Translations under genes and position numbers: made by a program
The notes under the pieces: generated by a model
Told to the model about the DNA's origin: nothing
The model's input: the letters and a program-made list of their open reading frames with translations, nothing else
Databases searched by the model: none
Shown here: positions 1 through 39,062 of the stretch, in pieces
Layout: the number at the start of each line of letters is the position of its first letter
Numbering within the stretch: position 1 is the first letter of the stretch
IMG/VR virus record: IMGVR_UViG_2698536355_000010
Length of the DNA: 39,062 bases
Source: a virus
Taxonomy: Duplodnaviria > Heunggongvirae > Uroviricota > Caudoviricetes
Direction: 5' to 3' (one strand)

Positions 1-258
1 ATGCAAACCGTTATTTTTGGTCGTTCGGGTTGCCCTTACTGTGTGCGTGCAAAAGATCTGGCTGAGAAATTGAGCAATGAACGCGATGATTTTCAGTATC
101 AGTATGTAGATATTCGTGCGGAAGGGATCACTAAAGAAGATCTACAACAAAAGGCAGGTAAACCCGTAGAAACCGTGCCGCAGATTTTTGTCGATCAGCA
201 ACATATCGGCGGCTATACCGATTTTGCTGCATGGGTGAAAGAAAATCTGGACGCCTGA
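1..258 (+). CDS. grxA: glutaredoxin 1
   Basis: 85-aa ORF with CPYC active-site motif (GCPYCVRAKDLAEKL); matches remembered E. coli GrxA over its full length; ATG at 1, TGA at 256-258. Confidence 0.9.
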   Translation: MQTVIFGRSGCPYCVRAKDLAEKLSNERDDFQYQYVDIRAEGITKEDLQQKAGKPVETVPQIFVDQQHIGGYTDFAAWVKENLDA

Positions 259-268
259 TCGTCTGACA

Positions 269-300
269 AGCCCTCGCGTTGAGGGCTTTACTGATTTTTT
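269..300. terminator. bidirectional rho-independent terminator between convergent grxA and ybjM
   Basis: Hairpin agccctc-gcgtt-gagggct (269..287) followed by a T-run (295..300), in the 30-bp gap between two convergent stops. Confidence 0.55.
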
Positions 301-665
301 CTGTGCTGTGGTTTAAACAAACTACTGATAAATAAGAAACACAGTGCCCCCAGCGCACACCAGAACACCGCGCTTAGTAACCATGCCAGCTCTTGCCAGA
401 ATGAGCGCGTCGGTGAAAAAAACAGCCGCATAATGAGCATCGAACAGGGTGCCGCCAGCATTGCGCCAAACAGAGGTTTCAGGACTTCTCTACGCTGTGA
501 AAAGAAGCTGGCGACTGCTCCAGGAAGAATGAAAAATAGCAAGCCGATTTCAGGATGCCCGGCAGCCCGAAAAGCGCCTTTCATGTGCGTCGCCAGAAAA
601 AGGCACACCACAATGAAGAGGACAAAACAGCAGATTGCCCCCGCCCAACGTTGTTTATGTTTCAC
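288..665 (-). CDS. ybjM: inner membrane protein YbjM
   Basis: 125-aa hydrophobic multi-TM ORF; length and position between grxA and ybjL match the E. coli arrangement as remembered. Confidence 0.75.
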   Translation of the reverse strand: MKHKQRWAGAICCFVLFIVVCLFLATHMKGAFRAAGHPEIGLLFFILPGAVASFFSQRREVLKPLFGAMLAAPCSMLIMRLFFSPTRSFWQELAWLLSAVFWCALGALCFLFISSLFKPQHRKNQ

Positions 666-934
666 TCGTTCCTCCTGACACTGCGTCTATCGAACACATT
701 TTTCGCCAGTGTGGCGTTCAGTAAGATAAAGCCGCTTCGCATTCCATGCTAATATAGGCCAACGCAATTCATATAGCCGTTGATACCTAATGTGATTACA
801 CTAGTAAAATATATTGTTACTTTACTATCGTTTAGGTGCGCTGAATGAATCTGCGCCCTGAATTCTGGTAAAAAACATTATCGTAAATTACCATTTCTTT
901 CAACAGCTTACTAGTAAACAAGAAGTTAGCCTCC

Positions 935-2620
935 GTGAATATAAACGTCGCCGAATTGTTAAATGGGAATTACATTCTGTTATTATTTGTGGTCCTCGCG
1001 CTTGGGCTATGTCTCGGAAAGTTACGACTTGGTTCGATCCAACTGGGTAATTCCATTGGCGTTTTAGTCGTATCGCTGTTATTAGGCCAACAACATTTCA
1101 GCATTAACACCGATGCGCTTAATCTTGGCTTTATGCTGTTTATTTTCTGCGTCGGGGTCGAAGCCGGACCGAACTTTTTTTCCATTTTTTTTCGCGATGG
1201 GAAAAATTACCTAATGTTAGCACTGGTGATGGTTGGCAGTGCGCTGGTGATCGCCTTAGGGTTAGGTAAGCTGTTTGGCTGGGATATTGGCCTGACGGCC
1301 GGTATGTTAGCAGGCTCTATGACGTCGACACCGGTTCTGGTCGGTGCTGGCGATACACTGCGTCATTCCGGCATGGAAAGCAGGCAGCTCTCACTGGCAC
1401 TGGATAATCTGAGCCTCGGGTATGCCTTAACCTATTTAATCGGTCTGGTGAGTTTGATTGTTGGTGCGCGTTACTTGCCGAAATTGCAGCATCAGGACTT
1501 ACAGACCAGCGCCCAGCAAATCGCCCGCGAACGTGGCCTGGACACTGATGCCAACCGTAAGGTTTATTTACCGGTGATCCGCGCCTATCGCGTCGGCCCG
1601 GAACTGGTGGCCTGGACCGACGGCAAAAATCTGCGTGAACTGGGTATTTATCGACAAACCGGCTGCTACATTGAACGTATTCGACGTAACGGGATTCTGG
1701 CAAATCCAGACGGTGATGCCGTGCTACAAATGGGCGATGAAATAGCGTTGGTAGGCTATCCCGACGCCCATGCCCGACTCGATCCCAGCTTCCGTAACGG
1801 TAAAGAAGTTTTCGATCGTGACCTTCTCGACATGCGTATCGTCACTGAAGAAGTGGTCGTTAAAAACCATAACGCTGTAGGTAAACGTCTCGCACAACTG
1901 AAGTTGACCGATCACGGTTGCTTCCTTAACCGCGTCATTCGTAGCCAGATTGAGATGCCGATAGATGACAACGTCGTACTTAACAAAGGTGACGTTTTAC
2001 AAGTCAGCGGCGATGCCCGCCGCGTAAAAACCATCGCCGATCGCATCGGCTTTATCTCGATTCACAGCCAGGTCACTGACCTGCTGGCATTCTGCGCCTT
2101 CTTTGTTATTGGGCTGATGATCGGGATGATCACCTTCCAGTTCAGCACATTCAGTTTCGGCATGGGGAACGCTGCCGGGTTGTTATTCGCCGGAATTATG
2201 CTGGGCTTTATGCGTGCTAACCACCCGACCTTCGGTTACATTCCGCAGGGTGCATTAAGCATGGTGAAAGAGTTCGGCTTGATGGTGTTTATGGCAGGCG
2301 TTGGTCTGAGCGCCGGTAGCGGTATTAATAACGGCCTGGGCGCGATTGGCGGTCAGATGTTGATTGCCGGATTGATTGTCAGTCTGGTGCCCGTGGTTAT
2401 CTGTTTCTTGTTCGGTGCTTATGTATTGCGAATGAACCGCGCGCTGTTGTTCGGCGCAATGATGGGCGCACGTACCTGCGCGCCGGCAATGGAGATCATC
2501 AGTGATACAGCTCGCAGTAACATCCCGGCGCTGGGCTATGCGGGCACCTATGCAATCGCCAACGTCCTGCTGACGCTGGCAGGGACAATCATCGTCATGG
2601 TATGGCCAGGATTAGGATAA
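935..2620 (+). CDS. ybjL: putative transporter YbjL (AAE-family permease with central soluble domains)
   Basis: 561-aa ORF with hydrophobic N- and C-terminal halves and a soluble middle; N-terminus [20 protein letters not shown] as remembered for YbjL. Confidence 0.8.
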
Positions 2621-2732
2621 AACTGAAGTTGCCCTGAAAATGAAATTTTTTTGCACAACCGCAGAACTTTTCCGCAGGGCATCAGTCTTAATTAGTGCCA
2701 CTGCTTTTCTTTGATGTCCCCATTTTGTGGAG

Positions 2733-2776
2733 CCCATCAACCCCGCCATTTCGGTTCAAGGTTGATGGGTTTTTTG
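2733..2776 (+). terminator. rho-independent terminator downstream of ybjL
   Basis: 10-bp stem cccatcaacc (2733..2742) pairing with ggttgatggg (2760..2769), followed by tttttt (2770..2776). Confidence 0.6.
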
Positions 2777-2855
2777 TTGCCTGAAATTTAAGCTGTTTAA
2801 AATCATGATGTTAGAAACACTGTTTTTTAACGATGGCGACAAAATGGCGGCAGCG

Positions 2856-3074
2856 TCAAAGAGAGAGCGCCACCTGTCCTGATTTCATTGGATGCGGCTG
2901 AACCGGATTTGACTCTTTTGGCGTTGCAATCGAACGAACAAAAGTTTCATGGGTAACAAAAGTATGGCTGCAGTTAATGTTCTGGCACTGGTTGTAACGC
3001 TCTTTGGTCAATGAAGATACCTGAAAACTGCTGCGAGTATGGGCGGCACTTCCACACAGTGGGCAAATCATCAT
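2856..3074 (-). CDS. ogr: late gene transcriptional activator (Ogr/B zinc-finger family)
   Basis: Protein MMICPLCGSAAHTRSS...KERYNQCQNINCSHTF has the Cys4 pattern and KERY-QCQN-NC motif of P2 Ogr; start placed at the second-to-last ATG (3074) to give about 72 aa as in Ogr. Confidence 0.8.
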   Translation of the reverse strand: MMICPLCGSAAHTRSSFQVSSLTKERYNQCQNINCSHTFVTHETFVRSIATPKESNPVQPHPMKSGQVALSL

Positions 3075-3164
3075 TTTTCGAGTTCTCCCCATTTTTGCTA
3101 AATTCACAATAATGATACCGCATTATTCCATTTTGCAAACTTAAAAGTTCTCCATTGCGAAGAA

Positions 3165-4265
3165 TCATTCCATTTCGAAATCATCAATCCTCACTTCAAG
3201 CTCCAGACTGGTCGTAAAACCATTATCCGGGCTGACAGTATGTGTCAGGGTGGTAATGGTCCATTCCGCATCATCTATCGGCTGTTTAAAGCCACTGACC
3301 TTCACAGGCATTTCCGTGTAGAGATCTGCCCGACCTTCCGCCAGTTGTAGCGAGAATGACGCAACACCGCGTTGCAGGCGTTCCCACTGCATTTTCGCCG
3401 CTCGTTCGGCGTTGCTCCGGTTGGCATAAGTGCGATTAAGTACCAGCACGTTTTCATCCGTCCCCACCAGGTAATCGCCCTGCTTCGCTTCCGGCTCTTT
3501 CTTCTGCTTCTTAGTCCTGCGCTTACGCTTCACCGTGGTGCTTTCTTTCTTCGCGGGTTCGCGGGTATGCAACCAGCTGGCAATTACGCCCGTGTAGGCT
3601 CCGCGATCTGCCAGGGTAAAGCGGTGACTGTCGCCGTCCTTCCGTGTGATAGTGATCACCGGCAGTGGTTTACCGCTGGCGCTTTTACCCTGTCCCTGCC
3701 GGATGAATAACAGATTGCCATTTTTCACCGACGCAATAGCACCGTACTGGCGCGCCAGCCGCATCAGAAAACTGCCGTCACTCTCATTGGTCTGGTCTAT
3801 ATGCTCCACGGGTTTATCCGACAGGTCTTCACCCAATGCCATCTTCAGTTTGTGCCGCGCAGCTATTTCCTTCACCACTTCCCCAACGGTGGTCTTGTGC
3901 CACGATTTTTCACGGCGGGTATTCAGGGTTTCACGAAAATCAGCACTTCGCGCCCGGATAGTCAGGCGGTCCGGTGCGCCAGTGTGTTCAATCTCGTCCA
4001 CCGTGAATGCTCCTTTCGGGAAAAGCGGCTGCCCCTTCCAGCCCAGCGCCAGCGTAATGACCGCACCACGGCGCGGCAGCACGATTTTTCCGTCGGCGTC
4101 GTCCAGCTCCAGATCAAGCTGGTCTGCTTCAAAGCCCCGGTTATCCGTCAGCGTCAGCCCCATCAGGCGGTTGTCCAGCACAGTGGTGATATCCCTGCCT
4201 TCAATACTGATGCTGAATGCCGGAGTTTTGTTGCCTTTGTTAAGCAGTTCAGAGCTGAAATTCAC
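3165..4265 (-). CDS. D: tail protein D (late control gene D)
   Basis: 366-aa ORF in the P2 gpD position, last tail gene before ogr; family-level similarity by recollection. Confidence 0.8.
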   Translation of the reverse strand: MNFSSELLNKGNKTPAFSISIEGRDITTVLDNRLMGLTLTDNRGFEADQLDLELDDADGKIVLPRRGAVITLALGWKGQPLFPKGAFTVDEIEHTGAPDRLTIRARSADFRETLNTRREKSWHKTTVGEVVKEIAARHKLKMALGEDLSDKPVEHIDQTNESDGSFLMRLARQYGAIASVKNGNLLFIRQGQGKSASGKPLPVITITRKDGDSHRFTLADRGAYTGVIASWLHTREPAKKESTTVKRKRRTKKQKKEPEAKQGDYLVGTDENVLVLNRTYANRSNAERAAKMQWERLQRGVASFSLQLAEGRADLYTEMPVKVSGFKQPIDDAEWTITTLTHTVSPDNGFTTSLELEVRIDDFEME

Positions 4266-4747
4266 GACAGCAGCCCTCCCACCGTTTTACTGATATCGCT
4301 TAAGGCAGACGTTGCCGTGTCCTGCAGATTATTCAGCTGCGCACTGAGATCACCGAACATATCGGACAGGGATTCATCCACCCGTTTGAGCGACAGAGTG
4401 AACTCAATCCGGCGCGGCATACCGTCGCGGAAAAACTCCGTTTTAGTCTGATTCAGTCCCTCAATCACATACATGCCGTAAATCGTGCCGCTGCCTTCAA
4501 TCAGGGGCCATGCTTTCCCCTGTTCTGCCATCTGCTCAAGTGCCAGCAACGACAGCCTGCCACCTGTTATCTCCGGCATAAGAACACCGGAAAGCGTCAG
4601 CATGTCGTTGTCCGGTCCCAGAAACTGCGTGGACGGACGTCGGTTTACCCGGCTGTTTGCCGCATGTCGCCAGCTGCGTTGATACTGCAGTTCCTGATAC
4701 GGCGCGGTGCGCAGCATAAACACGTACAATCCCAGCACCATCATCAT
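4262..4747 (-). CDS. U: tail protein U
   Basis: 161-aa ORF starting MMMVLGL..., overlaps D start by 4 nt; P2 gpU-like N-terminus and position. Confidence 0.8.
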   Translation of the reverse strand: MMMVLGLYVFMLRTAPYQELQYQRSWRHAANSRVNRRPSTQFLGPDNDMLTLSGVLMPEITGGRLSLLALEQMAEQGKAWPLIEGSGTIYGMYVIEGLNQTKTEFFRDGMPRRIEFTLSLKRVDESLSDMFGDLSAQLNNLQDTATSALSDISKTVGGLLS

Positions 4748-7700
4748 GCGTCGTATCCCCCCTGATCGCTGTAGTTACTCCTGGCTTTTGCCTTCAGCCT
4801 GCGTTCACGTTCATCAAGCTGTCGGGCCACCTCCCGCGCAATATCCTGCGCACTTTGTCCTGGCTGCGTCTGGATGATGATCTGCGTCGGTGCCTCAATC
4901 CGTTGAGCGGGCGGCACAGTGGCTGCACGACTCACCATCGCTTCGCCGCCTTTCGCGGGAAGTGCCAAAGGATGTAACGGCGGAAGCTCTGCAGGCGCGG
5001 CAGCAACGCCCATCATTCCGGCAACAACGGCAGCCAGTGCAGCTGTATTTCTCCGGCTGGTCACATTTGCCGGGCCGTTAACAATTTCCGGCCCGTTCTC
5101 ACCGACAATGCCAAACTGCCCGCGCGGGATATACCCACCGCTGTCATACATCCCCGCAAAACCATATCCCCATGATGGAAAACCACCTGATGGCATCATC
5201 ACTTTACCGTCTGTATTCACCGTCGCAGGTTGCTGACGCGTCACGCTTTCCGGCAGTTTTGCCTTTGCGGCCTCTTTACTGACAATGCCAAGTTTCTCCA
5301 GCAACCAGGAAACGCCGGATTTCAGCGAGTCCAGCGGATGCATGACCATATTCAGCCCTTCCGCCAGCGCCTCCCCGAATCGTCGCCCCATTGCCGCTGC
5401 GCTCTGCAGTTCGGCAGAGGTCGACTTAACGGGCGTCAGCAGATCAGTAAACCAGCCCCACAACGCCTGTACTTTGTCGCCAATCCACTGGAACACGGGC
5501 TTAAGCGGTTCGAATGCAGCACTGATGGGACCTGCCGCCGCTTTGAATCCTTCCACCACGCCACCGAGAAATGCGGTGATGGGTTGCCAGTATTTCCAGA
5601 CAACCAGCGCCACGCCCGCCAGTGCAGTAACCACAAGACCTATCGGACTGAGCAGAGCACCTAACAGACCAGATACGGCATACAGGGCAACGCGCAGCAT
5701 CGCCAGCGGACCGGATGCCAGCACACGCAGCACCGCGCCTGCGGCAGCCAGTCCACCGCGCAGTGCTGCCAGTGGATTCATAAACATCACAGCAACCGCA
5801 CGTAAACCGGATAATCCAGACCGCAAAAGTGCAACCGGCGCACCTGCTACCGTTTTCAGGACATTTCCCGTCAGTGATGTCGTGCGGCGCAAAGACGACA
5901 ACGGCGCAGTAAGTAAACCTGCGGCGTTGCCCGATGAAGCAAGCCCGCGTCGCAGCAGTGCCAGTGGTGCGCCAGCCAGCCAGGACAACGCGCTGCTGGT
6001 TCGAGTTACTGCTGCCGTAACGGAAGGTAACGTTTTGATACCCAGCACAGAGAATCCCAGACGGATCACTGCCAGCGGCCCCAGCACTGCAGCCAGCGCC
6101 ACCGCTAAGGTGCCGAGGCCCACGGTAACGGCAGCCACCACAGCGGCTACTTTCATCAGTGTGCCTGTCAGTTCCGGGTTAGCTTCCACCCAGCGACGCA
6201 ACGCCCCTGTGACGCTTTTCACCGTGTACAGAATATCCATCAGCGGCTGGCGCAGCGTTTCGCCCAGGCTGCTGAAGGTGTTCTGTGCTCCGGTTTTGAC
6301 CAGCAACCACTGCGCAGAAAGTGAATCCTTGTTGATGTCGGATTCTTTCTGCATGGAGCCGAGCGCATCATTGCCCGCTGTCAGTTTTAACTGACGCTGC
6401 AGTTCCGGCAGGTTGTTTGCCAGTTTCGCCGCGTCATCGCCAAACTCTTTACCAAACAACATGGTCATGGCAGACAGACGCTTATCCTGCGGCAGTGCGT
6501 TCACCTTCTCCAGCACGCGCTGGATGGTTCCCATCGCATCCTTCGTCATCTGCTTTTCAATCACTTCAGGATTGAGTTTCAGCAGATTCATCCCTTCAAA
6601 GAAACTCTTGCTTTGCATGGTGGCAATGGACAATTCACGCACCATCGCGTTTGCTGCACTGGCTGCAACCTCTGGCGCAGCGCCCAGTGTAAGGAAGGTG
6701 GAACCCAGCGCCGCCGCTTTACGATAATCCAGACGATCAGCCACACCGCCCAGACGTTGCATGACATCAATGATGTCTGCCCCTTTCGACATGGCGTTAT
6801 CATCCAGATAGTTCAGCGCATCACCGAGCTGTTCAATATTGCGGGTAGGGATTTTGTAGAGTTGGGCGATTTTCCCCAGACTTTCTGACAGTTCATCCGC
6901 AGGCAACTCAAAGGCTGTTGCCGCCTTTGCTGCCGTGCTGGCGAAGGCCAGCAGATCACGTTTCTGGTCTTCCCAGCTGTCGTCAGGGTTTGCGATGTTC
7001 ATGCGCGCACCACCTTCAACCAGTGCGGCGAAGTCCACCGCACCGTTTTCCATCGGCAACTGTTCGCTGGCAGCTTTGATGGCATCCTGCATTTCATAAA
7101 AACGTGCAGTGCGGTTGCCATTATCGTCACGCAGACCATTGACCTGCTTTGCCACACCTTTCATGGCATCTTCCATGCTGGTATAGCTTTTTACTGCCGC
7201 CATCACTGGCGTCCCCATTGCCAGCCCTGCAGCCGTGGTGGTGGCTCCGGCTCCTGCGATGCGATCGCGCACCTCCAGAGAACGAGCATAACTGGCACGC
7301 GCTGCATTCATCCTGCGCTGAGCTTCCCCCAGTCGCTTCAGCCGCGCCTCCTGTTTCGACAGTTCCTGGTTATAACGTGATGTTTCACGGGCTAAACGGG
7401 CAGTTGCTCCCGCATCATCTTTCGCAGAAATTCCCGCCCGGTACAGTTCTGCACGCACAAGCGCCGTTTGCTTCTGCAAATATTTTTGTTGTTCTTCCAG
7501 GCGTTGGACTGCCAGCGTTTGCCGACCTAAAGCCACAAGGTGCCGTTGTGATGGTTGTTCCATCGACTCCAGCTCAGAGCTAAGCAAATTAGCCTTCTGT
7601 CTGGCATAGTTCAGCCTGTCGCCTAACTTCTTGTTATCGACCTGCAGCTTGCGAAATTTTTCCAGGCTGTTACCCGCCTGATTGAGTTGCTTTAATGCGT

Positions 7701-7821
7701 CACGGGAGTTTCTGATTGCGCCAGCCAGCTCTTTCGAACTGGCCTGTGCAGCACGGAATGGGCGGGTGAGTTTGTCAACCGCATTAAGAATGACCTGCAG
7801 GCGCAGGTTATTATCACTCAT
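4744..7821 (-). CDS. T: tail tape measure protein
   Basis: 1025-aa ORF, coiled-coil N-terminal third, Ala/Gly-rich hydrophobic middle, positioned between E/E' and U. Confidence 0.85.
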   Translation of the reverse strand: MSDNNLRLQVILNAVDKLTRPFRAAQASSKELAGAIRNSRDALKQLNQAGNSLEKFRKLQVDNKKLGDRLNYARQKANLLSSELESMEQPSQRHLVALGRQTLAVQRLEEQQKYLQKQTALVRAELYRAGISAKDDAGATARLARETSRYNQELSKQEARLKRLGEAQRRMNAARASYARSLEVRDRIAGAGATTTAAGLAMGTPVMAAVKSYTSMEDAMKGVAKQVNGLRDDNGNRTARFYEMQDAIKAASEQLPMENGAVDFAALVEGGARMNIANPDDSWEDQKRDLLAFASTAAKAATAFELPADELSESLGKIAQLYKIPTRNIEQLGDALNYLDDNAMSKGADIIDVMQRLGGVADRLDYRKAAALGSTFLTLGAAPEVAASAANAMVRELSIATMQSKSFFEGMNLLKLNPEVIEKQMTKDAMGTIQRVLEKVNALPQDKRLSAMTMLFGKEFGDDAAKLANNLPELQRQLKLTAGNDALGSMQKESDINKDSLSAQWLLVKTGAQNTFSSLGETLRQPLMDILYTVKSVTGALRRWVEANPELTGTLMKVAAVVAAVTVGLGTLAVALAAVLGPLAVIRLGFSVLGIKTLPSVTAAVTRTSSALSWLAGAPLALLRRGLASSGNAAGLLTAPLSSLRRTTSLTGNVLKTVAGAPVALLRSGLSGLRAVAVMFMNPLAALRGGLAAAGAVLRVLASGPLAMLRVALYAVSGLLGALLSPIGLVVTALAGVALVVWKYWQPITAFLGGVVEGFKAAAGPISAAFEPLKPVFQWIGDKVQALWGWFTDLLTPVKSTSAELQSAAAMGRRFGEALAEGLNMVMHPLDSLKSGVSWLLEKLGIVSKEAAKAKLPESVTRQQPATVNTDGKVMMPSGGFPSWGYGFAGMYDSGGYIPRGQFGIVGENGPEIVNGPANVTSRRNTAALAAVVAGMMGVAAAPAELPPLHPLALPAKGGEAMVSRAATVPPAQRIEAPTQIIIQTQPGQSAQDIAREVARQLDERERRLKAKARSNYSDQGGYDA

Positions 7822-8250
7822 CGTTGGCCCCGCTTCTCTGAATCGCTTTATACCGCCATTCCAGCACTTCGGTCAGCGGCATAACGTCAGTAACGGATGG
7901 CGGCCAGTGAAAGATGGTGGCAATATCTGCCACCAGATCGTCAACCGTCAGGCTGTCGGTAAACCGGCAAGCACCGACTTCTTCAACAAAAAAGTGACAA
8001 CCTCAACCGACATGGCAGTGAGATCTGCCGGGTCCATCTCTGCAATTTCCTGTGCGGTCAGTGCCGGGCTGGAGATGCGGGGGATCACGGTCATCATCGC
8101 GTTCACATCCATATCCATAATGGCCTGCAGGCGTGTACCGCGCAGCGCACCGGACTGCGGTTTACGCAGCACAATTTCGGTGATTTCTGTTTTACCGCGC
8201 TTGATAGGGGTATCCAGTTGAATGGTCTTTTCAGTCTGCTTATCGCTCAT
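7814..8250 (-). CDS. E+E' fusion product via programmed -1 frameshift
   Basis: Slippery heptamer TTTTTTG on minus strand (plus coords 7987..7993). Manual translation of the -1 frame from 7987 gives VEEVGACRFTDSLTVDDLVADIATIFHWPPSVTDVMPLTEVLEWRYKAIQRSGANDE with no stops until TGA at 7814..7816, overlapping the T start as in P2. Confidence 0.6.
7948..8250 (-). CDS. E: tail assembly chaperone E
   Basis: 100-aa acidic ORF immediately upstream of T; contains slippery T_TTT_TTG in codons 86-88. Confidence 0.8.
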   Translation of the reverse strand: MSDKQTEKTIQLDTPIKRGKTEITEIVLRKPQSGALRGTRLQAIMDMDVNAMMTVIPRISSPALTAQEIAEMDPADLTAMSVEVVTFLLKKSVLAGLPTA

Positions 8251-8304
8251 TTTGCTGTCCTGTAAATTGGGTTCTGGCGCGGTATCCCGCGCCGTTCAGA
8301 TACA

Positions 8305-8820
8305 TCAGAGGCCGAGGGCGTTGCGGTGCGCTTCCATCAGGTCCACACCGTCCACAATTTCCACCATGTTGATAAGGTCCACTTCATAGAGCACCTCACC
8401 ATTGATGGTCAGCTTCGCGTAGCTGTTGGTACTGGTCACTTTGGTGGTGTTGCTTTCGCCCGTCTTCCACTCACCGGAATCCACTTCTTTGTGACGTCCA
8501 CGCACCACAAGCTCCACGGCCTGCACTTCCCCGGTATCGTCACGCTGGATAGAGCCGGTAAAGCGCAGCTGGATGCCATCCACCGTGGCTTTGCCCATCT
8601 GCTTAAACAGCAGCAGTTCAGTACCACCAATGGAAAATTCTGTGTCCAGCGCACTGTCATCAAGCCCCAGATCCACATCCACTGCCCCCGGCATTCCGCC
8701 GCCGCGATACTTCTCATATTTGCGGGTGAATTTCGGCAGCGTCAGCGACTCAACGATCCCCTGCCAGTTGTTCCCGTCGTTAAACAGGTTCAGGTGTTTT
8801 AATTTGCGTGGTAAAGCCAT
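8305..8820 (-). CDS. FII: major tail tube protein FII
   Basis: 171-aa ORF, position and size of P2 gpFII downstream of sheath gene. Confidence 0.85.
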   Translation of the reverse strand: MALPRKLKHLNLFNDGNNWQGIVESLTLPKFTRKYEKYRGGGMPGAVDVDLGLDDSALDTEFSIGGTELLLFKQMGKATVDGIQLRFTGSIQRDDTGEVQAVELVVRGRHKEVDSGEWKTGESNTTKVTSTNSYAKLTINGEVLYEVDLINMVEIVDGVDLMEAHRNALGL

Positions 8821-8829
8821 GTTGTCCCC

Positions 8830-10002
8830 TTACGCGCTGACCTGGCTGGCGAAATTCACCAGGTACTGATCGGTGATGCGCTGACGCAACATCAGGTTTT
8901 CAAGTGGCGGCACTGGCGTGTAGTCGTAGTCGATGGTGAGTTTTCCGGCTTTCAGAGTGTCTTTGTCGTTCACCGACTCGTCCAGCCAGCAATCACCACC
9001 AATGAGATACCCCTGACTGACCAGGCTGCGCATTTTGGCGCGGATGCCCTCGATAATGTCGCGCGCCAGCGACGGGTTCAGCGGTTTGTCCACTGCCCAC
9101 ATGTGTGCTTCTGCCATCGTGTCCATCAGCACCTGCGCCGTGCGGGTGTAGTTTTCGAAGGCAAAGAGCGGGTCATCACTCAGGCAGCGGGAACCCCAGA
9201 AGCGGAAACCGTCTTTGCGGATAAGGGTGGTGACGTCGTTCTGGTTCAGCAGTCCAGCATCGGTTGCCGTGTCCTGCAGATCCCAGAACACATCAGCAGA
9301 AATTCCAGTGACACCGTTAACGCCCACATTGGACAGGCTTTTGTGCCATCCGGTCTGATCATCAATTTTGGCACGCAGACCAAGCGCACGGGCGGTGGCA
9401 TAAGCCGTTGCTTCGGCATTCAGCACCGTGTCCCAGCCAGTAAAGTCAGGCCAGATCAGCATCCCTTCGCGCTGGCTGAAGTTTTCGCGGTAAGTGATCG
9501 CCTCCTGCACAGTCTTGCAGCCATACGCTGACAGGTAAGCAAACCCACGCAGGCTTTGCGCCACGCCCAGCAACTCAGTAGCTACCGCCTTGGTGTCGTG
9601 GCCTGGCACGCCGAGAATGCGCGGTTTAACGCCGAGCTGTGACTGGGCAGATAACAGGGCTTTCATACCTGTTTTTTTACCTTCAGCAGTCACTGCGCCG
9701 ATGATATTGGTCGTGGTTTCTTCTTCCGTTTCACCCTGCGGCACACGCACAACAACGGTCACGGGTTTTGCCTGGTCAGCGATGGCATCCAGCGAACGGG
9801 CCAGCGTGCCGGACTCACCCGCTTTACCGCTGGCAGTCAGCACATCAGTGATCAGCACGGGTTTATTAAGAGGAAACATTTTTGCATCGGCATCATCGCC
9901 CGTGCAGACCATACCCACGATGGCGGTGCTCACCGTGGTAATGGATCGGGTGCCTTCGTTGACTTCAACAACGCGCACCCCGTGGTGGTAATCCTGAGCC
10001 AT
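8830..10002 (-). CDS. FI: tail sheath protein FI
   Basis: 390-aa ORF, P2 gpFI-like, first gene of F operon. Confidence 0.85.
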
Positions 10003-10078
10003 AGTGGCGAACCTCCTGATTGGATTAGGCTTCGCCCTATGTTGAAGTGATTGTGCCTGACAAACAGCTAAGCGCAGT

Positions 10079-10096
10079 TGTACCGTTATTCACACA
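10079..10096 (-). promoter_or_regulatory. candidate Ogr/B-dependent late promoter element (P_F)
   Basis: TGT-N12-ACA dyad tgtaccgttattcacaca centred about 85 bp upstream of FI start; near-identical to dyads at 23283 and 15833. Confidence 0.5.
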
Positions 10097-10144
10097 AAAT
10101 GACGGTATTTGTCTGCTTGCAGGGATAATCAAAATAATGCTGAT

Positions 10145-10711
10145 TCAGGGAGATTCATTGCTCTTATTTGCCGGAAATTTTCTATAAATGGTAGAAACGC
10201 CTACATCAAAAATCAGTGCAATACGCAGTCTTGATTCTCCGGCCTCGAGTAAACGTCCAATCTGTGCCCACTGTTCGGTGGTCAACTTAGGACGGCGTCC
10301 ACCTACTCTGCCTTTAGCACGAGCTGCAGCCAGCCCTGCCCTGGTACGTTCAACTATCAGTTCGCGTTCCATTTCAGCCAGGGCACCCATGACATGAAAA
10401 AAGAAACGGCCCATTGGGGTACTGGTATCAATACTGTCAGTCAGGCTTCTGAAATTCACACCACGCTGGCGCAACTCTTCTATCAGCGTAACAAGATGCC
10501 GCATACTGCGCCCCAACCTGTCCAGCTTCCAGACAACCAGCGTGTCTCCTGCCGATAGTGTCCTGAGCAGTTTTTTCAGCCCCGGTCTGTCGGACTTAGT
10601 GCCACTGATTTTATCCTCAAAAATCCGCTCACATCCCGCGCAGTTCAGTGCATTACGTTGCAAATCGGTGTTCTGGTCATTTGTTGACACGCGTACATAG
10701 CCAATAAGCAT
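10145..10711 (-). CDS. serine-recombinase DNA invertase (Gin/Hin/Pin/Cin family)
   Basis: N-terminus MLIGYVRVSTNDQNTDLQRNAL with catalytic Ser motif and C-terminal HTH; start set at third ATG (10711) which has GGGGGA 5 nt upstream. Confidence 0.9.
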   Translation of the reverse strand: MLIGYVRVSTNDQNTDLQRNALNCAGCERIFEDKISGTKSDRPGLKKLLRTLSAGDTLVVWKLDRLGRSMRHLVTLIEELRQRGVNFRSLTDSIDTSTPMGRFFFHVMGALAEMERELIVERTRAGLAAARAKGRVGGRRPKLTTEQWAQIGRLLEAGESRLRIALIFDVGVSTIYRKFPANKSNESP

Positions 10712-10738
10712 GATCATCCCCCTGAATAAAAACCGGAG

Positions 10739-11248
10739 ATGATGCCAGTTAGCCGTAATCTCTGCATTTTCTTAAACGTTGGTTTGGGAGAAACGATAAA
10801 TAAAGCCTCCGGAGCTATGCAGAAATCGGCCAATGGATCTGATATTTCTGATGTATCAGCCTTCCGAAATGCGCTCCAGTTAGGGACCGCCGCAACACGA
10901 GATGTTGGAGCAGATAATGCCTCGAAGTTACTGGATTTAGACAGCTTCAGGTCAATGATGTCAGGGAATGGCTACATCTACATTCCATGCATTGCGACGA
11001 CAGGAAACCCGGTGAAACTTATGTTGCAGTGGGGAACGGTGGCAACACAAAAGGGAGCTGATGCTGGATATGCCTTACCATTTGCTTTTCCCTATGCAGG
11101 CTTATTTGCGACCGGAAACCGTGGAACATCTGGCTACAATGCCGCGATGAATGTGCGTATTGCCAGCAGAACGCATATCAGTATTCAGAACTGGTCGCCA
11201 TCCGGAGAGGGCACCGAAGATTGTTGTTTTATCGCGCTGGGGTATTAA
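10739..11248 (+). CDS. alternative tail-fibre C-terminal segment (Sv'-like), expressed only after inversion
   Basis: ORF on opposite strand to H ending ...CCFIALGY (H ends ...HFEAIGY); shares A-x-x-RDVG block with H; likely lacks its own start and is read only when fused to the H constant region after inversion. Confidence 0.65.
   Translation: MMPVSRNLCIFLNVGLGETINKASGAMQKSANGSDISDVSAFRNALQLGTAATRDVGADNASKLLDLDSFRSMMSGNGYIYIPCIATTGNPVKLMLQWGTVATQKGADAGYALPFAFPYAGLFATGNRGTSGYNAAMNVRIASRTHISIQNWSPSGEGTEDCCFIALGY
10767..10792. repeat. candidate invertase crossover site (gix/hix-like), right
   Basis: ttttcttaaacg-tt-ggtttgggagaa fits TTnTCnAAAACC-nn-GGTTTTnGAnAA half-site pattern at 17 of 20 defined positions; 56 bp upstream of invertase start. 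Confidence 0.5.
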
Positions 11249-11250
11249 GA

Positions 11251-11661
11251 ATGAATAAATTTTATAAAGGCTCTTTCTATCCGAAAGCACTAAAAGGGGT
11301 ATATATCAGCGCCGGTTCATGGCCTGAAAATGGCGTTGATGTTGATGATGAAACAATGGCAATTTACACAGGCGTAGCGCCACAAGGCAAAACGCTGGGG
11401 GCTGATAAAAATGGTAATCCTGCGTGGATTGATATCCCGCCACTCTCCGCTGAACAACAGATTATTCAGGCTGAACAGAAAAGAACAGTATTGCGTTCTA
11501 TGGCTGATAAGGAAATAGTCTGGAGACAGGATGCTTTTGATGCGGAAATCGCGACGGCAGAAGAAACCGCCGCGTTATCTGAATGGAAAAAATACCGGGT
11601 CTTGCTGATGCGCGTTGATACAGCAAAACCCGTATGGCCTGTCAATCCGCAGGATATTTAA
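11251..11661 (+). CDS. tail fibre assembly protein (Tfa'/U'-like)
   Basis: Starts MNKFYKGSFYP; C-terminus EWKKYRVLLMRVDTAKPVWPVNP is the conserved Tfa C-terminal motif. Confidence 0.8.
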   Translation: MNKFYKGSFYPKALKGVYISAGSWPENGVDVDDETMAIYTGVAPQGKTLGADKNGNPAWIDIPPLSAEQQIIQAEQKRTVLRSMADKEIVWRQDAFDAEIATAEETAALSEWKKYRVLLMRVDTAKPVWPVNPQDI

Positions 11662-11875
11662 CGGGGGCGTTGTAGGTGGTGACATATTCAAGCAGTTCTG
11701 TTGGATATGTCACCGTTGCTGCATCTCGCTCTACGTTAAATGTATCCGCTCCCCAGATAACACACTCCCTCAAAAATGCCTCCACCTCTGGCGAGACTTC
11801 AACCGCATCATCAGGTCGCTCTTGTTCAGAAACATAAAAACCAACGGTCGTTGGGCTGAAATAGATATTCTCCAT
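11642..11875 (-). CDS. tail fibre assembly protein N-terminal fragment (apparently truncated)
   Basis: 77-aa ORF MENIYFSPTTVGFY... directly downstream of H with a Tfa-type N-terminus but no conserved C-terminal domain; overlaps convergent tfa' by 20 bp. Confidence 0.45.
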   Translation of the reverse strand: MENIYFSPTTVGFYVSEQERPDDAVEVSPEVEAFLRECVIWGADTFNVERDAATVTYPTELLEYVTTYNAPVKYPAD

Positions 11876-11877
11876 AT

Positions 11878-13362
11878 TTAGTATCCTATTGCTTCAAAAT
11901 GCAGTGTCGGTGTTTCGCCGAGATTGGGTGTCGTATACGCCACAGTGAATCGCGTTCTTGATACGTCAGCGCCAGAATCAGTATCGCGATGCGTTGACAG
12001 TGATTTTCCGGCCATTGTTGTCTGTTTCGAAAACTCTGAGCTCGCTAGTGTTGCCAGCGTTGCTATTTGTGCATTTGGGAATTGTCTGGGGAAATTAACC
12101 CTGTAGTAATGGGTGTAGTACGTCACCCCACCAAGCACCTGCGCGTTGAAGTTACCAACTGGTGTCAGTGTCACAGTGCCAGCCTGTCGAATCATACCAT
12201 TTGGGAGAATATCCCAGGCAGTTTGTCCGTTTCGCGACATACCAAATGCGGACATGTCCGGGAGTTGATTATTACCGGTTCCGACATCCCGTTTTGCCGC
12301 TTCTCCCAATTGAAGGTATGCGAGAAGACCAGCTACATCCTTTCCACTCAAATTAGTCAGCGTATTGTCCAGCGGTTGTTTACCTGCCAGCGCATTAAGC
12401 ATTGTCGTGGCAAAGTTCGGATCATTCCCCAGTGCCGCCGCCAGTTCGTTCAGTGTATCCAGTGCAGCAGGTGCAGAACCCACCATTGCCGCAATCGCCG
12501 ATTTCACAAAAGCCGTGGTGGCAATCTGTGTATTGTTGACCGACTGTGCCGCAGTAGGTGCTGTTGGCGTTCCGGTGAGTGCCGGACTCGACAACGGCGC
12601 TTTCAGTGCCAGCGCATTGTTAATGGTGGTACTGAAATTCGGATCATTGTTAATGGCTGCGGCTATTTCTTTTAGCGTGTCCAGCGTGGCTGGCGCACCA
12701 TTAATAAGGGCCGTCAGTGCCGCCTGAACAAACGCGGTGGTCGCAACCTGCGTGGTGTTATTCCCTGCCGCTGGCGTTGGCGCTTTGGGGGTTCCGGTAA
12801 ATGTCGGGCTGGCTTTTGGCGCATACTGTGAATGTGGGTCCTGTGCGGCAAGATGTTTTGCCATCAGGTCATCCACGTACACTTTCAGCTCCAGTACCTT
12901 GTCATCCACATACTTGCGGGTTGCCAGCACTACGGCAGGGTCGATTTTCAGGGTGATATTGTCCGTGCTGCTGGTAATCAGCACCATGCGCACGGTCTGG
13001 GTGCGCCCGCTGCCTTCAGCCAGTTGCGGCTTATAGCTTTCCGGGCAGTTGCCCACGGCAATCAATGCTCCGGACTCATCAAACAGGCCCACTTCACGTA
13101 TCCACCAACCGCCCTCGTTTTCAGGGATCACCTGTTCAGCAATAATCTGGCTGCTGTTCTGCGGGTCGATATAGAGCATATTCAGCGCAGCCCGGCGTTT
13201 CTCATTTACCAGTGCAGTCTGCTTTGCGTCCGGCGTTGGCAATGTCCCTCCGCCATCGCCGACCGCCATATGGGTAATTTTTAAAGGCACACCGAGCGCG
13301 GCGGCGCTGGCAAGTTTCGCCGCGCCAATATCCGTCAGCAGGGTATAAAATTTTGTGCTCAT
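11878..13362 (-). CDS. H: tail fibre protein H
   Basis: 494-aa ORF; N-terminal roughly 330 aa resemble P2 gpH (MAVGDGGG, AESYKP...AEGSGR, NELAAALGNDPNFATTM), C-terminal part divergent. Confidence 0.85.
   Translation of the reverse strand: MSTKFYTLLTDIGAAKLASAAALGVPLKITHMAVGDGGGTLPTPDAKQTALVNEKRRAALNMLYIDPQNSSQIIAEQVIPENEGGWWIREVGLFDESGALIAVGNCPESYKPQLAEGSGRTQTVRMVLITSSTDNITLKIDPAVVLATRKYVDDKVLELKVYVDDLMAKHLAAQDPHSQYAPKASPTFTGTPKAPTPAAGNNTTQVATTAFVQAALTALINGAPATLDTLKEIAAAINNDPNFSTTINNALALKAPLSSPALTGTPTAPTAAQSVNNTQIATTAFVKSAIAAMVGSAPAALDTLNELAAALGNDPNFATTMLNALAGKQPLDNTLTNLSGKDVAGLLAYLQLGEAAKRDVGTGNNQLPDMSAFGMSRNGQTAWDILPNGMIRQAGTVTLTPVGNFNAQVLGGVTYYTHYYRVNFPRQFPNAQIATLATLASSEFSKQTTMAGKSLSTHRDTDSGADVSRTRFTVAYTTPNLGETPTLHFEAIGY
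12311..12336. repeat. candidate invertase crossover site, left (inside H)
   Basis: Minus-strand ttctcgcatacc-tt-caattgggagaa matches the right site at 18 of 26 positions (9-bp block ttgggagaa identical), at the same position relative to the RDVG block. Confidence 0.35.
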
Positions 13363-13964
13363 GGATTCACTCTCATTGTGTCAATAACATGGACCACCCC
13401 GCCTTCATGCGCGGTGCCGCCAGAAATAATTGTTTCGTTGATATACGGATAGATCGTGATTTCTTCGCCAAGATAGCTGGCGGCACCCACCCAATGCGGA
13501 CCGCTGGTCTGCAGATTGATGGACATGCCGATCATGTGACGGCTACATGGTTTGGCATCGCTTATCAGTCGCTCAAGTTCCAGATAGGTATCTTCAGTGA
13601 TGCCCTGGTCCTGCACGCCGATATCCAGACGAAACGTGCCCGGTGTCTCTCCGGTCTGCCACCACTCAATAATGCGGATCAGAAAGCCGAACGGCTCCAC
13701 CACCCGACGCACGGCACTGGTGGTCCCTTTATGCTGATGAATATAAAAAGCATCCTTCACCACCTGGCGCTTGACGCTTTCTGTCCAGCCCTCGTCCCAG
13801 CGATCCACAGAGAACGCCCAGGCGAGATAAGGCAGGAAGCTGACCGGACAGGTAGCCGGATTCCACAAGTCACGCAGCGGCACCTGCAGATCAGAAATCC
13901 CGCTACAGGTCTGCGCCAGTCGGCGCTCCAGTGAAGTTGAACCCGGTGGCAGCAGACTATTCAT
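13359..13964 (-). CDS. I: baseplate assembly protein I
   Basis: 201-aa ORF between J and H, P2 gpI position. Confidence 0.8.
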   Translation of the reverse strand: MNSLLPPGSTSLERRLAQTCSGISDLQVPLRDLWNPATCPVSFLPYLAWAFSVDRWDEGWTESVKRQVVKDAFYIHQHKGTTSAVRRVVEPFGFLIRIIEWWQTGETPGTFRLDIGVQDQGITEDTYLELERLISDAKPCSRHMIGMSINLQTSGPHWVGAASYLGEEITIYPYINETIISGGTAHEGGVVHVIDTMRVNP

Positions 13965-14865
13965 CCGTTCCTCCGTTGGTTACGCTCCACTGCGTACATG
14001 ATGCGGCCTGTGTTTTGTTCAGGACCACATCAGCCAGCGGTGAAGCCAGTTCCACACGCTGAACACCCTCAACATGCAGCGCGGCACAAATAGCACTACG
14101 GCGAATATCCCGACCGAGCCGCGTCTGACTGGCGATGTACCTCTGCAGGCTGACTTTTGCCGCTGCCATTACCGGCTCTGCTTCCGGTCCCGGATAAAGA
14201 AAAATGGTGGCTTCCACACGGTACGGGATGATTTCTGCGCTGCGAACCGTCAGACGGTCAGCCACCGGGCGGACGTTCTCACTGTTCAGGGCTTTCTCCA
14301 CCACATCCAGCAAGTCTTTTTCTGCTGTTCCGTCGCCTTCGCGGCTAAGGACAGTCAGCACCACCTCTGCAGGTGCCGGACTGGTTGCACTGGCATCCGC
14401 CACCCGACCGTCGGCGCTTCGGGCATGAAATTCATAAGCGGCAGTTGGTCCCGCAACTGAAAGCCCCTCAAAGGCTGCAGGCACACGCAGGCGTAACGCT
14501 TCATCGCTTTCCATCACTGCTGCAACGGGCGGCACAGCGTCATCATCAGCAGGTGTCACCGTCAGACGTTTCACGTTGTAATTGGCGGCGAGCTGGTCAA
14601 GATCGCCGCCCATCGCGTAAGCCACCATTACCGCCTGCGCGGCTTCGTTAATGCGCTGGCGCAGAAGCAACTCACGGTAAGCGTTCTCCTGCAACAATTT
14701 GGTGACGGGTTCAGATTCCAGTTCCAGCGTACGCATCACAGCCTCCTGTTCATCTTTCGGATGAAGCGCCACAAATTCTGCCTTGCGTGCGGCAAGCAGC
14801 GTCTCAAAGTCCGGCACATCCACAATCTGCGGCGCAGGCAACTGCGAAAGGTCAATCACTGCCAT
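13957..14865 (-). CDS. J: baseplate assembly protein J
   Basis: Start set at internal ATG 14865 (MAVIDLSQLP) giving 302 aa as in P2 gpJ. Confidence 0.8.
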   Translation of the reverse strand: MAVIDLSQLPAPQIVDVPDFETLLAARKAEFVALHPKDEQEAVMRTLELESEPVTKLLQENAYRELLLRQRINEAAQAVMVAYAMGGDLDQLAANYNVKRLTVTPADDDAVPPVAAVMESDEALRLRVPAAFEGLSVAGPTAAYEFHARSADGRVADASATSPAPAEVVLTVLSREGDGTAEKDLLDVVEKALNSENVRPVADRLTVRSAEIIPYRVEATIFLYPGPEAEPVMAAAKVSLQRYIASQTRLGRDIRRSAICAALHVEGVQRVELASPLADVVLNKTQAASCTQWSVTNGGTDE

Positions 14866-15211
14866 TCTCTGCTCCTGTTGATACGGAAAGGGAAACAGGC
14901 ACACCGTTATTACGCCGCCCGGTCAGCTCCACCACCATTGAACCGTCAAAATTGCTGTTAATGGTGATGGAATCCAGCGTCAGCCGTGGCTCCCAGCGAC
15001 TCAGCGCCACATACACTGCCGACATGACCTGCAGGCGTAATGCCGGATTTTGTGGCTGGTCTATCAGTGCCGACAGCAGAGAACCATATTCCCGACGGGC
15101 AATACGGCTACCCTGCGGTGTCAGCAGAATGTCCCGCACCGACTGGCGCAGATGGTCAATATCAGTAATGACTTTACCGCTGGTATTGTTCATCCCGATA
15201 TAAAGCGTCAT
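14852..15211 (-). CDS. W: baseplate wedge protein W (gp25-like)
   Basis: 119-aa ORF MTLYIGMN...; P2 gpW-like. Confidence 0.8.
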   Translation of the reverse strand: MTLYIGMNNTSGKVITDIDHLRQSVRDILLTPQGSRIARREYGSLLSALIDQPQNPALRLQVMSAVYVALSRWEPRLTLDSITINSNFDGSMVVELTGRRNNGVPVSLSVSTGAENGSD

Positions 15212-15786
15212 ACCGGGCCTCCGGTTGTATCGCCGCCTTTCAGGACGCCAGTATGCTCATGGTCGTCAACCACGACTCCGTTGGAACTCATCGCGCCGCC
15301 GCCTTGGGTGACGCCACCATTGATCACCACCTCGCTGTTGATGCGCGTGGTGTCAGCCTCCACCACAAACTGACCGGTTTTGAGGGTGATATTGTCTGCC
15401 GCCTCGATCACCATGGATTTGATACCCCGGACGTACCATCGCCCGGTGGCGGGTTCGTACTCAAACCTGCCGCCGTCCGGGTACTCCGTCACGCAGCCGT
15501 CCACGGAATCCGACGGAGGCGCAAACTGACTGGAGTAGATGGCGGGCAGCACAAAAGCGGTTTCCAGATTGCCCCCCATGCTCAGCACCACCACCTGCTC
15601 ATCCGGCGACGGACACCACCATGTACGGGCACCACCGGCACGCAGCGTCAGCCAGTTAATCCAGTTGGTTTCGAGGTCGCCTGTTTTCACCCGGCAAAGC
15701 CAGTTTTCCCGATCCACTTCGGTCACGGTGCCGGTGCGGATCAGGTTGGTGATAAGGCGCATGATTTCGGTTAGTTGTGCGTTCAT
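15208..15786 (-). CDS. V: baseplate spike/assembly protein V
   Basis: P2 gpV-like; start placed at ATG 15786 (MNAQLTEIMRLITNLIRTG) by alignment to remembered P2 V N-terminus; ATG 15762 is an alternative. Confidence 0.8.
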   Translation of the reverse strand: MNAQLTEIMRLITNLIRTGTVTEVDRENWLCRVKTGDLETNWINWLTLRAGGARTWWCPSPDEQVVVLSMGGNLETAFVLPAIYSSQFAPPSDSVDGCVTEYPDGGRFEYEPATGRWYVRGIKSMVIEAADNITLKTGQFVVEADTTRINSEVVINGGVTQGGGAMSSNGVVVDDHEHTGVLKGGDTTGGPV

Positions 15787-15832
15787 ATGGAAATCATTGC
15801 CTATCGTAAACGACAGTGATATTAAAGAGGTT

Positions 15833-15850
15833 TGTGCAGTCACCCACACA
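15833..15850 (-). promoter_or_regulatory. candidate Ogr/B-dependent late promoter element (P_V)
   Basis: tgtgcagtcacccacaca, TGT-N12-ACA with the same extended pattern and orientation as the P_F and P_O dyads; centre only about 55 bp from V ATG. Confidence 0.4.
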
Positions 15851-15884
15851 AGATGATCATCAAATCTGTTTTGGAAGGATTCTT

Positions 15885-17405
15885 ATGAGTTGCTTAGATC
15901 AATTATCTTCAGAAAATAAAAAATCCCTATTATCATCAGTATTTTCAAAGAGCTATTTCCTCTGGATTGGCTCTGGATTTTCGTACAATTTCGGATATCC
16001 AAGTTGGGGGGCCGTACTTGAAGAAATAGCAAAGCGAATAGAGTACCCGTTAAAATTAGATTCATCACAGCCTCTGCGTGCTGCAGAATTACTTTTAAGT
16101 TATGCGATGAGTGAATCATCAATAAAAGAATATGATTTCAATTCGCTCGTTGCCAGGACGATTATAGATTTAAAAACAGAAACTAAAGAACCAAGATGGC
16201 TTAAAAGATTCAAACTCTTCGCTCCCAATACAATTGTAACAACTAACTGGGATGAGGTGCTTGAAGAAACATTTGAGCATATGGCAAATAAAATCATCAG
16301 AAAGGATCCATTCCCTAAAGTATCAACAAAAGGGAAAAATATCTTCAAAATTCATGGTGACGTCGGAAAACCTGATTCGATTGTTATAACACAAAGTCAA
16401 TACTTTTCTTTTCAGCGCGAAGACACTTATCTTAGCCGAAAAATTTACACATTGTTTTCAGAAATGTCCCCTATATTCATCGGTTACAGCTTAACCGACC
16501 CAAATATAGGTTTCCTTTATGAAGAAGCATTAGCACATCTGCATGGAAAAAACCCGCCAGCATTCATGGTAATTCACCCAGATGCAAACCCTTTAACTTT
16601 CGAGGAGACAAAGTATTTATTTAAATCAAAAAATATACACCTGATTAAAGCAACCATAGAAGACTTCCTTGCAGATTTATCTCAGGAATATAAATCCTTT
16701 AAAGAATCACCTCATCGTTTCAACCTTGAGCACGAACATGTTCTTCCCAAAATAAAAACTGTAATGGATACCGTTACGAAAGGAAAAAAAAATAAAAAAG
16801 CGGAACTAGAAGCCTTATGTCCTCAAAGAGCTGCAAGCTGGGCCGTGACAAAAGCCATAATTGACATTCTAAAGAAACCAATATTGTACATTCAATTCGG
16901 CGGAAAACTTCTTTCTCCAGACAATATTATCCCCTACAGAGAGTTCGATGCTTTAGTTAATGTAGTCATAACACTTAGCAACAATCACGGTTACCCTGAC
17001 GAGCTTATACGTCAAGATTTTCATGCTTCTGTTGTCAAAATGTGCATCGAAACAGAAGGGGTTTGGGACTTCAACTATGCTGAAGTACCTTTCTCTAACA
17101 TTTTAAGAATAAGCCCTAGCCCCGGCACTGAAAGTTTCGACAAAAAAATATCCCATATAATAGAAATTATGCGATGGTCGTCCCCATCTGAAATAGGGAA
17201 GTGCTGGGCAACATGGAATGTATTTAAAGAAAAACAAGATTGGATTAGCCACAGTGATATTGTTGGCATTCTTTCGAAACTTGAAACCGATGGTGACTTA
17301 GAATACCAACCCAGAGATAAAAAATGGCTAAACATCCTGAAAAAATGCCCTCACGCAACGGCTGCAGATATCAAGAGAATTGATACTCTGATAACCCCAG
17401 CTTAG
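15885..17405 (+). CDS. SIR2-like (DHS-like NAD-binding fold) protein with uncharacterised C-terminal domain
   Basis: Motifs FLWIGSGFS (GxGxS), IVTTNWDEVLEE (TTNYD-type), KIHGD, IFIGYSLTDPNI; ATG 15885 preceded by GGAAGGA; gene strongly AT-rich versus flanks. Confidence 0.8.
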   Translation: MSCLDQLSSENKKSLLSSVFSKSYFLWIGSGFSYNFGYPSWGAVLEEIAKRIEYPLKLDSSQPLRAAELLLSYAMSESSIKEYDFNSLVARTIIDLKTETKEPRWLKRFKLFAPNTIVTTNWDEVLEETFEHMANKIIRKDPFPKVSTKGKNIFKIHGDVGKPDSIVITQSQYFSFQREDTYLSRKIYTLFSEMSPIFIGYSLTDPNIGFLYEEALAHLHGKNPPAFMVIHPDANPLTFEETKYLFKSKNIHLIKATIEDFLADLSQEYKSFKESPHRFNLEHEHVLPKIKTVMDTVTKGKKNKKAELEALCPQRAASWAVTKAIIDILKKPILYIQFGGKLLSPDNIIPYREFDALVNVVITLSNNHGYPDELIRQDFHASVVKMCIETEGVWDFNYAEVPFSNILRISPSPGTESFDKKISHIIEIMRWSSPSEIGKCWATWNVFKEKQDWISHSDIVGILSKLETDGDLEYQPRDKKWLNILKKCPHATAADIKRIDTLITPA

Positions 17406-17408
17406 AAT

Positions 17409-17861
17409 TTAGTTATCTTTTGTCATCCACCTCAAGAGAGTGTTTAGAATTATCTGGTTACTCTCTTGGGTTTGTCCCAGCAATCTGCGAGCTGGGTATT
17501 TAATACTTTTGCTTCTTTTACCTATCCGCTCTCTCAATCCGTAGTGGTGAACACGGGCAATGCGCTGTACCTTGCCTTCAAACTGCACGCTGGCAGAGTC
17601 GGCGCTGGCGGAAGTTTTCAGGTATTTTGTGGTGCGCAGCTTTGCAAACATCTGACGTTTGATACGGCCTTTTTTACTGCGTGCTGTTACCCGTCGCGGT
17701 TCATAACTGCTGCCATCTGGATTGCGCTGCATTCTGATATTTTGCTGCTGTGTCCGGCGTAGTTCCTGCGCCAGCTGGCGCATCATGCGGCTTCTTGCGG
17801 CTGGCTCCAGATTCGCCAGCAAGGCACTCAGCCAGTCGTCCACTTTCTGCAGTTCAGCCAC
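17409..17861 (-). CDS. S: tail completion protein S
   Basis: 150-aa ORF in P2 gpS position; its stop lies 3 bp from the convergent SIR2-like stop. Confidence 0.8.
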   Translation of the reverse strand: MAELQKVDDWLSALLANLEPAARSRMMRQLAQELRRTQQQNIRMQRNPDGSSYEPRRVTARSKKGRIKRQMFAKLRTTKYLKTSASADSASVQFEGKVQRIARVHHYGLRERIGKRSKSIKYPARRLLGQTQESNQIILNTLLRWMTKDN

Positions 17862-18306
17862 GTTTCACCGTCCACATTTCTTCAGGTTCATCAGGTTCCG
17901 CTATAGCTTCAACGCTCGACACACTGCCGTCAGTGCTGACCAGCACACGCTCCGTCAGTTGCAGGTTGAGGCTGATATCACAGACATCGTTGCGCAGAAT
18001 ATCCACCTCAAAGGTGAATAGCTTTTCCCGTAACGCCGGGTTATTGATGGCATCGGGCTGGTTATCACGCAGCCACAGCAAAACCGGGGCCATCAGCAGA
18101 TTCTGGTCGCCGCTGAAATCCTCAATCACCACGTTCAGGGTGTAGCGGTACTCCCATGACATGGAGCTGGCCCCCGTGGCAACCAGCGAACCGTTATCCA
18201 CAAACAGATGCAGTTTGTCCGGGTTATTGCGGACATAAGGCACCGCTTTATTGAGGGCGTGGCGCAGGGATTGTGGTTTGTTCACTGTTTCGCTCCTGAC
18301 ACGCAA
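17854..18306 (-). CDS. R: tail completion protein R
   Basis: 150-aa ORF in P2 gpR position. Confidence 0.8.
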   Translation of the reverse strand: MRVRSETVNKPQSLRHALNKAVPYVRNNPDKLHLFVDNGSLVATGASSMSWEYRYTLNVVIEDFSGDQNLLMAPVLLWLRDNQPDAINNPALREKLFTFEVDILRNDVCDISLNLQLTERVLVSTDGSVSSVEAIAEPDEPEEMWTVKRG

Positions 18307-18538
18307 TAATCATGTCCACTTTGTCTGCACAGACCGCCCAGGCGGCCTCCGTTTCATCCAGCAACGCATTCAGATCACCGTTAGTGCGCGGTGCTGCCTG
18401 CTCCAGCCGACACGGCGTCACTCGCGGACAACCACTGACGGTAAGCTGCACCTCCGGTGAGTGCCGGACGTTCCCGCAGCCGGATAATGTCAGCAGGCAA
18501 AGGAGTATCAGCCCAGTGGCGTAAATCCTCGTTCTCAC
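18248..18538 (-). CDS. lysC: outer-membrane lipoprotein spanin (LysC/Rz1-like)
   Basis: Signal peptide plus lipobox LTLSGC; embedded out of frame in the 3' part of lysB. Confidence 0.7.
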   Translation of the reverse strand: MRTRIYATGLILLCLLTLSGCGNVRHSPEVQLTVSGCPRVTPCRLEQAAPRTNGDLNALLDETEAAWAVCADKVDMIIACQERNSEQTTIPAPRPQ

Positions 18539-18809
18539 GTTTCAGTTCCTCGATCCGGCGTTGTCGTTGTCTCAGCTGTGCGCTGGTCTGTTCTGCTTCG
18601 GCATAGAGCCGCGCCTGCTCCCGGTTATTGGTTTCAGTCAGAATGGACAGGCTGATCAGCTGGCTGTTACTCTTTGCCAGTGCCTGGCTTTTGCTCCGAA
18701 GCTCGTCTGCCTGCGTGCTGATGGTCTGGCTGGCATCAGCCAGCCGCCACGTCTGCCAGCCCAGCGCCGCCAGTAATAACGCCAGCACAACCAGCAGCAA
18801 CCGGTTCAT
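18381..18809 (-). CDS. lysB: inner-membrane spanin (LysB/Rz-like)
   Basis: N-terminal TM helix then coiled-coil periplasmic domain; contains the embedded lysC. Confidence 0.75.
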   Translation of the reverse strand: MNRLLLVVLALLLAALGWQTWRLADASQTISTQADELRSKSQALAKSNSQLISLSILTETNNREQARLYAEAEQTSAQLRQRQRRIEELKRENEDLRHWADTPLPADIIRLRERPALTGGAAYRQWLSASDAVSAGAGSTAH

Positions 18810-19183
18810 GCTGCTACCTGTTGCGCCATCTGATTACGGGTGATCCAGAAGGCAATAACGGTCAGCAGATAAAAGACCAGGGTAATAGCCCACCCCGTCC
18901 AGGCGAGACTGACGACAATCAGCAATCGCATCATCCAGCTGATAAATACGTTTTCTTTTCGGGTAATTTTCTTCAGCAAAGATGCCCTCAACTCCTGCCA
19001 GAGCGGGCCGTTCTTAATTAACGCAGCCAGTGCTACCGGAATTACTGCCCATGTCAGCAGACAGGCTACCCAGACACCAGATGCTGCCAGTACCGGAAAA
19101 ATCCCCTGCGGATACACCATTGCGGCGATTAACAGAGCTATCCATAACATCAGAAACAGCCCGCTGATTACTTTCTTTTTCAT
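18806..19183 (-). CDS. lysA: lysis regulatory membrane protein (LysA-like)
   Basis: Multi-TM small protein; start set at ATG 19183 (MKKKVISG...) just after the endolysin stop. Confidence 0.55.
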   Translation of the reverse strand: MKKKVISGLFLMLWIALLIAAMVYPQGIFPVLAASGVWVACLLTWAVIPVALAALIKNGPLWQELRASLLKKITRKENVFISWMMRLLIVVSLAWTGWAITLVFYLLTVIAFWITRNQMAQQVAA

Positions 19184-19184
19184 T

Positions 19185-19697
19185 TCAGTTTGCTCCCTGT
19201 AAGCACCAGGCCATCTCCCGCGCACGGCGGTTATCCAGCCCCTGATTAAACACACCTTTAACATAAACCCAGCGCGGCAACTGTCGGCACGCATCCGCCC
19301 AGAGCCGCTGATTGAGTAATTTCACCAGTGTGGAACTGCAGGCATTGCCCGTTCCCACGTTGAAGGCAAACGACACCACCGCGTCATACACCTTTTGCGG
19401 CGGCTGTTGCTTCACACACCTTTCCAGTGCCCGCTCCACACGCAGCACGTTGGAAATCAGCCCTTCTGCTGCCTGTCGTTCCGTGATTGTTTTGCCGGGA
19501 ATGACGCCCGATGTATTACCAATGCCGTCGGTCCAGACACCTGCACTGCACTGATACGGCTGCAGACGGCAGCCTTCGTAATCGGCAATTAGTTTCAGCC
19601 CCTCCACGGAGGTGTGAAGCTGCTGAAAACCCGGCAACGTAGCTGCAATAGCCAGCACGGCCCCGACAAGGCAGCGTTTAACGATTGATGGATTCAT
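19185..19697 (-). CDS. K: endolysin, phage lysozyme family with N-terminal SAR-type signal anchor
   Basis: EGCRLQPYQCSAGVWTDGIGNT (lysozyme E-D-T block) preceded by hydrophobic CLVGAVLAIAATLPG. Confidence 0.85.
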   Translation of the reverse strand: MNPSIVKRCLVGAVLAIAATLPGFQQLHTSVEGLKLIADYEGCRLQPYQCSAGVWTDGIGNTSGVIPGKTITERQAAEGLISNVLRVERALERCVKQQPPQKVYDAVVSFAFNVGTGNACSSTLVKLLNQRLWADACRQLPRWVYVKGVFNQGLDNRRAREMAWCLQGAN

Positions 19698-19893
19698 AGT
19701 CCTCCCGCGAGATCTGCCCGTCGCGCAGAAGCTGGTAGGCTTTATGTTTGTAGTACCAGTTGATAGCCAGCATCAGCACACCAATCATCAGGCCGCCCAG
19801 CGTTGAGGCATCCTTGATGGACAAATCGCCCAGCCAGGCCAGCACGACGGCGATGCAATACGTGATAAAGGCGCTGATTCGCTCAAGCGTCAT
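19678..19893 (-). CDS. putative holin
   Basis: 71 aa, two predicted TM helices and charged C-terminus, directly upstream of endolysin. Confidence 0.55.
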   Translation of the reverse strand: MTLERISAFITYCIAVVLAWLGDLSIKDASTLGGLMIGVLMLAINWYYKHKAYQLLRDGQISREDYESINR

Positions 19894-19896
19894 AAT

Positions 19897-20103
19897 TCAG
19901 TCCCATAGCTGGACGGTCTGCACGGTGGTGGGGGTGGTCGGAATGTCCGGCAGCTCCACCTGCAGCCCGTGAGGTAAAAAGGGGCCGTATTCGGCAAGCC
20001 CCGGATTTGCCTTCAGTACCTGCTCCGTGACACCCTGCGTGCGCCCGTAATGACGCCAGCAAAGTGCGTCCACCGTGTCATACTGATGCGCACGCACTTT
20101 CAT
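19897..20103 (-). CDS. X: tail protein X
   Basis: 68 aa; YGRT-G--E-VL-ANPGLAE pattern as in P2 gpX. Confidence 0.8.
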   Translation of the reverse strand: MKVRAHQYDTVDALCWRHYGRTQGVTEQVLKANPGLAEYGPFLPHGLQVELPDIPTTPTTVQTVQLWD

Positions 20104-20630
20104 CAGATAAGCTCCACTGTGCAGTGCGGCGCATCCTGCACCCGGCTGATGGCCCAGCGGGCGTCACGCCATAAATCACCGCTTGCTTCCGCCAGTTCCT
20201 CGCCTCGCTTCGCACCGGATGCCGTGGCGTCATAGTCCTGGTAACGTTCGTTGAGCATGGCGCGTGCCCAGCAGTAAACCGCGTTGAAATAGTGCTGAAT
20301 GCGCTCGCTTTTGCCGTCCAGTTGTTCCGCCGGGACTTCTGCCAGCGAGGCATACCCCAGCATCTGCTGGCGTCTGCGAAACTCATACAGCTCTGCGTTG
20401 ACCTCCGAAATTGCCGACAGCGCAACCTGCTTTAAACGCGGCTGCGTCACCGTGCCGTCAGTGCGCATGACACTGCGAAACTCCGACAGGTCCACATCAG
20501 GCCAGAACGGCGTATTTCTGATGATTTCCGCCTGTTCCGGTGCCTGTTCTGGCGCAACAAACTTCATGCTGCTTTCTCCTGAAATAGAGGGCGGTGGACG
20601 GGGTTTTGATGTGGCAGTGCCTTTCGCCAC
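20103..20630 (-). CDS. L: head completion/stabilisation protein L
   Basis: P2 gpL-like (NTPFWPDVD, ELWRDARWAISRVQ); start uncertain between 20630 and internal ATG. Confidence 0.75.
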   Translation of the reverse strand: MAKGTATSKPRPPPSISGESSMKFVAPEQAPEQAEIIRNTPFWPDVDLSEFRSVMRTDGTVTQPRLKQVALSAISEVNAELYEFRRRQQMLGYASLAEVPAEQLDGKSERIQHYFNAVYCWARAMLNERYQDYDATASGAKRGEELAEASGDLWRDARWAISRVQDAPHCTVELI

Positions 20631-20662
20631 CCCGTGCCGCCCGTGCGCGGGGGCACGTTCTG

Positions 20663-21313
20663 TCAGCGGCTGTCATTGCGCAGTCTGCGCTCCAGCTGCT
20701 GTTTGTCTTTTTTCACGCCACAGCGGGGATCGAGCTGTAACGCATGGTTGAAATGATTAAGGGCAGACGCCGGATTGCCTTCACTCAGGACCGCGCCAAT
20801 CGCTTTATGCAGACGCGCCCGTGACTGATCCGGCATATCCAGACCGTCTGTCAGCTCCAGCGTCTGCAGCAACAGATCGGCATCAAAGCCGGTGGCAGCA
20901 AGCATTGCGCTCTGCGCCGCGTCTGCCATTTCCTCTGCCAGCACGGTCTGCACGTTGCGGTTACCCAGCGGCATCACCCAGCCATGACGCAGGGCATGAC
21001 GCCCGATCTCCAGCGCCCCGGCATAATCTCCGGCATCAATGCGCCACAGCATCACGTACATCAGCACGTCATCCTGTTGAGCGCCTCCGGCAGCCAGAAC
21101 GCCCTCCGCCCAGGCGGCATATTTCGGCAGCAGCTCCACCTTTATTTCCGCTTTTTTCACCGTGGACTGAACGCCCTTGAGACGGCGGCGGTCTTCCGCC
21201 AGTTGCAGCAGCATCAGGTCATAGCCCGACGCGTGGCGAACACTGCCGCCCTCACGGGCGGCCTGTTCAGCCTGAACGCGCAGGCGATGCTGCCGTGCGG
21301 GACTCAGGCTCAT
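20663..21313 (-). CDS. M: terminase endonuclease (small) subunit M
   Basis: 216-aa ORF in P2 gpM position between N and L. Confidence 0.8.
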   Translation of the reverse strand: MSLSPARQHRLRVQAEQAAREGGSVRHASGYDLMLLQLAEDRRRLKGVQSTVKKAEIKVELLPKYAAWAEGVLAAGGAQQDDVLMYVMLWRIDAGDYAGALEIGRHALRHGWVMPLGNRNVQTVLAEEMADAAQSAMLAATGFDADLLLQTLELTDGLDMPDQSRARLHKAIGAVLSEGNPASALNHFNHALQLDPRCGVKKDKQQLERRLRNDSR

Positions 21314-21316
21314 GGA

Positions 21317-22375
21317 TTACGCTCCGGTTTCTGCTGCGGCGGCGCTGAAGTCGCCAATCTGGATGTTTTCCACCAGTGCGGCGCAGCGGTAGTCCTCAAC
21401 CACATAGGCTTCGTTAACGGATTCAAAATTTTCAATCCGGTCACGTTTCGGGTTGTCGATAACTGAACGGCGGCGGGTGTCTTCCTGCCAGTAGATGGAC
21501 AGGTTATCCAGACGGGTGATTAGCAACGCATTCGGCGGGAAGAACGGCGCACGCACGGCCTGCAGGCCACCCATGCGTTTCTGACTGATGATCATATCGG
21601 CAGCGAGTTTTTCACTGTTTTCCTGCTCTTTGTTGACCAGCGGGAAATACTTGTCAGACAGCAGTTCACGACCGCAAATCACCACCAGATCGTCATCGTC
21701 CTGGTAGACCACGTCGATAAGCTCATTAACGGCATCCATCACCACGGCGTCCAGGTTGGCATATTCGCCACCTTTACCGACTTTCACCGCGCCCGGTGTG
21801 GTTTCACCGCCCGTGGTGGTGCTGCCCATGACGTGATCCGGTGCATCCTCACGGATTTTCTGCAGCCAGCCTTTATTCACATCCTGCAGCAGCGGGTTTT
21901 CGCTACGGTTGGAGGTTTTCGCACGCTTCACGCCGTTAAAGCCGATCATGATGCGGTCCAGTGCCTGACGTTTCACGATGGCGTTACGGATACGCACCTG
22001 GAAATCCTGAAACTTCGCCCACAGGTCCAGCTTCGCGTAGGTCAGCACCGTGTCAAAGTTAGTCTGCTCGCATTTATATTCCACATCGACCATCAGCGTC
22101 GGATCGACAGGCTCACGCTCTTTCGCGGTGGTATCAGTGGTTCCGGCAATGGTGCTGCCAACACCCAATCCAAGCAGCTGACCGGACTGCTCAGTCACTG
22201 GCGTAACGTTAATCAGCGTCAGGAATGCGGCGGACTGCTGGATCTGGTCTTCCAGCGTCTGCTGTACAGACGGCTCTACGGTGAATTTGCTGGACAGTTC
22301 TTCAACTGCCACACCGTTCAGACGCGCCAGCTGCTGCAGGTAAGCGTTAAAAGCAAAGCGGGTATTCTTCTTCAT
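21317..22375 (-). CDS. N: major capsid protein N
   Basis: 352 aa; TRFAFNAYL...KFTVEPSV and downstream blocks match remembered P2 gpN. Confidence 0.9.
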   Translation of the reverse strand: MKKNTRFAFNAYLQQLARLNGVAVEELSSKFTVEPSVQQTLEDQIQQSAAFLTLINVTPVTEQSGQLLGLGVGSTIAGTTDTTAKEREPVDPTLMVDVEYKCEQTNFDTVLTYAKLDLWAKFQDFQVRIRNAIVKRQALDRIMIGFNGVKRAKTSNRSENPLLQDVNKGWLQKIREDAPDHVMGSTTTGGETTPGAVKVGKGGEYANLDAVVMDAVNELIDVVYQDDDDLVVICGRELLSDKYFPLVNKEQENSEKLAADMIISQKRMGGLQAVRAPFFPPNALLITRLDNLSIYWQEDTRRRSVIDNPKRDRIENFESVNEAYVVEDYRCAALVENIQIGDFSAAAAETGA

Positions 22376-22391
22376 CAGGTTTTGTGCTCCA

Positions 22392-23204
22392 TCAGCAATT
22401 GGTCAGAGTGTCAGCGGGGGCGTTACCGCCTGTTGCACGCTGGCGGTAGTCCTGGCGGCTGTCTTCATGACTCAGCTTATTCACCAGTTCGTTAAAGGCG
22501 GTCTGCTGTGCCTGCAGGGCAGTCTCCAGCTCAGACAGGGATTTTTCGGTACGCACACTCAGGTTTTGCTGCTCAGTGGCGACCAGCTCCACGGCCTTAT
22601 GCACATCAGAGAACCGGGCGTCATCGGACTGCTCTTTTTTGGTAAACAGCGCCGTGACACGGGCAAACAGGGACGGTTTGTCCTCCTGGATTTCTTCCAG
22701 TTCGATCACCGTTTCCTCTGCAGCGGTAAAAAGATTGGCGGGATTCTGCTTGCGGTTTGCCAGCGGGTTATGGGCTGCACTGGCGCTGAATGTCAGCATT
22801 TCAGTGCCCAGACTGGCAGGGTCATCAGTGGCAGCCAGGCCGACCAGGTAGGCTTTGCCCGTATCAGCAAAGTTCGGGCTGACTTCCATAGAGGTGAATA
22901 ATTTCTGGCCTTTTTTCACCAGTTCCACCAGGGACTCCGTTGGCTCAACGTCGGCATACAGCGCCATCTTGCCTGCCAGCGGACCTTCCGTGATTTCTTC
23001 AGCAAACAGCGCCGTCACCTTGCCGTAGCGGTTAAAGGTGCTGTCCGGCAGATAAGACTTGATGTGCTCAAGGTTAATCAGCGCGGTATACACCGCCGGG
23101 TTGTAGCTGGCTGCCATCTGTTCCAGCCATTCACGCTGGATTTCGCGTCCGTCGGTGGTGGCACCTTCCACCCCGATGCGAAAACGCTTTGCTTTCACTG
23201 TCAT
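22392..23204 (-). CDS. O: capsid scaffolding protein O
   Basis: 270-aa ORF in P2 gpO position. Confidence 0.85.
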   Translation of the reverse strand: MTVKAKRFRIGVEGATTDGREIQREWLEQMAASYNPAVYTALINLEHIKSYLPDSTFNRYGKVTALFAEEITEGPLAGKMALYADVEPTESLVELVKKGQKLFTSMEVSPNFADTGKAYLVGLAATDDPASLGTEMLTFSASAAHNPLANRKQNPANLFTAAEETVIELEEIQEDKPSLFARVTALFTKKEQSDDARFSDVHKAVELVATEQQNLSVRTEKSLSELETALQAQQTAFNELVNKLSHEDSRQDYRQRATGGNAPADTLTNC

Positions 23205-23282
23205 GAGCCGTGCTCCGTTAGAAAAAACTTACTGGAGCCTTATGGTTGCGGTGATAGGGGCAGTGAAACAATGCGCGGTATT

Positions 23283-23300
23283 TGTACCGACAACCACACA
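23283..23300 (-). promoter_or_regulatory. candidate Ogr/B-dependent late promoter element (P_O, possibly shared with P_P)
   Basis: tgtaccgacaaccacaca, TGT-N12-ACA dyad centred about 87 bp upstream of O start in the O/P divergent intergenic region. Confidence 0.5.
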
Positions 23301-23346
23301 AACCGCAGGCGGGGAAAGCCTTCATTCAAGGCTGTAGGTTTGTTCC

Positions 23347-25113
23347 ATGAACACCACACTGACACCCGCAGATCTCGATCCCCGTCGGCAGGCCATGCTG
23401 CTGTACTTTCAGGGATACCGCGTAGCCCGCATTGCTGAAATGCTGGGCGAGAAAGTTGCAACCGTTCACAGCTGGAAAAAACGCGACAAGTGGGGTGACT
23501 ATGGGCCGCTGGATCAGATGCAGCTCACCACCGCCGCACGCTACTGCCAGCTCATTATGAAGGAGCACAAAGAAGGGAAAGATTTCAAAGAGATTGACCT
23601 GCTGGCGCGCCAGTCGGAACGCCACGCGCGGATCGGCAAGTTTAACAATGGCGGCAACGAAGCCGACTTAAACCCTAACGTCGCCAACCGCAACAAAGGC
23701 CCGCGCCGTCAGCCGGAAAAGAATGTTTTCACCGATGAGCAGATTGAGAAGCTGGAAGAAATCTTCCATTCCTCCATGTTCAACTACCAGCACCACTGGT
23801 GGGAAGCCGGAAAAACCAACCGCATCCGCAACCTGCTGAAGTCACGCCAGATCGGCGCGACCTTTTACTTTGCCCGTGAAGCCCTGATTGACGCTCTGCT
23901 TACCGGACGTAACCAAATTTTCCTTTCCGCCAGCAAGGCACAGGCCCACGTCTTTAAGCAGTACATCATCGACTTCGCTAAAGAAGTGGAGGTGGAGCTG
24001 AAAGGCGATCCGATGGTGCTTCCTAACGGGGCCACGCTTTACTTCCTCGGCACCAATGCCCGCACGGCCCAGAGTTATCACGGCAACCTGTATCTGGATG
24101 AATATTTCTGGATACCGAAATTCCAGGAGCTGCGCAAAGTGGCTTCCGGTATGGCTATTCACAAAAAATGGCGACAGACCTATTTTTCCACGCCATCCAG
24201 CCTGACACACAGTGCTTATCCGTTCTGGTCCGGTGCGCTGTTCAACCGTGGGCGCAACAAAGCCGATAAGGTGGACATCGACCTGTCCCACAGCAATCTG
24301 GCCCCCGGCCTGCTGTGCGCAGACGGACAATACCGCCAGATAGTCACCGTGGAAGATGCGGTGCGCGGCGGCTGTAACCTGTTCGACCTTGACCAGTTGC
24401 GCATGGAATACAGCCCGGACGAATACCAGAACCTGCTGATGTGTGAGTTCGTGGACGATCTCGCGTCCGTGTTCCCGCTCAGCGAACTGCAGGCGTGCAT
24501 GGTGGACAGTTGGGAAGTCTGGACCGACTTTCATGCACTGGCCCTGCGCCCGTTTGGCTGGCGCGAAGTATGGATCGGTTATGACCCCGCAAAAGGTACT
24601 CAGAACGGCGACAGTGCCGGATGCGTGGTGGTGGCACCGCCAGCCGTACCGGGCGGTAAATTCCGCATTCTTGAGCGTCACCAGTGGCGCGGGATGGACT
24701 TCCGCGCTCAGGCTGACGCCATCAAAAAACTGACCGAACAGTACAACGTGACTTATATCGGTATCGACTCAACCGGCGTTGGTCACGGGGTTTACGAGAA
24801 CGTGAAAGCATTCTTTCCTGCCGTCCGGGAGTTTGTCTACAACCCCAACGTTAAAAACGCCCTGGTGCTCAAGGCCTACGACATTATCAGCCACCGCCGT
24901 CTGGAGTTTGACGCCGGGCACACCGACATTGCGCAATCATTTATGGCAATCCGTCGCGCTACCACCGCCAGCGGCAACCGCCCGACCTATGAAGCCAGCC
25001 GCAGCGAAGAAGCCAGCCACGCCGATCTGGCCTGGGCAACGATGCACGCACTGTTTAACGAACCGCTGCAGGGCGAATCCGCCAATGCCAGCAATATTGT
25101 GGAGATTTTTTGA
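23347..25113 (+). CDS. P: terminase ATPase (large) subunit P
   Basis: 588-aa ORF, P2 gpP-like. Confidence 0.9.
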   Translation: MNTTLTPADLDPRRQAMLLYFQGYRVARIAEMLGEKVATVHSWKKRDKWGDYGPLDQMQLTTAARYCQLIMKEHKEGKDFKEIDLLARQSERHARIGKFNNGGNEADLNPNVANRNKGPRRQPEKNVFTDEQIEKLEEIFHSSMFNYQHHWWEAGKTNRIRNLLKSRQIGATFYFAREALIDALLTGRNQIFLSASKAQAHVFKQYIIDFAKEVEVELKGDPMVLPNGATLYFLGTNARTAQSYHGNLYLDEYFWIPKFQELRKVASGMAIHKKWRQTYFSTPSSLTHSAYPFWSGALFNRGRNKADKVDIDLSHSNLAPGLLCADGQYRQIVTVEDAVRGGCNLFDLDQLRMEYSPDEYQNLLMCEFVDDLASVFPLSELQACMVDSWEVWTDFHALALRPFGWREVWIGYDPAKGTQNGDSAGCVVVAPPAVPGGKFRILERHQWRGMDFRAQADAIKKLTEQYNVTYIGIDSTGVGHGVYENVKAFFPAVREFVYNPNVKNALVLKAYDIISHRRLEFDAGHTDIAQSFMAIRRATTASGNRPTYEASRSEEASHADLAWATMHALFNEPLQGESANASNIVEIF

Positions 25114-26147
25114 TGGGAAAGAGTAAGAAGAACCGCGCTGCGGCGACGAATCAGATCCAGCTTAAAAGTCAAACTACAGCCGAAGCATTCAGCTTCGGCG
25201 ATCCCGTTCCTGTTCTGGACCGCCGAGAATTACTGGACTATGTGGAATGCGTACAGATGGACCGTTGGTATGAGCCGCCCGTCAGCTTTGACGGACTGGC
25301 GCGCACCTTCCGCGCTGCCGTGCATCACAGTTCCCCGATTGCAGTAAAGTGCAACATTCTGACCAGTACCTATATCCCTCACCCGCTGCTCAGCCAGCAG
25401 GCTTTTTCACGTTTTGTGCAGGACTACCTGGTATTTGGTAACGCCTACCTGGAGAAACGCACGAACCGCTTCGGTGAAGTTATCGCCCTTGAGCCTGCGC
25501 TGGCAAAATACACCCGACGCGGGTTAGACCTGGATACCTACTGGTTTGTGCAATACGGTATGACAACCCAGCCGTATCAGTTCACGAAAGGCAGCATTTT
25601 TCATCTGATGGAACCGGACATCAACCAGGAGATCTACGGCTTGCCCGGCTATCTTTCTGCCATTCCATCCGCCCTGCTCAACGAATCCGCCACGCTGTTC
25701 CGCCGTAAGTATTACATCAACGGCAGCCATGCAGGCTTCATCATGTACATGACCGACGCCGCGCAGAATCAGGAGGATGTGAACAACCTCCGCAACGCGA
25801 TGAAAAGCGCCAAAGGTCCAGGCAACTTCCGCAACCTGTTTATGTACTCGCCTAACGGCAAAAAGGACGGGCTTCAGATCATTCCTCTGTCAGAAGTCGC
25901 AGCGAAGGATGAGTTTCTGAATATCAAAAATGTCAGTCGCGATGACATGATGGCAGCACACCGCGTACCGCCGCAAATGATGGGGATTATGCCGAATAAT
26001 GTTGGGGGTTTTGGGGATGTGGAGAAGGCGAGTCGAGTTTTTGTGCGAAATGAATTGAGGCCACTACAAAAGAGCCTATTAGAGCTGAACAACTGGTTAA
26101 AGGAGGATGTAATACATTTTGAGGATTATAACTTAGATATTCAATAA
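25110..26147 (+). CDS. Q: portal protein Q
   Basis: 345 aa; AEAFSFGDPVPVLDRR..LDYVEC...WYEPPVSF matches remembered P2 gpQ; last approx 60 codons AT-rich and divergent. Confidence 0.9.
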   Translation: MMGKSKKNRAAATNQIQLKSQTTAEAFSFGDPVPVLDRRELLDYVECVQMDRWYEPPVSFDGLARTFRAAVHHSSPIAVKCNILTSTYIPHPLLSQQAFSRFVQDYLVFGNAYLEKRTNRFGEVIALEPALAKYTRRGLDLDTYWFVQYGMTTQPYQFTKGSIFHLMEPDINQEIYGLPGYLSAIPSALLNESATLFRRKYYINGSHAGFIMYMTDAAQNQEDVNNLRNAMKSAKGPGNFRNLFMYSPNGKKDGLQIIPLSEVAAKDEFLNIKNVSRDDMMAAHRVPPQMMGIMPNNVGGFGDVEKASRVFVRNELRPLQKSLLELNNWLKEDVIHFEDYNLDIQ

Positions 26148-26151
26148 TCTT

Positions 26152-26175
26152 AAAAACCTGCATATGCAGGTTTTT
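26152..26175. terminator. bidirectional hairpin terminator between Q and the cargo operon
   Basis: aaaaa-cctgcatatgcagg-ttttt, palindrome flanked by an A-run and a T-run. Confidence 0.6.
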
Positions 26176-26210
26176 ACATTATATAGTTATAAAACTAACA
26201 AAAATCATAT

Positions 26211-26876
26211 TCAAAGCTCTGAGTCTACAGGCTCATGATAAAGGTTTACAGGGTAGTGTATAACCTCATAATTAAGTTGACTAACAGTGTGAGTATGTTG
26301 ACTGTAAAAAACCAATGGGTTTCTCTTACAAGGAGTTATCGAGATAGACTTACAAGCATGAATTCTTGGAGCCGATTTATCTAAATGAGCCTTCCACTTA
26401 GTCATCATTTCATTACATTTTTTATTACGCGTATATATAATTAACCCACCACTTGCACTGTCTACAGTACCAGTGCTATATCGCTCAGTGAGTTGTGCAT
26501 ACCCTTTAAATAAATAACCATATGAACCAGTGTGTTTTTTGGCCTCGCCATGCCAAGTAAATCTATTCAACTTTATTGTTATATCACAATGACCTCGTTG
26601 ATTATTTTCATGATATGCTTCAATTCCCATATCTTTATTTTTTATATTTGCCAGTAAAATTAAAGTAAGCTGATCTTCTGTTAAATCAAAATTCAATTTA
26701 TTTGAATTTTCCTCAATTGCCTGTACAGCAGAATCAAGCTCAATTCTTACAAACTGTTTGACGTTCTCATACGACTGGAGAGCAAACCTAACGCGAGTAA
26801 TAGAAGCATTGATACGCTGAAGAAAAATATCATTATCAATTTCAGCTAAACTCATTGGTGCAGACATTTTTAACAT
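26211..26876 (-). CDS. hypothetical protein, cargo operon gene 3 (possible PD-(D/E)xK-like motif)
   Basis: 221 aa; ATG overlaps upstream stop (ATGA); HCDITIK...(14)...GEAKK resembles a D...ExK motif; AT-rich. Confidence 0.6.
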   Translation of the reverse strand: MLKMSAPMSLAEIDNDIFLQRINASITRVRFALQSYENVKQFVRIELDSAVQAIEENSNKLNFDLTEDQLTLILLANIKNKDMGIEAYHENNQRGHCDITIKLNRFTWHGEAKKHTGSYGYLFKGYAQLTERYSTGTVDSASGGLIIYTRNKKCNEMMTKWKAHLDKSAPRIHACKSISITPCKRNPLVFYSQHTHTVSQLNYEVIHYPVNLYHEPVDSEL

Positions 26877-27310
26877 CAGACAATATCCTTTAATTTAGAT
26901 TCATCTAATGTAAAAAAAGGAAAGACGAAGGACTTATAGTCATACATAATCTCCCCTGTAAATGGGTTTACTAAAGATTGATTAATTTCAGCCTCTATAA
27001 CATCTTCTAACTCAAGCTCAATAGGATCATGAAAATCATCAATAAACCAATAATTGAGTTTTAAAAACTCAACCTTTGGACTACAAAGAATTTGTATAGC
27101 TGGGTACACAACCTGCTCATATGCTTCAGGTTGTATACATCCTTTATAACCATTAACGATACTAAATAAATCTTTATAACTCAGAGCTATATTAGGCGAT
27201 TTCTTTGCTCTCACACCAATTTCATCATACAAATAGCAAGCTAGCGCCCCTATATCAGGGCGCTCTGCACATATTTCTTTGATGATCTGGGGCATATCAC
27301 CATCCTTCAT
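26876..27310 (-). CDS. hypothetical acidic protein, cargo operon gene 2
   Basis: 144 aa from ATG 27310 with GGAG 6 nt upstream; tightly packed between genes 1 and 3. Confidence 0.55.
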   Translation of the reverse strand: MKDGDMPQIIKEICAERPDIGALACYLYDEIGVRAKKSPNIALSYKDLFSIVNGYKGCIQPEAYEQVVYPAIQILCSPKVEFLKLNYWFIDDFHDPIELELEDVIEAEINQSLVNPFTGEIMYDYKSFVFPFFTLDESKLKDIV

Positions 27311-27322
27311 TGCTGACTCCAA

Positions 27323-28429
27323 TTATAATATCAGCTTTGTGAGGGTTTCGAAATCATCTTTGGATATACATTTGCTTAATATAGCATAATTGACAGGAGA
27401 GCACCCACTACCACCTAAATGTCTGCGTAATGTTCCTGGAATGATAAGCTCTACACTATCCGCCAATTGCAATTTTGGATTATTCCTATCTACTCTAATT
27501 CCAATACGATATAAACCAATATTACCTACAGCTTTAATGCCCTCTTTATTAAACAGATCATCACGCAAGTCTTTCTTAGCCACATTTTTCTTTTCCTTAT
27601 GAGTGGTTCCCTCATAAGTTAAAAATGACAAATCGAACACCTTATAACTTAAACTTGAATATGGCATTACATTTTGCTTGAAAATTGGCTCAATTAATGG
27701 ATAAAAATCCTTTTCCGATGAATTAAATTGATAACCTGCGCAATTATATAACTCACGAATAAAATTCGTTTTCGCAAAAACGATATTATCACCAACAACA
27801 TTACCATTAGTATCAATTAATACATGGATTTTATTTGAAGCTGAATCTAATATACACACATCAAAACACTGACGTTTTTCTTTTCTCTTCGCAATGATTT
27901 CATCAAACTGTTTGTATGCTGCTAACTTTGACGGAGGGACTTTCTCTCTTACAACCAGCTCCCTGATAGATGAAAATACCAAAATAGACTGAGTATTTTG
28001 CTTAGAGTAATTAACAAGCTCAAGTTGATTTTTAATAGCATGCTGTAATTGAACATCATCAACAATCGTTTCGACTAATGATGTTGGTTGCTTCATCATA
28101 TTCCATTGGAGAGCATATCTATCATCAAGTAATTTAATTACTTGACTATCTACAGACAAACTAAATATTGCTTTTTCACCATAAACAACCTGCCCAAAGA
28201 CTAAATCATTTACACTTGCAATGATTTTGTCAAATTTTTGCCTATCTTTCTTTTTAAAATCAATGAGGCTTTCTAGTATTTTGTCGTTTGTTGCTTCACG
28301 CCCTCTACCTGTAGGTAGCCCTAAAGAAGCAATAATTGGTCTGGCGATATGCCACGTAAAACGTTCAGTTAAGGCTAAGATCGACTTTAACTCAAAGTCA
28401 GAAAGCACCACTGGGACACCACTTGTCAT
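27323..28429 (-). CDS. hypothetical protein, cargo operon gene 1
   Basis: 368 aa from ATG 28429 with AGGTG upstream; no nucleotide-binding or other motif recognised by eye; AT-rich. Confidence 0.6.
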   Translation of the reverse strand: MTSGVPVVLSDFELKSILALTERFTWHIARPIIASLGLPTGRGREATNDKILESLIDFKKKDRQKFDKIIASVNDLVFGQVVYGEKAIFSLSVDSQVIKLLDDRYALQWNMMKQPTSLVETIVDDVQLQHAIKNQLELVNYSKQNTQSILVFSSIRELVVREKVPPSKLAAYKQFDEIIAKRKEKRQCFDVCILDSASNKIHVLIDTNGNVVGDNIVFAKTNFIRELYNCAGYQFNSSEKDFYPLIEPIFKQNVMPYSSLSYKVFDLSFLTYEGTTHKEKKNVAKKDLRDDLFNKEGIKAVGNIGLYRIGIRVDRNNPKLQLADSVELIIPGTLRRHLGGSGCSPVNYAILSKCISKDDFETLTKLIL

Positions 28430-28589
28430 AACATGCACCTAGTCAACCCAAAAGCAATTGAAAATCGCTCTTGTCTTAATTTTTTCCATCAATATCTAAC
28501 AAATTACCTTAATGTTGAAAAAGTTTGCAAGCCATTTGCGTCTAAAAAGTGACTTGACTCAATGTGTTACAAAGCTTAGCGAGCGCGCG

Positions 28590-28608
28590 CTCGTATCCCC
28601 GCCACGCC
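28590..28608 (-). other. cos-like cohesive-end site
   Basis: Minus strand reads GGCGTGGCGGGGATACGAG followed by CGCGCGCT, closely resembling the remembered P2/186 cos (GGCG[A/T]GGCGGGGAAAGCA...GCGCGCT). Confidence 0.5.
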
Positions 28609-28647
28609 TGCCCGCTTTATGTAGTGGTTTTCATGCACCTGCATGAC

Positions 28648-28676
28648 ATAAGCAAAAGCCCGCCAGCTCTGGCGGG
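28648..28676 (-). terminator. rho-independent terminator downstream of HNH gene
   Basis: Stem gcccgccag/ctggcgggc (28657..28676) followed on minus strand by TTTTGCTT. Confidence 0.5.
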
Positions 28677-28790
28677 CATCAGCAAAAACGATCCTCAAAC
28701 GATCATGCGATTTCATGCGACATAGACATGCGTTGGCAAAAATGTACGAAATACTCAGCTTACAGGAAATGGTCTTTTTCCAACCTCCAG

Positions 28791-29510
28791 TTAGCCAAAG
28801 CAGAAACCAATATTGCAATTTGAAACTCCACAGTTGTGAAATTGATGTGGACCGACTCTTAGCTTGTGTTCGTCTCCTACAATCCGAGTCCCCTTAACCA
28901 ACATATCTAATCTTTCCACAATCAATCTTTCAGGCGCATCAACTTTAATAATTAAACGAGGACCTTTCCTTTTTTCTATAATAGTTATTCTAGGACCAAC
29001 AACCTGAACATCCCAATGCCTTGCACTACAAACCCACTCATTCTTAATTAATTCAAGATTAACAATACCTTGACTATCGTAAAATTTACCCGAAATAAGA
29101 AAAGCATTATTTTCTTTTTCAATGGTTAACAATGGCTCATTTTGAAACATTATTGGTACAGTACAGGATTCAAACGTCGCACCACCAAATATTATTGTTG
29201 GATGCCTATCAGAAAAGTCCAATATATCGGCCACATTCCCTTTTTGTAAGGCTGCAGGAGATTCCATTGCTTTAATTATTTTCTCTTTAGAGTAAAGACG
29301 TTTCGTTACTTTCGCATGGCACGTAGGACAAAGTAGTGCTATTGCATTTGGAGAGTGCTCCTTTGCATCAGCGTATGTGGGAATTACATGCTCATACTCA
29401 ACAATGGGAGAAGCACAAACAACGCAACCAAAGCCACAGCGCTGCCTTACCTCCAGTTTTACAGGTTCAGGAATTGTTCTAGATAACCCATGCTTGTTAA
29501 TAGTTGTCAT
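28791..29510 (-). CDS. HNH-endonuclease-domain protein
   Basis: N-terminal CGFGCVVC...EYEHVIP...N...LLCPTCH (HNH pattern); C-terminal 160 aa unassigned; AT-rich; AAGGTAAGG before ATG. Confidence 0.7.
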   Translation of the reverse strand: MTTINKHGLSRTIPEPVKLEVRQRCGFGCVVCASPIVEYEHVIPTYADAKEHSPNAIALLCPTCHAKVTKRLYSKEKIIKAMESPAALQKGNVADILDFSDRHPTIIFGGATFESCTVPIMFQNEPLLTIEKENNAFLISGKFYDSQGIVNLELIKNEWVCSARHWDVQVVGPRITIIEKRKGPRLIIKVDAPERLIVERLDMLVKGTRIVGDEHKLRVGPHQFHNCGVSNCNIGFCFG

Positions 29511-29632
29511 AACCTTACCTTAAAACTTCGAGAAACCTTTTATATATTGATACTATATCAACTAACGCCTCGCACAGCTCGTTGTTCAACCTTGCTGACG
29601 CCAGAAGCAAGTTCAGACGCCAGCAACGTTTC

Positions 29633-29866
29633 TTAATGCAGCCAGCTGTCGTCTTCCCACACCTTCTGCATAATTTTCATCACTTGCTTCCTTTCTTCGT
29701 CCAGTTGCAGTCCGGTCAGTTCCACACCGTTAGAGCTACCTTTGCGGATACGAATTACCGTTTTGGGATACAGGGGGCGCAGATTACGGTAAAGCTCGGA
29801 TTCAAGGGCGTCTAGGGTAGACTGGCTAATCTTCTGCTCTTTATCGATCATTATTTCAATGCGCAT
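29633..29866 (-). CDS. DinI-like protein
   Basis: MRIEIMIDKEQKISQSTLDALESELYRNL...WEDDSW resembles DinI (MRIEVTIAK...ALAGEL...TWESADDW); GAGGTGA 6 nt upstream of ATG 29866. Confidence 0.7.
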   Translation of the reverse strand: MRIEIMIDKEQKISQSTLDALESELYRNLRPLYPKTVIRIRKGSSNGVELTGLQLDEERKQVMKIMQKVWEDDSWLH

Positions 29867-29876
29867 AAAAGTCACC

Positions 29877-30065
29877 TCAACTGATGACATCCATTGAGCG
29901 GTTGTATTCGTGGGTTCTGATTTTTGCCATGAGTTCATCTGTTAGTTCAGAAACCCACTGCAAAGCCAGCCCCTTCTCTTCATCACTACACTCACTAGCC
30001 GCTACAAGCTTAAGAAAAAAATCAATGCGCTGGAGCTTCAAAGACTCCAAAAAATAGTCCTGCAT
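29877..30065 (-). CDS. small hypothetical protein, first gene of SOS-box operon
   Basis: 62 aa from ATG 30065 with AGGAGG 4 nt upstream; stop lies inside the dinI-like RBS. Confidence 0.5.
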   Translation of the reverse strand: MQDYFLESLKLQRIDFFLKLVAASECSDEEKGLALQWVSELTDELMAKIRTHEYNRSMDVIS

Positions 30066-30108
30066 CTTTCCTCCTATGACACCACAAGAAATACTGTATA
30101 CATAACCA

Positions 30109-30124
30109 CTGTTTATAATTACAG
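30109..30124 (-). promoter_or_regulatory. LexA (SOS) box
   Basis: aCTGTttataattACAGta, a CTGT-N8-ACAG palindrome with AT-rich spacer, about 45 bp upstream of the small gene start. Confidence 0.6.
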
Positions 30125-30218
30125 TATATAATAATCTTACTGATGTAAAACGTTTTTTTACGTTCATCAGCCTGATATGCCTGGTATTATTAAGAGCACG
30201 GATTGTTAACCCGCGTGA

Positions 30219-32633
30219 TTAATACAGGTTCCGCCACTTATCATCTTCCTGCAAACGCTGGTTCCGATAGAAGATACGCAGGCCTGCTCCTGACGGAATA
30301 CTGCCACCGCGAAGGAGCAAATCGACCTCTTTCTCGCTGCCATCAAATCCTCTGGACTTCAGTTCATAGACGAGCTGCTGACGCTGATACTCTGTAATTC
30401 GCTGTTTGTAGTCTTTACGCCGTTTCGGTTTAACCAGGCGTAATCTTGCTGCCAGTTCCCGGCGCTCTTTTTTGCTCATACTGTGCAGGTAATCGTGCAA
30501 CTCCTTGTCATCCATGCGGGTGATATCCGTTCTGGTATCCCCATCAGCTGATTTGTCTTTCCCTTGTTGGTTCAAATTTTCAGCAAGGGGACAGTTATTG
30601 CCACGAGTCCAAGGGGCGCAAGCGCCCTGGTCGGCTGCCGCCTCCTGAACGTCAACGGCTTTACGAACCATTTTCCACTTCACTGCATGAGTGCAGATCT
30701 TGCCCTCTGCAATGGGTGACCAGATGCCATAAATACGAATGCCGTGATCGCCATAGGCGGTCGGCTCTTCGTTGATTTCATAAGCGGTTCTGATGAGGTG
30801 ATATTTACGGGGAACCAGTACGCCGCCCTGCTTCATGATGTAGGTGGCAAAACAACCAGCATCAGCAGCAGCCAGAATGGCATCAAGGCGCGGGTTATCC
30901 AGTACCGGCGCACCTGCTTTTTTGTCACCCTGTTGCCTTGCCGCCTGACCAGCCAGCAAGCGAAGTTCACGGTAAGCCTGACGCCCCGGAATACCAAAGA
31001 AGCGGAATTGCTGAACACGATGCAGAGACGCCCAGGCATTCACGTATTCAGCGTTATCACGCAGAGATTTACCCGTTTCCTTGCTGATCTCGCCAGCCAG
31101 ACCACGACCGTCAATGTTCTTACTGATATATTTCGCGATGTAGCTTGTCGGCGTTCCTTTGCGCGGGTTAATCAACTCAGACTTAAAGCGCGGCCCAGTG
31201 TTATTGCCCAGCTCCTCGCGGTCTTCACGGATGGCAAACTTACGCAGTAATGCAGTGATGGCACGGCGGTCTTTTTTGCGCATGAAACACAACAGGTGCC
31301 AGTGAACTGTGCCATCATGATGCGGCTCAGCCACCCGCACGCCATACCAGCGCAACCCGGCTTTGTGCATCGCCTTACGAAATGCAGCAAACATGCCGAC
31401 CAGATAATCGCTGCTTTGTCTTACCGTCGCGTTTGTCCAGGTCGGGTTTGGTCTGCCGTTATTTAGCGTGGAATGGAAACGCGACGGACAGGTGATAGTG
31501 TAGAAAACGGCGCAGTCACCGCGCATTTCCGCGATAAGCTCCAGACCTTTAACACAGGCCATCATCTCATTGCGGCGATGCGCAGGGTTGCTGCTGCTGG
31601 CGTTTACCACATCCTCCATGTCCAGCGTGTCGCCGTCTTCGTTCACCAGTTCATGAGAACGGAAAAACTCCAGCGACTTACGGCGCTGCTCACGTTTATG
31701 CATCACGGCTTCATAGCTGACATAAGGAGATGCTTTTTTGCTGACCAGGCAAACAGCGCGCAACTGCTCTTCCCGCCATTCGCAACGCATCTTCCATAAT
31801 TTCCGATACCACCAGTCGGCGCACAACATACGCGCCAGCGAACCCGGAATGAGTTCATAGGGCACGGGTTTACGGCGGTTTCTTTTCCGGCGGAGTTGCT
31901 CAAACGCAGGTGGGATGACATCCAGACGCAGGGTTTCCGCTGCCACCTTTTCCCATGTCTTGCGGATTTCTTCTGGCTTAACGTCATCGGTGGCATACAA
32001 ATCACCACAAGCTGCATCAAGGCACATACTCATATGCGCAGCTACCAGGGTGGACAGGCGTTTCACCTGATCCTGACTCATTTCAGGCAGGATCAGCAGG
32101 CCGTCCAGCCCTTCATGGCTTGCCATAAAGCGAAAAGATGCAGATAGCTGACTGTCGCGTACATGCTCCAGTCGTTCCAGACATGGCTTAATCGTCTCAC
32201 GTAAATAGCGGGAATAAGCCTTTGGCCTGCCCAGGCTGCTGAAGTATTCAATACGTTGCATCAGCGGCTTGCTGATATGGGAAGGCTGGGCGTTGACGTC
32301 CGCCAGAATGACCATGTCTGAATTAAAACGCTGCTGCTCATGCGCCAGCTTTGCCCGGCTAATGAGCTTATCCTGCTCCATTTCGCGCTGGACAGGATCA
32401 CGTGATTCATTAAAGAAATAACGCTCCCAGACCTGATCACTCAGTGCCTCGCGGCGCAACTGTTCCTGCTCGTTATCGGCAGCGTACAGAGTGATCAGGT
32501 TTGAAAGCGTAGAAACCGGCGCAACTTCCGCCGGGTCCAGATAAGGGTTAATGGCCTTTTTCGGGCTGTTCCATGAGAATGCTGCGGCAGCCTCGTTAAA
32601 GCCGCAGCAGTTGTTCATATCGGCATGACTCAT
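30219..32633 (-). CDS. A: replication initiation endonuclease A (rolling-circle)
   Basis: 804-aa ORF, P2/186 gpA-like size and position. Confidence 0.85.
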
Positions 32634-33487
32634 GCACGTACTCCGTACACGGCAGAACTATCCACGCCACGCGAATAATCAAATCCCATCCAGCAGCGCG
32701 GCCCGGAAACAGCAATGATTTCTGTTGCTGATTTACCCTCGCCAGCTGCCACACCGATGCTGCGTTTTACCTTGATATAGTGGTGAGTAAAATTGCGATA
32801 CAGCGAACGGATCAGGGATGTGTCACTGTTAGAAACAATGACCGGATGTCCTTCTGATGACCGATGTTCAAGAACGGATGCCAGGTGATACTGGTCATCT
32901 TCAGTGAAACCATCAGTGTGATAGCCGGAAAACGTACCGTCATATGGCGGATCGCAATACACCACATCTCCCGCCTTCAACATCGCCAGCGTTTCATCAA
33001 AGCTGGCGCAGATAAACGTTGCTCGCTGGGCTTTTTCTGCAAATGTGCGAAGTTCTTTTTCAGGGAAATACGGATTTTTATAATTACCGTAGGGAATGTT
33101 GAAATGCCCGCTCTTGTTATAGCGACATAAACCACGGTAACCGTGACGATTGAGATACAGGAAATATACCGCTTTCATGAAATCAGTAATTTCAGTTGAG
33201 CAGTTAAACTCCTGCCTTATGTTGTAATAAGCCACCTCCCTGTTTGCGATCTCAAATAAAACTCTGGCGCGAGATATAAACGATTCACAATCAGCGACAA
33301 CCTTTTTATAGAGGTTGATTAAATCAGGATTAATATCCGCAACCAGATAGCTGGGATAATCCGTTTCCATCATCACAGCACAGGAACCCGCGAAAGGTTC
33401 AACCAGTCGCGGGCCAGCAGGAAGGTATTTTTTCAGTTCTGGCATAATGGCGGTTTTATTTCCCGCCCATTTCAGGATGGTGCTCAT
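32630..33487 (-). CDS. dam: DNA adenine methyltransferase (Dam-like)
   Basis: [14 protein letters not shown] and DPPY motifs; start set at ATG 33487 ([11 protein letters not shown]). Confidence 0.85.
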
Positions 33488-33711
33488 ACAGCACCTCCGT
33501 TGTAATGTTTGCCTTTCAGTTCTGCGATTTCCTGACAGGTAATGCAAAGCTGCACTCCCGGAATGGCGCGGCGTCGTGCTGGCGGAATTGGCGCTTCACA
33601 TTCAATGCAAAGTACGCGTGACACGCCCGGTGATTTGGCACGGGCTGCACGGATATGGCGCTGGCGTTCTTCTTCAACGCGCTGCTGTACGAGATCCATT
33701 GCATCAGCCAT
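33484..33711 (-). CDS. TraR/DksA-family C4 zinc-finger protein
   Basis: 75 aa with CIEC...(17)...CITC four-Cys pattern. Confidence 0.7.
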   Translation of the reverse strand: MADAMDLVQQRVEEERQRHIRAARAKSPGVSRVLCIECEAPIPPARRRAIPGVQLCITCQEIAELKGKHYNGGAV

Positions 33712-33950
33712 TAGTGGATCTCCTGCGCTTCGTTCTGGATTGCTTCAGCAGTCACGCGCAGCAGTTCTGCCGCTTCCACGTGGTTTAGCTGGCGGGATGA
33801 GATATGACACGCCAGGCTATCAAGGCGAGCAGCCATTGCTTCAGCCCTTGCCCGGCGTTCTTCCAGACGAGCCTCTGTCAGTAAAATATTAAGCCCTGCG
33901 TCATCCGGTCCGGTTTTAGTCGTGAGGGTTTCAATATTACGCATAATCAA
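33711..33950 (-). CDS. hypothetical early protein
   Basis: 79-aa ORF in early operon, no motif recognised. Confidence 0.45.
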   Translation of the reverse strand: MIMRNIETLTTKTGPDDAGLNILLTEARLEERRARAEAMAARLDSLACHISSRQLNHVEAAELLRVTAEAIQNEAQEIH

Positions 33951-34011
33951 TTCTCCTGAATTTAGATAAAGGGATGCCCGGCGGGTTCACGCCATTAATT
34001 TCATTAGTTGG

Positions 34012-34353
34012 TTAATTCGGCATGGTTAGCCGTCTGGGAAATAAGCTCACCACTGCACGAAAATGATTCATTGCTTTAATCAGCTCCCGCTTTTCGTCAG
34101 TGGTCAGCTCATTAATGCTGATGCTATGACGTTCAGCTGGAATTTTTGCCATAAAGAATATGGCAGCCAGTGCCCGTTTATTTTGTTCATTATTGATATC
34201 CCGTGGATCACGCATATCTTTAATAAACCGCTCAAGCTCTGACTCAATATTCAGGCCAAAAACTTTCGCCCTTAACTCCGCAATGTGATTAAGTCCATTC
34301 AGGCGTTCACCGGGGCTTAATGGAACAGTTGCTGCAGCGCCATTAATTGCCAT
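34012..34353 (-). CDS. hypothetical early protein
   Basis: 113-aa ORF in early operon, no motif recognised. Confidence 0.45.
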   Translation of the reverse strand: MAINGAAATVPLSPGERLNGLNHIAELRAKVFGLNIESELERFIKDMRDPRDINNEQNKRALAAIFFMAKIPAERHSISINELTTDEKRELIKAMNHFRAVVSLFPRRLTMPN

Positions 34354-34375
34354 ACTTCATATCCCCCAAACGCAG

Positions 34376-34600
34376 CTATCGTTCTTTGTTCTTACGGTAA
34401 CGCTCAAGAGGAGATACATTTTTTCGTATCGTCTCTTTAACCTGCTCTCCCCGTAAAAACGTCCCATCCTTTAACGTGAAAAAGTAACTGCCATCGCCCG
34501 ACAATGACGGATAGCAACAGAGCAAATCATCTTCAGGTACTGAATAACTCTCCCCTCTGTAACGAAACTGATAAACCACTTCACTTTCTGCCGCATACAT
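34376..34600 (-). CDS. hypothetical early protein
   Basis: 74-aa ORF with ATG and GGAG upstream; overlaps the next ORF by 130 bp. Confidence 0.4.
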   Translation of the reverse strand: MYAAESEVVYQFRYRGESYSVPEDDLLCCYPSLSGDGSYFFTLKDGTFLRGEQVKETIRKNVSPLERYRKNKER

Positions 34601-34767
34601 TTGGACTTTCTCCGTTTCCTCGTGGTCAATTCAGACAGCAATTCATCTTGTGAATGACATGGATGCCAGCGTTTTCCATCCTCACCCGTGATCCAGCCGT
34701 GACCGTAGTGCATTGCCGGGCTTTGTTTTACCAGCAGCGATGCAAATGATGGTTCTTTCGTCAGCAT
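34471..34767 (-). CDS. hypothetical early protein (3' part likely out of frame)
   Basis: 98 aa from ATG 34767; first about 47 aa protein-like, remainder K/R/C-rich and overlapping the 74-aa ORF. Confidence 0.3.
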   Translation of the reverse strand: MLTKEPSFASLLVKQSPAMHYGHGWITGEDGKRWHPCHSQDELLSELTTRKRRKSKCMRQKVKWFISFVTEGRVIQYLKMICSVAIRHCRAMAVTFSR

Positions 34768-34774
34768 AAACACC

Positions 34775-35284
34775 TCACAGCAAACCGAATGAAGCACCAA
34801 GGCCAGTCATGGTATCAACTGCACTCGCCATCGCAGGATTAGCCTGTAAACGGGCTTGCAATGAAACAGCAGCCAGCGCCATCAGTCGTGTTACAGAGTT
34901 AATGCTGCTGATAGCATCACGACGACCGGCACTAGTTTTTACATCACCAGATACCGCACCTGCTGCAACACGCCCGATCTCTGCAGTTGCGCTCATGACG
35001 TAATGCGGCAGTTTCTCTTTTGCTACCTCATTAATCGGTACACATGGCAGACAATGAATCTGTGCCAGAAAACCATCTACCAACGTTGAATCTTCAGTCA
35101 GATCGGTAAGCAGCCAGATTTCTGGTGCGGTTAATAAATGAGGTTGAGCTGGGTTCAGCTTGTTCCGCAGAATCTGCACATTCATGCCCGCACGTTCTGC
35201 CAGTTGCACCAGATTGTGGCGCAGTGCGAATGCACGACAGGCTTCATCAAAATGTGGATGTTTGGAAACTTGGTAATCAAACAT
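34775..35284 (-). CDS. cII: CII-like lysogeny-establishment transcriptional activator (phage 186 type)
   Basis: 169 aa from ATG 35284 ([19 protein letters not shown]...); matches remembered 186 CII in length and sequence blocks. Confidence 0.8.
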
Positions 35285-35316
35285 GGTCGACACCTCTGAT
35301 GTATCCCAAAATGGAA

Positions 35317-35538
35317 CTAGTTGAATACAACATTGCAATCAGTAAGTGCATCAACGGTAAGAGCAGCAAGGTTGATCATTACCTTTTCTCTTTTCTTGTC
35401 TTTACGAAGACGATGCCGAGGAATGCGACCATCCGCCAACATATCGTTGATTGTGTCGATTGAAAGACCAGTAAGTTCGCTATAACGCTCGATTGTGACG
35501 TGTGGCGTATTCAGAGTTATTGAAATGTTAGGGGTCAT
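35317..35538 (-). CDS. apl: Apl/Cox-like excisionase and lytic-switch repressor
   Basis: 73 aa from ATG 35538, HTH-like ([22 protein letters not shown]), immediately upstream of cII and divergent from cI. Confidence 0.65.
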
Positions 35539-35588
35539 GATGCAACATCTCCTATTGGCTTGTGGTGAGCCTGTAGTAATCGTGACAA

Positions 35589-35604
35589 GTACCCAATTGG
35601 GTAC
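35589..35604. promoter_or_regulatory. perfect 16-bp palindrome in the cI/apl switch region (candidate operator)
   Basis: gtacccaattgggtac in the 95-bp region between the divergent apl and cI starts. Confidence 0.45.
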
Positions 35605-35633
35605 AAAACTGATACTAGGATCGCAAAAGAGAT

Positions 35634-36230
35634 ATGTCAACATCAAAGTACCCAAGTGAGATCAAAATAAATCCCAATAAAGGTGGTAAGGCTGCGATTG
35701 AGCGATTAGTCGAAGCCTATGGCTTTACGACACGACAGGCTTTAGCTGATCACTTGGAAGTATCAAAAAGCACACTAGCGAACAGGTATTTGCGGGATAC
35801 ATTTCCTGCTGACTGGATAATCCAATGTGCTCTTGAAACAGGAACCTCCCTCAAATGGTTAACTACCGGACAAGGCCTTAAGCAAAGCTCGCTGACAGCA
35901 GCTACAGAAGAGCTTGTTAAGTTTCGCCTTGCCGCAGGCAAAATGATTGAAGACGGTTCATATGTCTTCGATTCATCATTTCTTCCTGCAAACCTTTCAT
36001 CACCAATTGTTGTTCAGGATGGACTCGTCACATACATTTGTGATCAAAAATTTTCTGAAGTACTTGATGGAAACTGGTTAATCAATATCGACGGAACCTA
36101 TTCCATTCGAAAAATCACAAGGCTTCCTAAAGGAAGGATTAAAATTACAACAGCAGAGAATAGCTTTGAATGTGCATTTTCTGATATTGAAGTGGTTGCT
36201 TGTATAAGAAGTACAATAGTCTCGAATTAA
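35634..36230 (+). CDS. cI: CI immunity repressor (phage 186 type)
   Basis: 198-aa ORF with N-terminal HTH (TTRQALADHLEVSKSTLANR); divergent from apl. Confidence 0.8.
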   Translation: MSTSKYPSEIKINPNKGGKAAIERLVEAYGFTTRQALADHLEVSKSTLANRYLRDTFPADWIIQCALETGTSLKWLTTGQGLKQSSLTAATEELVKFRLAAGKMIEDGSYVFDSSFLPANLSSPIVVQDGLVTYICDQKFSEVLDGNWLINIDGTYSIRKITRLPKGRIKITTAENSFECAFSDIEVVACIRSTIVSN

Positions 36231-36250
36231 TATAGTAAAAGGATTTTAAA

Positions 36251-37927
36251 ATGAATTCATTTGCCATCGTTATACTCTTATTAGCATTTCTCGCCCCTGT
36301 TCTAGCTGTAATATTATTTAAACAAAGTAAAAAACACAAAGCGGCTATAGATAACCTGACAGCTAACAACATAGCCCTTTCTAACCAACTGATTGAAAAT
36401 CAAGAAAAACTAGCACAGACCGTACGAGAATTATCAGAGCTTGAAGGGCGAGCAGCACCATTGTGGCAATACGAAGAATTGCACAGCGCAGTAATGGATG
36501 CAGAGAATAAGATAAAAAATGCGGACTCAATAGCCAAGCAAAAAATAGATGAAGCCCAAATTAAGGCGGCTAAAACAGTAAACGAAGCAAATTATCAAGC
36601 TCAGATGACAATAAGCAACGCTAATAGCGAAGCTATAGCAATCACCAAAGACGCTCGCGATGCACGCCTGAAAGCCAAAGAACGTCTTGATAATGCTAAT
36701 AATAAAGCAAATGAGCTAATCTCAAATGCTAATGACAATGCAGTAAAAATTATTTCTGATGCAGAAGAAAGAGCAAAGGAGATTGCTGGTTCAGCATATG
36801 AAGCTAAAGAGTTTGCAGAAAAATATGAAGCAGTTGCAAAATCAATGAAAAATAAAATTGAAGGTTATGGTGATGAATGGATCATCCCTAACCGTAGTGT
36901 ACTTGATGAGCTGGCAGAAAATTATGAATTTACAGATGCAGGCAAGGAATTACAAAAAGCCAGAGAGTTAACCAAATCATTAATAAAAACTAATAAAGCT
37001 GCTTCGTGTGATTATGTTGAGCAAAACAGGCGTAATACTGCCATAAACTTTGTTTTGGATGCCTTCAATGGAAGAGTTGACAGTATTTTATCAAAAGTCA
37101 AACACAACAATTTTGGAAAACTTTCCCAAGAAATAAAAGATGCATTTCAACTAGTAAATTACAATGGCTCTGCCTTTAGGTCCGCAAAAATAAGTGACAT
37201 CTATCTTCAGGCAAGACTCAACGAGCTAAAATGGGGTGTAGCAGTTAATGAAATTATGCTCGAAGAAAAAGAAGAGCAAAGAAGGATTAAAGAACAGCTT
37301 CGTGAAGAGGAAAGAGCTCGTAGAGAATATGAAAAAGCGATAAAAGAAGCTGAAAAAGAAGAAAAAGCTATTCAGCAAGCTATAAATAAAGCAACGAAAG
37401 AACTTATGCTTGCAAATGAAGAACAACGCTTAGCTTTAGAGCAAAAAATAGCTGAACTACAGTTAAAATATGAAGAAGCTGAAGCTAAAAATCAACGAGC
37501 TATTTCTATGGCTCAACAAACCAGATCAGGCCACGTCTATATCATTAGTAATATTGGTTCATTTGGCGAAGATGTATATAAAATTGGAATGACACGCCGC
37601 CTTGAACCACTTGATCGTGTTCGTGAACTCGGAGATGCTAGTGTTCCTTTTTCGTTCGATGTTCATGCGATGATTTATAGTGATGATGCACCATCATTAG
37701 AAAACCATCTGCATAAAGTTTTCAACGAAAAGCAGGTCAATAAAATTAACTCACGAAAAGAGTTTTTTAACGTAAATTTAAAAGAAATCAAATCAGTTAT
37801 TGAAGACATGAACATCAACGCCCACTGGACAATGTTTGCAGAGGCGAAAGAATATAGAGAGTCTCTAGCTATTGAGCAGGAGCGCAAAGCAGCCACTTCC
37901 GCCAACGATGAACTACATGTTGCTTAG
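36251..37927 (+). CDS. membrane-anchored coiled-coil protein with C-terminal T5orf172/GIY-YIG-like domain
   Basis: N-terminal TM helix (FAIVILLLAFLAPVLAVILF), roughly 400 aa A/E/K/N-rich coiled coil, C-terminus VYIISNIGSFGEDVYKIGMTRR...PFSFDV...LENHLHKVF...EFF; AT-rich; AGGA before ATG. Confidence 0.75.
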   Translation: MNSFAIVILLLAFLAPVLAVILFKQSKKHKAAIDNLTANNIALSNQLIENQEKLAQTVRELSELEGRAAPLWQYEELHSAVMDAENKIKNADSIAKQKIDEAQIKAAKTVNEANYQAQMTISNANSEAIAITKDARDARLKAKERLDNANNKANELISNANDNAVKIISDAEERAKEIAGSAYEAKEFAEKYEAVAKSMKNKIEGYGDEWIIPNRSVLDELAENYEFTDAGKELQKARELTKSLIKTNKAASCDYVEQNRRNTAINFVLDAFNGRVDSILSKVKHNNFGKLSQEIKDAFQLVNYNGSAFRSAKISDIYLQARLNELKWGVAVNEIMLEEKEEQRRIKEQLREEERARREYEKAIKEAEKEEKAIQQAINKATKELMLANEEQRLALEQKIAELQLKYEEAEAKNQRAISMAQQTRSGHVYIISNIGSFGEDVYKIGMTRRLEPLDRVRELGDASVPFSFDVHAMIYSDDAPSLENHLHKVFNEKQVNKINSRKEFFNVNLKEIKSVIEDMNINAHWTMFAEAKEYRESLAIEQERKAATSANDELHVA

Positions 37928-37985
37928 CAATGTATGTTTCATAGTAATCACACATTGATTACTGGTTACATATACAGTTAAATTT

Positions 37986-38009
37986 AGCCCTCTGATATGA
38001 GGGCTTTTT
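37986..38009 (+). terminator. hairpin terminator abutting the int start
   Basis: agccctc-tgatat-gagggct followed by tttt, ending 1 nt before the int ATG; the stem contains the only SD-like sequence (GAGGG) for int. Confidence 0.5.
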
Positions 38010-39062
38010 ATGGCAGTACGAAAACTAACCACAGGGAAATGGCTTTGCGAATGTTACCCCGCCGGACGAAGTGGGCGTCGTGTGCGTAAACAATTCGCTA
38101 CCAAAGGCGAAGCACTGGCTTTTGAGCGCCACACGATGGAAGAAACCGAAGCAAAGCCCTGGCTGGGTGAATCAGTGGATCGTCGAACACTGAAAGACGT
38201 GGTTGAGCTATGGTTCAAACTACATGGTAAATCTCTGACAGCTGGGCAGCATGTCTATGACAAATTGCTGTTGATGGTTGACGCTCTGGGCAATCCTCTT
38301 GCAACCGATCTCACCTCTAAAATGTTTGCCCACTATCGAGATAAACGCCTGACAGGCGAGATCTACTTCAGCGAGAAATGGAAGAAAGGAGCAAGCCCGG
38401 TCACCATTAACCTGGAGCAAAGCTATCTAAGTAGTGTTTTTAGCGAACTATCCCGTCTGGGCGAATGGTCGTATCCGAACCCACTGGAGAACATGCGAAA
38501 ATTCACCATCGCAGAAAAAGAGATGGCATGGCTTACCCATGAGCAGATTGTTGAATTGCTGGCTGATTGCAAACGTCAGGACCCAATTCTGGCACTGGTA
38601 GTTAAGATATGCTTAAGCACAGGCGCACGCTGGCGTGAAGCCGTAAATCTTACCCGCTCACAGGTGACCAAATACCGAATTACCTTTGTCAGAACGAAGG
38701 GGAAGAAAAACAGAAGCATCCCTATCAGTAAAGAGCTTTACGAAGAGATCATGGCGCTTGATGGGTTCAATTTCTTCACAGACTGCTATTTTCAATTTTT
38801 ATCCGTGATGGAAAAAACGTCTATCGTGCTCCCTCGCGGTCAACTCACACACGTTCTGCGCCATACGTTTGCGGCGCACTTCATGATGTCGGGTGGAAAC
38901 ATTCTGGCCTTACAAAAAATTCTCGGACACCACGATATAAAAATGACTATGCGTTACGCACATCTGGCACCGGATCATCTAGAAACGGCGCTCCGTTTCA
39001 ATCCTCTGGCAACGCTGCCAAGTGGCGACAAAGTGGCGGCAGCGGTTGGCATTACCCCGTAA
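38010..39062 (+). CDS. int: tyrosine integrase
   Basis: 350 aa; LSTGARWREA, HVLRHTFA and MRYAHL blocks match P2-family Int; stop at the window edge. Confidence 0.9.
   Translation: MAVRKLTTGKWLCECYPAGRSGRRVRKQFATKGEALAFERHTMEETEAKPWLGESVDRRTLKDVVELWFKLHGKSLTAGQHVYDKLLLMVDALGNPLATDLTSKMFAHYRDKRLTGEIYFSEKWKKGASPVTINLEQSYLSSVFSELSRLGEWSYPNPLENMRKFTIAEKEMAWLTHEQIVELLADCKRQDPILALVVKICLSTGARWREAVNLTRSQVTKYRITFVRTKGKKNRSIPISKELYEEIMALDGFNFFTDCYFQFLSVMEKTSIVLPRGQLTHVLRHTFAAHFMMSGGNILALQKILGHHDIKMTMRYAHLAPDHLETALRFNPLATLPSGDKVAAAVGITP

Follow-up and report, generated by a model that had tools for sequence, protein, structure and literature searches.

The E gene of a P2-family prophage of Escherichia coli (Peduoviridae, Elveevirus-like) very probably contains the programmed -1 ribosomal frameshift site of the E/E+E' type. 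The site lies in a window, that is, the whole stretch of DNA that was analysed, of 39,062 nucleotides. A programmed -1 site giving E+E' had been proposed in a preliminary description of this DNA, and this proposal is supported by the anatomy of the locus, the homology of its products, its conservation and its synteny, the fusion protein of this phage being a predicted one. As judged from the sequence, the locus displays all the testable defining features of the P2 E/E+E' system, apart from a lack of start signals in E', for which the indications are mixed. According to a passage of PMC3091744, in which Christie 2002 and Xu 2004 are cited, P2 makes E (91 aa) and, by a shift at TTTTTTG, E+E' (142 aa), an arrangement that is conserved in P2-like phages.

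The junction of E, E' and T in the window is made up of the following elements:

8250..7948, minus strand: gene E, from ATG to TGA (stop codon 7950..7948), 100 aa, taken from the list of open reading frames and its translation.
8005..8003, minus strand: stop codon TGA that closes the -1 frame three codons ahead of the heptamer; from 8002 onwards the E' frame is open (stop-to-stop analysis).
7993..7987, minus strand: slippery heptamer T_TTT_TTG, formed by the third base of codon 86 and by codons 87 and 88 of E.
7987..7814, minus strand: E', the -1 extension, with 57 sense codons (7987..7817) followed by TGA (7816..7814).
join(8250..7987, 7987..7814), minus strand: deduced coding sequence of the E+E' fusion, 145 aa.
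7821..7819, minus strand: ATG start of gene T, in the context ATGAGTGA that is shared with the E' TGA (7816..7814).

Positions 7987..7993 of the plus strand read CAAAAAA, which corresponds to TTTTTTG on the coding (minus) strand, and the codons of E at this point are ACT (codon 86, 7995..7993), TTT (codon 87) and TTG (codon 88). Both the coordinates and the phasing that had been assigned to the heptamer agree therefore with the sequence. Because of the -1-frame TGA at 8005..8003, a productive shift would be confined to the 55-nt zone 8002..7948, and T_TTT_TTG is the sole in-frame X_XXY_YYZ motif within this overlap zone of E and E'. When read from 7993, the -1 frame gives FFVEEVGACRFTDSLTVDDLVADIATIFHWPPSVTDVMPLTEVLEWRYKAIQRSGANDE (beginning with FFVEEVGACRF and ending with SGANDE), in agreement with the claim that it is open for 57 codons up to a TGA overlapping the start of T. 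This TGA is located inside ATGAGTGA, and the resulting E'/T overlap of 8 nt is also found in L-413C and Wphi.

The genes surrounding the junction form a FETUD-type operon, with these members:

10002..8830, minus strand: FI, tail sheath, first gene of the operon (Pfam Phage_sheath_1 and Phage_sheath_1C).
8820..8305, minus strand: FII, tail tube, directly upstream of E (Pfam Phage_tube, 9e-60).
7821..4744, minus strand: T, tape measure, 1025 aa (Pfam PhageMin_Tail, 2e-18; annotated as tape measure in relatives).
4747..4262, minus strand: U (Pfam Phage_P2_GpU, 2e-44).
4265..3165, minus strand: D (Pfam Phage_GPD, 3e-27).

The gene order FI-FII-E-E'-T-U-D is thus complete and identical to that of the P2 FETUD operon, with E/E' placed between FII and T. 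Escherichia phage Cartapus (Peduoviridae, Elveevirus) and Klebsiella phage 4LV2017 share 98-99% identity with this region, and several E. coli chromosomes match it at 100%; a copy of the locus was found in 1005 out of 5426 complete E. coli genomes (about 18%). In the surroundings of the invertase, a search for perfect inverted repeats of at least 18 nt gave imperfect matches only.

Each part of the predicted fusion belongs to a P2-type protein family, in accordance with the assignment of E and E' made in the preliminary description. The E protein matches Pfam PF10109 Phage_TAC_7 (1e-18, 67.5 bits against a cut-off of 25), a family described in Pfam as 'tail assembly chaperone proteins, E, or 41 or 14', and the 57-aa extension alone matches PF06528 Phage_P2_GpE (4e-19, 68 bits against a cut-off of 23). 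Matches to the PHROG families were also obtained for E (PHROG 103 'tail protein', 4e-44) and for E' (PHROG 1756, 2e-22), both filed under tail proteins, and the RefSeq name for E is 'phage tail assembly protein'. The fusion aligns with the 142-aa E+E' of P2 with 49% identity over 139 aa and without gaps across the junction (3e-51), the 57 residues of E' being 56% identical to the P2 and L-413C counterparts. No NCBIfam family was obtained for E or for the fusion, and the PDB sequence search carried out with the fusion revealed no solved relative at E <= 1.

The extension, whose absence from related phages had been expected to speak against the site, is present in 351 phage records (tblastn). 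The comparison with annotated E' proteins that had been suggested was also carried out: joined E+E' coding sequences annotated as -1 frameshifts, with the same geometry and layout, occur in L-413C, Wphi, PSP3 and Burkholderia phage KS5. Two sets of related loci were then compared. The first one consisted of 20 phage loci, from P2 to phiCTX and elements of Burkholderia, Mannheimia, Vibrio, Halomonas and Zymomonas, whose 20 fusions were included in a multiple alignment. The second one was obtained by scanning genome contigs with a single protein, with one genome per species, which gave 38 full prophage loci from different Enterobacterales. In the phage set, 20/20 loci have E' in the -1 frame with respect to E, each of them with an in-frame X_XXY_YYZ in the overlap zone; this heptamer is TTTTTTG in 15 loci and TTTTTTC, TTTTTTT, GGGAAAG or CCCTTTC in the remainder, and all share a single alignment column (...V.FL|), the column of the window being that of P2. 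In the prophage set, T_TTT_TT[G/A] is present at the homologous site in 38/38 loci, and is followed by an extension of about 57 codons that mostly ends in ATGAGTGA. The -1 relation and an in-frame slippery heptamer are consequently kept in all 58 related loci (20 phage and 38 prophage), and TTTTTT[G/A/C/T] occupies the homologous alignment column in 51 of 55 distinct related sequences.

Conservation of the heptamer was also considered at the level of single nucleotides. None of the six T's changes among 23 distinct sequences of the same geometry, although variation is seen at 74 out of 85 third positions of E. Depending on the lineage, the codon just ahead of the heptamer specifies one of nine different amino acids, yet its third base is always the one that the heptamer requires, and the zero-frame codon ahead of every T-type heptamer ends in T. 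A varied amino acid combined with a fixed third base points to selection on the nucleotides and not on the protein.

The substitution pattern indicates which frame is translated after the heptamer. Downstream of the E stop codon, changes relative to the window amount to 174 synonymous and 81 non-synonymous in the -1 frame, the corresponding figures for the two remaining frames being 41/223 and 26/235; E' is under purifying selection in the -1 frame in this part. In the 39-nt overlap of E and E' that follows the heptamer, changes favour the zero frame, with 19 synonymous and 10 non-synonymous, over the -1 frame, with 5 and 26. The initial dozen residues of E' thus correspond to a loosely constrained linker.

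The main rival of the frameshift is the explanation that E' is an independent small gene, with translation starting at the GTG at 7933 (ATG in P2) to produce a free 39-aa peptide of the GpE family, the heptamer being incidental. It corresponds to public annotation:

7931..7933, minus strand: GTG start of the annotated 39-aa 'GpE family phage tail protein' (RefSeq/PGAP, Cartapus, CP019275).

The separate coding sequence is annotated in this way in records with identical or near-identical sequences, and 50 of 55 distinct sequences have GTG or ATG as the codon aligned to this GTG. The PF06528 model (37 positions) spans only the 39-aa part of E', and the weak constraint on the -1 frame just after the heptamer also speaks for a separate gene. 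However, the anti-SD energy in front of the GTG amounts to a weak -2.5 kcal/mol, the values for E and T being -4.0 and -7.0, and in five lineages the aligned codon is ATT, ATC, GTT or TGG, with the heptamer and the open -1 frame still kept. Moreover, the -1 frame is unbroken from the heptamer to the GTG-aligned codon, with 0 stops in 331 linker codons from 16 diverse lineages, for which P is about 6e-8 when the lineages are treated as independent and the stop density of the same frame upstream of the heptamer (4.9% per codon) is considered. Conservation of the heptamer nucleotides across differing amino-acid contexts and the presence of conserved acidic residues (V-D/E-D/E) upstream of the GTG-aligned codon also argue against a separate gene. 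The work of Christie et al. in 2002 is said to have demonstrated the P2 fusion and to have described E' as devoid of an initiation site. An independent E' gene is thus disfavoured and regarded as very improbable; some free 39-aa peptide may also be made from the E' frame. The GTG at 7931..7933 is probably an internal Val codon of E+E', and the public listing of E' as a separate 39-aa open reading frame is probably a mis-annotation.

Even less probable is transcriptional slippage, by which RNA polymerase would drop one U or add two on the T6 tract and generate a minority of frameshifted mRNAs. The shift site is indeed a homopolymeric run of six T, but the runs known to give appreciable transcriptional slippage in E. 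coli are longer (usually 8-9 residues or more). Furthermore, some relatives carry G_GGA_AAG or C_CCT_TTC at this point, which are slippery heptamers for tandem tRNAs and are not homopolymeric, and the strict X_XXY_YYZ phasing to the E frame is conserved, as required by slippage of the ribosome and not of the polymerase. The conserved codon phasing and the non-homopolymeric heptamers make the transcriptional route unlikely. In bacterial genes, longer A/T runs are known sites of transcriptional realignment (PMC5009743, a review).

A chance origin, in which a common T-rich heptamer would stand beside a fortuitously open and functionless alternative frame, is refuted by the Pfam match of the extension (4e-19), its conservation in 351 phage records and the coding substitution pattern of the -1 frame, in spite of the 18 occurrences of TTTTTTG on both strands of the window, of the eight other coincidences of open reading frame, heptamer and -1 extension detected by a mechanical scan, and of a probability of about 0.065, or (61/64)^57, for a -1 frame of 57 codons to be open by chance. 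Those eight coincidences correspond to antisense or alternative-frame open reading frames inside recognised genes, such as those inside gpA (30219..32633) and antisense to FI, or are located in host DNA. The site is non-random on account of its phasing, its position and the homology and conservation of the extension, and not of the bare heptamer.

Under the programmed -1 frameshift, most ribosomes would translate E (100 aa) and terminate at 7950..7948. A minority would pause with tRNA-Phe in the P site on UUU and tRNA-Leu in the A site on UUG of U_UUU_UUG, and both tRNAs would re-pair in tandem one base back, from U_UUU_UUG to UUU_UUU, the next codon being GUU, to give ...VVTFL-VEEVG... The product would consist of 145 aa, with residues 1-88 of E followed by the 57 codons of E', and would terminate 8 nt inside T. 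The predicted junction sequence is SVEVVTFLVEEVGACR, in which residue 88 would be Leu under tandem slippage. If the analogy with P2 and lambda G/GT holds, E and E+E' would be synthesized from one start codon in a fixed ratio. In P2, the study of Christie et al. from 2002 reportedly found a frameshift efficiency of about 10% and an essential role of E'. By analogy with lambda G/GT (PMC5009743), the N-terminal part common to both products would attach to the tape measure protein and the E' domain would recruit the tube subunit. Neither E nor E+E' would be expected in the finished virion. We infer slippage at this locus, its efficiency, the mechanism at the tRNA level and the chaperone roles of both products.

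Possible stimulators of the shift have been considered on both sides of the heptamer. Downstream, the best hairpin (GUCGGU...ACCGAC) is located 8 nt after the heptamer and has an energy of -13.5 kcal/mol with z = -1.5, 15 out of 200 shuffled sequences being as good, so that a stable stem-loop or pseudoknot of the dnaX type, 5-9 nt after the heptamer, was not found here. Downstream structures were not conserved across the relatives compared, including the P2 group, and a stimulatory hairpin was consequently rejected as no better than shuffled sequence and not conserved. An apparent compensatory change in this hairpin was observed in ST11-OXA245phi3.1. The Rfam scan of 7600..8400 at E <= 1 gave no match, and for P2, KS5, KS14 and KL3 no hairpin is reported in PMC3091744.

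Upstream of the heptamer, a candidate 5' stimulator is found:

8004..8001, minus strand: SD-like GAGG, 7 nt upstream of the heptamer, with an anti-SD duplex of -6.3 kcal/mol.

The SD-like forms in relatives are GAGGTGGT or AAGGTGGT, and an anti-SD energy of -5 or lower was obtained in 49 of 55 distinct relatives (89%), compared with 4% of control windows. Resampling of synonymous codons gave a mean of -4.63 kcal/mol, against the -5.77 observed (50 of 2000 resamples as low, p about 0.025), and a fraction at or below -5 of 0.44, against 0.72 (6 of 2000, p about 0.003). This control for the amino-acid sequence leaves a modest excess, and the SD-like signal mostly follows from the encoded E/K-V-V residues. 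In the positional profile, the strongest SD-like peak is at -18..-12, with a second peak at -60. The upstream SD-like element is thus a weakly supported candidate for a frameshift stimulator in this gene, which might tune the E:E+E' ratio. A more general proposal, that P2-family E genes carry a conserved internal SD-like element (GAGGT(GGT) or AAGGTGGT, about 7 nt upstream of T_TTT_TTG) acting as a dnaX-like 5' stimulator, is considered unlikely, and a limited search of the literature found no report of an SD-like stimulator in E genes of the P2 family. According to a passage of PMC5009743, P2 and related phages shift frame with a 2- to 3-fold higher efficiency than lambda does. If true, such a stimulator could explain this difference between P2-type frameshifting and lambda G/GT without any downstream structure.

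The closest known system is E/E+E' of the P2 FETUD operon, in which T_TTT_TTG likewise stands where the TAC domain ends, at the homologous position. The two systems also have in common a 57-codon extension, an E' stop that overlaps the start of T by 8 nt, the operon order and a collinear fusion. The preliminary description had called the arrangement exactly that of P2, which holds for the layout and not in the strict sense. P2 E has 91 aa with six zero-frame codons after the heptamer, whereas E has here 100 aa with 12; the fusion has 142 aa in P2 and 145 in this phage, the E' stop codon is TAA in P2 and TGA here, and the phage described here is Elveevirus-like, of a different genus from P2.

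In lambda G/GT, the heptamer is G_GGA_AAG. This tail chaperone frameshift is the one studied by Levin, Hendrix and Casjens in 1993 and by Xu, Hendrix and Duda in 2004, 2013 and 2014. It shares with the present locus two overlapping open reading frames between the tube and tape measure genes, a -1 shift shortly before the first of them ends and two products with a common N-terminus in a fixed ratio (PMC5009743, PMC3091744). In contrast, the lambda tail is non-contractile and its reported efficiency lower (PMC5009743), the tail being contractile here. When E, E' and the fusion were scanned against Pfam (E <= 0.01) in search of homology to lambda gpG/gpT, only Phage_TAC_7 and Phage_P2_GpE were obtained. 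The locus is a functional analogue of lambda G/GT and not a member of its sequence family.

The dnaX gene of E. coli, with A_AAA_AAG, an upstream SD and a downstream hairpin, resembles the locus in the type of heptamer, suited to -1 tandem slippage, and in the SD-like GAGG that precedes it here. The distance from SD to heptamer in dnaX is about 10 nt. The element of the present locus differs in lying 7 nt upstream and in being mostly due to the E/K-V-V residues; the downstream hairpin is not significant, and the functions of the two genes are unrelated. The locus does not show the full set of stimulators that characterizes dnaX.

The finding has practical value for annotation, since RefSeq and several phage records give a free 39-aa E' and not a 145-aa coding sequence with ribosomal slippage, and the comparative set of 58 loci constitutes a clean benchmark for frameshift predictors. 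The element is of an already known kind and belongs to a very common E. coli prophage, and its biological weight is small because the locus represents another copy of a textbook recoding site.

Substitutions in the E/E' overlap (7948..7986, minus strand) keep the zero-frame tail of the tail assembly chaperone gene E and not the start of its -1 frame extension E'. Among relatives, 19 synonymous and 10 non-synonymous substitutions were counted in the zero frame, which encodes the E tail LKKSVLAGLPTA, whereas the same nucleotides read in the -1 frame gave 5 synonymous and 26 non-synonymous changes. This comparison suggests that selection acts on the E C-terminal tail, longer in the window phage than its P2 counterpart, and that E' begins with a linker.

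A further element was located on the 5' side of the slippery heptamer T_TTT_TTG:
7994..8008, minus strand, Shine-Dalgarno-like element, with GAGG at 8004..8001, about 7 nt upstream of the heptamer

This element, which may be a dnaX-like 5' stimulator, was enriched among relatives (89%, versus 4% of control windows), and most of the enrichment is accounted for by the encoded residues. Variation at the heptamer and at the end of E' was found in enterobacterial prophages. T_TTT_TTA replaces T_TTT_TTG in several species (related loci L026, L034, L035, L037, L043, L046 and L047), and a second in-frame heptamer, T_TTC_CCG, is present nearer the E stop in two loci (L053 and L056). The ATGAGTGA overlap is gone in four loci (L036, L038, L041 and L043), with E' longer by 1-2 codons.

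A serine DNA invertase lying between the sheath and tail-fibre (H) genes was placed in the following region:
10145..13362, invertase and tail-fibre genes
10145..10717, minus strand, serine DNA invertase (Resolvase and HTH_7 domains)
10739..11248, plus strand, second tail-fibre C-terminal cassette (Gp53-like_C)
11221..11661, plus strand, likely assembly gene
11878..13362, minus strand, tail-fibre gene H

The second fibre cassette and the likely assembly gene adjoin the invertase on the opposite strand, and two imperfectly matching stretches in inverted orientation, at about 10888-10918 and 12270-12301, both encode LQLG.AA.RDVG. The region looks like an invertible host-range segment of the Mu/P1 style, which P2 itself is not known to carry.

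Directly past gene D, the last gene of the tail operon, the window carries a host-type gene:
935..2620, plus strand, permease gene (Asp-Al_Ex and TrkA_C domains)

Because this gene lies immediately beyond D, one prophage end should be located between about 2620 and 3165, a junction region that includes TTTTTTG copies at 2647 and 2770.

The circular 37,446-bp record CP019275.1 (L001), deposited as E. coli 'plasmid p13P477T-2', contains a P2-like tail operon and is 99% identical to the window tail region; it could represent a phage-plasmid, or else a phage genome that was circularised and came out of assembly as a plasmid. In this record, in RefSeq/PGAP (E. coli JSMCR1 and others) and in phage Cartapus, E' is not entered as a ribosomal-slippage CDS and appears as a separate 39-aa CDS with GTG 7933 as its start codon (window 7814..7933, minus strand), named 'GpE family phage tail protein'. 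This stand-alone CDS is probably a systematic mis-annotation, which, if true, would touch about 1000 complete E. coli genomes.

Follow-up and report, generated by a model that had tools for sequence, protein, structure and literature searches.

Probable activator dyads and late promoters of a P2/186-like E. coli prophage, with predicted leaderless starts for V and P

Late operons and presumed activator gene of the prophage

The window, meaning the whole stretch of 39,062 nucleotides that was analyzed, is a P2/186-like prophage adjoining ybjL in its host, E. coli. Its immunity region is of the 186 type, with a CI protein that contains Phage_CI_repr and Phage_CI_C domains. The late genes, identified by Pfam and alignment to P2, are arranged in four operons, and these are listed below together with the dyads, the -10-like hexamers, and the presumed activator gene.

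2856..3074, minus strand: presumed activator gene encoding a 72-aa Ogr/B/Delta-family C4 zinc finger (Pfam Ogr_Delta, E = 5e-22; C-X2-C-X22-C-X4-C)
3112..3139, minus strand: candidate sigma-70-like promoter of the activator gene, TTTGCA-16-TATCAT (consensus match only)
3165..10002, minus strand: FI operon, with FI, FII, E/E', T, U, and D (ORFs; sheath protein by Pfam; order as in P2 and in E. coli PGAP annotation)
10039..10044, minus strand: FI promoter -10-like hexamer CAACAT, +43.5 to +48.5 from the dyad center
10079..10096, minus strand: activator dyad of the FI (tail sheath) promoter, reading TGTGTGAATAACGGTACA in promoter orientation (extended form TTGT...ACAA, 10078-10097)
11642..15786, minus strand: V operon, with V, W, J, I, tail fiber H, and the start of the fiber-assembly region (ORFs; Pfam Phage_base_V and Apex for V, Phage_tail_fib for H)
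15793..15798, minus strand: V promoter -10-like hexamer AATGAT, -12 to -7 counting from the A of the V start codon
15833..15850, minus strand: activator dyad of the V (baseplate spike) promoter, reading TGTGTGGGTGACTGCACA, with 55.5 bp between its center and the A of the V start codon (15786)
17409..23204, minus strand: O operon, with O, N, M, L, X, holin, lysozyme, lysis genes, R, and S (ORFs; Pfam Phage_GPO; annotation of relatives)
23242..23247, minus strand: O promoter -10-like hexamer AACCAT (sequence; block at this offset conserved in relatives)
23283..23300, no single strand: activator dyad common to the leftward O promoter and the divergent, rightward P promoter; its center is 87.5 bp away from the ATG of O (23204) and 55.5 bp away from that of P (23347)
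23335..23340, plus strand: P promoter -10-like hexamer TAGGTT, -12 to -7 counting from the A of the P start codon
23347..26147, plus strand: P-Q operon, with the large terminase subunit and portal (Pfam Terminase_5/6N/6C)

The presumed activator is 51% identical to P2 Ogr and 54% identical to 186 B and PSP3 Pag, with the four cysteines invariant. Its gene is placed after gene D, as in P2 and 186, and the position of its promoter candidate equals that of the annotated P2 ogr promoter and of 186 pB. In P2, the dyad is the binding site of the activator, which has to touch the alpha subunit of RNA polymerase, at the C-terminal domain of that subunit, to activate transcription (rpoA109 phenotype).

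Statistics and conservation of the dyads

Perfect TGT-N12-ACA dyads are present at 10079-10096, 15833-15850, and 23283-23300, with the same 18-mers that an earlier note on this DNA had reported. All three are intergenic and lie 5' of the first genes of late operons, and their center-to-ATG distances (85.5 bp for FI, 55.5 bp for V, and 87.5 bp for O) agree with the earlier figures. The same note had supposed that the bare motif would occur a few times by chance. This understated the background because 10.2 ± 2.9 matches are expected in the window; the 13 found represent no enrichment, and 13 or more were reached in 19 of 100 shuffles. An extended pattern had been said to be shared by the sites; in the form TTGTR-N10-YACAA, it was matched 4 times versus 0.26 expected, and none of 100 shuffles reached 4. 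The extended similarity of the three sites is far beyond chance. The fourth match, at 27092-27111, is the sole other one in the window; it is not conserved in relatives and, by that comparison, is demonstrably a chance match.

A scan with a weight matrix built from the three sites, as the earlier note had suggested, gave a consistent picture: in leave-one-out matrices, each omitted site ranked third or fourth among 78,074 positions. With a comparison matrix built from 109 sites of relatives, the three dyads were the top three in the window (scores of 25.2, 25.0, and 18.9), and the next best position scored 12.8. In simulated 39-kb sequences, the top score with the same matrix averaged 11.7 ± 3.5. 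By score alone, the V site reaches no more than about the 95th percentile of null maxima (18.9 versus 18.6), and its support comes mainly from position and conservation. In relatives, none of the 79 V loci and none of the 80 FI loci lacks a perfect dyad in the corresponding place. The proposal that the dyads share one orientation relative to their operons is true of these three sites but does not extend to a rule: in relatives, the TGTGTG half is found on either side of the dyad, leaving at most a mild tendency, and the O/P site works both ways.

Downstream of the dyads, a consensus scan of the operon strand detected no sigma-70 promoter but only weak -10 hexamers, as expected for activator-dependent promoters. 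Counted from each dyad center, these -10-like hexamers (A at -11, T at -7) occupy +43.5 to +49.5, and the predicted starts lie at +55.5 to +58.

Could the dyads be chance copies of a short palindrome that has no function in regulation, or sites for some other regulator? The unremarkable count of the bare motif and the chance nature of the match at 27092-27111 would suit the former. It is set against the excess of the extended motif, the rank of the three sites as the top matrix matches, their intergenic position 5' of first late-operon genes, and the fact that no related locus lacks a perfect dyad at this position, not even any of the 32 V cassettes that are otherwise unrelated. On these conservation data, we regard a chance origin as already refuted and give it practically no credence. 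Binding by CRP, a PpsR/CrtJ-type protein, or phage CI or Apl is suggested by the CRP-like TGT...ACA half-sites and by the PpsR/CrtJ sites, which have the same bare formula, TGT-N12-ACA. The CRP consensus, though, has 10 bases between TGT and ACA rather than the 12 seen here, and PpsR/CrtJ proteins come from purple phototrophs, not E. coli. Moreover, the sites are exactly where the P2 and 186 records annotate Ogr or B binding, and an Ogr_Delta gene co-occurs in the element; another regulator is thus highly improbable. The core of the reading proposed earlier, P2-type, Ogr-dependent dyads, is supported by their location 5' of FI, V, and O and by the Ogr/Delta-family activator encoded by the prophage. 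Overall, the three dyads are very probably upstream activator sites for the late promoters of a P2/186-like prophage, four in number, as set out below.

Predicted transcription starts and the leaders of FI, O, V, and P

At the FI locus, all 80 related loci contain the perfect dyad at 78.5-85.5 bp from the FI ATG, and the block AACATAGG is conserved at the -10 offset in 61 distinct relatives. Transcription is predicted to start at ∼10032, giving a leader of ∼30 nt, and a Shine-Dalgarno sequence, AGGAGG, is located at 10012-10017. Similarly, the block GCAA(C/A)CATAAGGC at the O -10 is conserved in 38 distinct relatives, and the predicted O start at ∼23233-23237 would leave a leader of ∼30 nt with the Shine-Dalgarno sequence GGAG.

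The earlier note had counted three sites and three promoters. The sites stand, but the dyad at 23283-23300 is also 55.5 bp from the divergent P ATG and, with P2 and 186 annotated as having a common site for the divergent P and O promoters, the count becomes three dyads and four late promoters. Neither motif nor matrix scans of the 142-bp O/P intergenic region revealed a second dyad. In an alignment of the P N terminus with P2 gpP, residue 11 falls opposite residue 12. The stop codon at 23335-23337, 5' of the P ATG, is in frame and excludes an upstream start of P translation. No Shine-Dalgarno sequence was found in the sequence upstream of either the P ATG (23347) or the V ATG (15786). Because the dyad center lies 55.5 bp from the V ATG, the normal dyad-to-start distance, transcription is predicted to start at 15786 and to yield a leaderless V mRNA. 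Likewise, the predicted start of P, which encodes the large terminase subunit, is at 23347, and its mRNA would also be leaderless.

To account for the short V spacing, the earlier note had offered a different dyad spacing or a V start further downstream, at ATG 15762. The former does not fit because ∼55 bp is the usual dyad-to-start distance, and it is the leader that V would lack. The latter would leave the dyad normal and give V a 24-nt leader; an in-frame ATG does exist at 15760-15762, and leaderless translation is inefficient in E. coli, at ∼10% of that of leadered messages in a reporter (PMC4633059). Nevertheless, the codons from 15786 align with the N terminus of P2 gpV (residue 3 to residue 5), only a few of the 79 related loci depart from ATGAAYGCACAA, likeness among relatives ends exactly at the ATG at 15786, and the PGAP start in a related E. 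coli prophage is the same. Further, no Shine-Dalgarno sequence precedes 15762, and a transcript from 15786 would in any case still have a 5'-terminal AUG. By homology, then, the V start codon at 15786 is right as called, and initiation at 15762 is very unlikely. An alternative for P is that transcription starts a few to tens of nucleotides upstream or depends on a separate activator site, the 55.5 bp reflecting only packing into a short intergenic region. Consistent with this, the leader in P2 and 186 is 23 nt long and contains the Shine-Dalgarno sequence GAGG, two Yersinia prophages have a dyad-to-P-ATG distance of 83.5 bp, and, in the window, a weak AGG precedes the P ATG by 9-11 nt. Against it, among the 39 diverse prophages whose dyad there is perfect, 36 keep exactly 55.5 bp on the P side, whereas the O-side distance in the same set of loci varies from 81.5 to 100.5 bp; TA(T/G)GTT is conserved at the P -10 offset (-12 to -7) in 38 distinct relatives, and the TAGGTT of the window is homologous to the TAGCCT of P2 pP, which precedes by 7 nt the start that the P2 record annotates (3016). 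In addition, the intergenic region offers no other dyad, and the AGG belongs to the -10 hexamer TAGGTT itself. On balance, we consider a leadered P fairly unlikely.

For V, the promoter geometry recurs in 32 unrelated V-promoter cassettes in relatives, each of which keeps its perfect dyad at 55.5-57.5 bp from the start codon of V. The spacers of these cassettes are only 31% alike compared with 88% for the V coding sequence, and A at -11 is found in 84-91% and T at -7 in 81-84% of them. Returning to the reading in which both messages lack a leader, we favor, with some reserve, a joint view of the clade (P2/186-like, Wadgaonvirus-like, in many Enterobacterales genera): two of its four late operons would start leaderless, V as in P2 and P having lost the 23-nt leader and Shine-Dalgarno sequence of P2 and 186, so that the position of the 5' AUG would be fixed directly by the bidirectional activator site; and the V promoter would be part of exchangeable cassettes with accessory or defense genes, in at least 32 unrelated sequence families that have in common only the dyad, the A at -11 and T at -7, and the spacing of 55.5-57.5 bp to the ATG.

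Proposed late control and comparison with known systems

This type of control is already well known, and what appears unusual is that the V and P messages seem to have no leader. We propose that, after the onset of replication, the 72-aa zinc-finger protein (2856-3074) would bind each TTGTR-N10-YACAA dyad, centered ∼55 bp upstream of the transcription start, and recruit E. coli sigma-70 RNA polymerase to a weak -10 (A at -11, T at -7) with no usable -35. The dyad at 10079-10096 would drive FI to D and that at 15833-15850 V to H, and the dyad at 23283-23300 would act bidirectionally, on O to S leftward and on P-Q rightward. The FI and O transcripts would have leaders of ∼30 nt with good Shine-Dalgarno sequences, and the V and P transcripts would begin at the A of the ATG and hence be leaderless, which may hold the baseplate spike and the large terminase low relative to the products of downstream genes. 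The analysis shows the sites with their statistics, conservation, and geometry, the activator gene, and the homology to promoters annotated in P2 and 186; we infer binding, activation, the exact starts (extrapolated from the geometry and from these two phages), and this dosage rationale. Given the low efficiency of leaderless translation in E. coli, its use for an essential terminase gene is somewhat surprising.

For the prophage itself, the analysis provides a regulatory map of three sites, four promoters, predicted starts, and the activator gene, and it removes the annotation doubt on the V start. Of modest wider reach are an annotation rule for P2-like prophages, by which TTGTR-N10-YACAA 55.5 bp upstream of an ATG with no ribosome-binding site would mark a leaderless late gene, and a comparative set in which promoter geometry survives complete sequence turnover beside an accessory/defense hotspot. 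Leaderless genes are regarded as rare in E. coli, and the analysis predicts that an essential terminase gene would be one of them. If the joint view of the clade is true, V and P would form a natural, widespread set of activator-dependent leaderless genes in E. coli, of use for studies of promoter modularity and of translation without leaders.

The short list of leaderless genes known in E. coli includes P2 (PMC4633059), and the late promoters of this phage, their TGT-N12-ACA consensus, and the Ogr motif have been described (PMC3931495). Like the window, P2 has four late operons (pP, pO, pV, and pF, controlled by Ogr) in the same gene order, activator sites centered 55.5-58 bp upstream of the starts (predicted starts in the window), and, following gene D, the gene for a C4 zinc-finger activator of the Ogr family. 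In the P2 record, the divergent pP and pO share a single site (3057-3087), whose center is 55.5 bp from either start, and V transcription begins at the A of the V ATG, as is predicted for the window; the pP -10 hexamers are homologous (TAGCCT in P2, TAGGTT in the window). The two differ in that the activator of the window is just 51% identical to Ogr, and gene P of P2 has a 23-nt leader with a Shine-Dalgarno sequence, whereas the P ATG of the window is at the predicted +1. Furthermore, the late sites of P2 deviate from a perfect dyad (TGT-N12-CCA at pF and pO; TGT-N11-ACA or TGT-N12-CAA at pV), whereas those of the window are perfect and more symmetric.

In 186 (p12/pV, p32, and pJ, controlled by B), one B site (3798-3817) is likewise annotated for the divergent p12 and pV, and its left half-site, TTGTGTGG, is identical to that of the O site of the window. 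The V homolog, orf32, has a site 56.5 bp from its ATG, the immunity region of the window is 186-type, and B is 54% identical to the presumed activator. In contrast, the right half-site is CCA in 186 and ACA in the window, and the P homolog of 186 has a 23-nt leader and lies 78.5 bp from the site center. In neither the P2 nor the 186 genome was a perfect TGT-N12-ACA match found at any late promoter. Because the P2 and 186 late sites are imperfect (TGT-N12-CCA), with perfect matches elsewhere, the binding specificity of the activator of this clade may differ somewhat from that of Ogr and B. Stenotrophomonas phage Smp131 resembles the window in having TGT-N12-ACA-like sites, P and O promoters that share one set of coordinates, and a CX2CX22CX4C Ogr-like protein (PMC3931495); it differs in its distant host and rearranged tail operon organization, and its promoters, as in the window, are predictions.

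Dyads and predicted late promoters of the prophage

The 5′ 2.9 kb of the window, which holds grxA-ybjM-ybjL followed by an ogr-like gene, matches several complete Escherichia coli genomes at 100% identity, and the window is E. coli chromosome with a P2/186-like prophage from ∼2.85 kb onward. Over the late region, Escherichia phage 500465-1 (Peduoviridae, Wadgaonvirus) and many Klebsiella prophages share 96% identity with this prophage. The late genes keep the P2 order on the minus strand, with P and Q divergent on the plus strand.

Late genes of the prophage
2856-3074, minus: ogr-like gene
3165-10002, minus: D, U, T, E, FII, FI
up to 15786, minus: tail fibre H, I, J, W, V
17409-23204, minus: S to O
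23347-26147, plus (divergent): P, Q

The ogr-like gene encodes a 72-aa homologue of the late activators, with the motif C-X2-C-X22-C-X4-C (Pfam Ogr_Delta, 5e-22); its identity is 51% with P2 Ogr and 54% with 186 B and PSP3 Pag. Between D and this gene lies a candidate sigma-70-like promoter (TTTGCA-16-TATCAT, 3112-3139, minus strand), whose position matches the ogr promoter of P2 and pB of 186. Because pB is repressed by CI in 186 and the prophage has a CI of the 186 type, its activator gene may, by analogy, be under direct control of that repressor.

An earlier note had placed TGT-N12-ACA dyads upstream of FI, V and O, with coordinates that proved exact and spacings from dyad centre to ATG that we could reproduce.

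Dyads
10079-10096: FI, centre 85.5 bp from the FI ATG
15833-15850: V, centre 55.5 bp from the V ATG
23283-23300: O, centre 87.5 bp from the O ATG

The bare TGT-N12-ACA motif is not significantly enriched in the window (13 found versus 10.2 expected) and was therefore dropped as evidence. The extended form TTGTR-N10-YACAA has 4 matches in the window versus 0.26 expected, and with leave-one-out matrices each dyad ranks third or fourth among 78,074 positions. Using a position weight matrix built from 109 sites of relatives, with identical 18-mers excluded, the three dyads scored 25.2, 25.0, and 18.9, compared with 12.8 for the next match and a null maximum of 11.7 ± 3.5. Equally good matches scattered through coding regions, which would have spoken against the claim, were not found. 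Overall, the three dyads are real and their reading as P2-type late-promoter sites is right in its core, the element itself being of a kind already well known.

Several further matches were considered and rejected. The sole other extended match, 27092-27111 (TTGTATAGCTGGGTACACAA), inside a 148-aa ORF between Q and A, reached a matrix score of only 9.6; its TGT arm is absent in every non-identical relative, and we therefore regard it as a chance match. A second perfect TGT-N12-ACA at 23341-23358 (TGTTCCATGAACACCACA), over the P start codon, scored 7.5 and was not taken as a site. It recurs in only about one-third of relatives, in which its presence rests on the Thr4 codon, and is probably a by-product of the TTGTGCC-like sequence before the P ATG and this codon. 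Gene D contains a weak match (3342-3367), but its score of 12.8-13.5 falls within the null range.

We compared these sites with the promoters of P2 and 186 as given in GenBank feature tables and secondary citations. According to one secondary source, the four late promoters of P2 are Ogr-dependent and have a TGT-N12-ACA consensus, and in a distant P2-like phage the P and O promoters use one site (PMC3931495). In the P2 record, upstream activator sites are annotated for pF and pV, and the divergent pO and pP share one site, whose centre is 55.5 bp from both starts; in the 186 record, pV and p12, which are also divergent, similarly share a single B-protein site. The dyads in the window occupy places homologous to these annotated sites. 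Because the centre of 23283-23300 also lies 55.5 bp from the P ATG, this dyad is spaced for both P and O, so that three dyads serve four promoters: those proposed earlier at FI, V, and O stand, and pP had been overlooked.

A consensus scan found no sigma-70 promoter downstream of any dyad on the operon strand, as fits activator-dependent promoters. A weak −10-like hexamer, with A as second and T as last base, is present at +43.5 to +49.5 from each dyad centre.

−10-like hexamers
10039-10044: CAACAT, FI promoter
15793-15798: AATGAT, V promoter
23242-23247: AACCAT, O promoter
23335-23340: TAGGTT, P promoter

In relatives the −10 blocks are kept at the same offsets (AACATAGG for FI, GCAA(C/A)CATAAGG for O, and CCGTA(T/G)GTT for P). 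All three dyads, like the P2 and 186 sites, carry TTGTGTG on the operon-distal side, so the same orientation described earlier holds for these three sites. It fails as a defining feature, because a shared site must work both ways and because the TGTGTG half lies on either side in relatives, TGTG being only slightly more often distal and TGTA proximal.

Predicted starts of the V and P mRNAs

The short distance between dyad and ATG at V had been ascribed either to a V start farther downstream or to a different spacing; neither explanation holds. The V start at 15786 aligns with the N terminus of P2 gpV. We compared the V-upstream regions of 79 IMG/VR relatives with V identity of at least 90%, which fall into 32 sequence families. 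Between families, the dyad-to-ATG spacers are only 31% identical, which is essentially random, compared with 88% for the V coding DNA, a divergence produced by the insertion of different accessory cassettes at this place. Even so, no family lacks a perfect TGT-N12-ACA, and the distance of its centre from the V ATG is 55.5 bp in most and 56.5 bp or 57.5 bp in the others. The 55.5 bp at V is the usual distance from dyad to transcription start.

Only two spacer positions are conserved across the 32 families, A at −11 (84%; 91% when anchored on the dyad) and T at −7 (81-84%), which correspond to the key pair of bases in a −10 hexamer if transcription begins on the A of the V ATG. The P2 record puts the V transcription start on this same A, and PMC4633059 counts P2 among the few known leaderless genes of E. 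coli, referring to Christie and Calendar 1985. No Shine-Dalgarno sequence precedes the V ATG in the window. Taken together, the conserved geometry, the −10 positions, the missing Shine-Dalgarno sequence, and the P2 precedent make it very probable that the V mRNA of this prophage is leaderless, as in P2. The S-V junction is a hotspot at which similarity among relatives (L003-L082) stops exactly at the V ATG. The upstream families are unrelated there, and each inserted cassette therefore appears to carry a V promoter of its own (dyad plus spacer).

In the case of P, an ORF start upstream of 23347 is impossible because of an in-frame TAG at 23335-23337, and a start at the next Met is excluded because residues 11-16 (DPRRQA) lie in the conserved Terminase_5 domain, aligned with P2 gpP. 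Among prophages of different species with O identity of 58-97%, 39 have a perfect dyad, and in 36 of these its centre is exactly 55.5 bp from the P ATG; on the O side, the distance varies between 81.5 and 100.5 bp. A conserved TA(T/G)GTT at −12 to −7 relative to the P ATG is the homologue of the P2 pP hexamer TAGCCT, and the last T of the P2 hexamer lies 7 nt upstream of the annotated P2 start at 3016. Gene P has a leader of 23 nt, which includes a GAGG Shine-Dalgarno sequence, in P2 and 186 and a leader of 28 nt in two Yersinia prophages, but none in the clade of the window. From the nearly constant 55.5 bp, the −10 at −12 to −7, and the missing leader, we predict that P mRNA is fairly likely to be leaderless in this clade.

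Accessory genes around the late operons

Accessory features
10145-10717, minus: Hin/Gin-type serine invertase, within 10145-11661
10739-11248, plus: alternative tail-fibre C terminus, adjoining the invertase
11221-11661: fibre-assembly gene
15885-17405, plus: 506-aa SIR2_2 protein, inserted between S and V, divergent from V
26211-28438, minus: three AT-rich ORFs (221, 148, and 371 aa), between portal Q and replication gene A
36251-37927, plus: 558-aa protein, DUF4041 and T5orf172

The make-up of 10145-11661 suggests an invertible host-range segment directly upstream of the FI promoter; a search for invertase crossover sites gave no convincing inverted repeats. A sigma-70-like match (TTGTCT-18-AATAAT, 10109-10138, plus strand) points rightward beside the FI dyad, with its −10 ∼46-51 bp from the dyad centre, and its transcript would run antisense to the invertase gene. 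As such matches occur at chance frequency in the region, it is just a curiosity.

The SIR2 protein matches Pfam SIR2_2 (3.4e-26), PADLOC PDC-S25 (8.9e-29), and ThsA (6e-25). Phage 500465-1 and a related E. coli prophage at the same locus lack its gene, whose ATG lies 35 bp from the V dyad. The gene sits where P2 has orf30 and probably has an accessory anti-phage role. We rejected the V dyad as a promoter site for this divergent gene because its centre is 43.5 bp from the SIR2 ATG, and the predicted start would land within the ORF.

Pfam and PADLOC searches gave no match for the ORFs of 26211-28438, which lie where P2 has its old/tin defence hotspot and are candidates for a defence system of a new type; the middle gene has relatives in 14 IMG/VR contigs. 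The 36251-37927 gene matches the PADLOC PD-Lambda-1 defence model (2.4e-120) and is flanked by the CI repressor gene (35634-36230) and the integrase gene (38010-39062).

Comparison with P2 and 186

Beyond a known kind of element, the analysis corrects the promoter count, explains the spacing at V, and makes leaderless V and P a testable prediction. By all sequence features checked, the dyads belong to the P2-type late-promoter family. They differ from the late sites of P2 and 186 in being perfect and symmetric, whereas the latter are TGT-N12-CCA-like. The whole genomes of P2 (L001) and 186 (L323) contain 5 and 2 perfect TGT-N12-ACA matches, respectively, all of them away from the late promoters. 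Anyone scanning the type phages for the exact textbook consensus would therefore overlook the real sites. The second difference from P2 and 186 is the predicted loss of the P leader in the window.

Follow-up and report, generated by a model that had tools for sequence, protein, structure and literature searches.

A probable tail-fibre switch by DNA inversion in a P2-like prophage of Escherichia coli

General organization of the locus

The region between positions 10145 and 13362 of the IMG/VR record IMGVR_UViG_2698536355_000010 (39,062 bp, the whole stretch analysed, hereafter the window) is very likely, with a probability of about 0.9, to be an invertible tail-fibre switch of the Fels-2/Mu/P1 type belonging to a P2-like (Peduoviridae) E. 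coli prophage. An invertase-driven inversion between hix/gix-like sites that swaps the fibre C-terminus had been proposed in a preliminary description of this DNA, and the anatomy of the locus, the occurrence of both orientations in sequenced genomes and the predicted junctions all agree with it. The switch type is already known, the locus being an ordinary but well-preserved case of it, and the current picture of DNA invertases remains unchanged.

The tail module in the window is of the P2/Fels-2-like type and belongs to an E. coli prophage. The prophage genes called with Pfam include those coding for the gpA replication protein, the CI repressor, an integrase and the N-terminal domain of fibre H; genes D, U, T, E, FII, FI, I, J, W and V were assigned solely from the order and size of their ORFs. 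The constant part of H is found in the V-W-J-I-H operon order, and FI is located at 8830–10002. The slot between FI and the fibre genes, which harbors fun(Z) in P2, contains the invertase gene here, so that the Gin/Hin-family invertase reported earlier at the Z/fun position is indeed there, with both its Resolvase and HTH_7 domains. Two defence-type genes, a SIR2_2/ThsA-like gene and PD-Lambda-1, are carried by the same prophage.

Invertase gene and putative enhancer

The DNA invertase gene occupies positions 10145–10717 on the minus strand and its product possesses the Resolvase (PF00239, E-value 2e-53) and HTH_7 (PF02796, E-value 2e-14) domains. The ORF of 190 aa is intact, with neither frameshift nor stop codon, and translation is likely to start from the ATG at 10711, giving a 188-aa protein (MLIGYVRVSTNDQ...), which is also the start annotated in the RefSeq relatives. 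Residues 1–184 match Gin of phage Mu (PDB 3uj3) with an E-value of 2e-92, whereas the match to gamma-delta resolvase has an E-value of 3e-34; the identity values are 85% to Fin of Fels-2 and 79% to Cin of P1, and the protein falls into phrog_125 (DNA invertase, E-value 2e-100). The catalytic serine is present in the RVSTNDQ motif when aligned to Gin. On these similarities the protein can be assigned to the Hin/Gin/Cin/Pin/Fin DNA invertase subfamily of small serine recombinases. A simple scan for a sigma-70-like promoter of the gene returned none that was convincing. A terminator-like hairpin at 10750–10731 was encountered during the same scan.

A putative Fis-dependent recombinational enhancer is located at 10622–10693 on the minus strand, corresponding to nt 19–90 of the invertase coding sequence. 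It is identical without gaps at 56 of 72 positions to the P1 feature annotated as “enhancer of Cin-mediated C-segment inversion”, a degree of conservation which coding constraint would also produce, the conserved catalytic N-terminus of the invertase being specified by these same nucleotides. It includes two 15-mers of the G-N13-C type, at nt 22–36 and 71–85; the ATTTG and TAATG elements that separate them are similar to ATTTA and TAATG in the Hin enhancer (PMC3798978). The inversion may be dependent on Fis and the enhancer.

Crossover sites

Two putative crossover sites were found, both 26-bp imperfect dyads inverted relative to each other and having complementary TT/AA cores. Site 1, on the invertase side, spans 10767–10792 (plus strand, TTTTCTTAAACG-TT-GGTTTGGGAGAA, core at 10779–10780), and site 2, inside H, spans 12301–12326 (plus strand, TTCTCCCAATTG-AA-GGTATGCGAGAA, core at 12313–12314). 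The position of site 1 is the one given in the preliminary description, but the partner site had been placed 10 bp too far to the right, at 12311–12336; that interval, claimed to share 18 of 26 positions with site 1, really matches it at 7 of 26 in either orientation. The figure of 18/26 applies to the true site 2 compared with the reverse complement of site 1, which is the top match within the 9–14 kb region. The pattern TT.TC-N7-WW-N7-GA.AA has two matches in the whole 39-kb window, namely the two sites, against 0.12 in shuffled sequences, and in half-site scoring these are the two best pairs of the window (20 and 19 of 24, the next one having 15). Comparison with a known family, counted manually, gave 19/26 identity to P1 cixL for site 1 and 18/26 to cixR for site 2.

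A generic inverted-repeat search (seed 7) did not place the pair among its top 25 results, since sites of such shortness and imperfection escape it; a scan based on the motif was required to retrieve them. A stretch in cassette A, ALQLGTAATRDVG, resembles the H junction in protein sequence and was considered as a third, internal site. It has neither TTNTC/GANAA arms nor an AA/TT core and gives no match to the pattern, and is treated here as a vestige rather than a shufflon site.

Invertible segment and fibre tips

The invertible segment comprises 1,534 bp from core to core (10780–12313), and flipping exactly this interval reconciles the pairs of genomes described below. It contains two convergent cassettes, each made up of a fibre tip and a partner gene. 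Cassette A, silent in the window, carries on the plus strand an alternative fibre C-terminus of about 155 codons (10781–11248, Gp53-like_C, E-value 1.7e-8), the open frame of which begins further upstream and outside the segment with the ATG at 10739 (ORF 10739–11248), followed by a gene coding for a canonical tail-fibre assembly protein Tfa of 136 aa (11251–11661, plus strand; Caudo_TAP, E-value 2.4e-30; phrog_188, E-value 9e-42). The silent ORFs are intact. A second fibre C-terminal ORF and a second tfa on the strand opposite to H, as previously described, are thus present; their arrangement relative to the H-linked set is not head-to-head but tail-to-tail, with the 3′ ends of the cassettes overlapping at 11642–11661.

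Cassette B, on the minus strand, includes the currently expressed variable C-terminus of H (11878–12313, Gp53-like_C). It continues the constant N-terminal part of H, residues 1 to about 349, encoded at 12314–13362 on the minus strand (Phage_tail_fib, E-value 2.8e-65). The whole H ORF (11878–13362) codes for 494 aa, with Gp53-like_C at residues 386–494. According to the sequence, the core occupies codon positions 2–3 in both reading frames, and since the codon phase is the same across both cores, both fusions remain open. A crossover site within the fibre gene, which lets one constant N-terminus be joined in frame to either C-terminus, is also typical of the invertible fibre segments Mu G, P1 C, e14 P and Fels-2. 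Tips A and B are alike only in a 33-aa linker, where they share 55% identity, and are strongly divergent otherwise. An A-x-x-RDVG block had been described right after each site, which is true for site 2 (H sequence GE-AAKRDVG); the silent cassette has the block (AATRDVG, 10889–10909) 32 codons past site 1.

The gpG/tfa position beside H is held by the 77-aa partner gene of cassette B (11642–11875, minus strand). The H-linked tfa of the preliminary description does exist as a partner gene, although it is only 77 aa long, resembles the Tfa family (phrog_188, E-value 9e-5) in residues 1–31 alone and has neither a Pfam hit nor a relative among solved structures. Its length of 77–80 aa is kept in the partner family down to 59% identity, and in other P2-like contigs, as in non-invertible P2-like phages, a gene of this type fills the gpG slot, in the contigs alone; a recent truncation of Tfa was rejected on these two grounds. 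The H-linked protein belongs to a conserved family and is not a canonical Tfa.

Both orientations in sequenced genomes

A synthetic flipped locus, in which the interval 10780–12313 was reverse-complemented, was compared with sequenced genomes and found with 100% coverage in one collinear piece in 11 complete E. coli genomes, the orientation of the window being matched in about 25. The outcome named in the preliminary description as a refutation, a single orientation only, is therefore not the one observed. Metagenome contigs also contain both junction types. The product is annotated accordingly: it has 494 aa in the direct genomes and is a 505-aa “phage tail protein” consisting of the H N-terminus and cassette A in the flipped ones.

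Two pairs of genomes differ solely in the orientation of the segment. Locus L001, which is flipped, becomes free of differences from L009 over 6,801 bp when its segment is turned round, and the same is true for the flipped L013 and its counterpart L012, also over 6,801 bp. As the two pairs are internally identical and 61 differences apart from each other, at least two independent recent inversions must have taken place. In L001 the site-1 junction changes partner exactly after ...AAACGTT, and the site-2 junction reads ...CCCAAACC-AA-GGTATG..., both fitting an exchange of the central dinucleotide base for base; in the genome pairs the exchange is limited to the 2-bp core. For the element family, these alignments show that strands are exchanged at the central dinucleotide and that both orientations arise in this way.

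Polymorphism of orientation by itself names no enzyme, and the two sites have a 9-bp identical run in common (TTCTCCCAA), so the flips might be attributed to RecA-dependent homologous recombination between short inverted repeats or to assembly errors. Such an origin is extremely improbable: the identity common to both sites is far below what RecA requires, the exchange does not extend beyond the central 2 bp of 26-bp dyads of the hix/cix type with a Gin-family invertase gene 50 bp off, and flipped loci occur in 11 independent complete assemblies and within two sequence lineages, each with perfect identity outside the flip. In addition, four isolates (OZ5016xx) carrying an invertase pseudogene, as checked only in OZ501666, have one orientation throughout. 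Both homologous recombination and an assembly artefact were therefore rejected as the source of the flips.

With regard to the copy in the window, the architecture could be invertible and yet locked, with the silent cassette left as a relic, owing to a degenerate inner half-site of site 2, to three substitutions in the invertase or to the invertase not being expressed. The four closest relatives (H1–H4, 99.6–99.9% identity) all have the window orientation, some related prophages contain invertase pseudogenes (an internal stop in L002, a frameshift in L008), and no promoter-like sequence was found upstream of the invertase gene in the simple scan. The inner half-site of site 2 does depart from the expected sequence beside the core, with AATTG in place of AAACC, and one of the three substitutions distinguishing the invertase from that of the flipped pairs, Q162L, is in the C-terminal HTH_7 region (residues 140–183). 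However, the sites of L001/L009 and L012/L013, which differ within each pair by the flip alone, are identical in sequence to those of the window, the AATTG variant included, and the invertase is full-length, keeps its catalytic serine and is 98% identical to that of lineages known in both orientations. The ORFs of the silent cassette being intact and four or five relatives being too small a sample to establish a locked state, a fossil locus is considered unlikely, and the window's own switch is predicted to be active.

Comparison with known invertible systems

A close likeness to the locus is offered by Fels-2 (Felsduovirus), the Fin invertase of which is 85% identical to the one described here. 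Both have the gene order I-H-tfa / tfa'-H' / invertase / FI-FII and an invertase gene adjoining the segment by its 5′ end. The outer half-sites hardly differ: that in H is TTCTCACATACC in Fels-2 and TTCTCGCATACC here, and that on the invertase side is TTTTCATAAACC and TTTTCTTAAACG, respectively. The differences concern the core (TC/GA in Fels-2, TT/AA here), the length of the segment (about 2.7 kb, its variable parts being longer, compared to 1.5 kb), the presence of two full-length Tfa genes where one cassette has a 77-aa partner here, and the fibre tips, which are unrelated. Inversion of the Fels-2 segment has been reported between Salmonella LT2 and LT7 (PMC7953296).

P1 possesses an invertase (Cin) with 79% identity, cix sites identical at 18–19 of 26 positions and having the same TT/AA core, an enhancer in the 5′ coding part of cin with a putative counterpart in the invertase gene of the window, and convergent alternative S C-termini with U/U' within the C segment. 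P1 is an unrelated myovirus and plasmid prophage. Its cin gene adjoins cixL by the 3′ end, the invertase gene of the window adjoining site 1 by the 5′ end, and its C segment measures 4.2 kb compared to the 1.5 kb found here.

In Mu, a phage of another family, Gin (PDB 3uj3) matches residues 1–184 of the window invertase (E-value 2e-92), and the G segment (S/U, S'/U') likewise combines a constant fibre N-terminus with two C-termini, each accompanied by an assembly gene of its own. The length of the G segment is about 3 kb, and the gix core is GA. The host-range switch by this segment was reportedly established by Grundy and Howe in 1984 and by Kahmann in 1985.

In P2-like prophages of EPEC E2348/69, an invertase and inverted repeats give rise to alternative fibre C-termini; inversion was demonstrated there, and variants were found by sequencing and PCR to coexist in clonal cultures (Goldberg et al. 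2014, PMC4272514). One of those loci is a shufflon with three repeats and four variants, whereas the window has two sites only.

Proposed mechanism

The invertase would bind as dimers at both 26-bp sites (10767–10792 and 12301–12326), probably with the assistance of Fis bound to the putative enhancer at the start of the invertase gene (first ~90 nt), and would then cut the TT/AA cores with a 2-bp stagger, rotate and religate the ends, inverting the 1,534-bp segment. In the window orientation H (494 aa) would be made with tip B, followed by the 77-aa partner gene. After inversion the H N-terminus (to ...LLAYL) would be in frame with tip A, giving a protein of 505 aa followed by canonical Tfa, so that the swap would cover the last ~145 residues of H as well as the partner gene. 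Phages carrying one or the other receptor-binding tip could in this way be released from a population of lysogens. Inversion would be expected, on the model of Mu G and P1 C, to change the host range, and the strong divergence of the tips would fit different receptor specificities of the two orientations.

The switch might also be retained mainly for the benefit of the host, through changes in a tailocin-like particle, in the cell surface or in adsorption, as reported for PinQ/PinR of cryptic prophages. Inversion by prophage serine recombinases has been reported to block T2 adsorption (PMC12529663; bioRxiv 10.1101/2025.03.28.646004), and the SIR2_2/ThsA-like and PD-Lambda-1 genes mentioned above would fit such a role. 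This is nevertheless very improbable, as the P2-like genome in the window is largely complete as judged from the genes listed above, and the segment consists of fibre tips and their partners arranged as in the phages Cartapus, 500465-1, KP12 and Fels-2.

Wider significance

In metagenome contigs, at least 13 different cassette starts follow the same invertase-side half-site, and in E. coli genomes it adjoins other sets of tip and chaperone. A 3.8-kb query spanning FI, I and constant H had up to 6–7 matches per genome, which does not imply as many complete loci. It is conceivable, but improbable, that the 26-bp site together with the “LGEAAKRD” linker is a universal module boundary of enterobacterial P2-like prophages and that the invertase occasionally recombines sites of different co-resident prophages. 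If true, recombination between prophages would lead to cassette exchange and large chromosomal inversions besides switching in place.

The practical value of the locus is in annotation. In the RefSeq relatives these genes bear no other labels than “recombinase family protein”, “gp53-like domain-containing protein” and “hypothetical protein”, so that the real fibre products, and the existence of two of them, are missed; a single assembly also gives an incomplete prediction of phage host range. Prophages identical over 6.8 kb except for the flip allow recent activity of a serine invertase to be seen cleanly in nature, and for one type of fibre tip the canonical Tfa chaperone appears to be replaced by a conserved 77-aa partner protein.

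Prophage setting and gene order

The window begins with two host genes, ybjM (288-665) and the gene for a YbjL-type permease (935-2620), followed by a P2/186/Fels-2-like prophage whose boundary was placed between 2620, the end of the ybjL-like ORF, and 3165, where the D ORF starts. The window lacks tRNA genes. Along the minus strand the prophage genes come as D, U, T (4744-7821), E, FII (8305-8820) and FI (8830-10002), then the invertase and the fibre region, and after these I, J, W and V. The genes D to FI and I to V were assigned by ORF order and size only, and the invertase and the N-terminal domain of H were called by Pfam. The genes coding for gpA, a 186-type CI repressor (35634-36230) and the integrase (38010-39062) are located further along the prophage. 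The preliminary description had put the invertible element at the Z/fun position, which is apt because in P2 the interval between G and FI is filled by fun(Z) on the opposite strand.

Several accessory genes were also observed. A gene coding for a 529-aa protein with a SIR2_2 domain (15816-17405, plus strand) adjoins the baseplate gene V, which lies on the opposite strand. Its PADLOC matches are PDC-S25 (E 8e-29) and ThsA (E 7e-25). The gene is likely to be anti-phage defence cargo at a P2 accessory slot. Between the CI repressor and the integrase there is a 558-aa DUF4041/T5orf172 protein (36251-37927, plus strand) matching the PD-Lambda-1 defence model (E 2e-120). Upstream of the replication gene gpA, a block at 26211-29510 on the minus strand contains ORFs of 221, 148 and 371 aa with no Pfam or PADLOC match, followed, before gpA, by a 239-aa ORF with an HNH-endonuclease domain.

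Fibre cassettes and crossover sites

The intact invertase gene (10145-10717, minus strand) codes for a small serine recombinase with Resolvase and HTH_7 domains and, as proposed from the sequence and now borne out by ORF and domain analysis, lies near a second fibre C-terminal ORF on the strand opposite to H. This silent ORF (10739-11248, plus strand, Gp53-like_C) and a canonical 136-aa Tfa (11251-11661, plus strand, Caudo_TAP) form cassette A. Cassette B consists of the tip of H (11878-13362, minus strand, with a Phage_tail_fib N-terminus and a Gp53-like_C end) and a 77-aa ORF (11642-11875, minus strand) in the gpG/tfa slot beside H. The two sets are convergent rather than head-to-head as originally worded, and their 3′ ends overlap at 11642-11661. 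Apart from a 33-aa linker (LQLG-AA-RDVG..., 55% identical) the tips cannot be aligned with each other, in keeping with receptor specificities that differ.

The 1,534-bp segment (10780-12313) is bounded by site 1 (10767-10792, TTTTCTTAAACG-TT-GGTTTGGGAGAA) and site 2 (12301-12326, TTCTCCCAATTG-AA-GGTATGCGAGAA), the latter matching the reverse complement of the former at 18 of 26 positions, the top such match in the 9-14 kb region. Site 2 had previously been placed at 12311-12336, where only 7 of 26 positions agree with site 1, and its true location is 10 bp leftward. The pattern TT.TC-N7-WW-N7-GA.AA occurs twice in the 39-kb window, at sites 1 and 2 only, against 0.12 in shuffles. By hand count, site 1 agrees with P1 cixL at 19/26 positions and site 2 with P1 cixR at 18/26; the P1 record marks the crossover points of both. 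The outer TTNTC is kept in all four half-sites, and the inner half of site 2 is deviant beside the core (AATTG, not AAACC). The core supplies the second and third bases of a codon in either frame, CTT in H and GTT in the silent ORF, so that inversion would join ...LLAYL to GLGETINK... in frame; the reciprocal fusion is likewise in frame.

Cassette A also contains 'ALQLGTAATRDVG' 32 codons into the segment (10889-10909 and upstream, residues ~45-57), mirroring the H junction 'YLQLGEAAKRDVG', at DNA that is no longer crossover-site-like. It has the look of a relic left by an earlier junction, the site now in use having apparently been gained together with the 32-codon extension.

Both orientations among related prophages

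A flipped construct, composed of 9800-10779, the reverse complement of 10780-12313, and 12314-13600, was searched against complete E. coli genomes. In 11 genomes the construct aligned at 100% coverage as a single collinear match (96.0-98.0% identity), and about 25 complete E. coli genomes match the window arrangement collinearly in the same way. Roughly 1,800 E. coli genomes give a match overall. The proposal of an invertase-driven inversion swapping the fibre C-terminus is thus supported by the presence of both orientations among complete genomes. The flipped locus L001 (NZ_CP063479) has ...TTTTCTTAAACGTT|CAATTGGGAGAAGCGGC... as its left junction and ...CCCAAACC|AAGGTATG... as its right one, exactly the predicted recombinant sites, which places the exchange interval at the 2-bp core; the predicted 505-aa fused fibre protein is annotated there by RefSeq.

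L001, from chicken meat in Laos, is identical to the direct locus L009, from human urine in China, at 6,801/6,801 positions once 10780-12313 is flipped computationally, and the same holds for a second pair, L013 (flipped) and L012 (direct), also at 6,801/6,801 positions. Within a pair nothing but the flip differs, and 61 positions separate one pair from the other, which implies a minimum of two independent inversion events, both very recent; a third flipped lineage, L011, is still more distant. The invertase of the flipped-pair prophages is 98% identical to that of the window. The window's own copy is presumably active. The four closest relatives of the window have its orientation; in the closest of them, H1 (NZ_AP027829.1, 99.9% identity), IS2 is inserted in the 3.8-kb region. 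E. coli 19KM1863 (NZ_CP151030) likewise carries the prophage at 99.9% identity.

Invertase pseudogenes were found in the related loci L002 (internal stop, 1846-2412) and L008 (frameshift, 646-1211 and 1212-1618). Four sister isolates, with L002 as the only one checked for a pseudogene, show a single orientation. In L008 both inner half-sites are of the cassette-B type and there is no annotated fibre ORF between the invertase and tfa; the switch at this locus has decayed or been rearranged.

When metagenomes were scanned for the junction on the invertase side, both junction types of the element were recovered, and so was the half-site TTTTCTTAAACGTT fused to 13 or more further cassette starts (contigs L014-L041). 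Several of these contigs stop within about 30-250 bp of the site, which is what one would expect were assemblies interrupted by a segment that occurs either way round. In other E. coli prophages (L006 and L007) these sites are occupied by different cassettes of tip plus Tfa.

The invertase and a candidate enhancer

The invertase matches phrog_125 'DNA invertase', aligns end to end with Mu Gin (PDB 3uj3, E 2e-92), with resolvases scoring far poorer, and keeps the RVSTNDQ serine motif. It shares 85% identity with Fels-2 Fin, 79% with P1 Cin and about 75% with Mu-like Gin/Hin proteins. The interval from site 1 to the start codon of the invertase contains a terminator-like hairpin and, after it, a run of T (10731-10750, minus strand). 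This is a consensus match only; it could shield the invertase against read-through from the late fibre operon.

A stretch near the start of the invertase gene (nt 19-90, window 10622-10693) is identical to the P1 'enhancer of Cin-mediated C-segment inversion' at 56 of 72 ungapped positions. This putative enhancer includes two G-N13-C 15-mers (nt 22-36 and 71-85 of the gene) with ATTTG and TAATG between them, comparable to the ATTTA/TAATG elements of the Hin enhancer contacted by Hin (PMC3798978). The likeness is suggestive only, because this DNA also codes for the catalytic N-terminus, which is conserved; Fis and an enhancer are presumably used here.

The 77-aa partner protein

The 77-aa protein has no conserved Tfa C-terminal region and no Pfam or NCBIfam match, and its likeness to phrog_188 is confined to the first 31 residues. 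A truncation was considered and rejected, as its homologues are almost all 77-80 aa long. With 34 homologues (59-97% identity, 22 invariant positions) in E. coli, Citrobacter, Enterobacter and Phytobacter, it belongs, as judged by sequence comparison, to a conserved 77-80-aa family of Enterobacteriaceae P2-like phages. A gene of this type is the sole one between H and FI in P2-like contigs without the invertase. The AF2 model is confident (pLDDT 91.7) and has no relative among solved structures. Its probable role is that of a minimal partner or chaperone of the fibre tip, in place of canonical Tfa.

Relation to known switches

Judged from gene order and sites, the window locus is the Fels-2 arrangement: gene order and invertase orientation are the same and the outer half-sites nearly identical, whereas the core dinucleotide is TC/GA in Fels-2 and TT/AA in the window. 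Inversion in Fels-2 has been published for LT2 versus LT7 (PMC7953296), and sequencing and PCR by Goldberg et al. revealed such inversions in culture for the P2-like prophages carried by EPEC E2348/69 (PMC4272514). The same invertase and flanking fibre genes are annotated in the Cartapus, 500465-1 and Klebsiella KP12 records. In view of this arrangement, the published inversions and the annotated phage records, the element is one more example of a well-known type. The initial observation stands, with site 2 and the layout corrected, and exchange of the two tips would be expected to change the host range of the phage.

Follow-up and report, generated by a model that had tools for sequence, protein, structure and literature searches.

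The window, the whole 39,062-nucleotide stretch of viral DNA analysed here, comes from a Fels-2/SopEPhi-like P2-family prophage that carries cargo in the orf30 slot, between the late genes S and V. The cargo is one SIR2-family gene, and both V and S lie on the strand opposite to it. The reading frame is open on the plus strand from 15816 to 17405, and the ATG at 15885 yields a protein of 506 aa followed by a stop codon; the coordinates and the flanking genes bear out the original prediction of a 506-aa frame running against S and V and placed between them. We take this ATG to be the correct start because a GGAAGGA ribosome-binding site precedes it (15874–15880), the N-terminus MSC(L/I)(D/E)QL is common to all homologues of the protein, and the PGAP call agrees. 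That call is WP_042050682.1, a 'SIR2 family protein' on an E. coli chromosome, which is identical to the protein of the window and has the same start. A GTG start at 15816 was rejected, as it would cross the pV dyad and the homologues begin at the ATG. The protein cluster whose representative is 100% identical to the SIR2 protein holds 96 member sequences. The GC content of the gene is 0.37, and that of positions 16001–17500 is 0.37–0.40, compared with 0.53–0.59 in the neighbouring late genes; set against the gene as a whole, the flanks have 0.55–0.58.

Features of the locus, by position in the window:

15208–15786, minus strand: gene V (baseplate spike), the conserved left flank of the slot
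15787–15884, no strand: divergent control region, the 98 bp between the V and SIR2 start codons
15797–15825, plus strand: putative sigma-70 promoter of the SIR2 gene (TTGCCT, 17-nt spacer, TATTAA, extended −10 TG)
15832–15849, minus strand: TGT-N12-ACA dyad, 46 nt upstream of the V start, matching the Ogr-type activator element of pV
15885–17405, plus strand: SIR2-family gene, from the ORF call, the Pfam match and the identity to WP_042050682.1
15885–16691, plus strand: N-terminal SIR2 (Rossmann-type) domain, about residues 1–269, from Pfam, alignment and Foldseek
15969–15983, plus strand: NAD loop GSGFS, from its motif
16245–16247, plus strand: putative catalytic Asn121, from alignment
16251–16253, plus strand: putative catalytic Asp123, from alignment
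16353–16355, plus strand: putative catalytic His157, from alignment
16692–17402, plus strand: predicted all-helical C-terminal solenoid, residues 270–506 (237 aa), from an AlphaFold2 model
17175–17216, plus strand: invariant motif W431-S432...G438-x-C440-W441-x-T443-W444, from the homologue alignment
17409–17861, minus strand: gene S (tail completion), last gene of the preceding late operon and right flank of the slot, with a Pfam Phage_tail_S match
17409–17533 (approximate), minus strand: cassette-specific low-GC 3′ end of S, which does not align with the S genes of empty sites
17429–17471, plus strand: stem-loop followed by UUUGU, a possible SIR2 terminator (RNA fold −23.8 kcal/mol, z = −2.2)

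The SIR2 domain and the C-terminal domain

The N-terminal half of the protein contains four motifs, GSGFS (residues 29–33), TTNWDEVLEE (119–128), KIHGD (155–159) and FIGYSLTD (198–205), from which SIR2 character had been predicted, and that reading holds on formal search. Pfam SIR2_2 (PF13289) matches residues 116–254 at E = 3.4e-26, with 92.5 bits against a cut-off of 24.5, and the match spans profile positions 2–141 of 141. It was the only Pfam match at E ≤ 1; the classical Sir2 deacylase profile (Pfam SIR2, PF02146), which includes a zinc-ribbon module, did not match, and an NCBIfam search of the protein gave no match. The PADLOC models of SIR2 type that match are PDC-S25, ThsA1, LmuA and Dsr1, the last weakly and in the SIR2 part only, and no curated defence model covers the whole protein.

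The nearest solved proteins by sequence include KomC (E = 1e-20) and ThsA, and all of them are defence-system NADases or FAM118B. When the protein is aligned to KomC, TTNWD pairs with TTNYD and KIHGD with KFHGD, N121 is the Asn of TTNYD, and H157 falls on H146 of KomC, which is mutated in the PDB structure 9xvc. The equivalents of N121/H157 are N112/H152 in ThsA and N133/H171 in DSR2 (PMC11263360). Across an alignment of 32 homologues N121, D123, H157 and the GSGFS loop are invariant, as are the longer stretches T119-T120-N121-W122-D123, K155-I156-H157-G158 and G200-Y201-S202-L203-x-D205-P206-N207. An AlphaFold2 model of the whole protein (pLDDT 89.4) finds DSR2 (E = 8.9e-11), ThsA and KomC as its closest Foldseek matches. 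At the level of sequence, these comparisons establish a genuine SIR2_2-family protein whose predicted catalytic set is intact.

The C-terminal domain is confidently predicted to fold as a HEAT/ARM-like helical solenoid. Modelled alone, residues 270–506 reached a pLDDT of 91.7 with about 13 helices, and W453 and W481 of this domain are invariant in the same way as the tryptophan-rich motif listed above. Foldseek with the isolated model returned nothing significant, the best match being to armadillo and Sel1 repeats at E = 0.11, and DSR2 was absent from its matches. A specific kinship with the DSR2 sensor was rejected because the isolated domain fails to retrieve DSR2. When 1.84 billion representative proteins were searched with a profile built from the domain, 18 matched; 15 of these (E ≤ 1e-10) are SIR2-fused relatives of about 500–523 aa or shorter pieces thereof; the three weakest are marginal and partial. 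Because the profile search finds the domain only in fusion with SIR2, it appears to be specific to this SIR2 family and never joined to another effector. The original prediction had left a C-terminal domain of about 215 aa without a known assignment. That description stands for what are here 237 aa, the profile and structure searches having brought up no significant relative by which to assign it. We propose, from its fold class, that the domain may be a sensor or regulatory module; it could mediate oligomerisation instead of sensing.

Distribution and genomic contexts of the family

Full-length relatives form about 58 clusters in Gammaproteobacteria, at 35–82% identity and all of about 505 aa. 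The two-domain architecture is kept at full length across these clusters, and 60 or more positions are invariant across both domains. We inspected ten genomic contexts of homologues, including that in E. coli. The same S–V slot, in the same orientation, houses the gene in P2-like prophages of E. coli, two Enterobacter lineages (76% and 66% identity) and Pectobacterium (49%), and the Serratia homologue has a gpA fragment next to it, within a remnant of a P2-like element at the ybjL site. The Vibrio alginolyticus homologue forms a single-gene cassette in a chromosomal integron, with 126-nt repeats on either side (positions 7859–7984 and 9512–9637 of that locus, L007), and those of Pseudomonas syringae, Aeromonas and Halopseudomonas are lone chromosomal genes. 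No conserved neighbour gene was found across the ten contexts, and none of them holds a TIR, HerA, Argonaute, KomA or KomB gene; the absence of a TIR, HerA or Argonaute partner, first remarked in the window, is thus borne out there and in nine other contexts. The lack of a shared partner, together with the single-gene integron cassette in Vibrio, argues that the SIR2 protein would work alone, without a partner gene.

The insertion is found at 99.8–99.9% identity in 7 of 5426 E. coli complete genomes, and S and V adjoin in most of the other approximately 970 matching genomes. One allele is truncated to 307 aa (99% identity), and one E. coli locus (H41) has 2 bp more and a further small ORF in its annotation; frameshifted and truncated alleles fit what is typical of costly abortive-infection genes. 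None of the INPHARED phages carries the gene, either by DNA or as a close protein, the best matches there being SIR2 proteins of Gram-positive phages at 25–37% identity. A PHROGs search returned families of unknown function only, and literature searches for the protein accession, for PDC-S25 and for a SIR2 NADase in P2 found no study of this family.

The S–V slot and its exchangeable cargo

S and V had been thought to be adjacent in P2, which is wrong: in NC_001895 the nonessential Orf30, 260 aa as translated, lies between them on the opposite strand. P2 orf30 sits between the O-operon terminator and the annotated activator-binding site of pV, and the V transcript begins at the V start codon in the same annotation. 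The TO region, the Z/fun region and orf30 have been listed as the three common sites, in P2-like phages, of genes that P2 lacks (Lynch et al. 2010, PMC3091744), and the R18C genome has a different ORF at the orf30 position (PMC6823313). The published surveys of P2 hotspots consulted here focus on the TO (old/tin) and Z/fun loci. Rousset 2022 described only the old/tin hotspot of P2, Vassallo 2022 added the Z/fun hotspot, Egorov 2024 added a CI-proximal one, and a 2026 preprint describes hotspots 'within the late genes' and 'downstream of GpL' and does not name the S–V junction.

The SIR2 gene has the characteristics of orf30-slot cargo, as it lies between S and the pV site and V start, deviates in GC and is missing in sister phages. 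Like P2 orf30, it follows the last O-operon gene, precedes the pV activator site and is antiparallel, low in GC and dispensable. However, P2 Orf30 is unrelated to the SIR2 protein, belongs to phrog_2407 and has no Pfam or PADLOC match, and S and orf30 are separated in P2 by a hairpin that terminates transcription in both directions, whereas the two stop codons in the window are 3 nt apart. The idea that the S–V junction is an unusual place for cargo therefore fails on three counts, namely the matching place and orientation of P2 orf30, the listing by Lynch et al. and our own survey of the slot. The SIR2 gene is previously undescribed cargo in a known variable slot, and its position is not anomalous.

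For this survey of alternative cargo at S–V junctions, which the original prediction had called for, we collected 80 loci from IMG/VR, each with a V protein sharing at least 91% identity with that of the window; 76 of them contain both S and V. The slot is an empty 68-bp junction in 41 of the 76 and is occupied in 35 (46%), with an S–V spacing of 541–2229 bp. Each insert has one or two genes, and about 24 cassette types can be told apart, all with a GC content of 0.33–0.40. PADLOC matched Septu PtuA/PtuB and PARIS AriA/AriB among them, and another cassette combines an NsnA/PD-T4-2_A-like gene (PADLOC) with a HEPN-protein partner (Pfam). The slot also holds the PADLOC candidates PDC-S15, PDC-S31 (two variants), PDC-S49 and PDC-S59, a peptidase_U41-like protein (PADLOC), and a second SIR2 cassette whose 405-aa product shares 23% identity with the SIR2 protein of the window, within the SIR2 domain only. 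The SIR2 gene of the window is also present at one surveyed locus (L012). No defence model matches about half of the cassette types, and 20 of the 24 types run antiparallel to the late genes (binomial p = 0.0008). The S–V slot is a busy defence hotspot in the Fels-2/SopEPhi-like lineage, and its cargo includes proven defence systems.

The empty slots, and the E. coli genomes in which S and V adjoin, also show that the SIR2 gene is foreign cargo and not a conserved structural component of the phage; a structural role in the virion was rejected, as the gene is missing from most sister phages. These empty slots, together with the few E. coli genomes that carry the gene, mark it as dispensable.

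The dyad in the divergent control region has the geometry of the annotated P2 pV activator site. In 76 of 77 related loci a dyad precedes the V start by 46–48 nt, and the 46 nt between the dyad and V are AT-rich and differ from cassette to cassette. The putative SIR2 promoter overlaps the pV core region on the opposite strand, and its elements are kept upstream of the 76%- and 66%-identical Enterobacter homologues. A consensus scan of the control region for promoters and terminators gave nothing convincing, the candidate matching 8 of 12 positions; from manual reading and from this conservation, we infer that the SIR2 gene has a sigma-70 promoter of its own. At the other end, SIR2 and S are convergent. 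The possible terminator follows the SIR2 stop codon after 24 nt and thus falls within the 3′ end of S; a simple terminator scan did not call it. The last 20–40 residues of gpS co-vary with cargo type (74 loci), empty junctions sharing nearly one C-terminus, and the S gene of the window encodes a full-length Phage_tail_S protein despite its cassette-specific 3′ end. The exchanged module thus appears to consist of the S 3′ end, the cargo and the pV region. Since the module brings both the S end and the pV region, the cargo would be swapped by recombination within S and at the V start.

Proposed function and relation to known systems

The SIR2 gene is probably defensive. We consider it reasonably likely that it is single-protein anti-phage defence cargo (a 'moron'), encoding an NADase that is expressed in the lysogen and brings about abortive infection. 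Speaking for this are the SIR2 identity with its intact catalytic residues, the conserved two-domain architecture, the lack of a conserved neighbour, the defence cassettes that sister phages carry in the slot, the mostly antiparallel orientation of the cassettes, the dispensability of the gene and its frameshifted or truncated alleles. A sigma-70 promoter belonging to the gene would drive its transcription in the lysogen, in the direction opposite to the late operons, and the protein would be kept inactive, with the C-terminal solenoid serving as the sensor or regulatory module. The trigger would most likely be a protein of the infecting phage, by analogy with the helical region of DSR2, which binds a tail tube protein. 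Sensing would then free the SIR2 domain, its Asn121/Asp123/His157 pocket would hydrolyse NAD+, and the depletion of NAD+ would abort the infection, as judged from ThsA, DSR2 and KomC.

A further suggestion concerns the slot itself, and we hold it to be doubtful: orf30 may mark a socket built for defence cargo, one that silences what it carries. With each cassette bringing its own copy of pV, the cargo promoter would stand back-to-back over pV, and the cargo would converge without a spacer on the last O-operon gene. In the late phase of the prophage, Ogr-driven firing of pV and read-through from S would then silence the cargo by promoter occlusion and antisense transcription. If true, the phage could safely carry abortive-infection effectors that its own virion proteins might trigger, the compact, DSR2-like SIR2 protein of the window among them.

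Four other explanations have less support than a single-protein abortive-infection system. Some SIR2_2 proteins could be ADP-ribosyltransferases or deacylases rather than NADases. The protein of the window might be a sirtuin that modifies proteins (a deacylase or ADP-ribosyltransferase); it would then serve in lysogenic conversion by acting on a protein of the host or of a phage, and would neither deplete NAD+ nor abort infection. Some relatives are named 'SIR2 family NAD-dependent protein deacylase' in databases, and a helical solenoid is a typical substrate-recruiting module. However, those names are automatic, the Pfam match is to the defence-type SIR2_2 and not to the classical deacylase family, the nearest solved relatives are all defence NADases or FAM118B, and the neighbourhood of the slot consists mostly of defence systems; we regard a sirtuin of this kind as improbable.

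There is a slim chance that we are dealing with a ThsA-like effector in orphan form. It would respond to a small signalling nucleotide, such as a cADPR isomer made by a TIR protein encoded elsewhere in the host, and the C-terminal domain would hold this nucleotide in a ligand pocket. ThsA models are among the best matches in sequence and fold, and a pocket for a small molecule could be lined by the invariant motif rich in Trp and Cys. A 2026 preprint also reports a test of a 'minimised Thoeris', ThsA alone, from P4 satellites. Yet the PADLOC match to the ThsA model is limited to the SIR2 half (profile positions 18–237 of 478), and the C-terminal domain is modelled as an all-helical solenoid, not as the alpha/beta fold of SLOG/STALD. 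No TIR gene is adjacent in the ten contexts, and the single-gene integron cassette argues for autonomy.

Slimmer again is the chance that the gene serves the phage, in counter-defence or in the lytic cycle, for example by destroying NAD-derived immune signals or by tuning host metabolism late. Its place amid the late gene cluster, adjoining pV, would suit such a role, but the gene points the opposite way to the late operons and late transcription would work against it, it has homologues outside phages (the integron cassette and the lone chromosomal genes), and most sister phages dispense with it. Least probable of all is inert or decaying cargo with no current function: the 307-aa allele, the longer H41 locus with its additional ORF and the rarity of the gene in E. 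coli would agree with decay, but the window copy is full length and identical to the majority allele, and 60 or more invariant positions at 35–82% identity require purifying selection.

If the gene is protective, its product, roughly half as large as DSR2, would rank with the smallest single-protein systems that join a sensor to SIR2, and its sensor domain would be unrelated in sequence to any described. It would then be a convenient model for a helical repeat domain gating a SIR2 NADase. The orf30 locus as a defence hotspot may matter more than the SIR2 gene itself. Because about half of its cassette types have no match to a defence model and the surveys consulted focused on other loci, the slot is a cheap and well-delimited source of new candidates of one or two genes. 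The cassette-borne pV region and S 3′ end, in turn, show cargo swapping via homologous recombination in essential flanking genes. The results of wider use are the defence richness of the slot and the cassette-specific ends at pV and S.

DSR2 of Bacillus subtilis is likewise a single-gene system; both proteins begin with a SIR2 domain, an NADase in DSR2, and continue with helical repeats, which are predicted in the protein of the window. Among the Foldseek matches of the full model DSR2 ranks first, and the catalytic Asn-x-Asp...His pocket is kept (PMC11263360). In contrast to the 506 aa and one 237-aa solenoid here, DSR2 has about 1005 aa and comprises HTH, helix-bundle, six-HEAT-repeat and C-terminal domains. 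It has no sequence similarity to the protein of the window outside SIR2, and no Dsr2 model matched in PADLOC. The analogy supports a protein that would work like DSR2 by architecture and is not a DSR2 member.

The SIR2 domain of ThsA is closely related in sequence and fold, but the protein of the window is without the SLOG/STALD ligand-binding domain and the ThsB TIR partner, and membership in that system was rejected on both grounds. KomC, of the Kongming system, is the best sequence match among solved structures, and its catalytic His aligns with that of the window; however, it is a SIR2-only protein of 264 aa that acts with KomA and KomB, whereas the protein of the window has an extra domain and no partners. 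Both ThsA and KomC assemble into filaments. SIR2-HerA (Nezha), SPARSA (SIR2-APAZ/pAgo) and Kongming (KomABC) were rejected because their obligatory partners are absent from this one-gene cassette and from all ten contexts. PDC-S25, an unvalidated single-gene candidate of similar length (517–528 profile positions), is the best PADLOC match (E = 8.9e-29), but the best stretch covers profile positions 128–327 of 517, and the C-terminal halves appear to differ. With no SLOG domain or ThsB, neither the sequence nor the length of DSR2, and no HerA, pAgo or Kom partner, the protein is set apart from those named systems, and it covers the PDC-S25 profile in part; judged from its sequence, it is best called a putative SIR2 defence of the single-protein kind, carried in a known variable locus.

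Cargo of the S–V slot and the C-terminus of gpS

The last 20–40 residues of gpS, an essential tail protein, vary with the type of cargo carried beside its gene (window 17409–17533, compared with relatives' loci L012–L091 from IMG/VR), while the length and the RRLLG...L..WL pattern of these cargo-specific C-termini are kept. The cargo module therefore takes in part of the essential gene S. The slot holds some 24 cassette types across the same IMG/VR loci; roughly half of them have no match among the defence models, for instance proteins of 420 aa (L021), 567 aa (L075), 283 and 303 aa (L022 and L088), 251 aa (L062), 254 aa (L023), and 175 aa (L041). Small multi-pass membrane proteins of 165–187 aa form a recurrent slot family (L020, L057, and L089).

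Other variable regions and the attachment site

Three further regions of the prophage carry genes of interest, and their features are as follows.

Features of the other variable regions (window coordinates; strand where assigned)
10145–11661: segment containing a 190-aa ORF on the minus strand
26211–30167, minus strand: low-GC island (GC 0.31–0.45) between the portal and replication genes
28791–29510: gene for an HNH-domain protein, after the 221/148/371-aa trio
29633–29938: DinI-like gene, after the HNH-domain gene
35634–36230: CI repressor gene, flanking the PD-Lambda-1-like gene
36251–37927, plus strand: PD-Lambda-1-like gene, 558 aa
38010–39062: integrase gene, on the other flank

The 558-aa protein contains DUF4041 and T5orf172/MUG113 domains and matches the PADLOC PD-Lambda-1 model with E=2e-120, and its gene lies in a low-GC island (GC 0.35–0.38). 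The prophage thus has a second defence gene, besides SIR2, in its CI/int-proximal hotspot. The 26211–30167 island occupies the position of the TO/old-tin hotspot, and three consecutive genes within it (221, 148, and 371 aa) had no match in Pfam or PADLOC; we consider this trio a candidate uncharacterised system. On the Z/fun side, the 190-aa ORF is the positional counterpart of a "recombinase family protein" in the matching E. coli prophage. Short ORFs resembling tail-fibre genes come after it on the other strand, and the arrangement looks like an invertible tail-fibre segment within this variable region.

The prophage adjoins the aspartate:alanine antiporter gene ybjL (window 935–2620, assigned from gene order and ORF lengths), as it does in E. 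coli 20Y000092. A Serratia remnant with a SIR2 homologue (L093:9768–11965) also adjoins ybjL, which suggests an attachment site at this gene that is shared across genera.

SIR2 alleles, homologues, and a second SIR2 protein

Truncated alleles of the SIR2 gene are in circulation, and two cases suggest inactivation by frameshift: a 307-aa form of the protein with 99% identity (P0006, 14 member sequences), and an E. coli genome (H41, NZ_AP027829.1) whose SIR2 locus has 2 additional bp and an extra annotated "hypothetical protein". In Vibrio alginolyticus CP082313.1 (L007:6000–11000), a long array built on 126-nt repeats, a chromosomal integron, includes a 52%-identical homologue as one of its cassettes; neighbouring ones encode a PhdYeFM/ParE toxin-antitoxin pair and acetyltransferases. 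A Pectobacterium versatile prophage carries a 49%-identical homologue; its gene S call (L009:9558–9809) is only 83 aa and its V–SIR2 intergenic region is 218 bp versus 98 bp in the window, and the prophage may be defective.

The S–V slot of one relative (IMG/VR UViG_2924376464_000003) holds a second SIR2 protein:

L058:3512–5000, late-gene strand: SIR2 protein, 405 aa

It is 23% identical to the window SIR2 protein over the SIR2 domain only, the two proteins being unrelated, and its top PADLOC matches are LmuA and ThsA.

Follow-up and report, generated by a model that had tools for sequence, protein, structure and literature searches.

The terminator-less junction between gene S and a SIR2-family gene has the normal layout of the orf30 cargo hotspot of P2/186-like phages

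The orf30 locus is one of the classical acquired regions of P2-like phages, beside Z/fun and tin-old. It is a horizontally acquired variable region of these phages (PMC3091744). In P2 itself, orf30 lies between S and V, is low in GC, and is convergent with S and divergent from V. The stop codons of S and orf30 are separated by 71 bp, and the annotation of this interval includes a 'putative rho-independent terminator for O operon' (hairpin ΔG −26). At the other end of the P2 insert, the activator box is positioned ~55 nt 5′ of the V transcription start, which is also the V start codon (activator site, 10239–10266; transcription start, 10308). The P2 cargo is a 261-aa protein with hydrophobic stretches.

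How prophage-borne defence genes spare their own phage at induction is a question touched by the layout of such loci, and the worked examples are few (Tha/Ith, Tab/anti-Tab and BstA/aba). In the 'noncontiguous operons' of the S. aureus phage 80alpha, antisense transcription is one of the means by which the prophage defence Tha is turned off upon induction, and both the spanning transcript and the reciprocal regulation are known from direct RNA-seq and mutants (PMC11087260). The nested antisense gene of 80alpha is the inhibitor ith, which is part of the lysogeny module. In Pseudomonas phage JBD26, the minus-strand defence gene tab has its own promoter within the late structural region and is expressed from the prophage, and self-targeting is avoided by means of a co-located late-strand anti-Tab gene (PMC10884400).

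The window considered here is a 39,062-nt stretch of DNA from a tailed-phage record (IMG/VR IMGVR_UViG_2698536355_000010), in which a SIR2-family gene lies between S and V. The features that define the locus are as follows; the stop codons and the spacer between them were read directly from the sequence.

15208–15786, minus strand: gene V (baseplate spike), with which the next late operon begins (PF04717 and PF18946; start as in RefSeq)
15787–17525, no strand: the exchangeable low-GC cassette in full, at the P2 'orf30' (S–V) hotspot, from GC content and presence/absence polymorphism
15885–17405, plus strand: the cargo gene, for a 506-aa protein of the SIR2_2 family that is a candidate anti-phage effector of NADase type (PF13289, PADLOC, PDB and AF2/Foldseek)
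17403–17405, plus strand: SIR2 stop codon, TAG
17406–17408, no strand: 3-bp spacer between the stops, AAT
17409–17411, minus strand: S stop codon, TAA (TTA on the plus strand)
17409–17525, minus strand: allele-specific low-GC tail of S (~38 codons at the end), exchanged as part of the cassette (GC content and S alignments)
17409–17861, minus strand: gene S (tail completion/virion morphogenesis), which closes the late O-type operon (PF05069, phrog_26)

The S gene is full length, with residues 3–146 of 150 aligned to PF05069 (E = 1.9e-40), and is labelled 'phage virion morphogenesis protein' in RefSeq. It converges with the SIR2 gene, and a coordinate check agrees with the earlier note that the two stops are 3 bp apart on opposite strands. 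Whereas P2 has a 71-bp interval with a terminator, the window has these 3 bp and no such element. We interpret the junction as the S-proximal edge of an ordinary compact, reverse-oriented moron cassette at the P2/186-like orf30 hotspot, and assign this reading a probability of about 0.6. The main yield at present is that a tight, terminator-less junction of this kind is how a known cargo hotspot is normally built, and not a special switch.

The assignment of the site follows from its position and its composition. The genes flanking the cassette are homologues of P2 S (PF05069) and V (PF04717) and belong to a P2-like late cluster. The cassette itself has a GC content of 0.37–0.38, compared with 0.56–0.60 in the flanks, and is present or absent among otherwise near-identical phages. 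It consists of the last ~38 S codons, one candidate defence gene of the SIR2 family and a cassette-borne copy of the V promoter, which is activator-dependent. The inclusion of the S tail is evident from its GC content (0.38, versus 0.56 in the remainder of S) and from the S proteins of the window, phage 500465-1 and Cartapus, which match up to residue ~112 (one substitution each in Cartapus) and then differ.

Each cassette type carries its own S tail, with the exception of a 1420-bp type that retains the tail of the empty site. This pattern raises the question of whether S tail and cargo are functionally coupled, the cargo sensing or sparing a given S tail in a form of self/non-self discrimination among P2-like phages, with the tight junction preserving their linkage. 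Two further observations agree with such coupling: within the SIR2 family the tail varies far more, by eye, than the cargo (66–76% identity), and DSR2, the closest structural relative of the cargo, binds a phage tail protein. We nevertheless consider it highly improbable. Unrelated PARIS-like, AbiU-like, nuclease and membrane-protein cargo cannot all read the S tail, the 1420-bp cassette breaks the association, and hitch-hiking of a weakly constrained tail of 20–38 residues beside a recombination boundary is a simpler explanation.

The cargo protein contains an N-terminal SIR2 domain followed by an all-helical C-terminal half. The gene starts at ATG 15885 in RefSeq, giving the 506-aa product, and at GTG 15816 in a mechanical ORF list. 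Full-length homologues (96–100% query coverage) are mostly 501–514 aa long, and the position of the SIR2 stop is therefore native. The match to PF13289 (SIR2_2) is well above the Pfam gathering cut-off of 24.5 (92.4 bits, E = 3.5e-26), and N121, D123 and H157, the catalytic Asn/Asp and His, are unchanged across 30 homologues, as expected for a defence-associated SIR2 domain. PADLOC matches are to PDC-S25 and ThsA. The best of these, to PDC-S25 (E = 7.6e-29), is partial and places residues 124–325 on positions 128–327 of the 517-position profile. Sequence matches in the PDB are to KomC, ThsA and DSR2, and the AF2 model (pLDDT 88.5) returned DSR2, ThsA and KomC as top Foldseek matches. The ThsA profile and PDB sequence matches are limited to the SIR2 part (residues ~17–267), and Pfam, PADLOC and PDB searches gave no family and no sequence match for the helical half beyond it.

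The cargo thus shares the SIR2_2 domain and the invariant Asn/Asp and His with the defence NADases ThsA, DSR2 and KomC, which are also its best sequence and fold matches. DSR2 is about twice its length, and the Thoeris, DSR2 and KomC systems have partners (ThsB, HerA, KomAB), whereas the cargo is a single gene: only S and V adjoin it, and neither a ThsB, a HerA nor a KomAB partner lies between them. Assignment as the Thoeris protein ThsA was rejected because the C-terminal half is all-helical, with no SLOG/STALD domain, and because S and V are the only neighbours and ThsB is absent. NCBIfam holds no model for the protein, and no INPHARED record of an isolated phage genome contains the gene at the nucleotide level; the lone protein-level match among isolated phages is a distant mycobacteriophage. 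Our literature search found no paper on NAD+ hydrolysis or phage resistance by this SIR2 family. On these sequence and model comparisons, the cargo is a candidate defence gene of predicted NADase type, and it brings to the S–V site an uncharacterised single-gene SIR2 family that is widespread in Gammaproteobacteria.

A census of 119 related S–V loci places the junction in context. The site is empty in 48 of the 119, at 55–76 bp (68 bp in the clade of the window), and the occupied loci contain 24 cassette types. Among 5426 complete E. coli genomes, the flanks are present in 973 and this cargo in seven. The cargo of the site is very diverse, with unrelated types that include PARIS-like, AbiU-like, nuclease and membrane proteins; other S–V cargo matches the defence candidates PDC-S15, PDC-S59, a NucC-like nuclease, AbiU and PDC-S66. 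The P2 orf30 protein is itself unrelated to the SIR2 cargo. Gaps between cargo and S range from −83 to +86 bp across cassette types; in 10 of the 22 convergent ones, the cargo ends within 18 bp of S or overlaps it. Two SIR2 homologues, with 76% and 66% identity, occupy the same site in the same orientation, and their gaps to S are 11 and −8 bp. A gap of 3 bp is well within the range of the S–V site.

The orientation of the cargo is strongly biased, with 22 of the 24 types convergent with S and two co-directional (p = 3.6e-5), although the types are perhaps not fully independent events because cassettes are exchanged along with their flanks. A bias of 22:2 suggests selection and is more than a harmless by-product alone would explain. 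Insulation is one candidate: the backward orientation is explained equally well by shielding of the tail operon from constitutive cargo transcription, because both co-directional types have a terminator or terminator-like hairpin ahead of V. In one of them a canonical terminator precedes the V promoter; in the other, a terminator-like hairpin stands immediately ahead of the V start. Both arrangements agree with a logic of insulation.

Termination was considered separately on the two strands, and involves three further features.

17431–17470, plus strand: strong 40-nt hairpin within S codons ~131–144, followed by TTTGT (ΔG −20.4 kcal/mol)
17340–17362, minus strand: marginal late-strand site, a weak hairpin GCCGTTGCGTGAGGGC (17347–17362) followed by T6 (ΔG −4.1)
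17162–17304, minus strand: C-rich, G-poor stretch of untranslated late-sense RNA (C/G up to 2.6 in 78-nt windows)

The earlier note saw no hairpin between the stops. This is literally so, since 3 bp cannot hold one, but a strong plus-strand hairpin is located just inside S. It begins 26 nt past the SIR2 stop and contains a perfect 9-bp inverted repeat (17433–17441 and 17460–17468), and the 121 nt around it give z = −4.45. The U tract is weak, TTTGT in the window and TCTGT in a near-identical copy (L005), and on the minus strand the hairpin is followed by GTGGATGAC, with no U tract. From its sequence, this element is a candidate terminator or 3′ stabiliser of the SIR2 transcript, and not of the late transcript. 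We rejected it as a shared, conserved cargo terminator: it is not kept across SIR2 alleles (nothing comparable is present in L088, the allele with 66% identity), and equivalents occur in only some of the other tight-junction cassettes. The junction does not form a bidirectional intrinsic terminator, in which a GC-rich hairpin between the stops would be accompanied by an A tract and a T tract, and an Rfam scan of 15000–18500 (E ≤ 1) gave zero matches and hence no known sRNA or antisense RNA family at the junction.

On the late (minus) strand, a consensus scan and hairpin folding from the S stop to the V start identified no canonical intrinsic terminator, which bears out the earlier note on the absence of a terminator after S. 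The same is true of relatives with an empty site, including phages 500465-1 and 186, which have no terminator between S and V; in empty sites the S stop and the V promoter box are within a few bases of each other. Late read-through into the cargo, in the antisense direction, is plausible because the empty sites also lack a terminator, and late RNA polymerase will very probably run into the SIR2 gene at its 3′ end. Hairpin terminators between the genes do occur in at least three convergent cassette types (P2 orf30, 880/881 and 1894).

How far such polymerases would travel is a separate matter. Late operons of P2 are subject to Rho-dependent polarity, which is suppressed by Psu of P4. The late RNA is untranslated for 1.6 kb beyond the S stop and includes the C>G stretch at 17162–17304, a possible Rho loading region, and for these reasons read-through may die within a few hundred bases. 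The earlier note had late transcription running antisense across the cargo gene; entry at the SIR2 3′ end stands, and passage through the whole gene is weakened by the untranslated RNA and by Rho. A stronger version of early termination would have the late transcript halt near S and produce essentially no cargo antisense, through Rho, the weak hairpin with its T6 tract, or H-NS acting on the AT-rich cassette. The hairpin and T6 tract form the best late-strand terminator candidate and lie 47–69 nt past the S stop, and the 37% GC of the cassette agrees with a role for H-NS. We regard this stronger version as unlikely. The hairpin is very weak and was missed by the consensus scan, a rut site is unprovable from sequence alone, and polymerase must still cover at least ~100–250 nt of the cargo 3′ end, so that some antisense overlap stays.

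The opposite possibility is that the terminator is absent through selection, with the late O-type operon reading antisense over the SIR2 gene and silencing it, by polymerase collision and/or double-stranded RNA, to spare the induced prophage in the manner of a 'noncontiguous operon' switch. The SIR2 gene does have the layout of such operons, being nested on the opposite strand between co-directional genes of one functional cluster. The window and the tha/ith locus of 80alpha also have in common the concept of mutually exclusive lysogenic and lytic transcription and the link to prophage-defence autoimmunity, and the antisense architecture of 80alpha tunes its defence between lysogeny and lysis (PMC11087260). 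Selected silencing would further account for the missing canonical terminator, for the backward orientation of most cassette types, and for the persistence of tight or overlapping junctions in SIR2 alleles down to 66% identity. Self-triggering by late proteins is conceivable, as the closest fold, DSR2, is activated by a phage tail protein (PDB entry titles).

The comparison with the described systems also argues against this possibility. In 80alpha the antisense part was small, most of the effect being due to a dedicated inhibitor protein (PMC11087260), and the backward tab gene of JBD26, whose layout resembles that of the window, is neutralised by the late-expressed anti-Tab protein (PMC10884400). 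The nested gene of the window is instead the candidate defence gene, with no evident inhibitor gene, and its cassette has no conserved late-strand gene comparable to anti-Tab. A late-sense frame at 17075–17335 (86 aa) was rejected as an anti-defence gene; it is open in four diverged alleles, but mirrors the conserved 'GKCWATW' region of SIR2, and its start codon is not conserved. In addition, V has its own promoter, which makes a spanning transcript unnecessary. A literature search found no P2-like phage transcriptome that spans the S–V site. Molecules of SIR2 protein synthesised in the lysogen would already be present at the onset of late transcription and would last throughout the lytic cycle, and Rho is expected to act on the untranslated late RNA past S. 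The convergent types with a terminator hairpin indicate that read-through is not required at the site. The layout is generic to the hotspot and not specific to SIR2 cargo, and cargo as different as membrane proteins and nucleases is unlikely to share one need for self-silencing. Selection of the missing terminator for silencing is therefore, in our judgement, quite unlikely.

A more direct route to late shut-off of the cargo would be available at the V end of the cassette, because the V promoter physically overlaps the conserved candidate promoter of the cargo.

15833–15850, minus strand: Ogr/B/Delta-type activator box, TGT-N12-ACA, of the late V promoter (centre 55.5 nt from the V ATG)
15797–15825, plus strand: candidate sigma-70 promoter of the cargo, TTGCCT, 17-nt spacer, TATTAA (conserved motifs)

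The last three nucleotides of the spacer are TGA and provide the TG motif of an extended −10 element. Although a generic scan missed this candidate, TTGCC(T/A), a 17-nt spacer ending in TGn and TATT(A/T)A are kept in four SIR2 alleles whose proteins are 66–76% identical to that of the window, while the spacer sequence between the motifs is variable. The candidate overlaps the −10-like AATGAT of the V promoter (15793–15798, minus strand). A generic cargo promoter within the conserved 5′ end of V was also sought and rejected, as neither scan nor inspection gave a convincing match.

The overlap allows a broader proposal, in which backward orientation was selected as a general self-immunity switch of P2/186-like phages: the cargo promoter would be free in the lysogen and, after the late activator is made, polymerase drawn to the V promoter would occlude it while unterminated transcription from S would run into that of the cargo, the two jointly silencing any defence gene in the slot with no dedicated inhibitor. 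If true, a backward, terminator-less layout that switches cargo off late would be a generic, inhibitor-free solution to self-targeting, and a natural series of more than 20 S–V cassette types exists in easily induced E. coli phages. We hold this proposal to be decidedly doubtful.

Under the preferred reading, an ordinary moron cassette, the locus would work as follows. In the lysogen, the cargo would be transcribed from a sigma-70 promoter that stands back-to-back with, and overlaps, the silent V promoter; transcription would head towards S and probably end at the hairpin within the S tail. The late transcript would lack a terminator since the ancestral empty site has none. Antisense transcription into silent or untranslated DNA would be harmless in both directions, and capsid size would favour tight packing. 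During lytic growth, late polymerases that pass S would most likely run antisense into the 3′ part of the cargo and would then probably be halted as Rho acts on the untranslated RNA. Late silencing of the cargo would at most be a by-product or a minor contribution. Were it to occur, it could at least as likely come about at the promoters, where activator-bound polymerase on the overlapping V promoter would occlude that of the cargo.

The V promoter has the same geometry in the window as in P2. The activator box is found at −63 to −66 from V in all but two of the 23 spacer classes listed, and at exactly −64 in 17 of them. Its position is near-fixed even though the remaining spacer sequence varies. 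The motifs recognisable in the V promoter are the TGT-N12-ACA box and TGATATTAA.

The late genes of this Peduoviridae (P2/186-like) prophage lie on the minus strand, with the local order lysB, lysC, R, S, a plus-strand gene, V, W and J. The plus-strand gene encodes a SIR2 family protein. The region contains the following features:

15208-15786, minus strand: V (PF04717 plus Apex motif)
15793-15798, minus strand: -10-like AATGAT of the V promoter
15797-15802 and 15817-15825, plus strand: candidate cargo promoter motifs (TTGCCT, 17-nt spacer ending TGA, TATTAA)
15833-15850: TGT-N12-ACA activator box of the window
15885-17405, plus strand: SIR2 family protein (RefSeq start ATG at 15885, stop TAG at 17403-17405)
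17075-17335, minus strand: 86-aa late-sense open frame opposite the 3' end of the SIR2 gene, uninterrupted in four diverged alleles
17409-17861, minus strand: S (full-length PF05069 protein)
17431-17470, plus strand: strong hairpin (dG -20.4) that includes a perfect 9-bp inverted repeat
17854-18306, minus strand: R

The stop codon of S occupies 17409-17411, and AAT alone parts it from the SIR2 stop. An earlier note had described convergent stops 3 bp apart with no terminator between them, and both points are borne out. In a consensus scan of 15000-18500, the minus strand had no terminator-like site and overall numbers were at chance level. A more permissive search of the late-sense strand, starting within S and running down to V, gave at best a weak hairpin (dG -4.1) with a T6 tract behind it, at 17340-17362. 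The junction region has no Rfam match. The strong hairpin begins 26 nt past the SIR2 stop, is contained within S codons ~131-144 and is followed on the plus strand by TTTGT; the z-score for the 121 nt around it is -4.45. Because the sequence that follows it on the late strand is GTGGATGAC, this hairpin could terminate or stabilise the SIR2 transcript, and not the late one. Its U tract, weak in itself, is broken in L005, one near-identical copy of the locus. Strong cargo-strand hairpins are also present inside the S tail of several other tight-junction cassettes, but not all. A separate GC-rich hairpin (core ACGGACC-TCC-GGTCC, dG about -10 to -19) occurs at compared loci L010, L032, L062, L069, L012 and L049. 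It corresponds to S codons ~115-129, in the conserved part of the gene and exactly at the commonest variable-region boundary, and could be incidental to the coding sequence or could mark a point relevant to recombination or transcription.

The site occupied by the SIR2 gene is the known P2 orf30 hotspot. P2 has the order S, a 'putative rho-independent terminator for O operon', the opposite-strand orf30, an activator site and V. The orf30, Z/fun and tin-old sites have been listed as locations of horizontally acquired genes in P2-like phages (PMC3091744); recent hotspot surveys focus on other P2 sites and mention defence genes within tail genes (PMC9122126, PMC13586616, bioRxiv 10.1101/2024.10.15.618418). 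We compared loci that encode relatives of S, 80 from IMG/VR and 37 from GTDB, together with reference phages. The S–V spacer is empty (55-76 bp) in 48 of the 119 loci with both genes, as in phage 186 (69 bp). In the 68-bp empty class, which is that of the window's clade, the V promoter box begins four bases past the S stop, and S and V have no terminator between them. Occupied loci comprise 24 types of cassette, uniformly low in GC, with 28 cargo protein families that include matches to the defence candidates PDC-S15, PDC-S59, a NucC-like nuclease, AbiU/AIPR and PDC-S66. One 2229-bp cassette at the same site (L027, L028, L048, L051) has two genes, encoding a P-loop ATPase and a protein that by eye looks PARIS-like (AriA/AriB).

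Cargo orientation at the hotspot is strongly biased, with 22 types convergent with S against only 2 co-directional ones (binomial p=3.6e-5). Depending on the type, the S stop and the cargo stop are -83 to +86 bp apart, and 10 of the 22 convergent types have a gap of at most 18 bp or overlap S. A clear intergenic hairpin terminator is present in 3 of the 16 convergent types checked for hairpins (880/881, 1894 and P2). The 1725-bp co-directional type (L019/L022/L056) carries a canonical terminator, AAAAACGCCCTTTAATAGGGCGTTTTT, between cargo and V promoter box, and the 989-bp co-directional type (L074) has a terminator-like hairpin directly before the V start. These elements suggest a need to shield the tail operon from constitutive transcription of the cargo.

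The S/SIR2 junction is one border of a swapped cassette. GC content is 0.37-0.38 over about 15787-17525 as against 0.56-0.60 in the flanks, and the last ~38 codons of S fall within this interval. The S proteins of the window, phage 500465-1 (which has no cargo) and phage Cartapus (which has a different, 176-aa cargo) match to residue ~112, with single substitutions in Cartapus only, and are fully divergent beyond it. The V-side spacer is likewise allele-specific, except for the TGT-N12-ACA box. Among the window and compared loci L002, L003 and L008-L128, the last 20-38 residues of S (17409-17525 in the window) are allele-specific and encoded by low-GC DNA in all cargo-bearing cassettes but one; S is otherwise nearly identical. 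Judged by eye, the S tail of SIR2 cassettes is much more diverged than the cargo (66-76% identity), whereas in empty-site phages its conservation keeps pace with the rest of S. The divergence may reflect hitch-hiking beside a recombination boundary or something functional.

The cargo protein contains a PF13289 domain. Members of its family are about 505 aa long and occur widely across Gammaproteobacteria, and N121, D123 and H157 are invariant in 30 homologues. Its best PADLOC matches are PDC-S25 (partial) and ThsA, for the SIR2 part only, and comparison with PDB sequences returned KomC, ThsA and DSR2. In an AlphaFold model (pLDDT 88.5), the SIR2 domain precedes a half made up entirely of helices, and DSR2, ThsA and KomC are the best fold matches. 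Thoeris, SIR2-HerA and Kom are ruled out as identities because the cargo is a single gene. Homologues in Enterobacter prophages (76% and 66% identity; gaps of 11 and -8 bp) and in Huaxiibacter (gap of 11 bp) occupy the same S–V site in the same orientation, which suggests that the family has long resided there, always packed tightly against S. A 50% identical homologue in Serratia sp. IR-2025 (L090) lies outside the S–V site, beside an HNH_2 protein. An Ogr_Delta gene is found about 2 kb downstream of it, adjoining an aspartate:alanine exchanger (Asp-Al_Ex) gene of the same kind (ybjL) as flanks the ogr end of the window's prophage; this locus is possibly another P2/P4-type hotspot.

Measured from the V start codon, the activator box lies at -63 to -66 in 21 of the 23 listed spacer classes, and at exactly -64 to -47 in 17 classes; the spacer around it is unrelated between types. 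P2 annotation has a like geometry, with an activator binding site at 10239-10266 and V transcription starting at the V start codon (10308). Every cassette is thus predicted to give V its own Ogr/B-type late promoter. The geometry would set the V transcription start at or beside the start codon, making V leaderless, as annotated in P2. The V–cargo spacer is 99-102 bp in four diverged SIR2 alleles and retains three elements: TTGCC(T/A) and TATT(A/T)A around a 17-nt spacer that is variable except for its last three nucleotides, TGn (extended -10 TG motif); the activator box; and a GGAAGG ribosome-binding site. The first resembles a cargo-strand sigma-70 promoter of the extended -10 type, which would start near 15832. 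This candidate promoter overlaps AATGAT and falls completely within the stretch that polymerase is expected to cover at the V promoter. Should the assignment hold, activator-recruited polymerase at V and polymerase at the cargo promoter would exclude each other, and cargo transcription would fall late without any antisense RNA.

Late transcription very probably enters the cargo, because the ancestral site had no terminator and none has been added since. Past the S stop the late RNA is untranslated for 1.6 kb and includes a C-rich, G-poor stretch (17162-17304, C/G up to 2.6). P2 late operons show Rho-dependent polarity, which is suppressed by P4 Psu, so Rho may end the late transcript within a few hundred bases. 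The earlier note had gone further, proposing that antisense read-through could silence the cargo on induction. That reading is partly supported: read-through is plausible, but adaptive silencing is unproven and meets serious objections. There is precedent in Staphylococcus aureus phage 80alpha, where an antisense 'noncontiguous operon' layout helps turn the defence Tha off on induction, but the antisense effect is minor and a protein inhibitor is decisive (PMC11087260). SIR2 protein made in the lysogen would remain when the late genes fire, very different cargo share the same layout, and at least three convergent cassette types have a terminator after S. Insulation explains the orientation bias equally well: in the lysogen, transcription of a backward cargo cannot continue into the tail operon, and such a cargo escapes over-expression as a late-operon member; of the forward types, one has the canonical terminator and the other the terminator-like hairpin ahead of V. 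In phage JBD26, a late-expressed partner protein neutralises a backward defence moron (PMC10884400). We found no credible late-strand gene in the window's cassette; the 17075-17335 frame is probably an artefact, its peptide mirroring the conserved CWATW region and its start not being conserved. The cassette is an ordinary, compact, reverse-oriented one with a candidate defence gene. Worth keeping are the strong orientation rule, the finding that the S tail and V promoter are exchanged as part of the cassette, and the overlap between the V and cargo promoters; together they make the question of self-immunity testable in P2/186-like phages.

Elsewhere in the window, past the portal gene, a cos-proximal hotspot (26211-29510) contains four ORFs of 221, 148, 371 and 239 aa on the minus strand. 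They are convergent with portal, with no Pfam or PADLOC match save an HNH motif in the last; the region is unlike that of the otherwise similar E. coli 20Y000092 prophage. At 10145-10717 and 10739-12240, a Gin/Cin-type serine recombinase (Resolvase plus HTH_7) adjoins plus-strand tail-fibre-like fragments. This arrangement looks like an invertible host-range segment, and 10793-12240 differs from the CP138217 prophage.

Follow-up and report, generated by a model that had tools for sequence, protein, structure and literature searches.

In an Escherichia coli P2-like prophage, the 3' ends of the portal gene Q and the tail-completion gene S differ abruptly in base composition and ancestry from the bodies of the same genes, and are best explained as parts of exchangeable accessory modules, rather than as locally evolved pieces of the core genome. 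The modules were probably exchanged by homologous recombination in their flanks, with the gene termini hitch-hiking. The feature belongs with the recombination joints at which flanking sequence hitch-hikes, here at an already recognised hotspot; it adds a modest, useful generalisation that refines known biology without introducing a new mechanism. The 39,062-nt stretch analysed (the window) was recognised as a prophage of this type from its ORF map, Pfam matches and BLAST searches against phage and E. coli collections, and is drawn opposite in orientation to the P2 map. The core genes have a GC content of 0.56, versus 0.34 and 0.37 for two cargo units. As in morons, the base composition of both units, one in a first slot beside Q and the other between S and V, is distinct from that of the flanking core genes. 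The locus beside Q lies between gene A and the portal gene, next to cos, which is the position of the gpA-gpQ hotspot of P2-like phages.

Coordinates and strands of the features of the prophage; hyphenated ranges denote genes or short sequence elements and dotted ranges denote segments.
Feature	Position	Strand	Remarks
V	15208-15786	-	
S/V-slot cargo, SIR2-like gene 15816-17405	15794..17408	+	Pfam SIR2_2; PADLOC PDC-S25 and ThsA-like matches
S	17409-17861	-	Pfam Phage_tail_S
S heterologous AT-rich 3' end, 42 codons, LRERIGKRSKSIKYPARRLLGQTQESNQIILNTLLRWMTKDN*	17409..17536	-	unalignable to canonical tail
S conserved body (tail-completion), codons 1-108	17537..17861	-	Pfam Phage_tail_S; ~95% identical to cargo-less relatives
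O, N, M and onwards	below 23204	-	
P (terminase)	23347-25113	+	
Q (portal), 344 aa	25113-26147	+	Pfam Phage_portal, residues 95-329
Q conserved body, codons 1-305	25113..26029	+	Pfam Phage_portal; 99.7% identical to 17MR471
Q heterologous AT-rich 3' end, 39 codons, SRVFVRNELRPLQKSLLELNNWLKEDVIHFEDYNLDIQ*	26030..26147	+	travels with cargo
Hairpin A5-CCTGCA-TA-TGCAGG-T5	26152..26175	.	between convergent Q and cargo operon
Slot-1 cargo, three-gene operon (371, 148, 221 aa), GC 0.34	26211..28438	-	convergent with Q
Cassette-specific leader, cos to first cargo gene	28439..28582	-	unalignable to other-cargo prophages; 84% identical to MS115-1
Conserved cos core, ~150 bp	28583..28731	-	matches P2 cos region
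19-nt cohesive-end sequence GGCGTGGCGGGGATACGAG	28590-28608	-	within cos core
Slot 2, HNH-domain gene 28791-29510	28732..29560 (end approximate)	-	Pfam HNH; tin/old position of P2
Replication gene A (replication-endonuclease homologue)	30219-32633	-	

The body of Q has a GC content of 0.531 and a GC3 of 0.647, whereas the corresponding values for its last 118 nt (26030-26147) are 0.347 and 0.368; the adjoining operon has a GC content of 0.343. Windows of 118 nt from 16 core phage genes had a mean GC content of 0.559 (sd 0.042, minimum 0.441), placing the Q tail below all of them, and a GC3 at or below that of the tail was found in just 0.4% of core 38-codon windows. The synonymous-codon likelihood ratio (core versus cargo usage) changed sign at 25995 and sequence identity to relatives broke at 26030; both were more informative than a plain single GC3 change-point test, which was noisy and put the break at 26106 (p=0.017). 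The preliminary description of this DNA had proposed an abrupt AT-rich shift over about 60 codons, starting at 25960. The shift itself was confirmed, but both its start and its extent require revision. The span 25960-26147 has a GC content of 0.420, and the ~50 nt at 25977-26029 encode QMMGIMPNNVGGFGDVEKA, the final block common to all E. coli relatives. Because this conserved motif is encoded there, the stretch 25975-26029 has fairly AT-rich codons in every relative, with or without cargo (GC3 0.53-0.59). Taken together with the identity break at 26030, this reduces the foreign segment to ~39 codons. Nucleotide divergence over 47 Q loci was lowest (0.13-0.15) directly 5' of the tail. Within the tail, the shift in composition affects all codon positions and has therefore altered the amino-acid composition too; most of the amino-acid changes relative to the canonical tail, as read from the alignment, go from GC to AT. 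The terminus is still portal-like, as had been stated, since the match to the Pfam Phage_portal profile extends to residue 329 (of 344). No PDB entry was matched in a sequence search with Q, so the replaced segment cannot be placed on a solved portal structure.

The position of the junction was defined by nucleotide comparison with related prophages. Four of these (17MR471, HS, N18-04097 and E2) carry other cargo, with differing hotspot genes. Prophage 17MR471 differs from the window by 9 mismatches over 23347-26029 (2.7 kb covering P and Q; 99.7% identity) and then, from 26030, by ~40% divergence, which continues through the Q stop codon into unrelated cargo (a ParA-family gene and others). 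The junction therefore lies inside Q. In HS, N18-04097 and MS115-1, identity to the window breaks down at the same site (26026-26033). Four further prophages, SA53-3, STEC384, KFu019 and S3, carry the slot-1 cassette of the window on different backgrounds. SA53-3 diverges by 3.9% to 25917 and then has 3 mismatches as far as 28529, giving a left junction at 25918; in STEC384, the divergence extends as far as 24960, within gene P; for KFu019 and S3, the sequence is near-identical to that of the window across the whole compared region. The left junctions are thus at 24960, at 25918 or upstream of the region compared, whereas the right limit is fixed, identity ending at exactly 28731 in all four prophages. 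Variable left junctions within flanking homology, combined with a fixed right edge at the cos core, are the expectation of homologous module exchange. The ~155-nt GC-rich Q-to-cos spacer is absent from slot 1 of the window, and a search of 26148-28800 at the nucleotide and protein levels revealed no remnant of this spacer or of the canonical Q tail; the event was therefore a replacement rather than an insertion. The cargo had been suggested to have arrived by recombination inside Q, bringing a heterologous gene terminus with it; with this one amendment, the suggestion is supported by the break at 26030 and by the linkage of tail and cargo.

This linkage was assessed in 5,426 complete E. coli genomes, ~1,260 of which have a window-type Q. 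The Q tail and the hairpin downstream from it (26030-26215) were found at an identity of at least 99% in 12 of the 5,426 genomes, and the three-gene operon was present at the same threshold in the same 12. The operon was found at 85% identity in nine further genomes, of the MS115-1 type. In these, Q is canonical to ~26109, only its last ~12 codons are window-like, and the tail is 70% identical to that of the window. This mismatch indicates that tail and cargo are separable, and that the hitch-hiking tract can be shortened by successive crossovers.

The 3' end of S, adjacent to the SIR2-like gene (about 17409..17520), had been noted to display a similar shift, and this was borne out. The GC content is 0.554 for the S body, 0.398 for the tail (17409-17536; GC3 0.452) and 0.372 for the SIR2 gene. 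Codon usage changes at 17540, in agreement with the break in identity at 17537, although a plain GC3 change-point test was not significant for this gene (p=0.17). Thus, GC content and the codon-usage likelihood ratio both show the ends of Q and S to be non-uniform with the rest of these genes, and alignment with relatives puts the breakpoints inside both coding sequences, as the preliminary description had anticipated. Three prophages in which no gene separates S from V have ~95% identity to the window on either side, but are unalignable over 15794-17536, which comprises the SIR2 gene and the last ~42 codons of S; identity to these cargo-less relatives restarts at 15793, 7 nt upstream of the V start. 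The SIR2 gene is convergent with S and ends 3 nt from the S stop codon. An activator-type site, TGT-N12-ACA, is present upstream of V at 15833-15850 (minus strand), within a cassette-specific V-promoter region. In both the window and P2, the interval separating S from V holds an accessory gene that is transcribed towards S and located upstream of the Ogr-dependent V promoter. The replaced S end retains the family pattern Y..R.LLG....L.W, with most of its residues different. The replaced termini of both Q and S are presumably functional. The S tail and the SIR2 gene were found in the same seven genomes, none of which was among the 12 with the slot-1 cargo.

AT-rich intragenic ends are the rule at both hotspots across genera, rather than a one-off. 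The family set for Q comprised 63 Enterobacterales loci, with one genome per species. In loci in which cos lies less than 300 nt after the stop codon (n=9), GC3 remained at 0.66-0.70 to the end of the gene, versus 0.45, 0.40 and 0.36 over the last three bins in loci with at least 600 nt of cargo (n=49; Mann-Whitney p=1.2e-4). Likewise, in the set of 80 viral contigs with S, the GC3 of the S tail was 0.62 without cargo (n=17) and 0.43 with cargo (n=30; p=1.6e-6). The positions of the S junctions differ between loci, and L171, L159 and P2 have S/V cargo yet a GC-normal S tail. The identity of the Q tail was uncorrelated with that of the body in cargo-bearing loci (rho 0.02), but not in cargo-less loci (rho 0.68), and the GC3 of the tail followed the GC content of the cargo (rho 0.63), not the GC3 of the body (rho -0.18). 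At deep divergence, the tails were only weakly more alike when the cargo was homologous (0.654 vs 0.628, p=0.03). More than 50 distinct Q tails were identified among 80 viral contigs.

This diversity of tails, together with the concentration of amino-acid, and not only synonymous, divergence within them and the perfect linkage of tail and cargo within E. coli, would also be expected if the ~40 C-terminal residues varied by selection, for example through escape from defence systems sensing these proteins, or through matching of each terminus to the cargo linked to it. We consider such adaptive diversification or co-adaptation unlikely. Physical adjacency accounts for the linkage without selection, and the tails are variable only when cargo is present, with a shift in composition at all codon positions, which indicates a shared history rather than selection on the protein. 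Moreover, the same cargo family tolerates a largely canonical Q tail in MS115-1, and L171 combines cargo with a canonical S tail. A related reading, in which each cassette brings a matched portal or S C-terminus compatible with, or immune to, the linked cargo, so as to form a self/non-self pair, also appears improbable. A defence acting on the virion-assembly proteins of competing P2-like phages provides an example of what such a cargo might be.

The dependence of tail GC3 on the GC content of the cargo could be accounted for differently if the native gene ends had become AT-enriched in place, by AT-biased mutation, an extension of xenogeneic-silencer binding or transcriptional read-through from the convergent cargo, without intragenic recombination. 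The gradient of GC3 towards the cargo (0.53 to 0.36), the predominance of GC-to-AT changes among the amino-acid differences of the tail and the failure to find an AT-rich donor phage are in line with such drift or selection in situ. Nevertheless, the identity shared with 17MR471 drops from 99.7% to ~60% over a handful of bases at 26030, an equally abrupt junction is seen in S at 17537, an identical tail is found on Q bodies up to 3.9% different, and the tails are uncoupled from the phylogeny of the bodies. Drift in situ may account for an ancient AT-enrichment of the termini, but not for the mosaic in the window, for which we judge it very improbable.

The convergence of four comparisons on one site (26026-26033), the preservation of an intact gene with a heterologous terminus and the tie between P2 variable regions and site-specific recombination reportedly drawn by Nilsson et al. 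in 2004 could suggest that the cargo is a small integrative element targeting the 3' end of Q (or S) and carrying a replacement end, but this reading has equally little to recommend it, because the modules have no integrase, transposase or recombinase domain (Pfam, PADLOC), 26148-28800 contains no leftover copy of the Q end or spacer that were displaced, the left junctions of one and the same module are scattered across a span exceeding 1 kb (24960, 25918 and positions still further upstream), the S junctions differ by locus and almost no transposable elements are present at these hotspots (Moura de Sousa et al., PMC13586616).

Under the preferred reading, homologous exchange of whole modules, the cos region would be one of the two sites of crossover. 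Even when up to 3 mismatches were allowed, the 19-mer of the P2 cohesive end had no match in the window, and cos was placed by BLAST with the P2 cos region (28582-28640), 2.4 kb past the Q stop codon; the corresponding distance from the Q stop to the cohesive end is 186 nt in P2. The operon 26211-28438 therefore sits between Q and cos. Between Q and the DinI-like/A region, conservation is confined to the cos core, which is 80-97% identical in all relatives, with or without cargo, and forms the constant right edge of the shared slot-1 tract. Beyond it, the content of the second slot assorts independently, as SA53-3, S3, STEC384 and KFu019 share slot 1 but each have a different slot 2. The Q-side module would start at codon 306 of Q and end 7 nt short of the cohesive-end sequence, and would consist of the replacement Q terminus, a hairpin terminator, the three-gene operon directed towards Q and the operon leader. 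Such modules would pass between P2-like prophages by homologous recombination. One crossover could occur at any point in Q or P where similarity between donor and recipient persists, the nearest such site to the cargo being the block ending at 26029, and the other would occur in or at the 150-bp cos core. Good homology would end before the last ~40 codons of Q, on the far side from the cargo, and these codons would therefore accompany the cargo in every transfer. The S/V module would likewise consist of the S terminus, the convergent SIR2-like gene and its own activator site for the V late promoter. Rousset et al. speculated that cos ends start the exchange and that a homologous crossover completes it (PMC9122126), and the slot-1 boundary, 7 nt from the cohesive-end sequence, fits this presumptive route. 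A Chi-stimulated crossover was also considered, but the whole window is devoid of Chi sites.

The AT-richness of the termini requires a further explanation. No uniformly AT-rich donor Q was found: the body of every Q examined had a GC3 of 0.5-0.9, and the S bodies found were likewise all GC-normal. When potential donors of the Q tail were sought by tblastn in 50,697 phage records, the best match had 77% amino-acid identity and all matches were from ordinary enterobacterial P2-like phages; a search of 5.8 billion proteins retrieved nothing but short fragments of Q, none of them, the sequence itself excepted, more than 82% identical; and, in 80 viral contigs picked by tail peptides, all the Q bodies were GC-normal. 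Simple hitch-hiking from a P2-like phage is therefore insufficient alone to account for the base composition. The AT-richness most likely reflects a long history shared with AT-rich cargo. Possible sources include unsampled low-GC P2-like viruses, decayed old alleles and selection. Low-GC P2-like virus genomes, with a GC content of ~35-40%, do exist (PMC13100340). Alternatively, the termini could be very old balanced alleles that, without partners for gene conversion, have decayed to the mutational GC equilibrium (~0.35); if so, they would constitute a natural experiment on what maintains GC content.

The gpA-gpQ hotspot, the variable loci of the tail region and the very fast turnover of their cargo have been described (PMC9122126; PMC13586616; bioRxiv 10.1101/2024.10.15.618418; PMC6823313). 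The locus considered here is the same tin/old ("TO") hotspot, with variable AT-rich cargo near cos that is unrelated between near-identical phages. In two of these studies (PMC9122126; PMC13586616), the hotspot was defined at the gene level, with gpQ as a conserved flank, and exchange at the hotspot is thought to need homologous flanks, possibly with the participation of cos ends; in the words of the 2026 survey by Moura de Sousa et al., how recombination proceeds there "still need[s] to be elucidated" (PMC13586616). The window differs from the published hotspot in that the last 39 codons of gpQ belong to the variable unit, and in that there are two independently assorting slots, split by the 150-bp cos core; its main cargo lies on the Q side of cos, rather than on the A side (tin/old) as in P2. 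The S/V slot has the same place and layout as the orf30 locus of P2, which contains a non-essential AT-rich gene and is variable, for example in R18C (PMC6823313), but the window and most cargo-bearing relatives swap the S terminus and the V-promoter activator site too. The S tail of P2 itself is GC-normal (GC3 0.55 vs 0.58 for the body).

Similar situations are known outside P2-like phages. The gnd gene, beside the O-antigen rfb cluster of E. coli, is a core flank transferred together with a hypervariable locus subject to diversifying selection, with excess divergence and an uncoupled phylogeny; the tract in the window is, by comparison, short and intragenic, with a sharp proximal limit and a composition like that of the cargo rather than that of another allele. 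When e14 or phage 21 integrates at icd, or other elements at tRNA genes, the incoming DNA supplies a heterologous 3' end and the essential gene is left intact. Unlike these elements, the modules of the window lack an integrase, att repeats and a displaced duplicate, and have variable junctions. Morons, as described by Juhala, Hendrix and colleagues, are AT-rich autonomous expression units with a terminator of their own, located in intergenic DNA between core genes, and otherwise near-identical phages display sharp novel joints, usually at gene boundaries, whereas the joints described here lie inside two essential genes (26030 and 17537), at both hotspots and in most of the members sampled. In the searchable literature, neither intragenic junctions in Q or S nor AT-rich replacement termini were found to have been described.

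Two essential genes, Q and S, are thus partly included in the unit of exchange, as is a late-promoter element in the case of the S/V slot. Before gpQ and gpS are used as phylogenetic markers or as hotspot anchors, their last ~40 codons should be removed; in a recent study, hallmark genes tested with PHI gave no recombination signal (PMC13100340). Conversely, an AT-rich gene end provides a cheap signal of neighbouring accessory cargo.

The hairpin between Q and the operon (26152-26175) has a predicted RNA folding energy of -15.1 kcal/mol (z = -5.9 relative to shuffled sequences), and probably acts as a bidirectional intrinsic terminator in place of the tQ of P2. It was missed by a simple terminator scan because its stem contains few G-C pairs. 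An antisense promoter-like match in the Q tail (26153 to 26125) was judged to be a chance match in AT-rich DNA. The promoter of the cargo operon is presumed to lie within the leader (28439-28582), in which a scan for the sigma-70 consensus gave no match. The three slot-1 cargo proteins had no Pfam or PADLOC match, and no mention of their accession numbers was found in a literature search; resemblance to defence proteins was limited to the slot-2 HNH gene and to the SIR2 gene at the other hotspot. Operons homologous to that of slot 1 adjoin Q in Rosenbergiella and Plesiomonas.

The cos-proximal hotspot consists of two slots, one lying between Q and cos (slot 1) and the other at the tin/old position beyond cos (slot 2), which assort independently and are separated by a 150-bp cos core. 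In all four E. coli genomes sharing a common slot 1 with the window, sequence identity ended exactly at position 28731, and the content of slot 2 differed in each of these genomes. The hairpin and T-run within the core probably terminate slot-2 transcription ahead of cos; in P2, a comparable element adjoins cosR. In most of the cargo-bearing members, as the intragenic junctions demonstrate, gpQ has a recombinant 3' end, a result to be compared with that of a 2026 survey of P2-like viruses, in which the PHI test detected no recombination signal in the hallmark genes analysed (PMC13100340).

Features of the window and related operons in compared loci
Feature	Position	Strand	Remarks
Ogr-type activator site (TGT-N12-ACA)	15833-15850	-	upstream of V, part of the S/V cassette
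SIR2-like gene	15816-17405	+	PADLOC matches
Three-gene operon	26211-28438	-	products of 371, 148 and 221 aa
cos core	28583-28731		
G+C-rich hairpin, then T-run (GCCCGCCAGAGCTGGCGGGC TTTT)	28658-28677	-	within the conserved cos core
Slot 2	28732-29560		
HNH-domain gene	28791-29510		occupies slot 2 of the window
Related operon, locus L002	7108-9326		
Related operon, locus L042	~7484-9660		
Related operon, locus L055	~7068-9280		

The operon adjoining Q was retained in 21 E. coli genomes, and prophages of Rosenbergiella and Plesiomonas also have it beside Q, their proteins being 44-61% identical in amino-acid sequence. None of its three proteins matched a Pfam or PADLOC model, and the operon is a candidate uncharacterised defence system. 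The SIR2-like gene, which is solitary, with no partner gene, and is separated from the stop codon of S by 3 nt, encodes a protein matching the PADLOC models PDC-S25 (E=8e-29) and ThsA-like STALD (E=7e-25). The activator site upstream of V in cargo-less relatives differs in sequence from that of the S/V cassette; as the cassette has its own TGT-N12-ACA element, the swapped unit therefore brings a late-promoter element together with a gene terminus.

Among 5,426 complete E. coli genomes, the SIR2 cassette (window 15794-17536) was present in seven, the three-gene cassette (26030-28582) in 12, and both together in none. Both were present in the IMG/VR contig UViG_2695420487_000013, which is 99.98% identical to window positions 22947-29144.

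P2-like remnants with internal deletions, in which genes for tail, sheath or terminase are cut short and fused, were observed in several E. coli genomes, including KFu019 (L001), S3 (L093) and E2 (L088). The Q 3' end, cargo and cos were all still present in these remnants, suggesting that the accessory module outlasts prophage decay. Many ORFs of 50-80 aa in public databases (proteins P0001-P0084) correspond solely to the portal C-terminal end, some of them on megabase-sized contigs, which suggests that truncated remnants of Q, or miscalled genes, are frequent beside cargo.

Follow-up and report, generated by a model that had tools for sequence, protein, structure and literature searches.

A compact three-gene cassette of approximately 2.3 kb occupies the space between the portal gene Q and a cos-like site of a P2-like Escherichia coli prophage in the window, the 39,062-nucleotide stretch of caudoviricete DNA analysed here (IMG/VR record IMGVR_UViG_2698536355_000010). 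The evidence strongly supports this cassette being horizontally mobile accessory cargo rather than part of the phage core, and its location, composition and gene content, along with a machine-learning score, make it a candidate anti-phage module. It is considered reasonably probable that the cassette acts against phages, or in competition between mobile elements, through a predicted nuclease effector. It belongs to no named family, and the best reading of it is as a candidate nuclease-based defence that operates without an NTPase.

The cassette comprises three co-oriented genes on the minus strand, as had been described in a sequence-only reading of the window. Gene A (27323..28429) encodes 368 aa from its ATG, or 371 aa from an alternative GTG at 28438, and its product has an RdgC fold and is proposed to be the DNA-binding or sensor subunit. 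Gene B (26876..27310) encodes 144 aa from an ATG with GGAG 8 nt upstream, or 148 aa from an alternative TTG at 27322, and its product is acidic (pI 4.4) and is proposed to be an adaptor or inhibitor. Gene C (26211..26876) encodes 221 aa with a PD-(D/E)xK fold and is proposed to be the effector. RefSeq lists the same three genes, with equal lengths, under WP_021580613, WP_021580614 and WP_021580615 for A, B and C, respectively, all annotated as hypothetical proteins. The tight packing noted in the earlier reading was also observed, but its ATGA overlap was not, as the B/C junction is TGATG, an overlap of 1 nt, and A and B are separated by a gap of 12 nt. The AT-richness attributed to the trio was evident in a GC content of 0.343 (34%), against approximately 54% in the phage backbone; the P and Q genes have 0.544, and gpA has 0.530.

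On one side, the slot is anchored by the conserved portal gene Q (25110..26147, plus strand), which lies outside the cassette and is annotated as ‘phage portal protein’ at the identical locus in RefSeq, with PF04860 found in related loci. Between the convergent stops of Q (26147) and C (26211) lies a palindromic hairpin, AAAAACCTGCATATGCAGGTTTTT (26152..26175), which from its sequence is likely to be a bidirectional intrinsic terminator; a consensus scan did not flag this hairpin, probably because its stem is short. On the other side, a non-coding region (28439..28589, minus strand) separates gene A from cos and presumably contains the operon promoter, with no convincing site returned by a sigma-70 consensus scan between cos and gene A. 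In lambdoid prophages the cassette has brought this upstream region along, the homology of the window to lambdoid loci L021-L023 extending from 28677 to 25950. The cos-like 19-mer itself, GGCGTGGCGGGGATACGAG (28590..28608, minus strand), agrees with P2 cos, GGCGAGGCGGGGAAAGCAC, at 14 of 19 positions and is identical to the cos region of the Escherichia coli E1114 P2-like clone (Rousset Table S2A). It falls within a conserved block of approximately 150 bp (28583..28731) that closes off the variable slot towards gpA, with gpA (30219-32633) located on the far side of cos from the trio. This block matches approximately 1,277 E. coli genomes as well as P2-like phages of Escherichia, Klebsiella, Salmonella and Yersinia at 90-96% identity, whereas the trio itself shows no such broad matching. 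The interval between Q and cos in P2 itself had been put at about 130 bp in the earlier reading, a figure that is corrected here to 167 bp from the Q stop to cos, as counted on the P2 sequence in Rousset Table S2A.

A survey of 5,426 complete E. coli genomes found the trio in 21, against about 1,280 with the flanking cos block. Flanking portal and cos sequences together were counted in about 1,288 E. coli genomes, so that the trio is carried by approximately 1.6% of E. coli P2-like prophages. In a spread sample of 60 records, the slot between Q and cos was either empty or filled by one of more than 15 different occupants, including SieB, TIR, SEFIR, DprA-PRTase, AIPR, PIN, an OLD-like nuclease and a KAP NTPase. 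The gpA-gpQ cos-proximal region of P2 is a published defence hotspot (PMC9122126), and the locus corresponds to it both in position, with the trio (26211-28429) lying between Q and cos and gpA lying beyond, and in its variable content among related prophages. Several of the alternative occupants are established defence genes, and one, DprA+PRTase, has been validated as a defence by Rousset. Hotspots also contain cargo unrelated to defence, for instance partition systems and cytolethal distending toxin (PMC9122126). The other AT-rich slots of the same prophage also contain defence cargo, namely a SIR2/ThsA-like gene and PD-Lambda-1. The earlier proposal of an acquired cargo module is upheld by the rarity of the trio relative to its flanks, by the variability of the slot across P2-family prophages and by the presence of the cassette on several types of element, and none of A, B and C showed homology to proteins of phage morphogenesis or packaging.

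Across Gamma- and Betaproteobacteria, A, B and C are strictly co-conserved, with their order kept, in 39 further loci (6 genome loci and 33 viral loci, found through C), all of which contain the three genes. In each of the related loci, A and C flank a homologue of B, and the three genes likewise occur together at loci reached through distant homologues of A, whose superfamily in Proteobacteria falls into 431 clusters at 50% identity. The contexts include the slot between Q and cos of P2-like prophages, the nin-type region of lambdoid prophages, P4-like satellites, a Pantoea element with TraI and ArdC (conjugative) and an Acinetobacter prophage in which the cassette lies near tail genes. No methyltransferase was found within the conserved trio in the related loci. 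DinI-like genes were observed adjoining the cassette in both P2-like and lambdoid contexts. A Providencia satellite locus (L002) was considered as an instance of the canonical cos-adjacent P4 hotspot and was rejected, as BLAST showed psu and delta lying between it and cos, which is approximately 2.3 kb distant.

The predicted structure of C is a BamHI/OkrAI-like PD-(D/E)xK fold with a restriction-endonuclease-like α/β core and a conserved additional N-terminal segment of three helices. Residues D98, E111 and K113 do not vary across 38 homologues or across a broader set of 20, down to 33% identity, with D98 at the start of the strand spanning residues 99-103 and E111 and K113 within the strand spanning 106-114. 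The nearest folds are those of BamHI, OkrAI, BstYI and BglII, and type II restriction endonucleases and McrC give the best structural matches. The closest folds occur in restriction enzymes, defence nucleases and a toxin, and not in resolvases or RecB-type repair nucleases. The D...ExK motif that had been noticed by eye in the last gene is therefore real and conserved, and the guess that it marks a nuclease is backed by the fold and the invariant catalytic residues, which together confirm C as a member of the PD-(D/E)xK superfamily with an intact catalytic triad, and so as a predicted nuclease. The matches to type II restriction endonucleases and McrC, in a conserved trio that lacks a methyltransferase, would also be consistent with a type IV-like restriction system in which C cleaves modified or marked foreign DNA, A scans the DNA and no abortive infection takes place; a DNA binder shaped like a ring or a horseshoe could slide along or scan DNA, as inferred from RdgC (PMC11077077). 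However, no NTPase motif was found in A, B or C, nor any translocase such as McrB or recognisable modification-reading domain, and this explanation, a sub-case of nuclease defence that is indistinguishable from the main model on present data, is considered very unlikely.

The predicted structure of A is the two-domain fold of RdgC, on which two independent methods agree. RdgC forms rings, binds DNA non-specifically and inhibits RecA functions, and its fold is common to the λ exclusion sensor RexA as part of a relationship linking RdgC, RexA and IML3-CHL4 (PMC11077077). Membership of A in the RdgC family was not seen at the sequence level, as neither A nor any of 10 distant relatives had a Pfam match, and with a probability of 0.9%, i.e. 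no sequence homology, when a 71-sequence A profile was compared with E. coli RdgC by hhalign. The pI of A ranges from 5.5 to 9.1 across homologues, so that the sequences give no evident sign of a generally basic surface for DNA binding. Four charged residues of A (K86, D190, D206 and R289) are invariant, and from their conservation they hint at a possible enzymatic or ligand-binding role that the main model leaves unexplained.

The RecA-inhibiting activity of RdgC raises the alternative that the cassette serves the phage itself, as a DNA-metabolism or host-manipulation module in which the RdgC-like A modulates RecA, recombination or SOS alongside a structure-specific nuclease, either for a purpose comparable to that of the neighbouring DinI gene or for counter-defence. 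The adjoining DinI-like genes in two contexts would be in keeping with such a role, as would the invariant charged residues of A, which suggest more than passive DNA binding, and the PD-(D/E)xK superfamily includes recombination and repair enzymes. This alternative is nevertheless held to be improbable. The carriage of the cassette by so small a fraction of E. coli P2-like prophages, and its replacement elsewhere by unrelated defence genes, indicate that the phage life cycle does not need it; in addition, the closest folds of C lie among restriction and defence nucleases and a toxin rather than resolvases or RecB-type enzymes, A is without sequence homology to RdgC, and an independent model, DefensePredictor, scores A as defensive.

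B, a small acidic cytoplasmic protein, could be assigned to no family, with no match in Pfam or among PDB sequences, profile searches included, and no HTH or known antitoxin domain. Its pI is 4.4, ranging from 4.4 to 5.7 across homologues, and among close relatives it diverges fastest of A, B and C. A small acidic protein encoded directly upstream of a nuclease gene, and translationally coupled to it, could potentially indicate a toxin-antitoxin or addiction module with a prophage-stabilising role, with C as a DNase toxin, B as a labile antitoxin, A as a regulator or chaperone and any anti-phage effect being secondary. Antitoxins often evolve rapidly, as B does, and the cassette is always found on mobile elements. 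However, a simple toxin-antitoxin pair needs no 368-aa A with invariant residues of its own, A was never lost in the 39 loci, and B carries none of the domains by which antitoxins are recognised, leaving this explanation unlikely. Further, many toxin-antitoxin-like modules in the P2 hotspot, such as DprA-PRTase, act as abortive-infection defences, and the explanation therefore overlaps with the main reading.

Neither a hydrophobic or membrane segment nor a polytopic membrane effector of the RexB type was found in A, B or C, the maximum Kyte-Doolittle hydropathy over a 19-residue window being 1.10, 1.05 and 0.60, respectively, and below 1.6 in all homologues. Searches of the three proteins returned no family in Pfam or NCBIfam, 0 families in PADLOC-DB v2.0.0 at E <= 1 and nothing in profile searches against PDB sequences, while 10 distant homologues of A gave only one marginal match in PADLOC-DB v2.0.0 (E 0.004). 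The matches in PHROGs (12777, 11490 and 9664) are all of ‘unknown function’. With no PADLOC, Pfam or NCBIfam match, the view of the sequence-only reading that the genes fit no named defence family holds. The cassette has nonetheless been catalogued or predicted in two independent surveys, as an 85%-identical variant that occurs 36 times and is listed without a name as system 91 (Rousset 2022), and through the assignment by DefensePredictor of a log-odds of 8.40 to WP_021580613.1 (strict cut-off 4) as a ‘Putative novel defense gene’. The overall validation rate of DefensePredictor is 45%, and only approximately one-third of cloned hotspot systems protected (Rousset 2022). The cassette is absent among the tested systems in Rousset Table S2, appears in the DefensePredictor supplements in the prediction table only, was not found in the supplements of a 2026 P2/P4 preprint, and is not mentioned in the Hochhauser 2023 E. 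coli defence-island supplements; literature searches on the accessions and on RdgC or RdgC-like proteins in defence returned only the RexA structure paper as relevant, and no report that the cassette has been cloned came up. Identity with Rst_3HP (Rousset 2022) was considered because both consist of three hypothetical genes in the same hotspot, and was rejected, with profiles of A, B and C scoring at most 2.1 bits against the three pFR109 proteins (hmmsearch --max). The P4-hotspot systems Crouga, Bandua, Aernus, Toga, Reve and Hailong from the 2026 preprint were also rejected, as none is described in a way that fits the cassette and the supplements contained no matching motif or accession.

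Under the preferred reading, of a defence or competition system with a nuclease effector, A, probably as a dimer, would bind or encircle DNA and recognise some property of phage DNA that is invading or replicating, or a DNA-bound phage protein. B would then couple A to C, or restrain either C or A, perhaps acting as an acidic inhibitor that resembles a DNA mimic, or as an adaptor. Once triggered, C would cut DNA, resulting in destruction of the invader or in death of the infected cell by abortive infection, and the lysogen and its prophage would gain protection against competing phages. A more far-reaching proposal, advanced tentatively, is that the cassette represents a new and widespread NTPase-free immune family, in which an RdgC/RexA-fold DNA clamp senses phage DNA or replication/recombination intermediates and licenses a BamHI-like nuclease through a small, fast-evolving acidic adaptor. 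In a stronger variant, hinted at by residue conservation, the K86/D190/D206/R289 site of A may provide a new enzymatic or signal-binding activity. If the cassette does represent such a family, the λ Rex sensing principle would be tied to a soluble nuclease effector, and RdgC-fold proteins would gain a general role in bacterial immunity. How λ Rex senses infection has been an open question for decades, and if protective, the cassette would offer both a tractable soluble model for infection sensing by RdgC/RexA-fold proteins and a new defence family of unusual architecture, in which an RdgC-fold protein is combined with a restriction-like nuclease and an acidic adaptor and an ATPase is missing.

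Compared with known systems, the cassette differs from λ Rex in that its presumed effector is a soluble nuclease, with no membrane protein like RexB present. RexA is absent from the top structural matches of A, and A is approximately 70-90 residues longer than RexA and RdgC, with an extra N-terminal helical region. BamHI, OkrAI and BglII share only 7-9% sequence identity with C and lack its extra N-terminal helical segment, and, unlike these enzymes, C has no cognate methyltransferase in the cassette and is always linked to A and B. Hachiman HamA/HamB, CBASS NucC and McrBC employ regulated PD-(D/E)xK effectors, whereas the cassette has no helicase, ATPase or cyclase partner. Rst_3HP resembles the cassette in its P2 hotspot, its three genes without recognisable domains and its similar overall size, but its proteins are unrelated to A, B and C, which have no PADLOC v2 match. 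The same niche, and presumably the same purpose of excluding competing phages, is shared with P2 old/tin and the other gpA-gpQ occupants, and Old is also a nuclease; however, Old, whose gene lies on the gpA side of cos, belongs to the ATPase-Toprim type, whereas the trio, free of an ATPase, lies on the Q side and encodes a PD-(D/E)xK nuclease.

The window contains a P2-like prophage of E. coli, with terminase gene P at 23347-25113, portal gene Q at 25110-26147, replication gene A (gpA) at 30219-32633 and further genes for a Dam methylase, a CI repressor and an integrase. The three minus-strand ORFs that a sequence-only reading had placed between the portal gene and a cos-like site were found there as claimed, namely A (28429..27323, 368 aa), B (27310..26876, 144 aa, preceded by a GGAG ribosome-binding site) and C (26876..26211, 221 aa); identical genes in the RefSeq strain SA53-3 are annotated as hypothetical proteins WP_021580613, WP_021580614 and WP_021580615. 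The cos-like 19-mer, GGCGTGGCGGGGATACGAG (28590-28608, minus strand), agrees with P2 cos at 14/19 positions, and the cos region of a second E. coli P2-like element (Rousset Table S2A) has exactly this sequence; the position of the 19-mer places the operon on the Q side of cos, where the spacing is 2.4 kb in the window versus 167 bp, rather than the supposed ~130 bp, in P2. The trio is also AT-richer than the phage backbone, as had been proposed, with a GC content of 0.343 versus 0.544 for P and Q and 0.530 for gpA. Its junctions differ from that reading: B, whose coding sequence lies between A and C, is translationally coupled to C by a 1-nt overlap (TGATG, not ATGA), and A and B are separated by 12 nt rather than being directly adjacent. 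Between the convergent Q and C genes lies a perfect palindrome, CCTGCATATGCAGG (26152-26175), flanked by A5 and T5, which looks from its sequence like a bidirectional terminator; a consensus scan missed it.

The slot between Q and cos was compared by megablast with 5,426 complete E. coli genomes, counting the trio where at least 80% of the query was matched. The 150-bp cos block was present in ~1,277 genomes versus only 21 for the trio, the latter as two sequence variants, ~99% and ~85% identical, and among phage GenBank records the cos block alone was matched and the trio was not. Slot occupants were read with a query comprising the Q 3' end, the trio and cos, from rows sampled evenly down the ranking, and the content varied among the sampled records: DUF4145, SieB, KAP-type P-loop NTPase, TIR, SEFIR, DprA with or without PRTase, AIPR, PIN, HIRAN, DUF262, DUF4062, ATP-dependent nuclease, RelA/SpoT with ParA, and TIGR02391 genes were all seen, and the slot could also be practically empty, one record spanning just 763 bp. 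The rarity of the trio relative to cos and the unrelated genes filling the slot elsewhere bear out the proposal that it is horizontally acquired cargo rather than core. This slot is the cos-adjacent gpA-gpQ hotspot of Rousset et al. 2022 (PMC9122126), for which 1,650 gene arrangements were reported and from which several cloned systems gave phage protection.

Other cargo was observed in the same prophage. A second AT-rich slot among the tail genes (GC ~0.37) holds a SIR2-domain protein of 529 aa (15816-17405, plus strand) with matches to Pfam SIR2_2 (3.5e-26), PADLOC PDC-S25 (7.6e-29) and ThsA-like proteins (7e-25), and is on these matches another putative defence-type cargo gene. A third AT-rich slot, bounded by the CI repressor (35634-36230) and the integrase (38010-), holds a PD-Lambda-1 match (PADLOC 2.4e-120; 36251-37927, plus strand) of 558 aa with T5orf172/MUG113 and DUF4041 domains. 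On the gpA side of cos there is an HNH-motif protein of 239 aa (28791-29510, minus strand; GC 0.38; Pfam HNH 2.4e-5; phrog_6544, of unknown function), for which PADLOC matches were marginal, the best being to a type IV restriction-enzyme model (E 0.0095); since this gene is missing from SA53-3, which carries the same trio, it is an independent cargo gene. With these three genes alongside the trio, the window prophage is a multi-cargo phage. In the tail-fibre region, a serine recombinase of the resolvase/invertase type (10145-10717, minus strand; Pfam 2.2e-53) is adjoined by small opposite-strand ORFs, suggesting an invertible tail-fibre segment. A host Asp-Al_Ex/TrkA_C transporter gene (935-2620, plus strand) flanks the prophage.

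Close homologues of the three proteins were found in Enterobacterales only (A in 40 clusters, C in 38, B in 11), and among these relatives conservation is highest in C and lowest in B, with identities to the window proteins for C/A/B of 62/58/48% in Pantoea, 58/48/34% in Serratia and 53/40/31% in Providencia. When 1.84 billion cluster representatives were searched with a profile of A, 431 proteins reached E <= 1e-3, of which 232 also reached E <= 1e-10, the best 150 of the 431 being mostly full-length (~340-380 aa); 10 sampled members of this superfamily had no Pfam or convincing PADLOC match. Where the DNA context of distant A homologues was readable, a B-like gene (~135-145 aa) followed and, where the contig continued past it, a C-like gene (~211-223 aa) that shares the catalytic motif of C. 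Starting instead from C, searches of species-representative genomes and viral contigs gave 6 genome loci (two Pantoea strains, Rosenbergiella, Methylotenera, Acinetobacter and a Lysobacteraceae metagenome-assembled genome) and 33 viral contigs in IMG/VR, one of which has a 100% identical C protein and the gene arrangement of the window. In all of these loci B immediately precedes C and is itself preceded by an A-like gene; the A match was weak in the Acinetobacter genome (E 2e-6), and in two similarly divergent viral contigs the A-like gene fell under the detection threshold.

Most viral contigs have the order gpA ... A-B-C, Q, P of the P2 hotspot, and the trio also occurs in several other settings. 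It lies beside a P4-type α primase in a Providencia locus (L002) and in L045, in the former between α and psu/δ with cos ~2.3 kb away; among TraI_2, ArdC and integrase genes of a conjugative or integrative element; in an Acinetobacter prophage, alongside P2-type tail genes; and next to an integrase. In three lambdoid prophages (L021-L023, IMG/VR) it is found beside DinI, with replication genes O and P on one side and antiterminator Q on the other. The homologous stretch there (28677 to 25950 in the window; ~5205-7929 in locus coordinates) takes in the P2 cos region along with the trio and ~200 bp of the portal Q 3' end, indicating that a 2.7-kb P2 fragment was transplanted whole; the P2 cos site moved into the lambdoid genome along with the cassette. 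In the Serratia locus (L003), the trio adjoins an ogr gene and a portal gene standing alone, PRTase-CE/NADAR and phospholipase/ankyrin genes are close by, and the locus is flanked by a homologue (12853-14541) of the transporter that flanks the window prophage. It looks like a P2-like prophage, at the equivalent attachment region, that has decayed but retained the cassette. Overall, the three genes form a real, conserved and mobile unit that sits in a known defence hotspot.

As the sequence-only reading had anticipated, no named defence family fits the trio: Pfam, NCBIfam and PADLOC scans of A, B and C were all empty at E <= 1, and PHROGs placed the proteins only in families of unknown function. 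No membrane segment or NTPase domain was detected in any of the three. The D...ExK motif noticed earlier in C was substantiated, with D98 at the start of a β-strand and E111 and K113 in the next strand of the AlphaFold2 model (pLDDT 90, 38-sequence alignment), and D98, E111, K113, E67, D68 and Q128 invariant, including in homologues down to 33% identity. Structural matches following the top-ranked ones were the CdiA-CT EC869 DNase toxin, McrC, HamA and NucC. On the basis of the fold and invariant catalytic residues, C is a predicted PD-(D/E)xK nuclease. Outside the D98/E111/K113 triad, H89, H96, C97, H115, C183, H196 and H207 are invariant or almost so, and may make up a structural or second metal site.

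The model of A (pLDDT 84, pTM 0.83, 35 sequences) matched RdgC in Foldseek (E. coli, E 2.4e-6; P. aeruginosa, E 3.6e-5; probability 1.00) over most of the protein, with CENP-N next in the ranking; Foldseek was one of two independent methods that gave the RdgC fold. Comparison of a 71-sequence profile of A with E. coli RdgC by hhalign gave a probability of 0.9%, so the predicted relationship is structural only. K86, D190, E202/R204/D206 (consensus 'IExRxD'), R289, G297, E327 and C354 of A are invariant or almost so, N294 is H in 90% of relatives, and the conserved charged and polar residues hold across the superfamily at ~20-25% identity. Such conservation is unexpected for a passive RdgC-type DNA clamp, and the invariant residues may mark an active site, ligand pocket or partner interface, with the K86/D190/D206/R289 cluster a candidate DNA-contact surface, interface or active site. 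B is acidic (pI 4.4; homologues 4.4-5.7), has no hydrophobic segment, matched nothing in Pfam or the PDB even as a profile, and has a sole recurring motif, HP.TGE..DY...FPFF, near the C-terminus.

The cassette has appeared in earlier catalogues. Rousset 2022 (PMC9122126) includes the three accessions, labelled 'hypothetical', in two of its hotspot arrangements (Table S5A), and an 85%-identical variant as the nameless system 91, with 36 occurrences (Table S5B); the trio is not among the systems cloned in that study, validated or otherwise, and Table S2 held no motif match. DefensePredictor (Science 2026) gives WP_021580613.1 a mean log-odds of 8.40, relative to a strict cut-off of 4, as a 'Putative novel defense gene'; 45% of the units cloned in that study were validated, and within that material the accession occurs in the prediction table only. 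Rst_3HP, the validated 'hp + hp + hp' system of Rousset 2022, was ruled out as a different and unrelated trio, and none of the six systems described in a 2026 preprint, in which P4-hotspot genes of unknown function were tested, fits by description, nor did its supplements contain a match. The cassette is already catalogued and computationally predicted to be defensive, and can be described as a nameless, candidate nuclease defence of the hotspot. Within the literature library searched, no paper connected an RdgC-like protein to a nuclease in a defence setting and, as far as we found, the trio is here assigned for the first time to a predicted RdgC-fold protein and a predicted BamHI-like PD-(D/E)xK nuclease.

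These features suggest that A is a DNA-binding clamp or horseshoe, C a nuclease and B a small, acidic, fast-diverging protein. The same three genes could alternatively, with less probability, be read as a toxin-antitoxin or addiction module, as a phage-serving module modulating recombination or SOS, or as a type IV-like restriction enzyme. The most economical model would be a sensor-adaptor-effector system, in which B, as inhibitor, adaptor or true specificity determinant, would pass on a signal from A or keep the system inactive, and C would then cut DNA, resulting in either restriction of the invader or abortive infection. In this sensor-adaptor-effector model, A would sense phage DNA as it invades or replicates, or else a complex of protein and DNA, in the way that has been proposed for RexA, the λ exclusion sensor. 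λ RexA itself was not among the listed structural matches of A. The paper describing its crystal structure (PMC11077077) places RdgC, λ RexA and IML3-CHL4 on a common two-domain DNA-binding scaffold.
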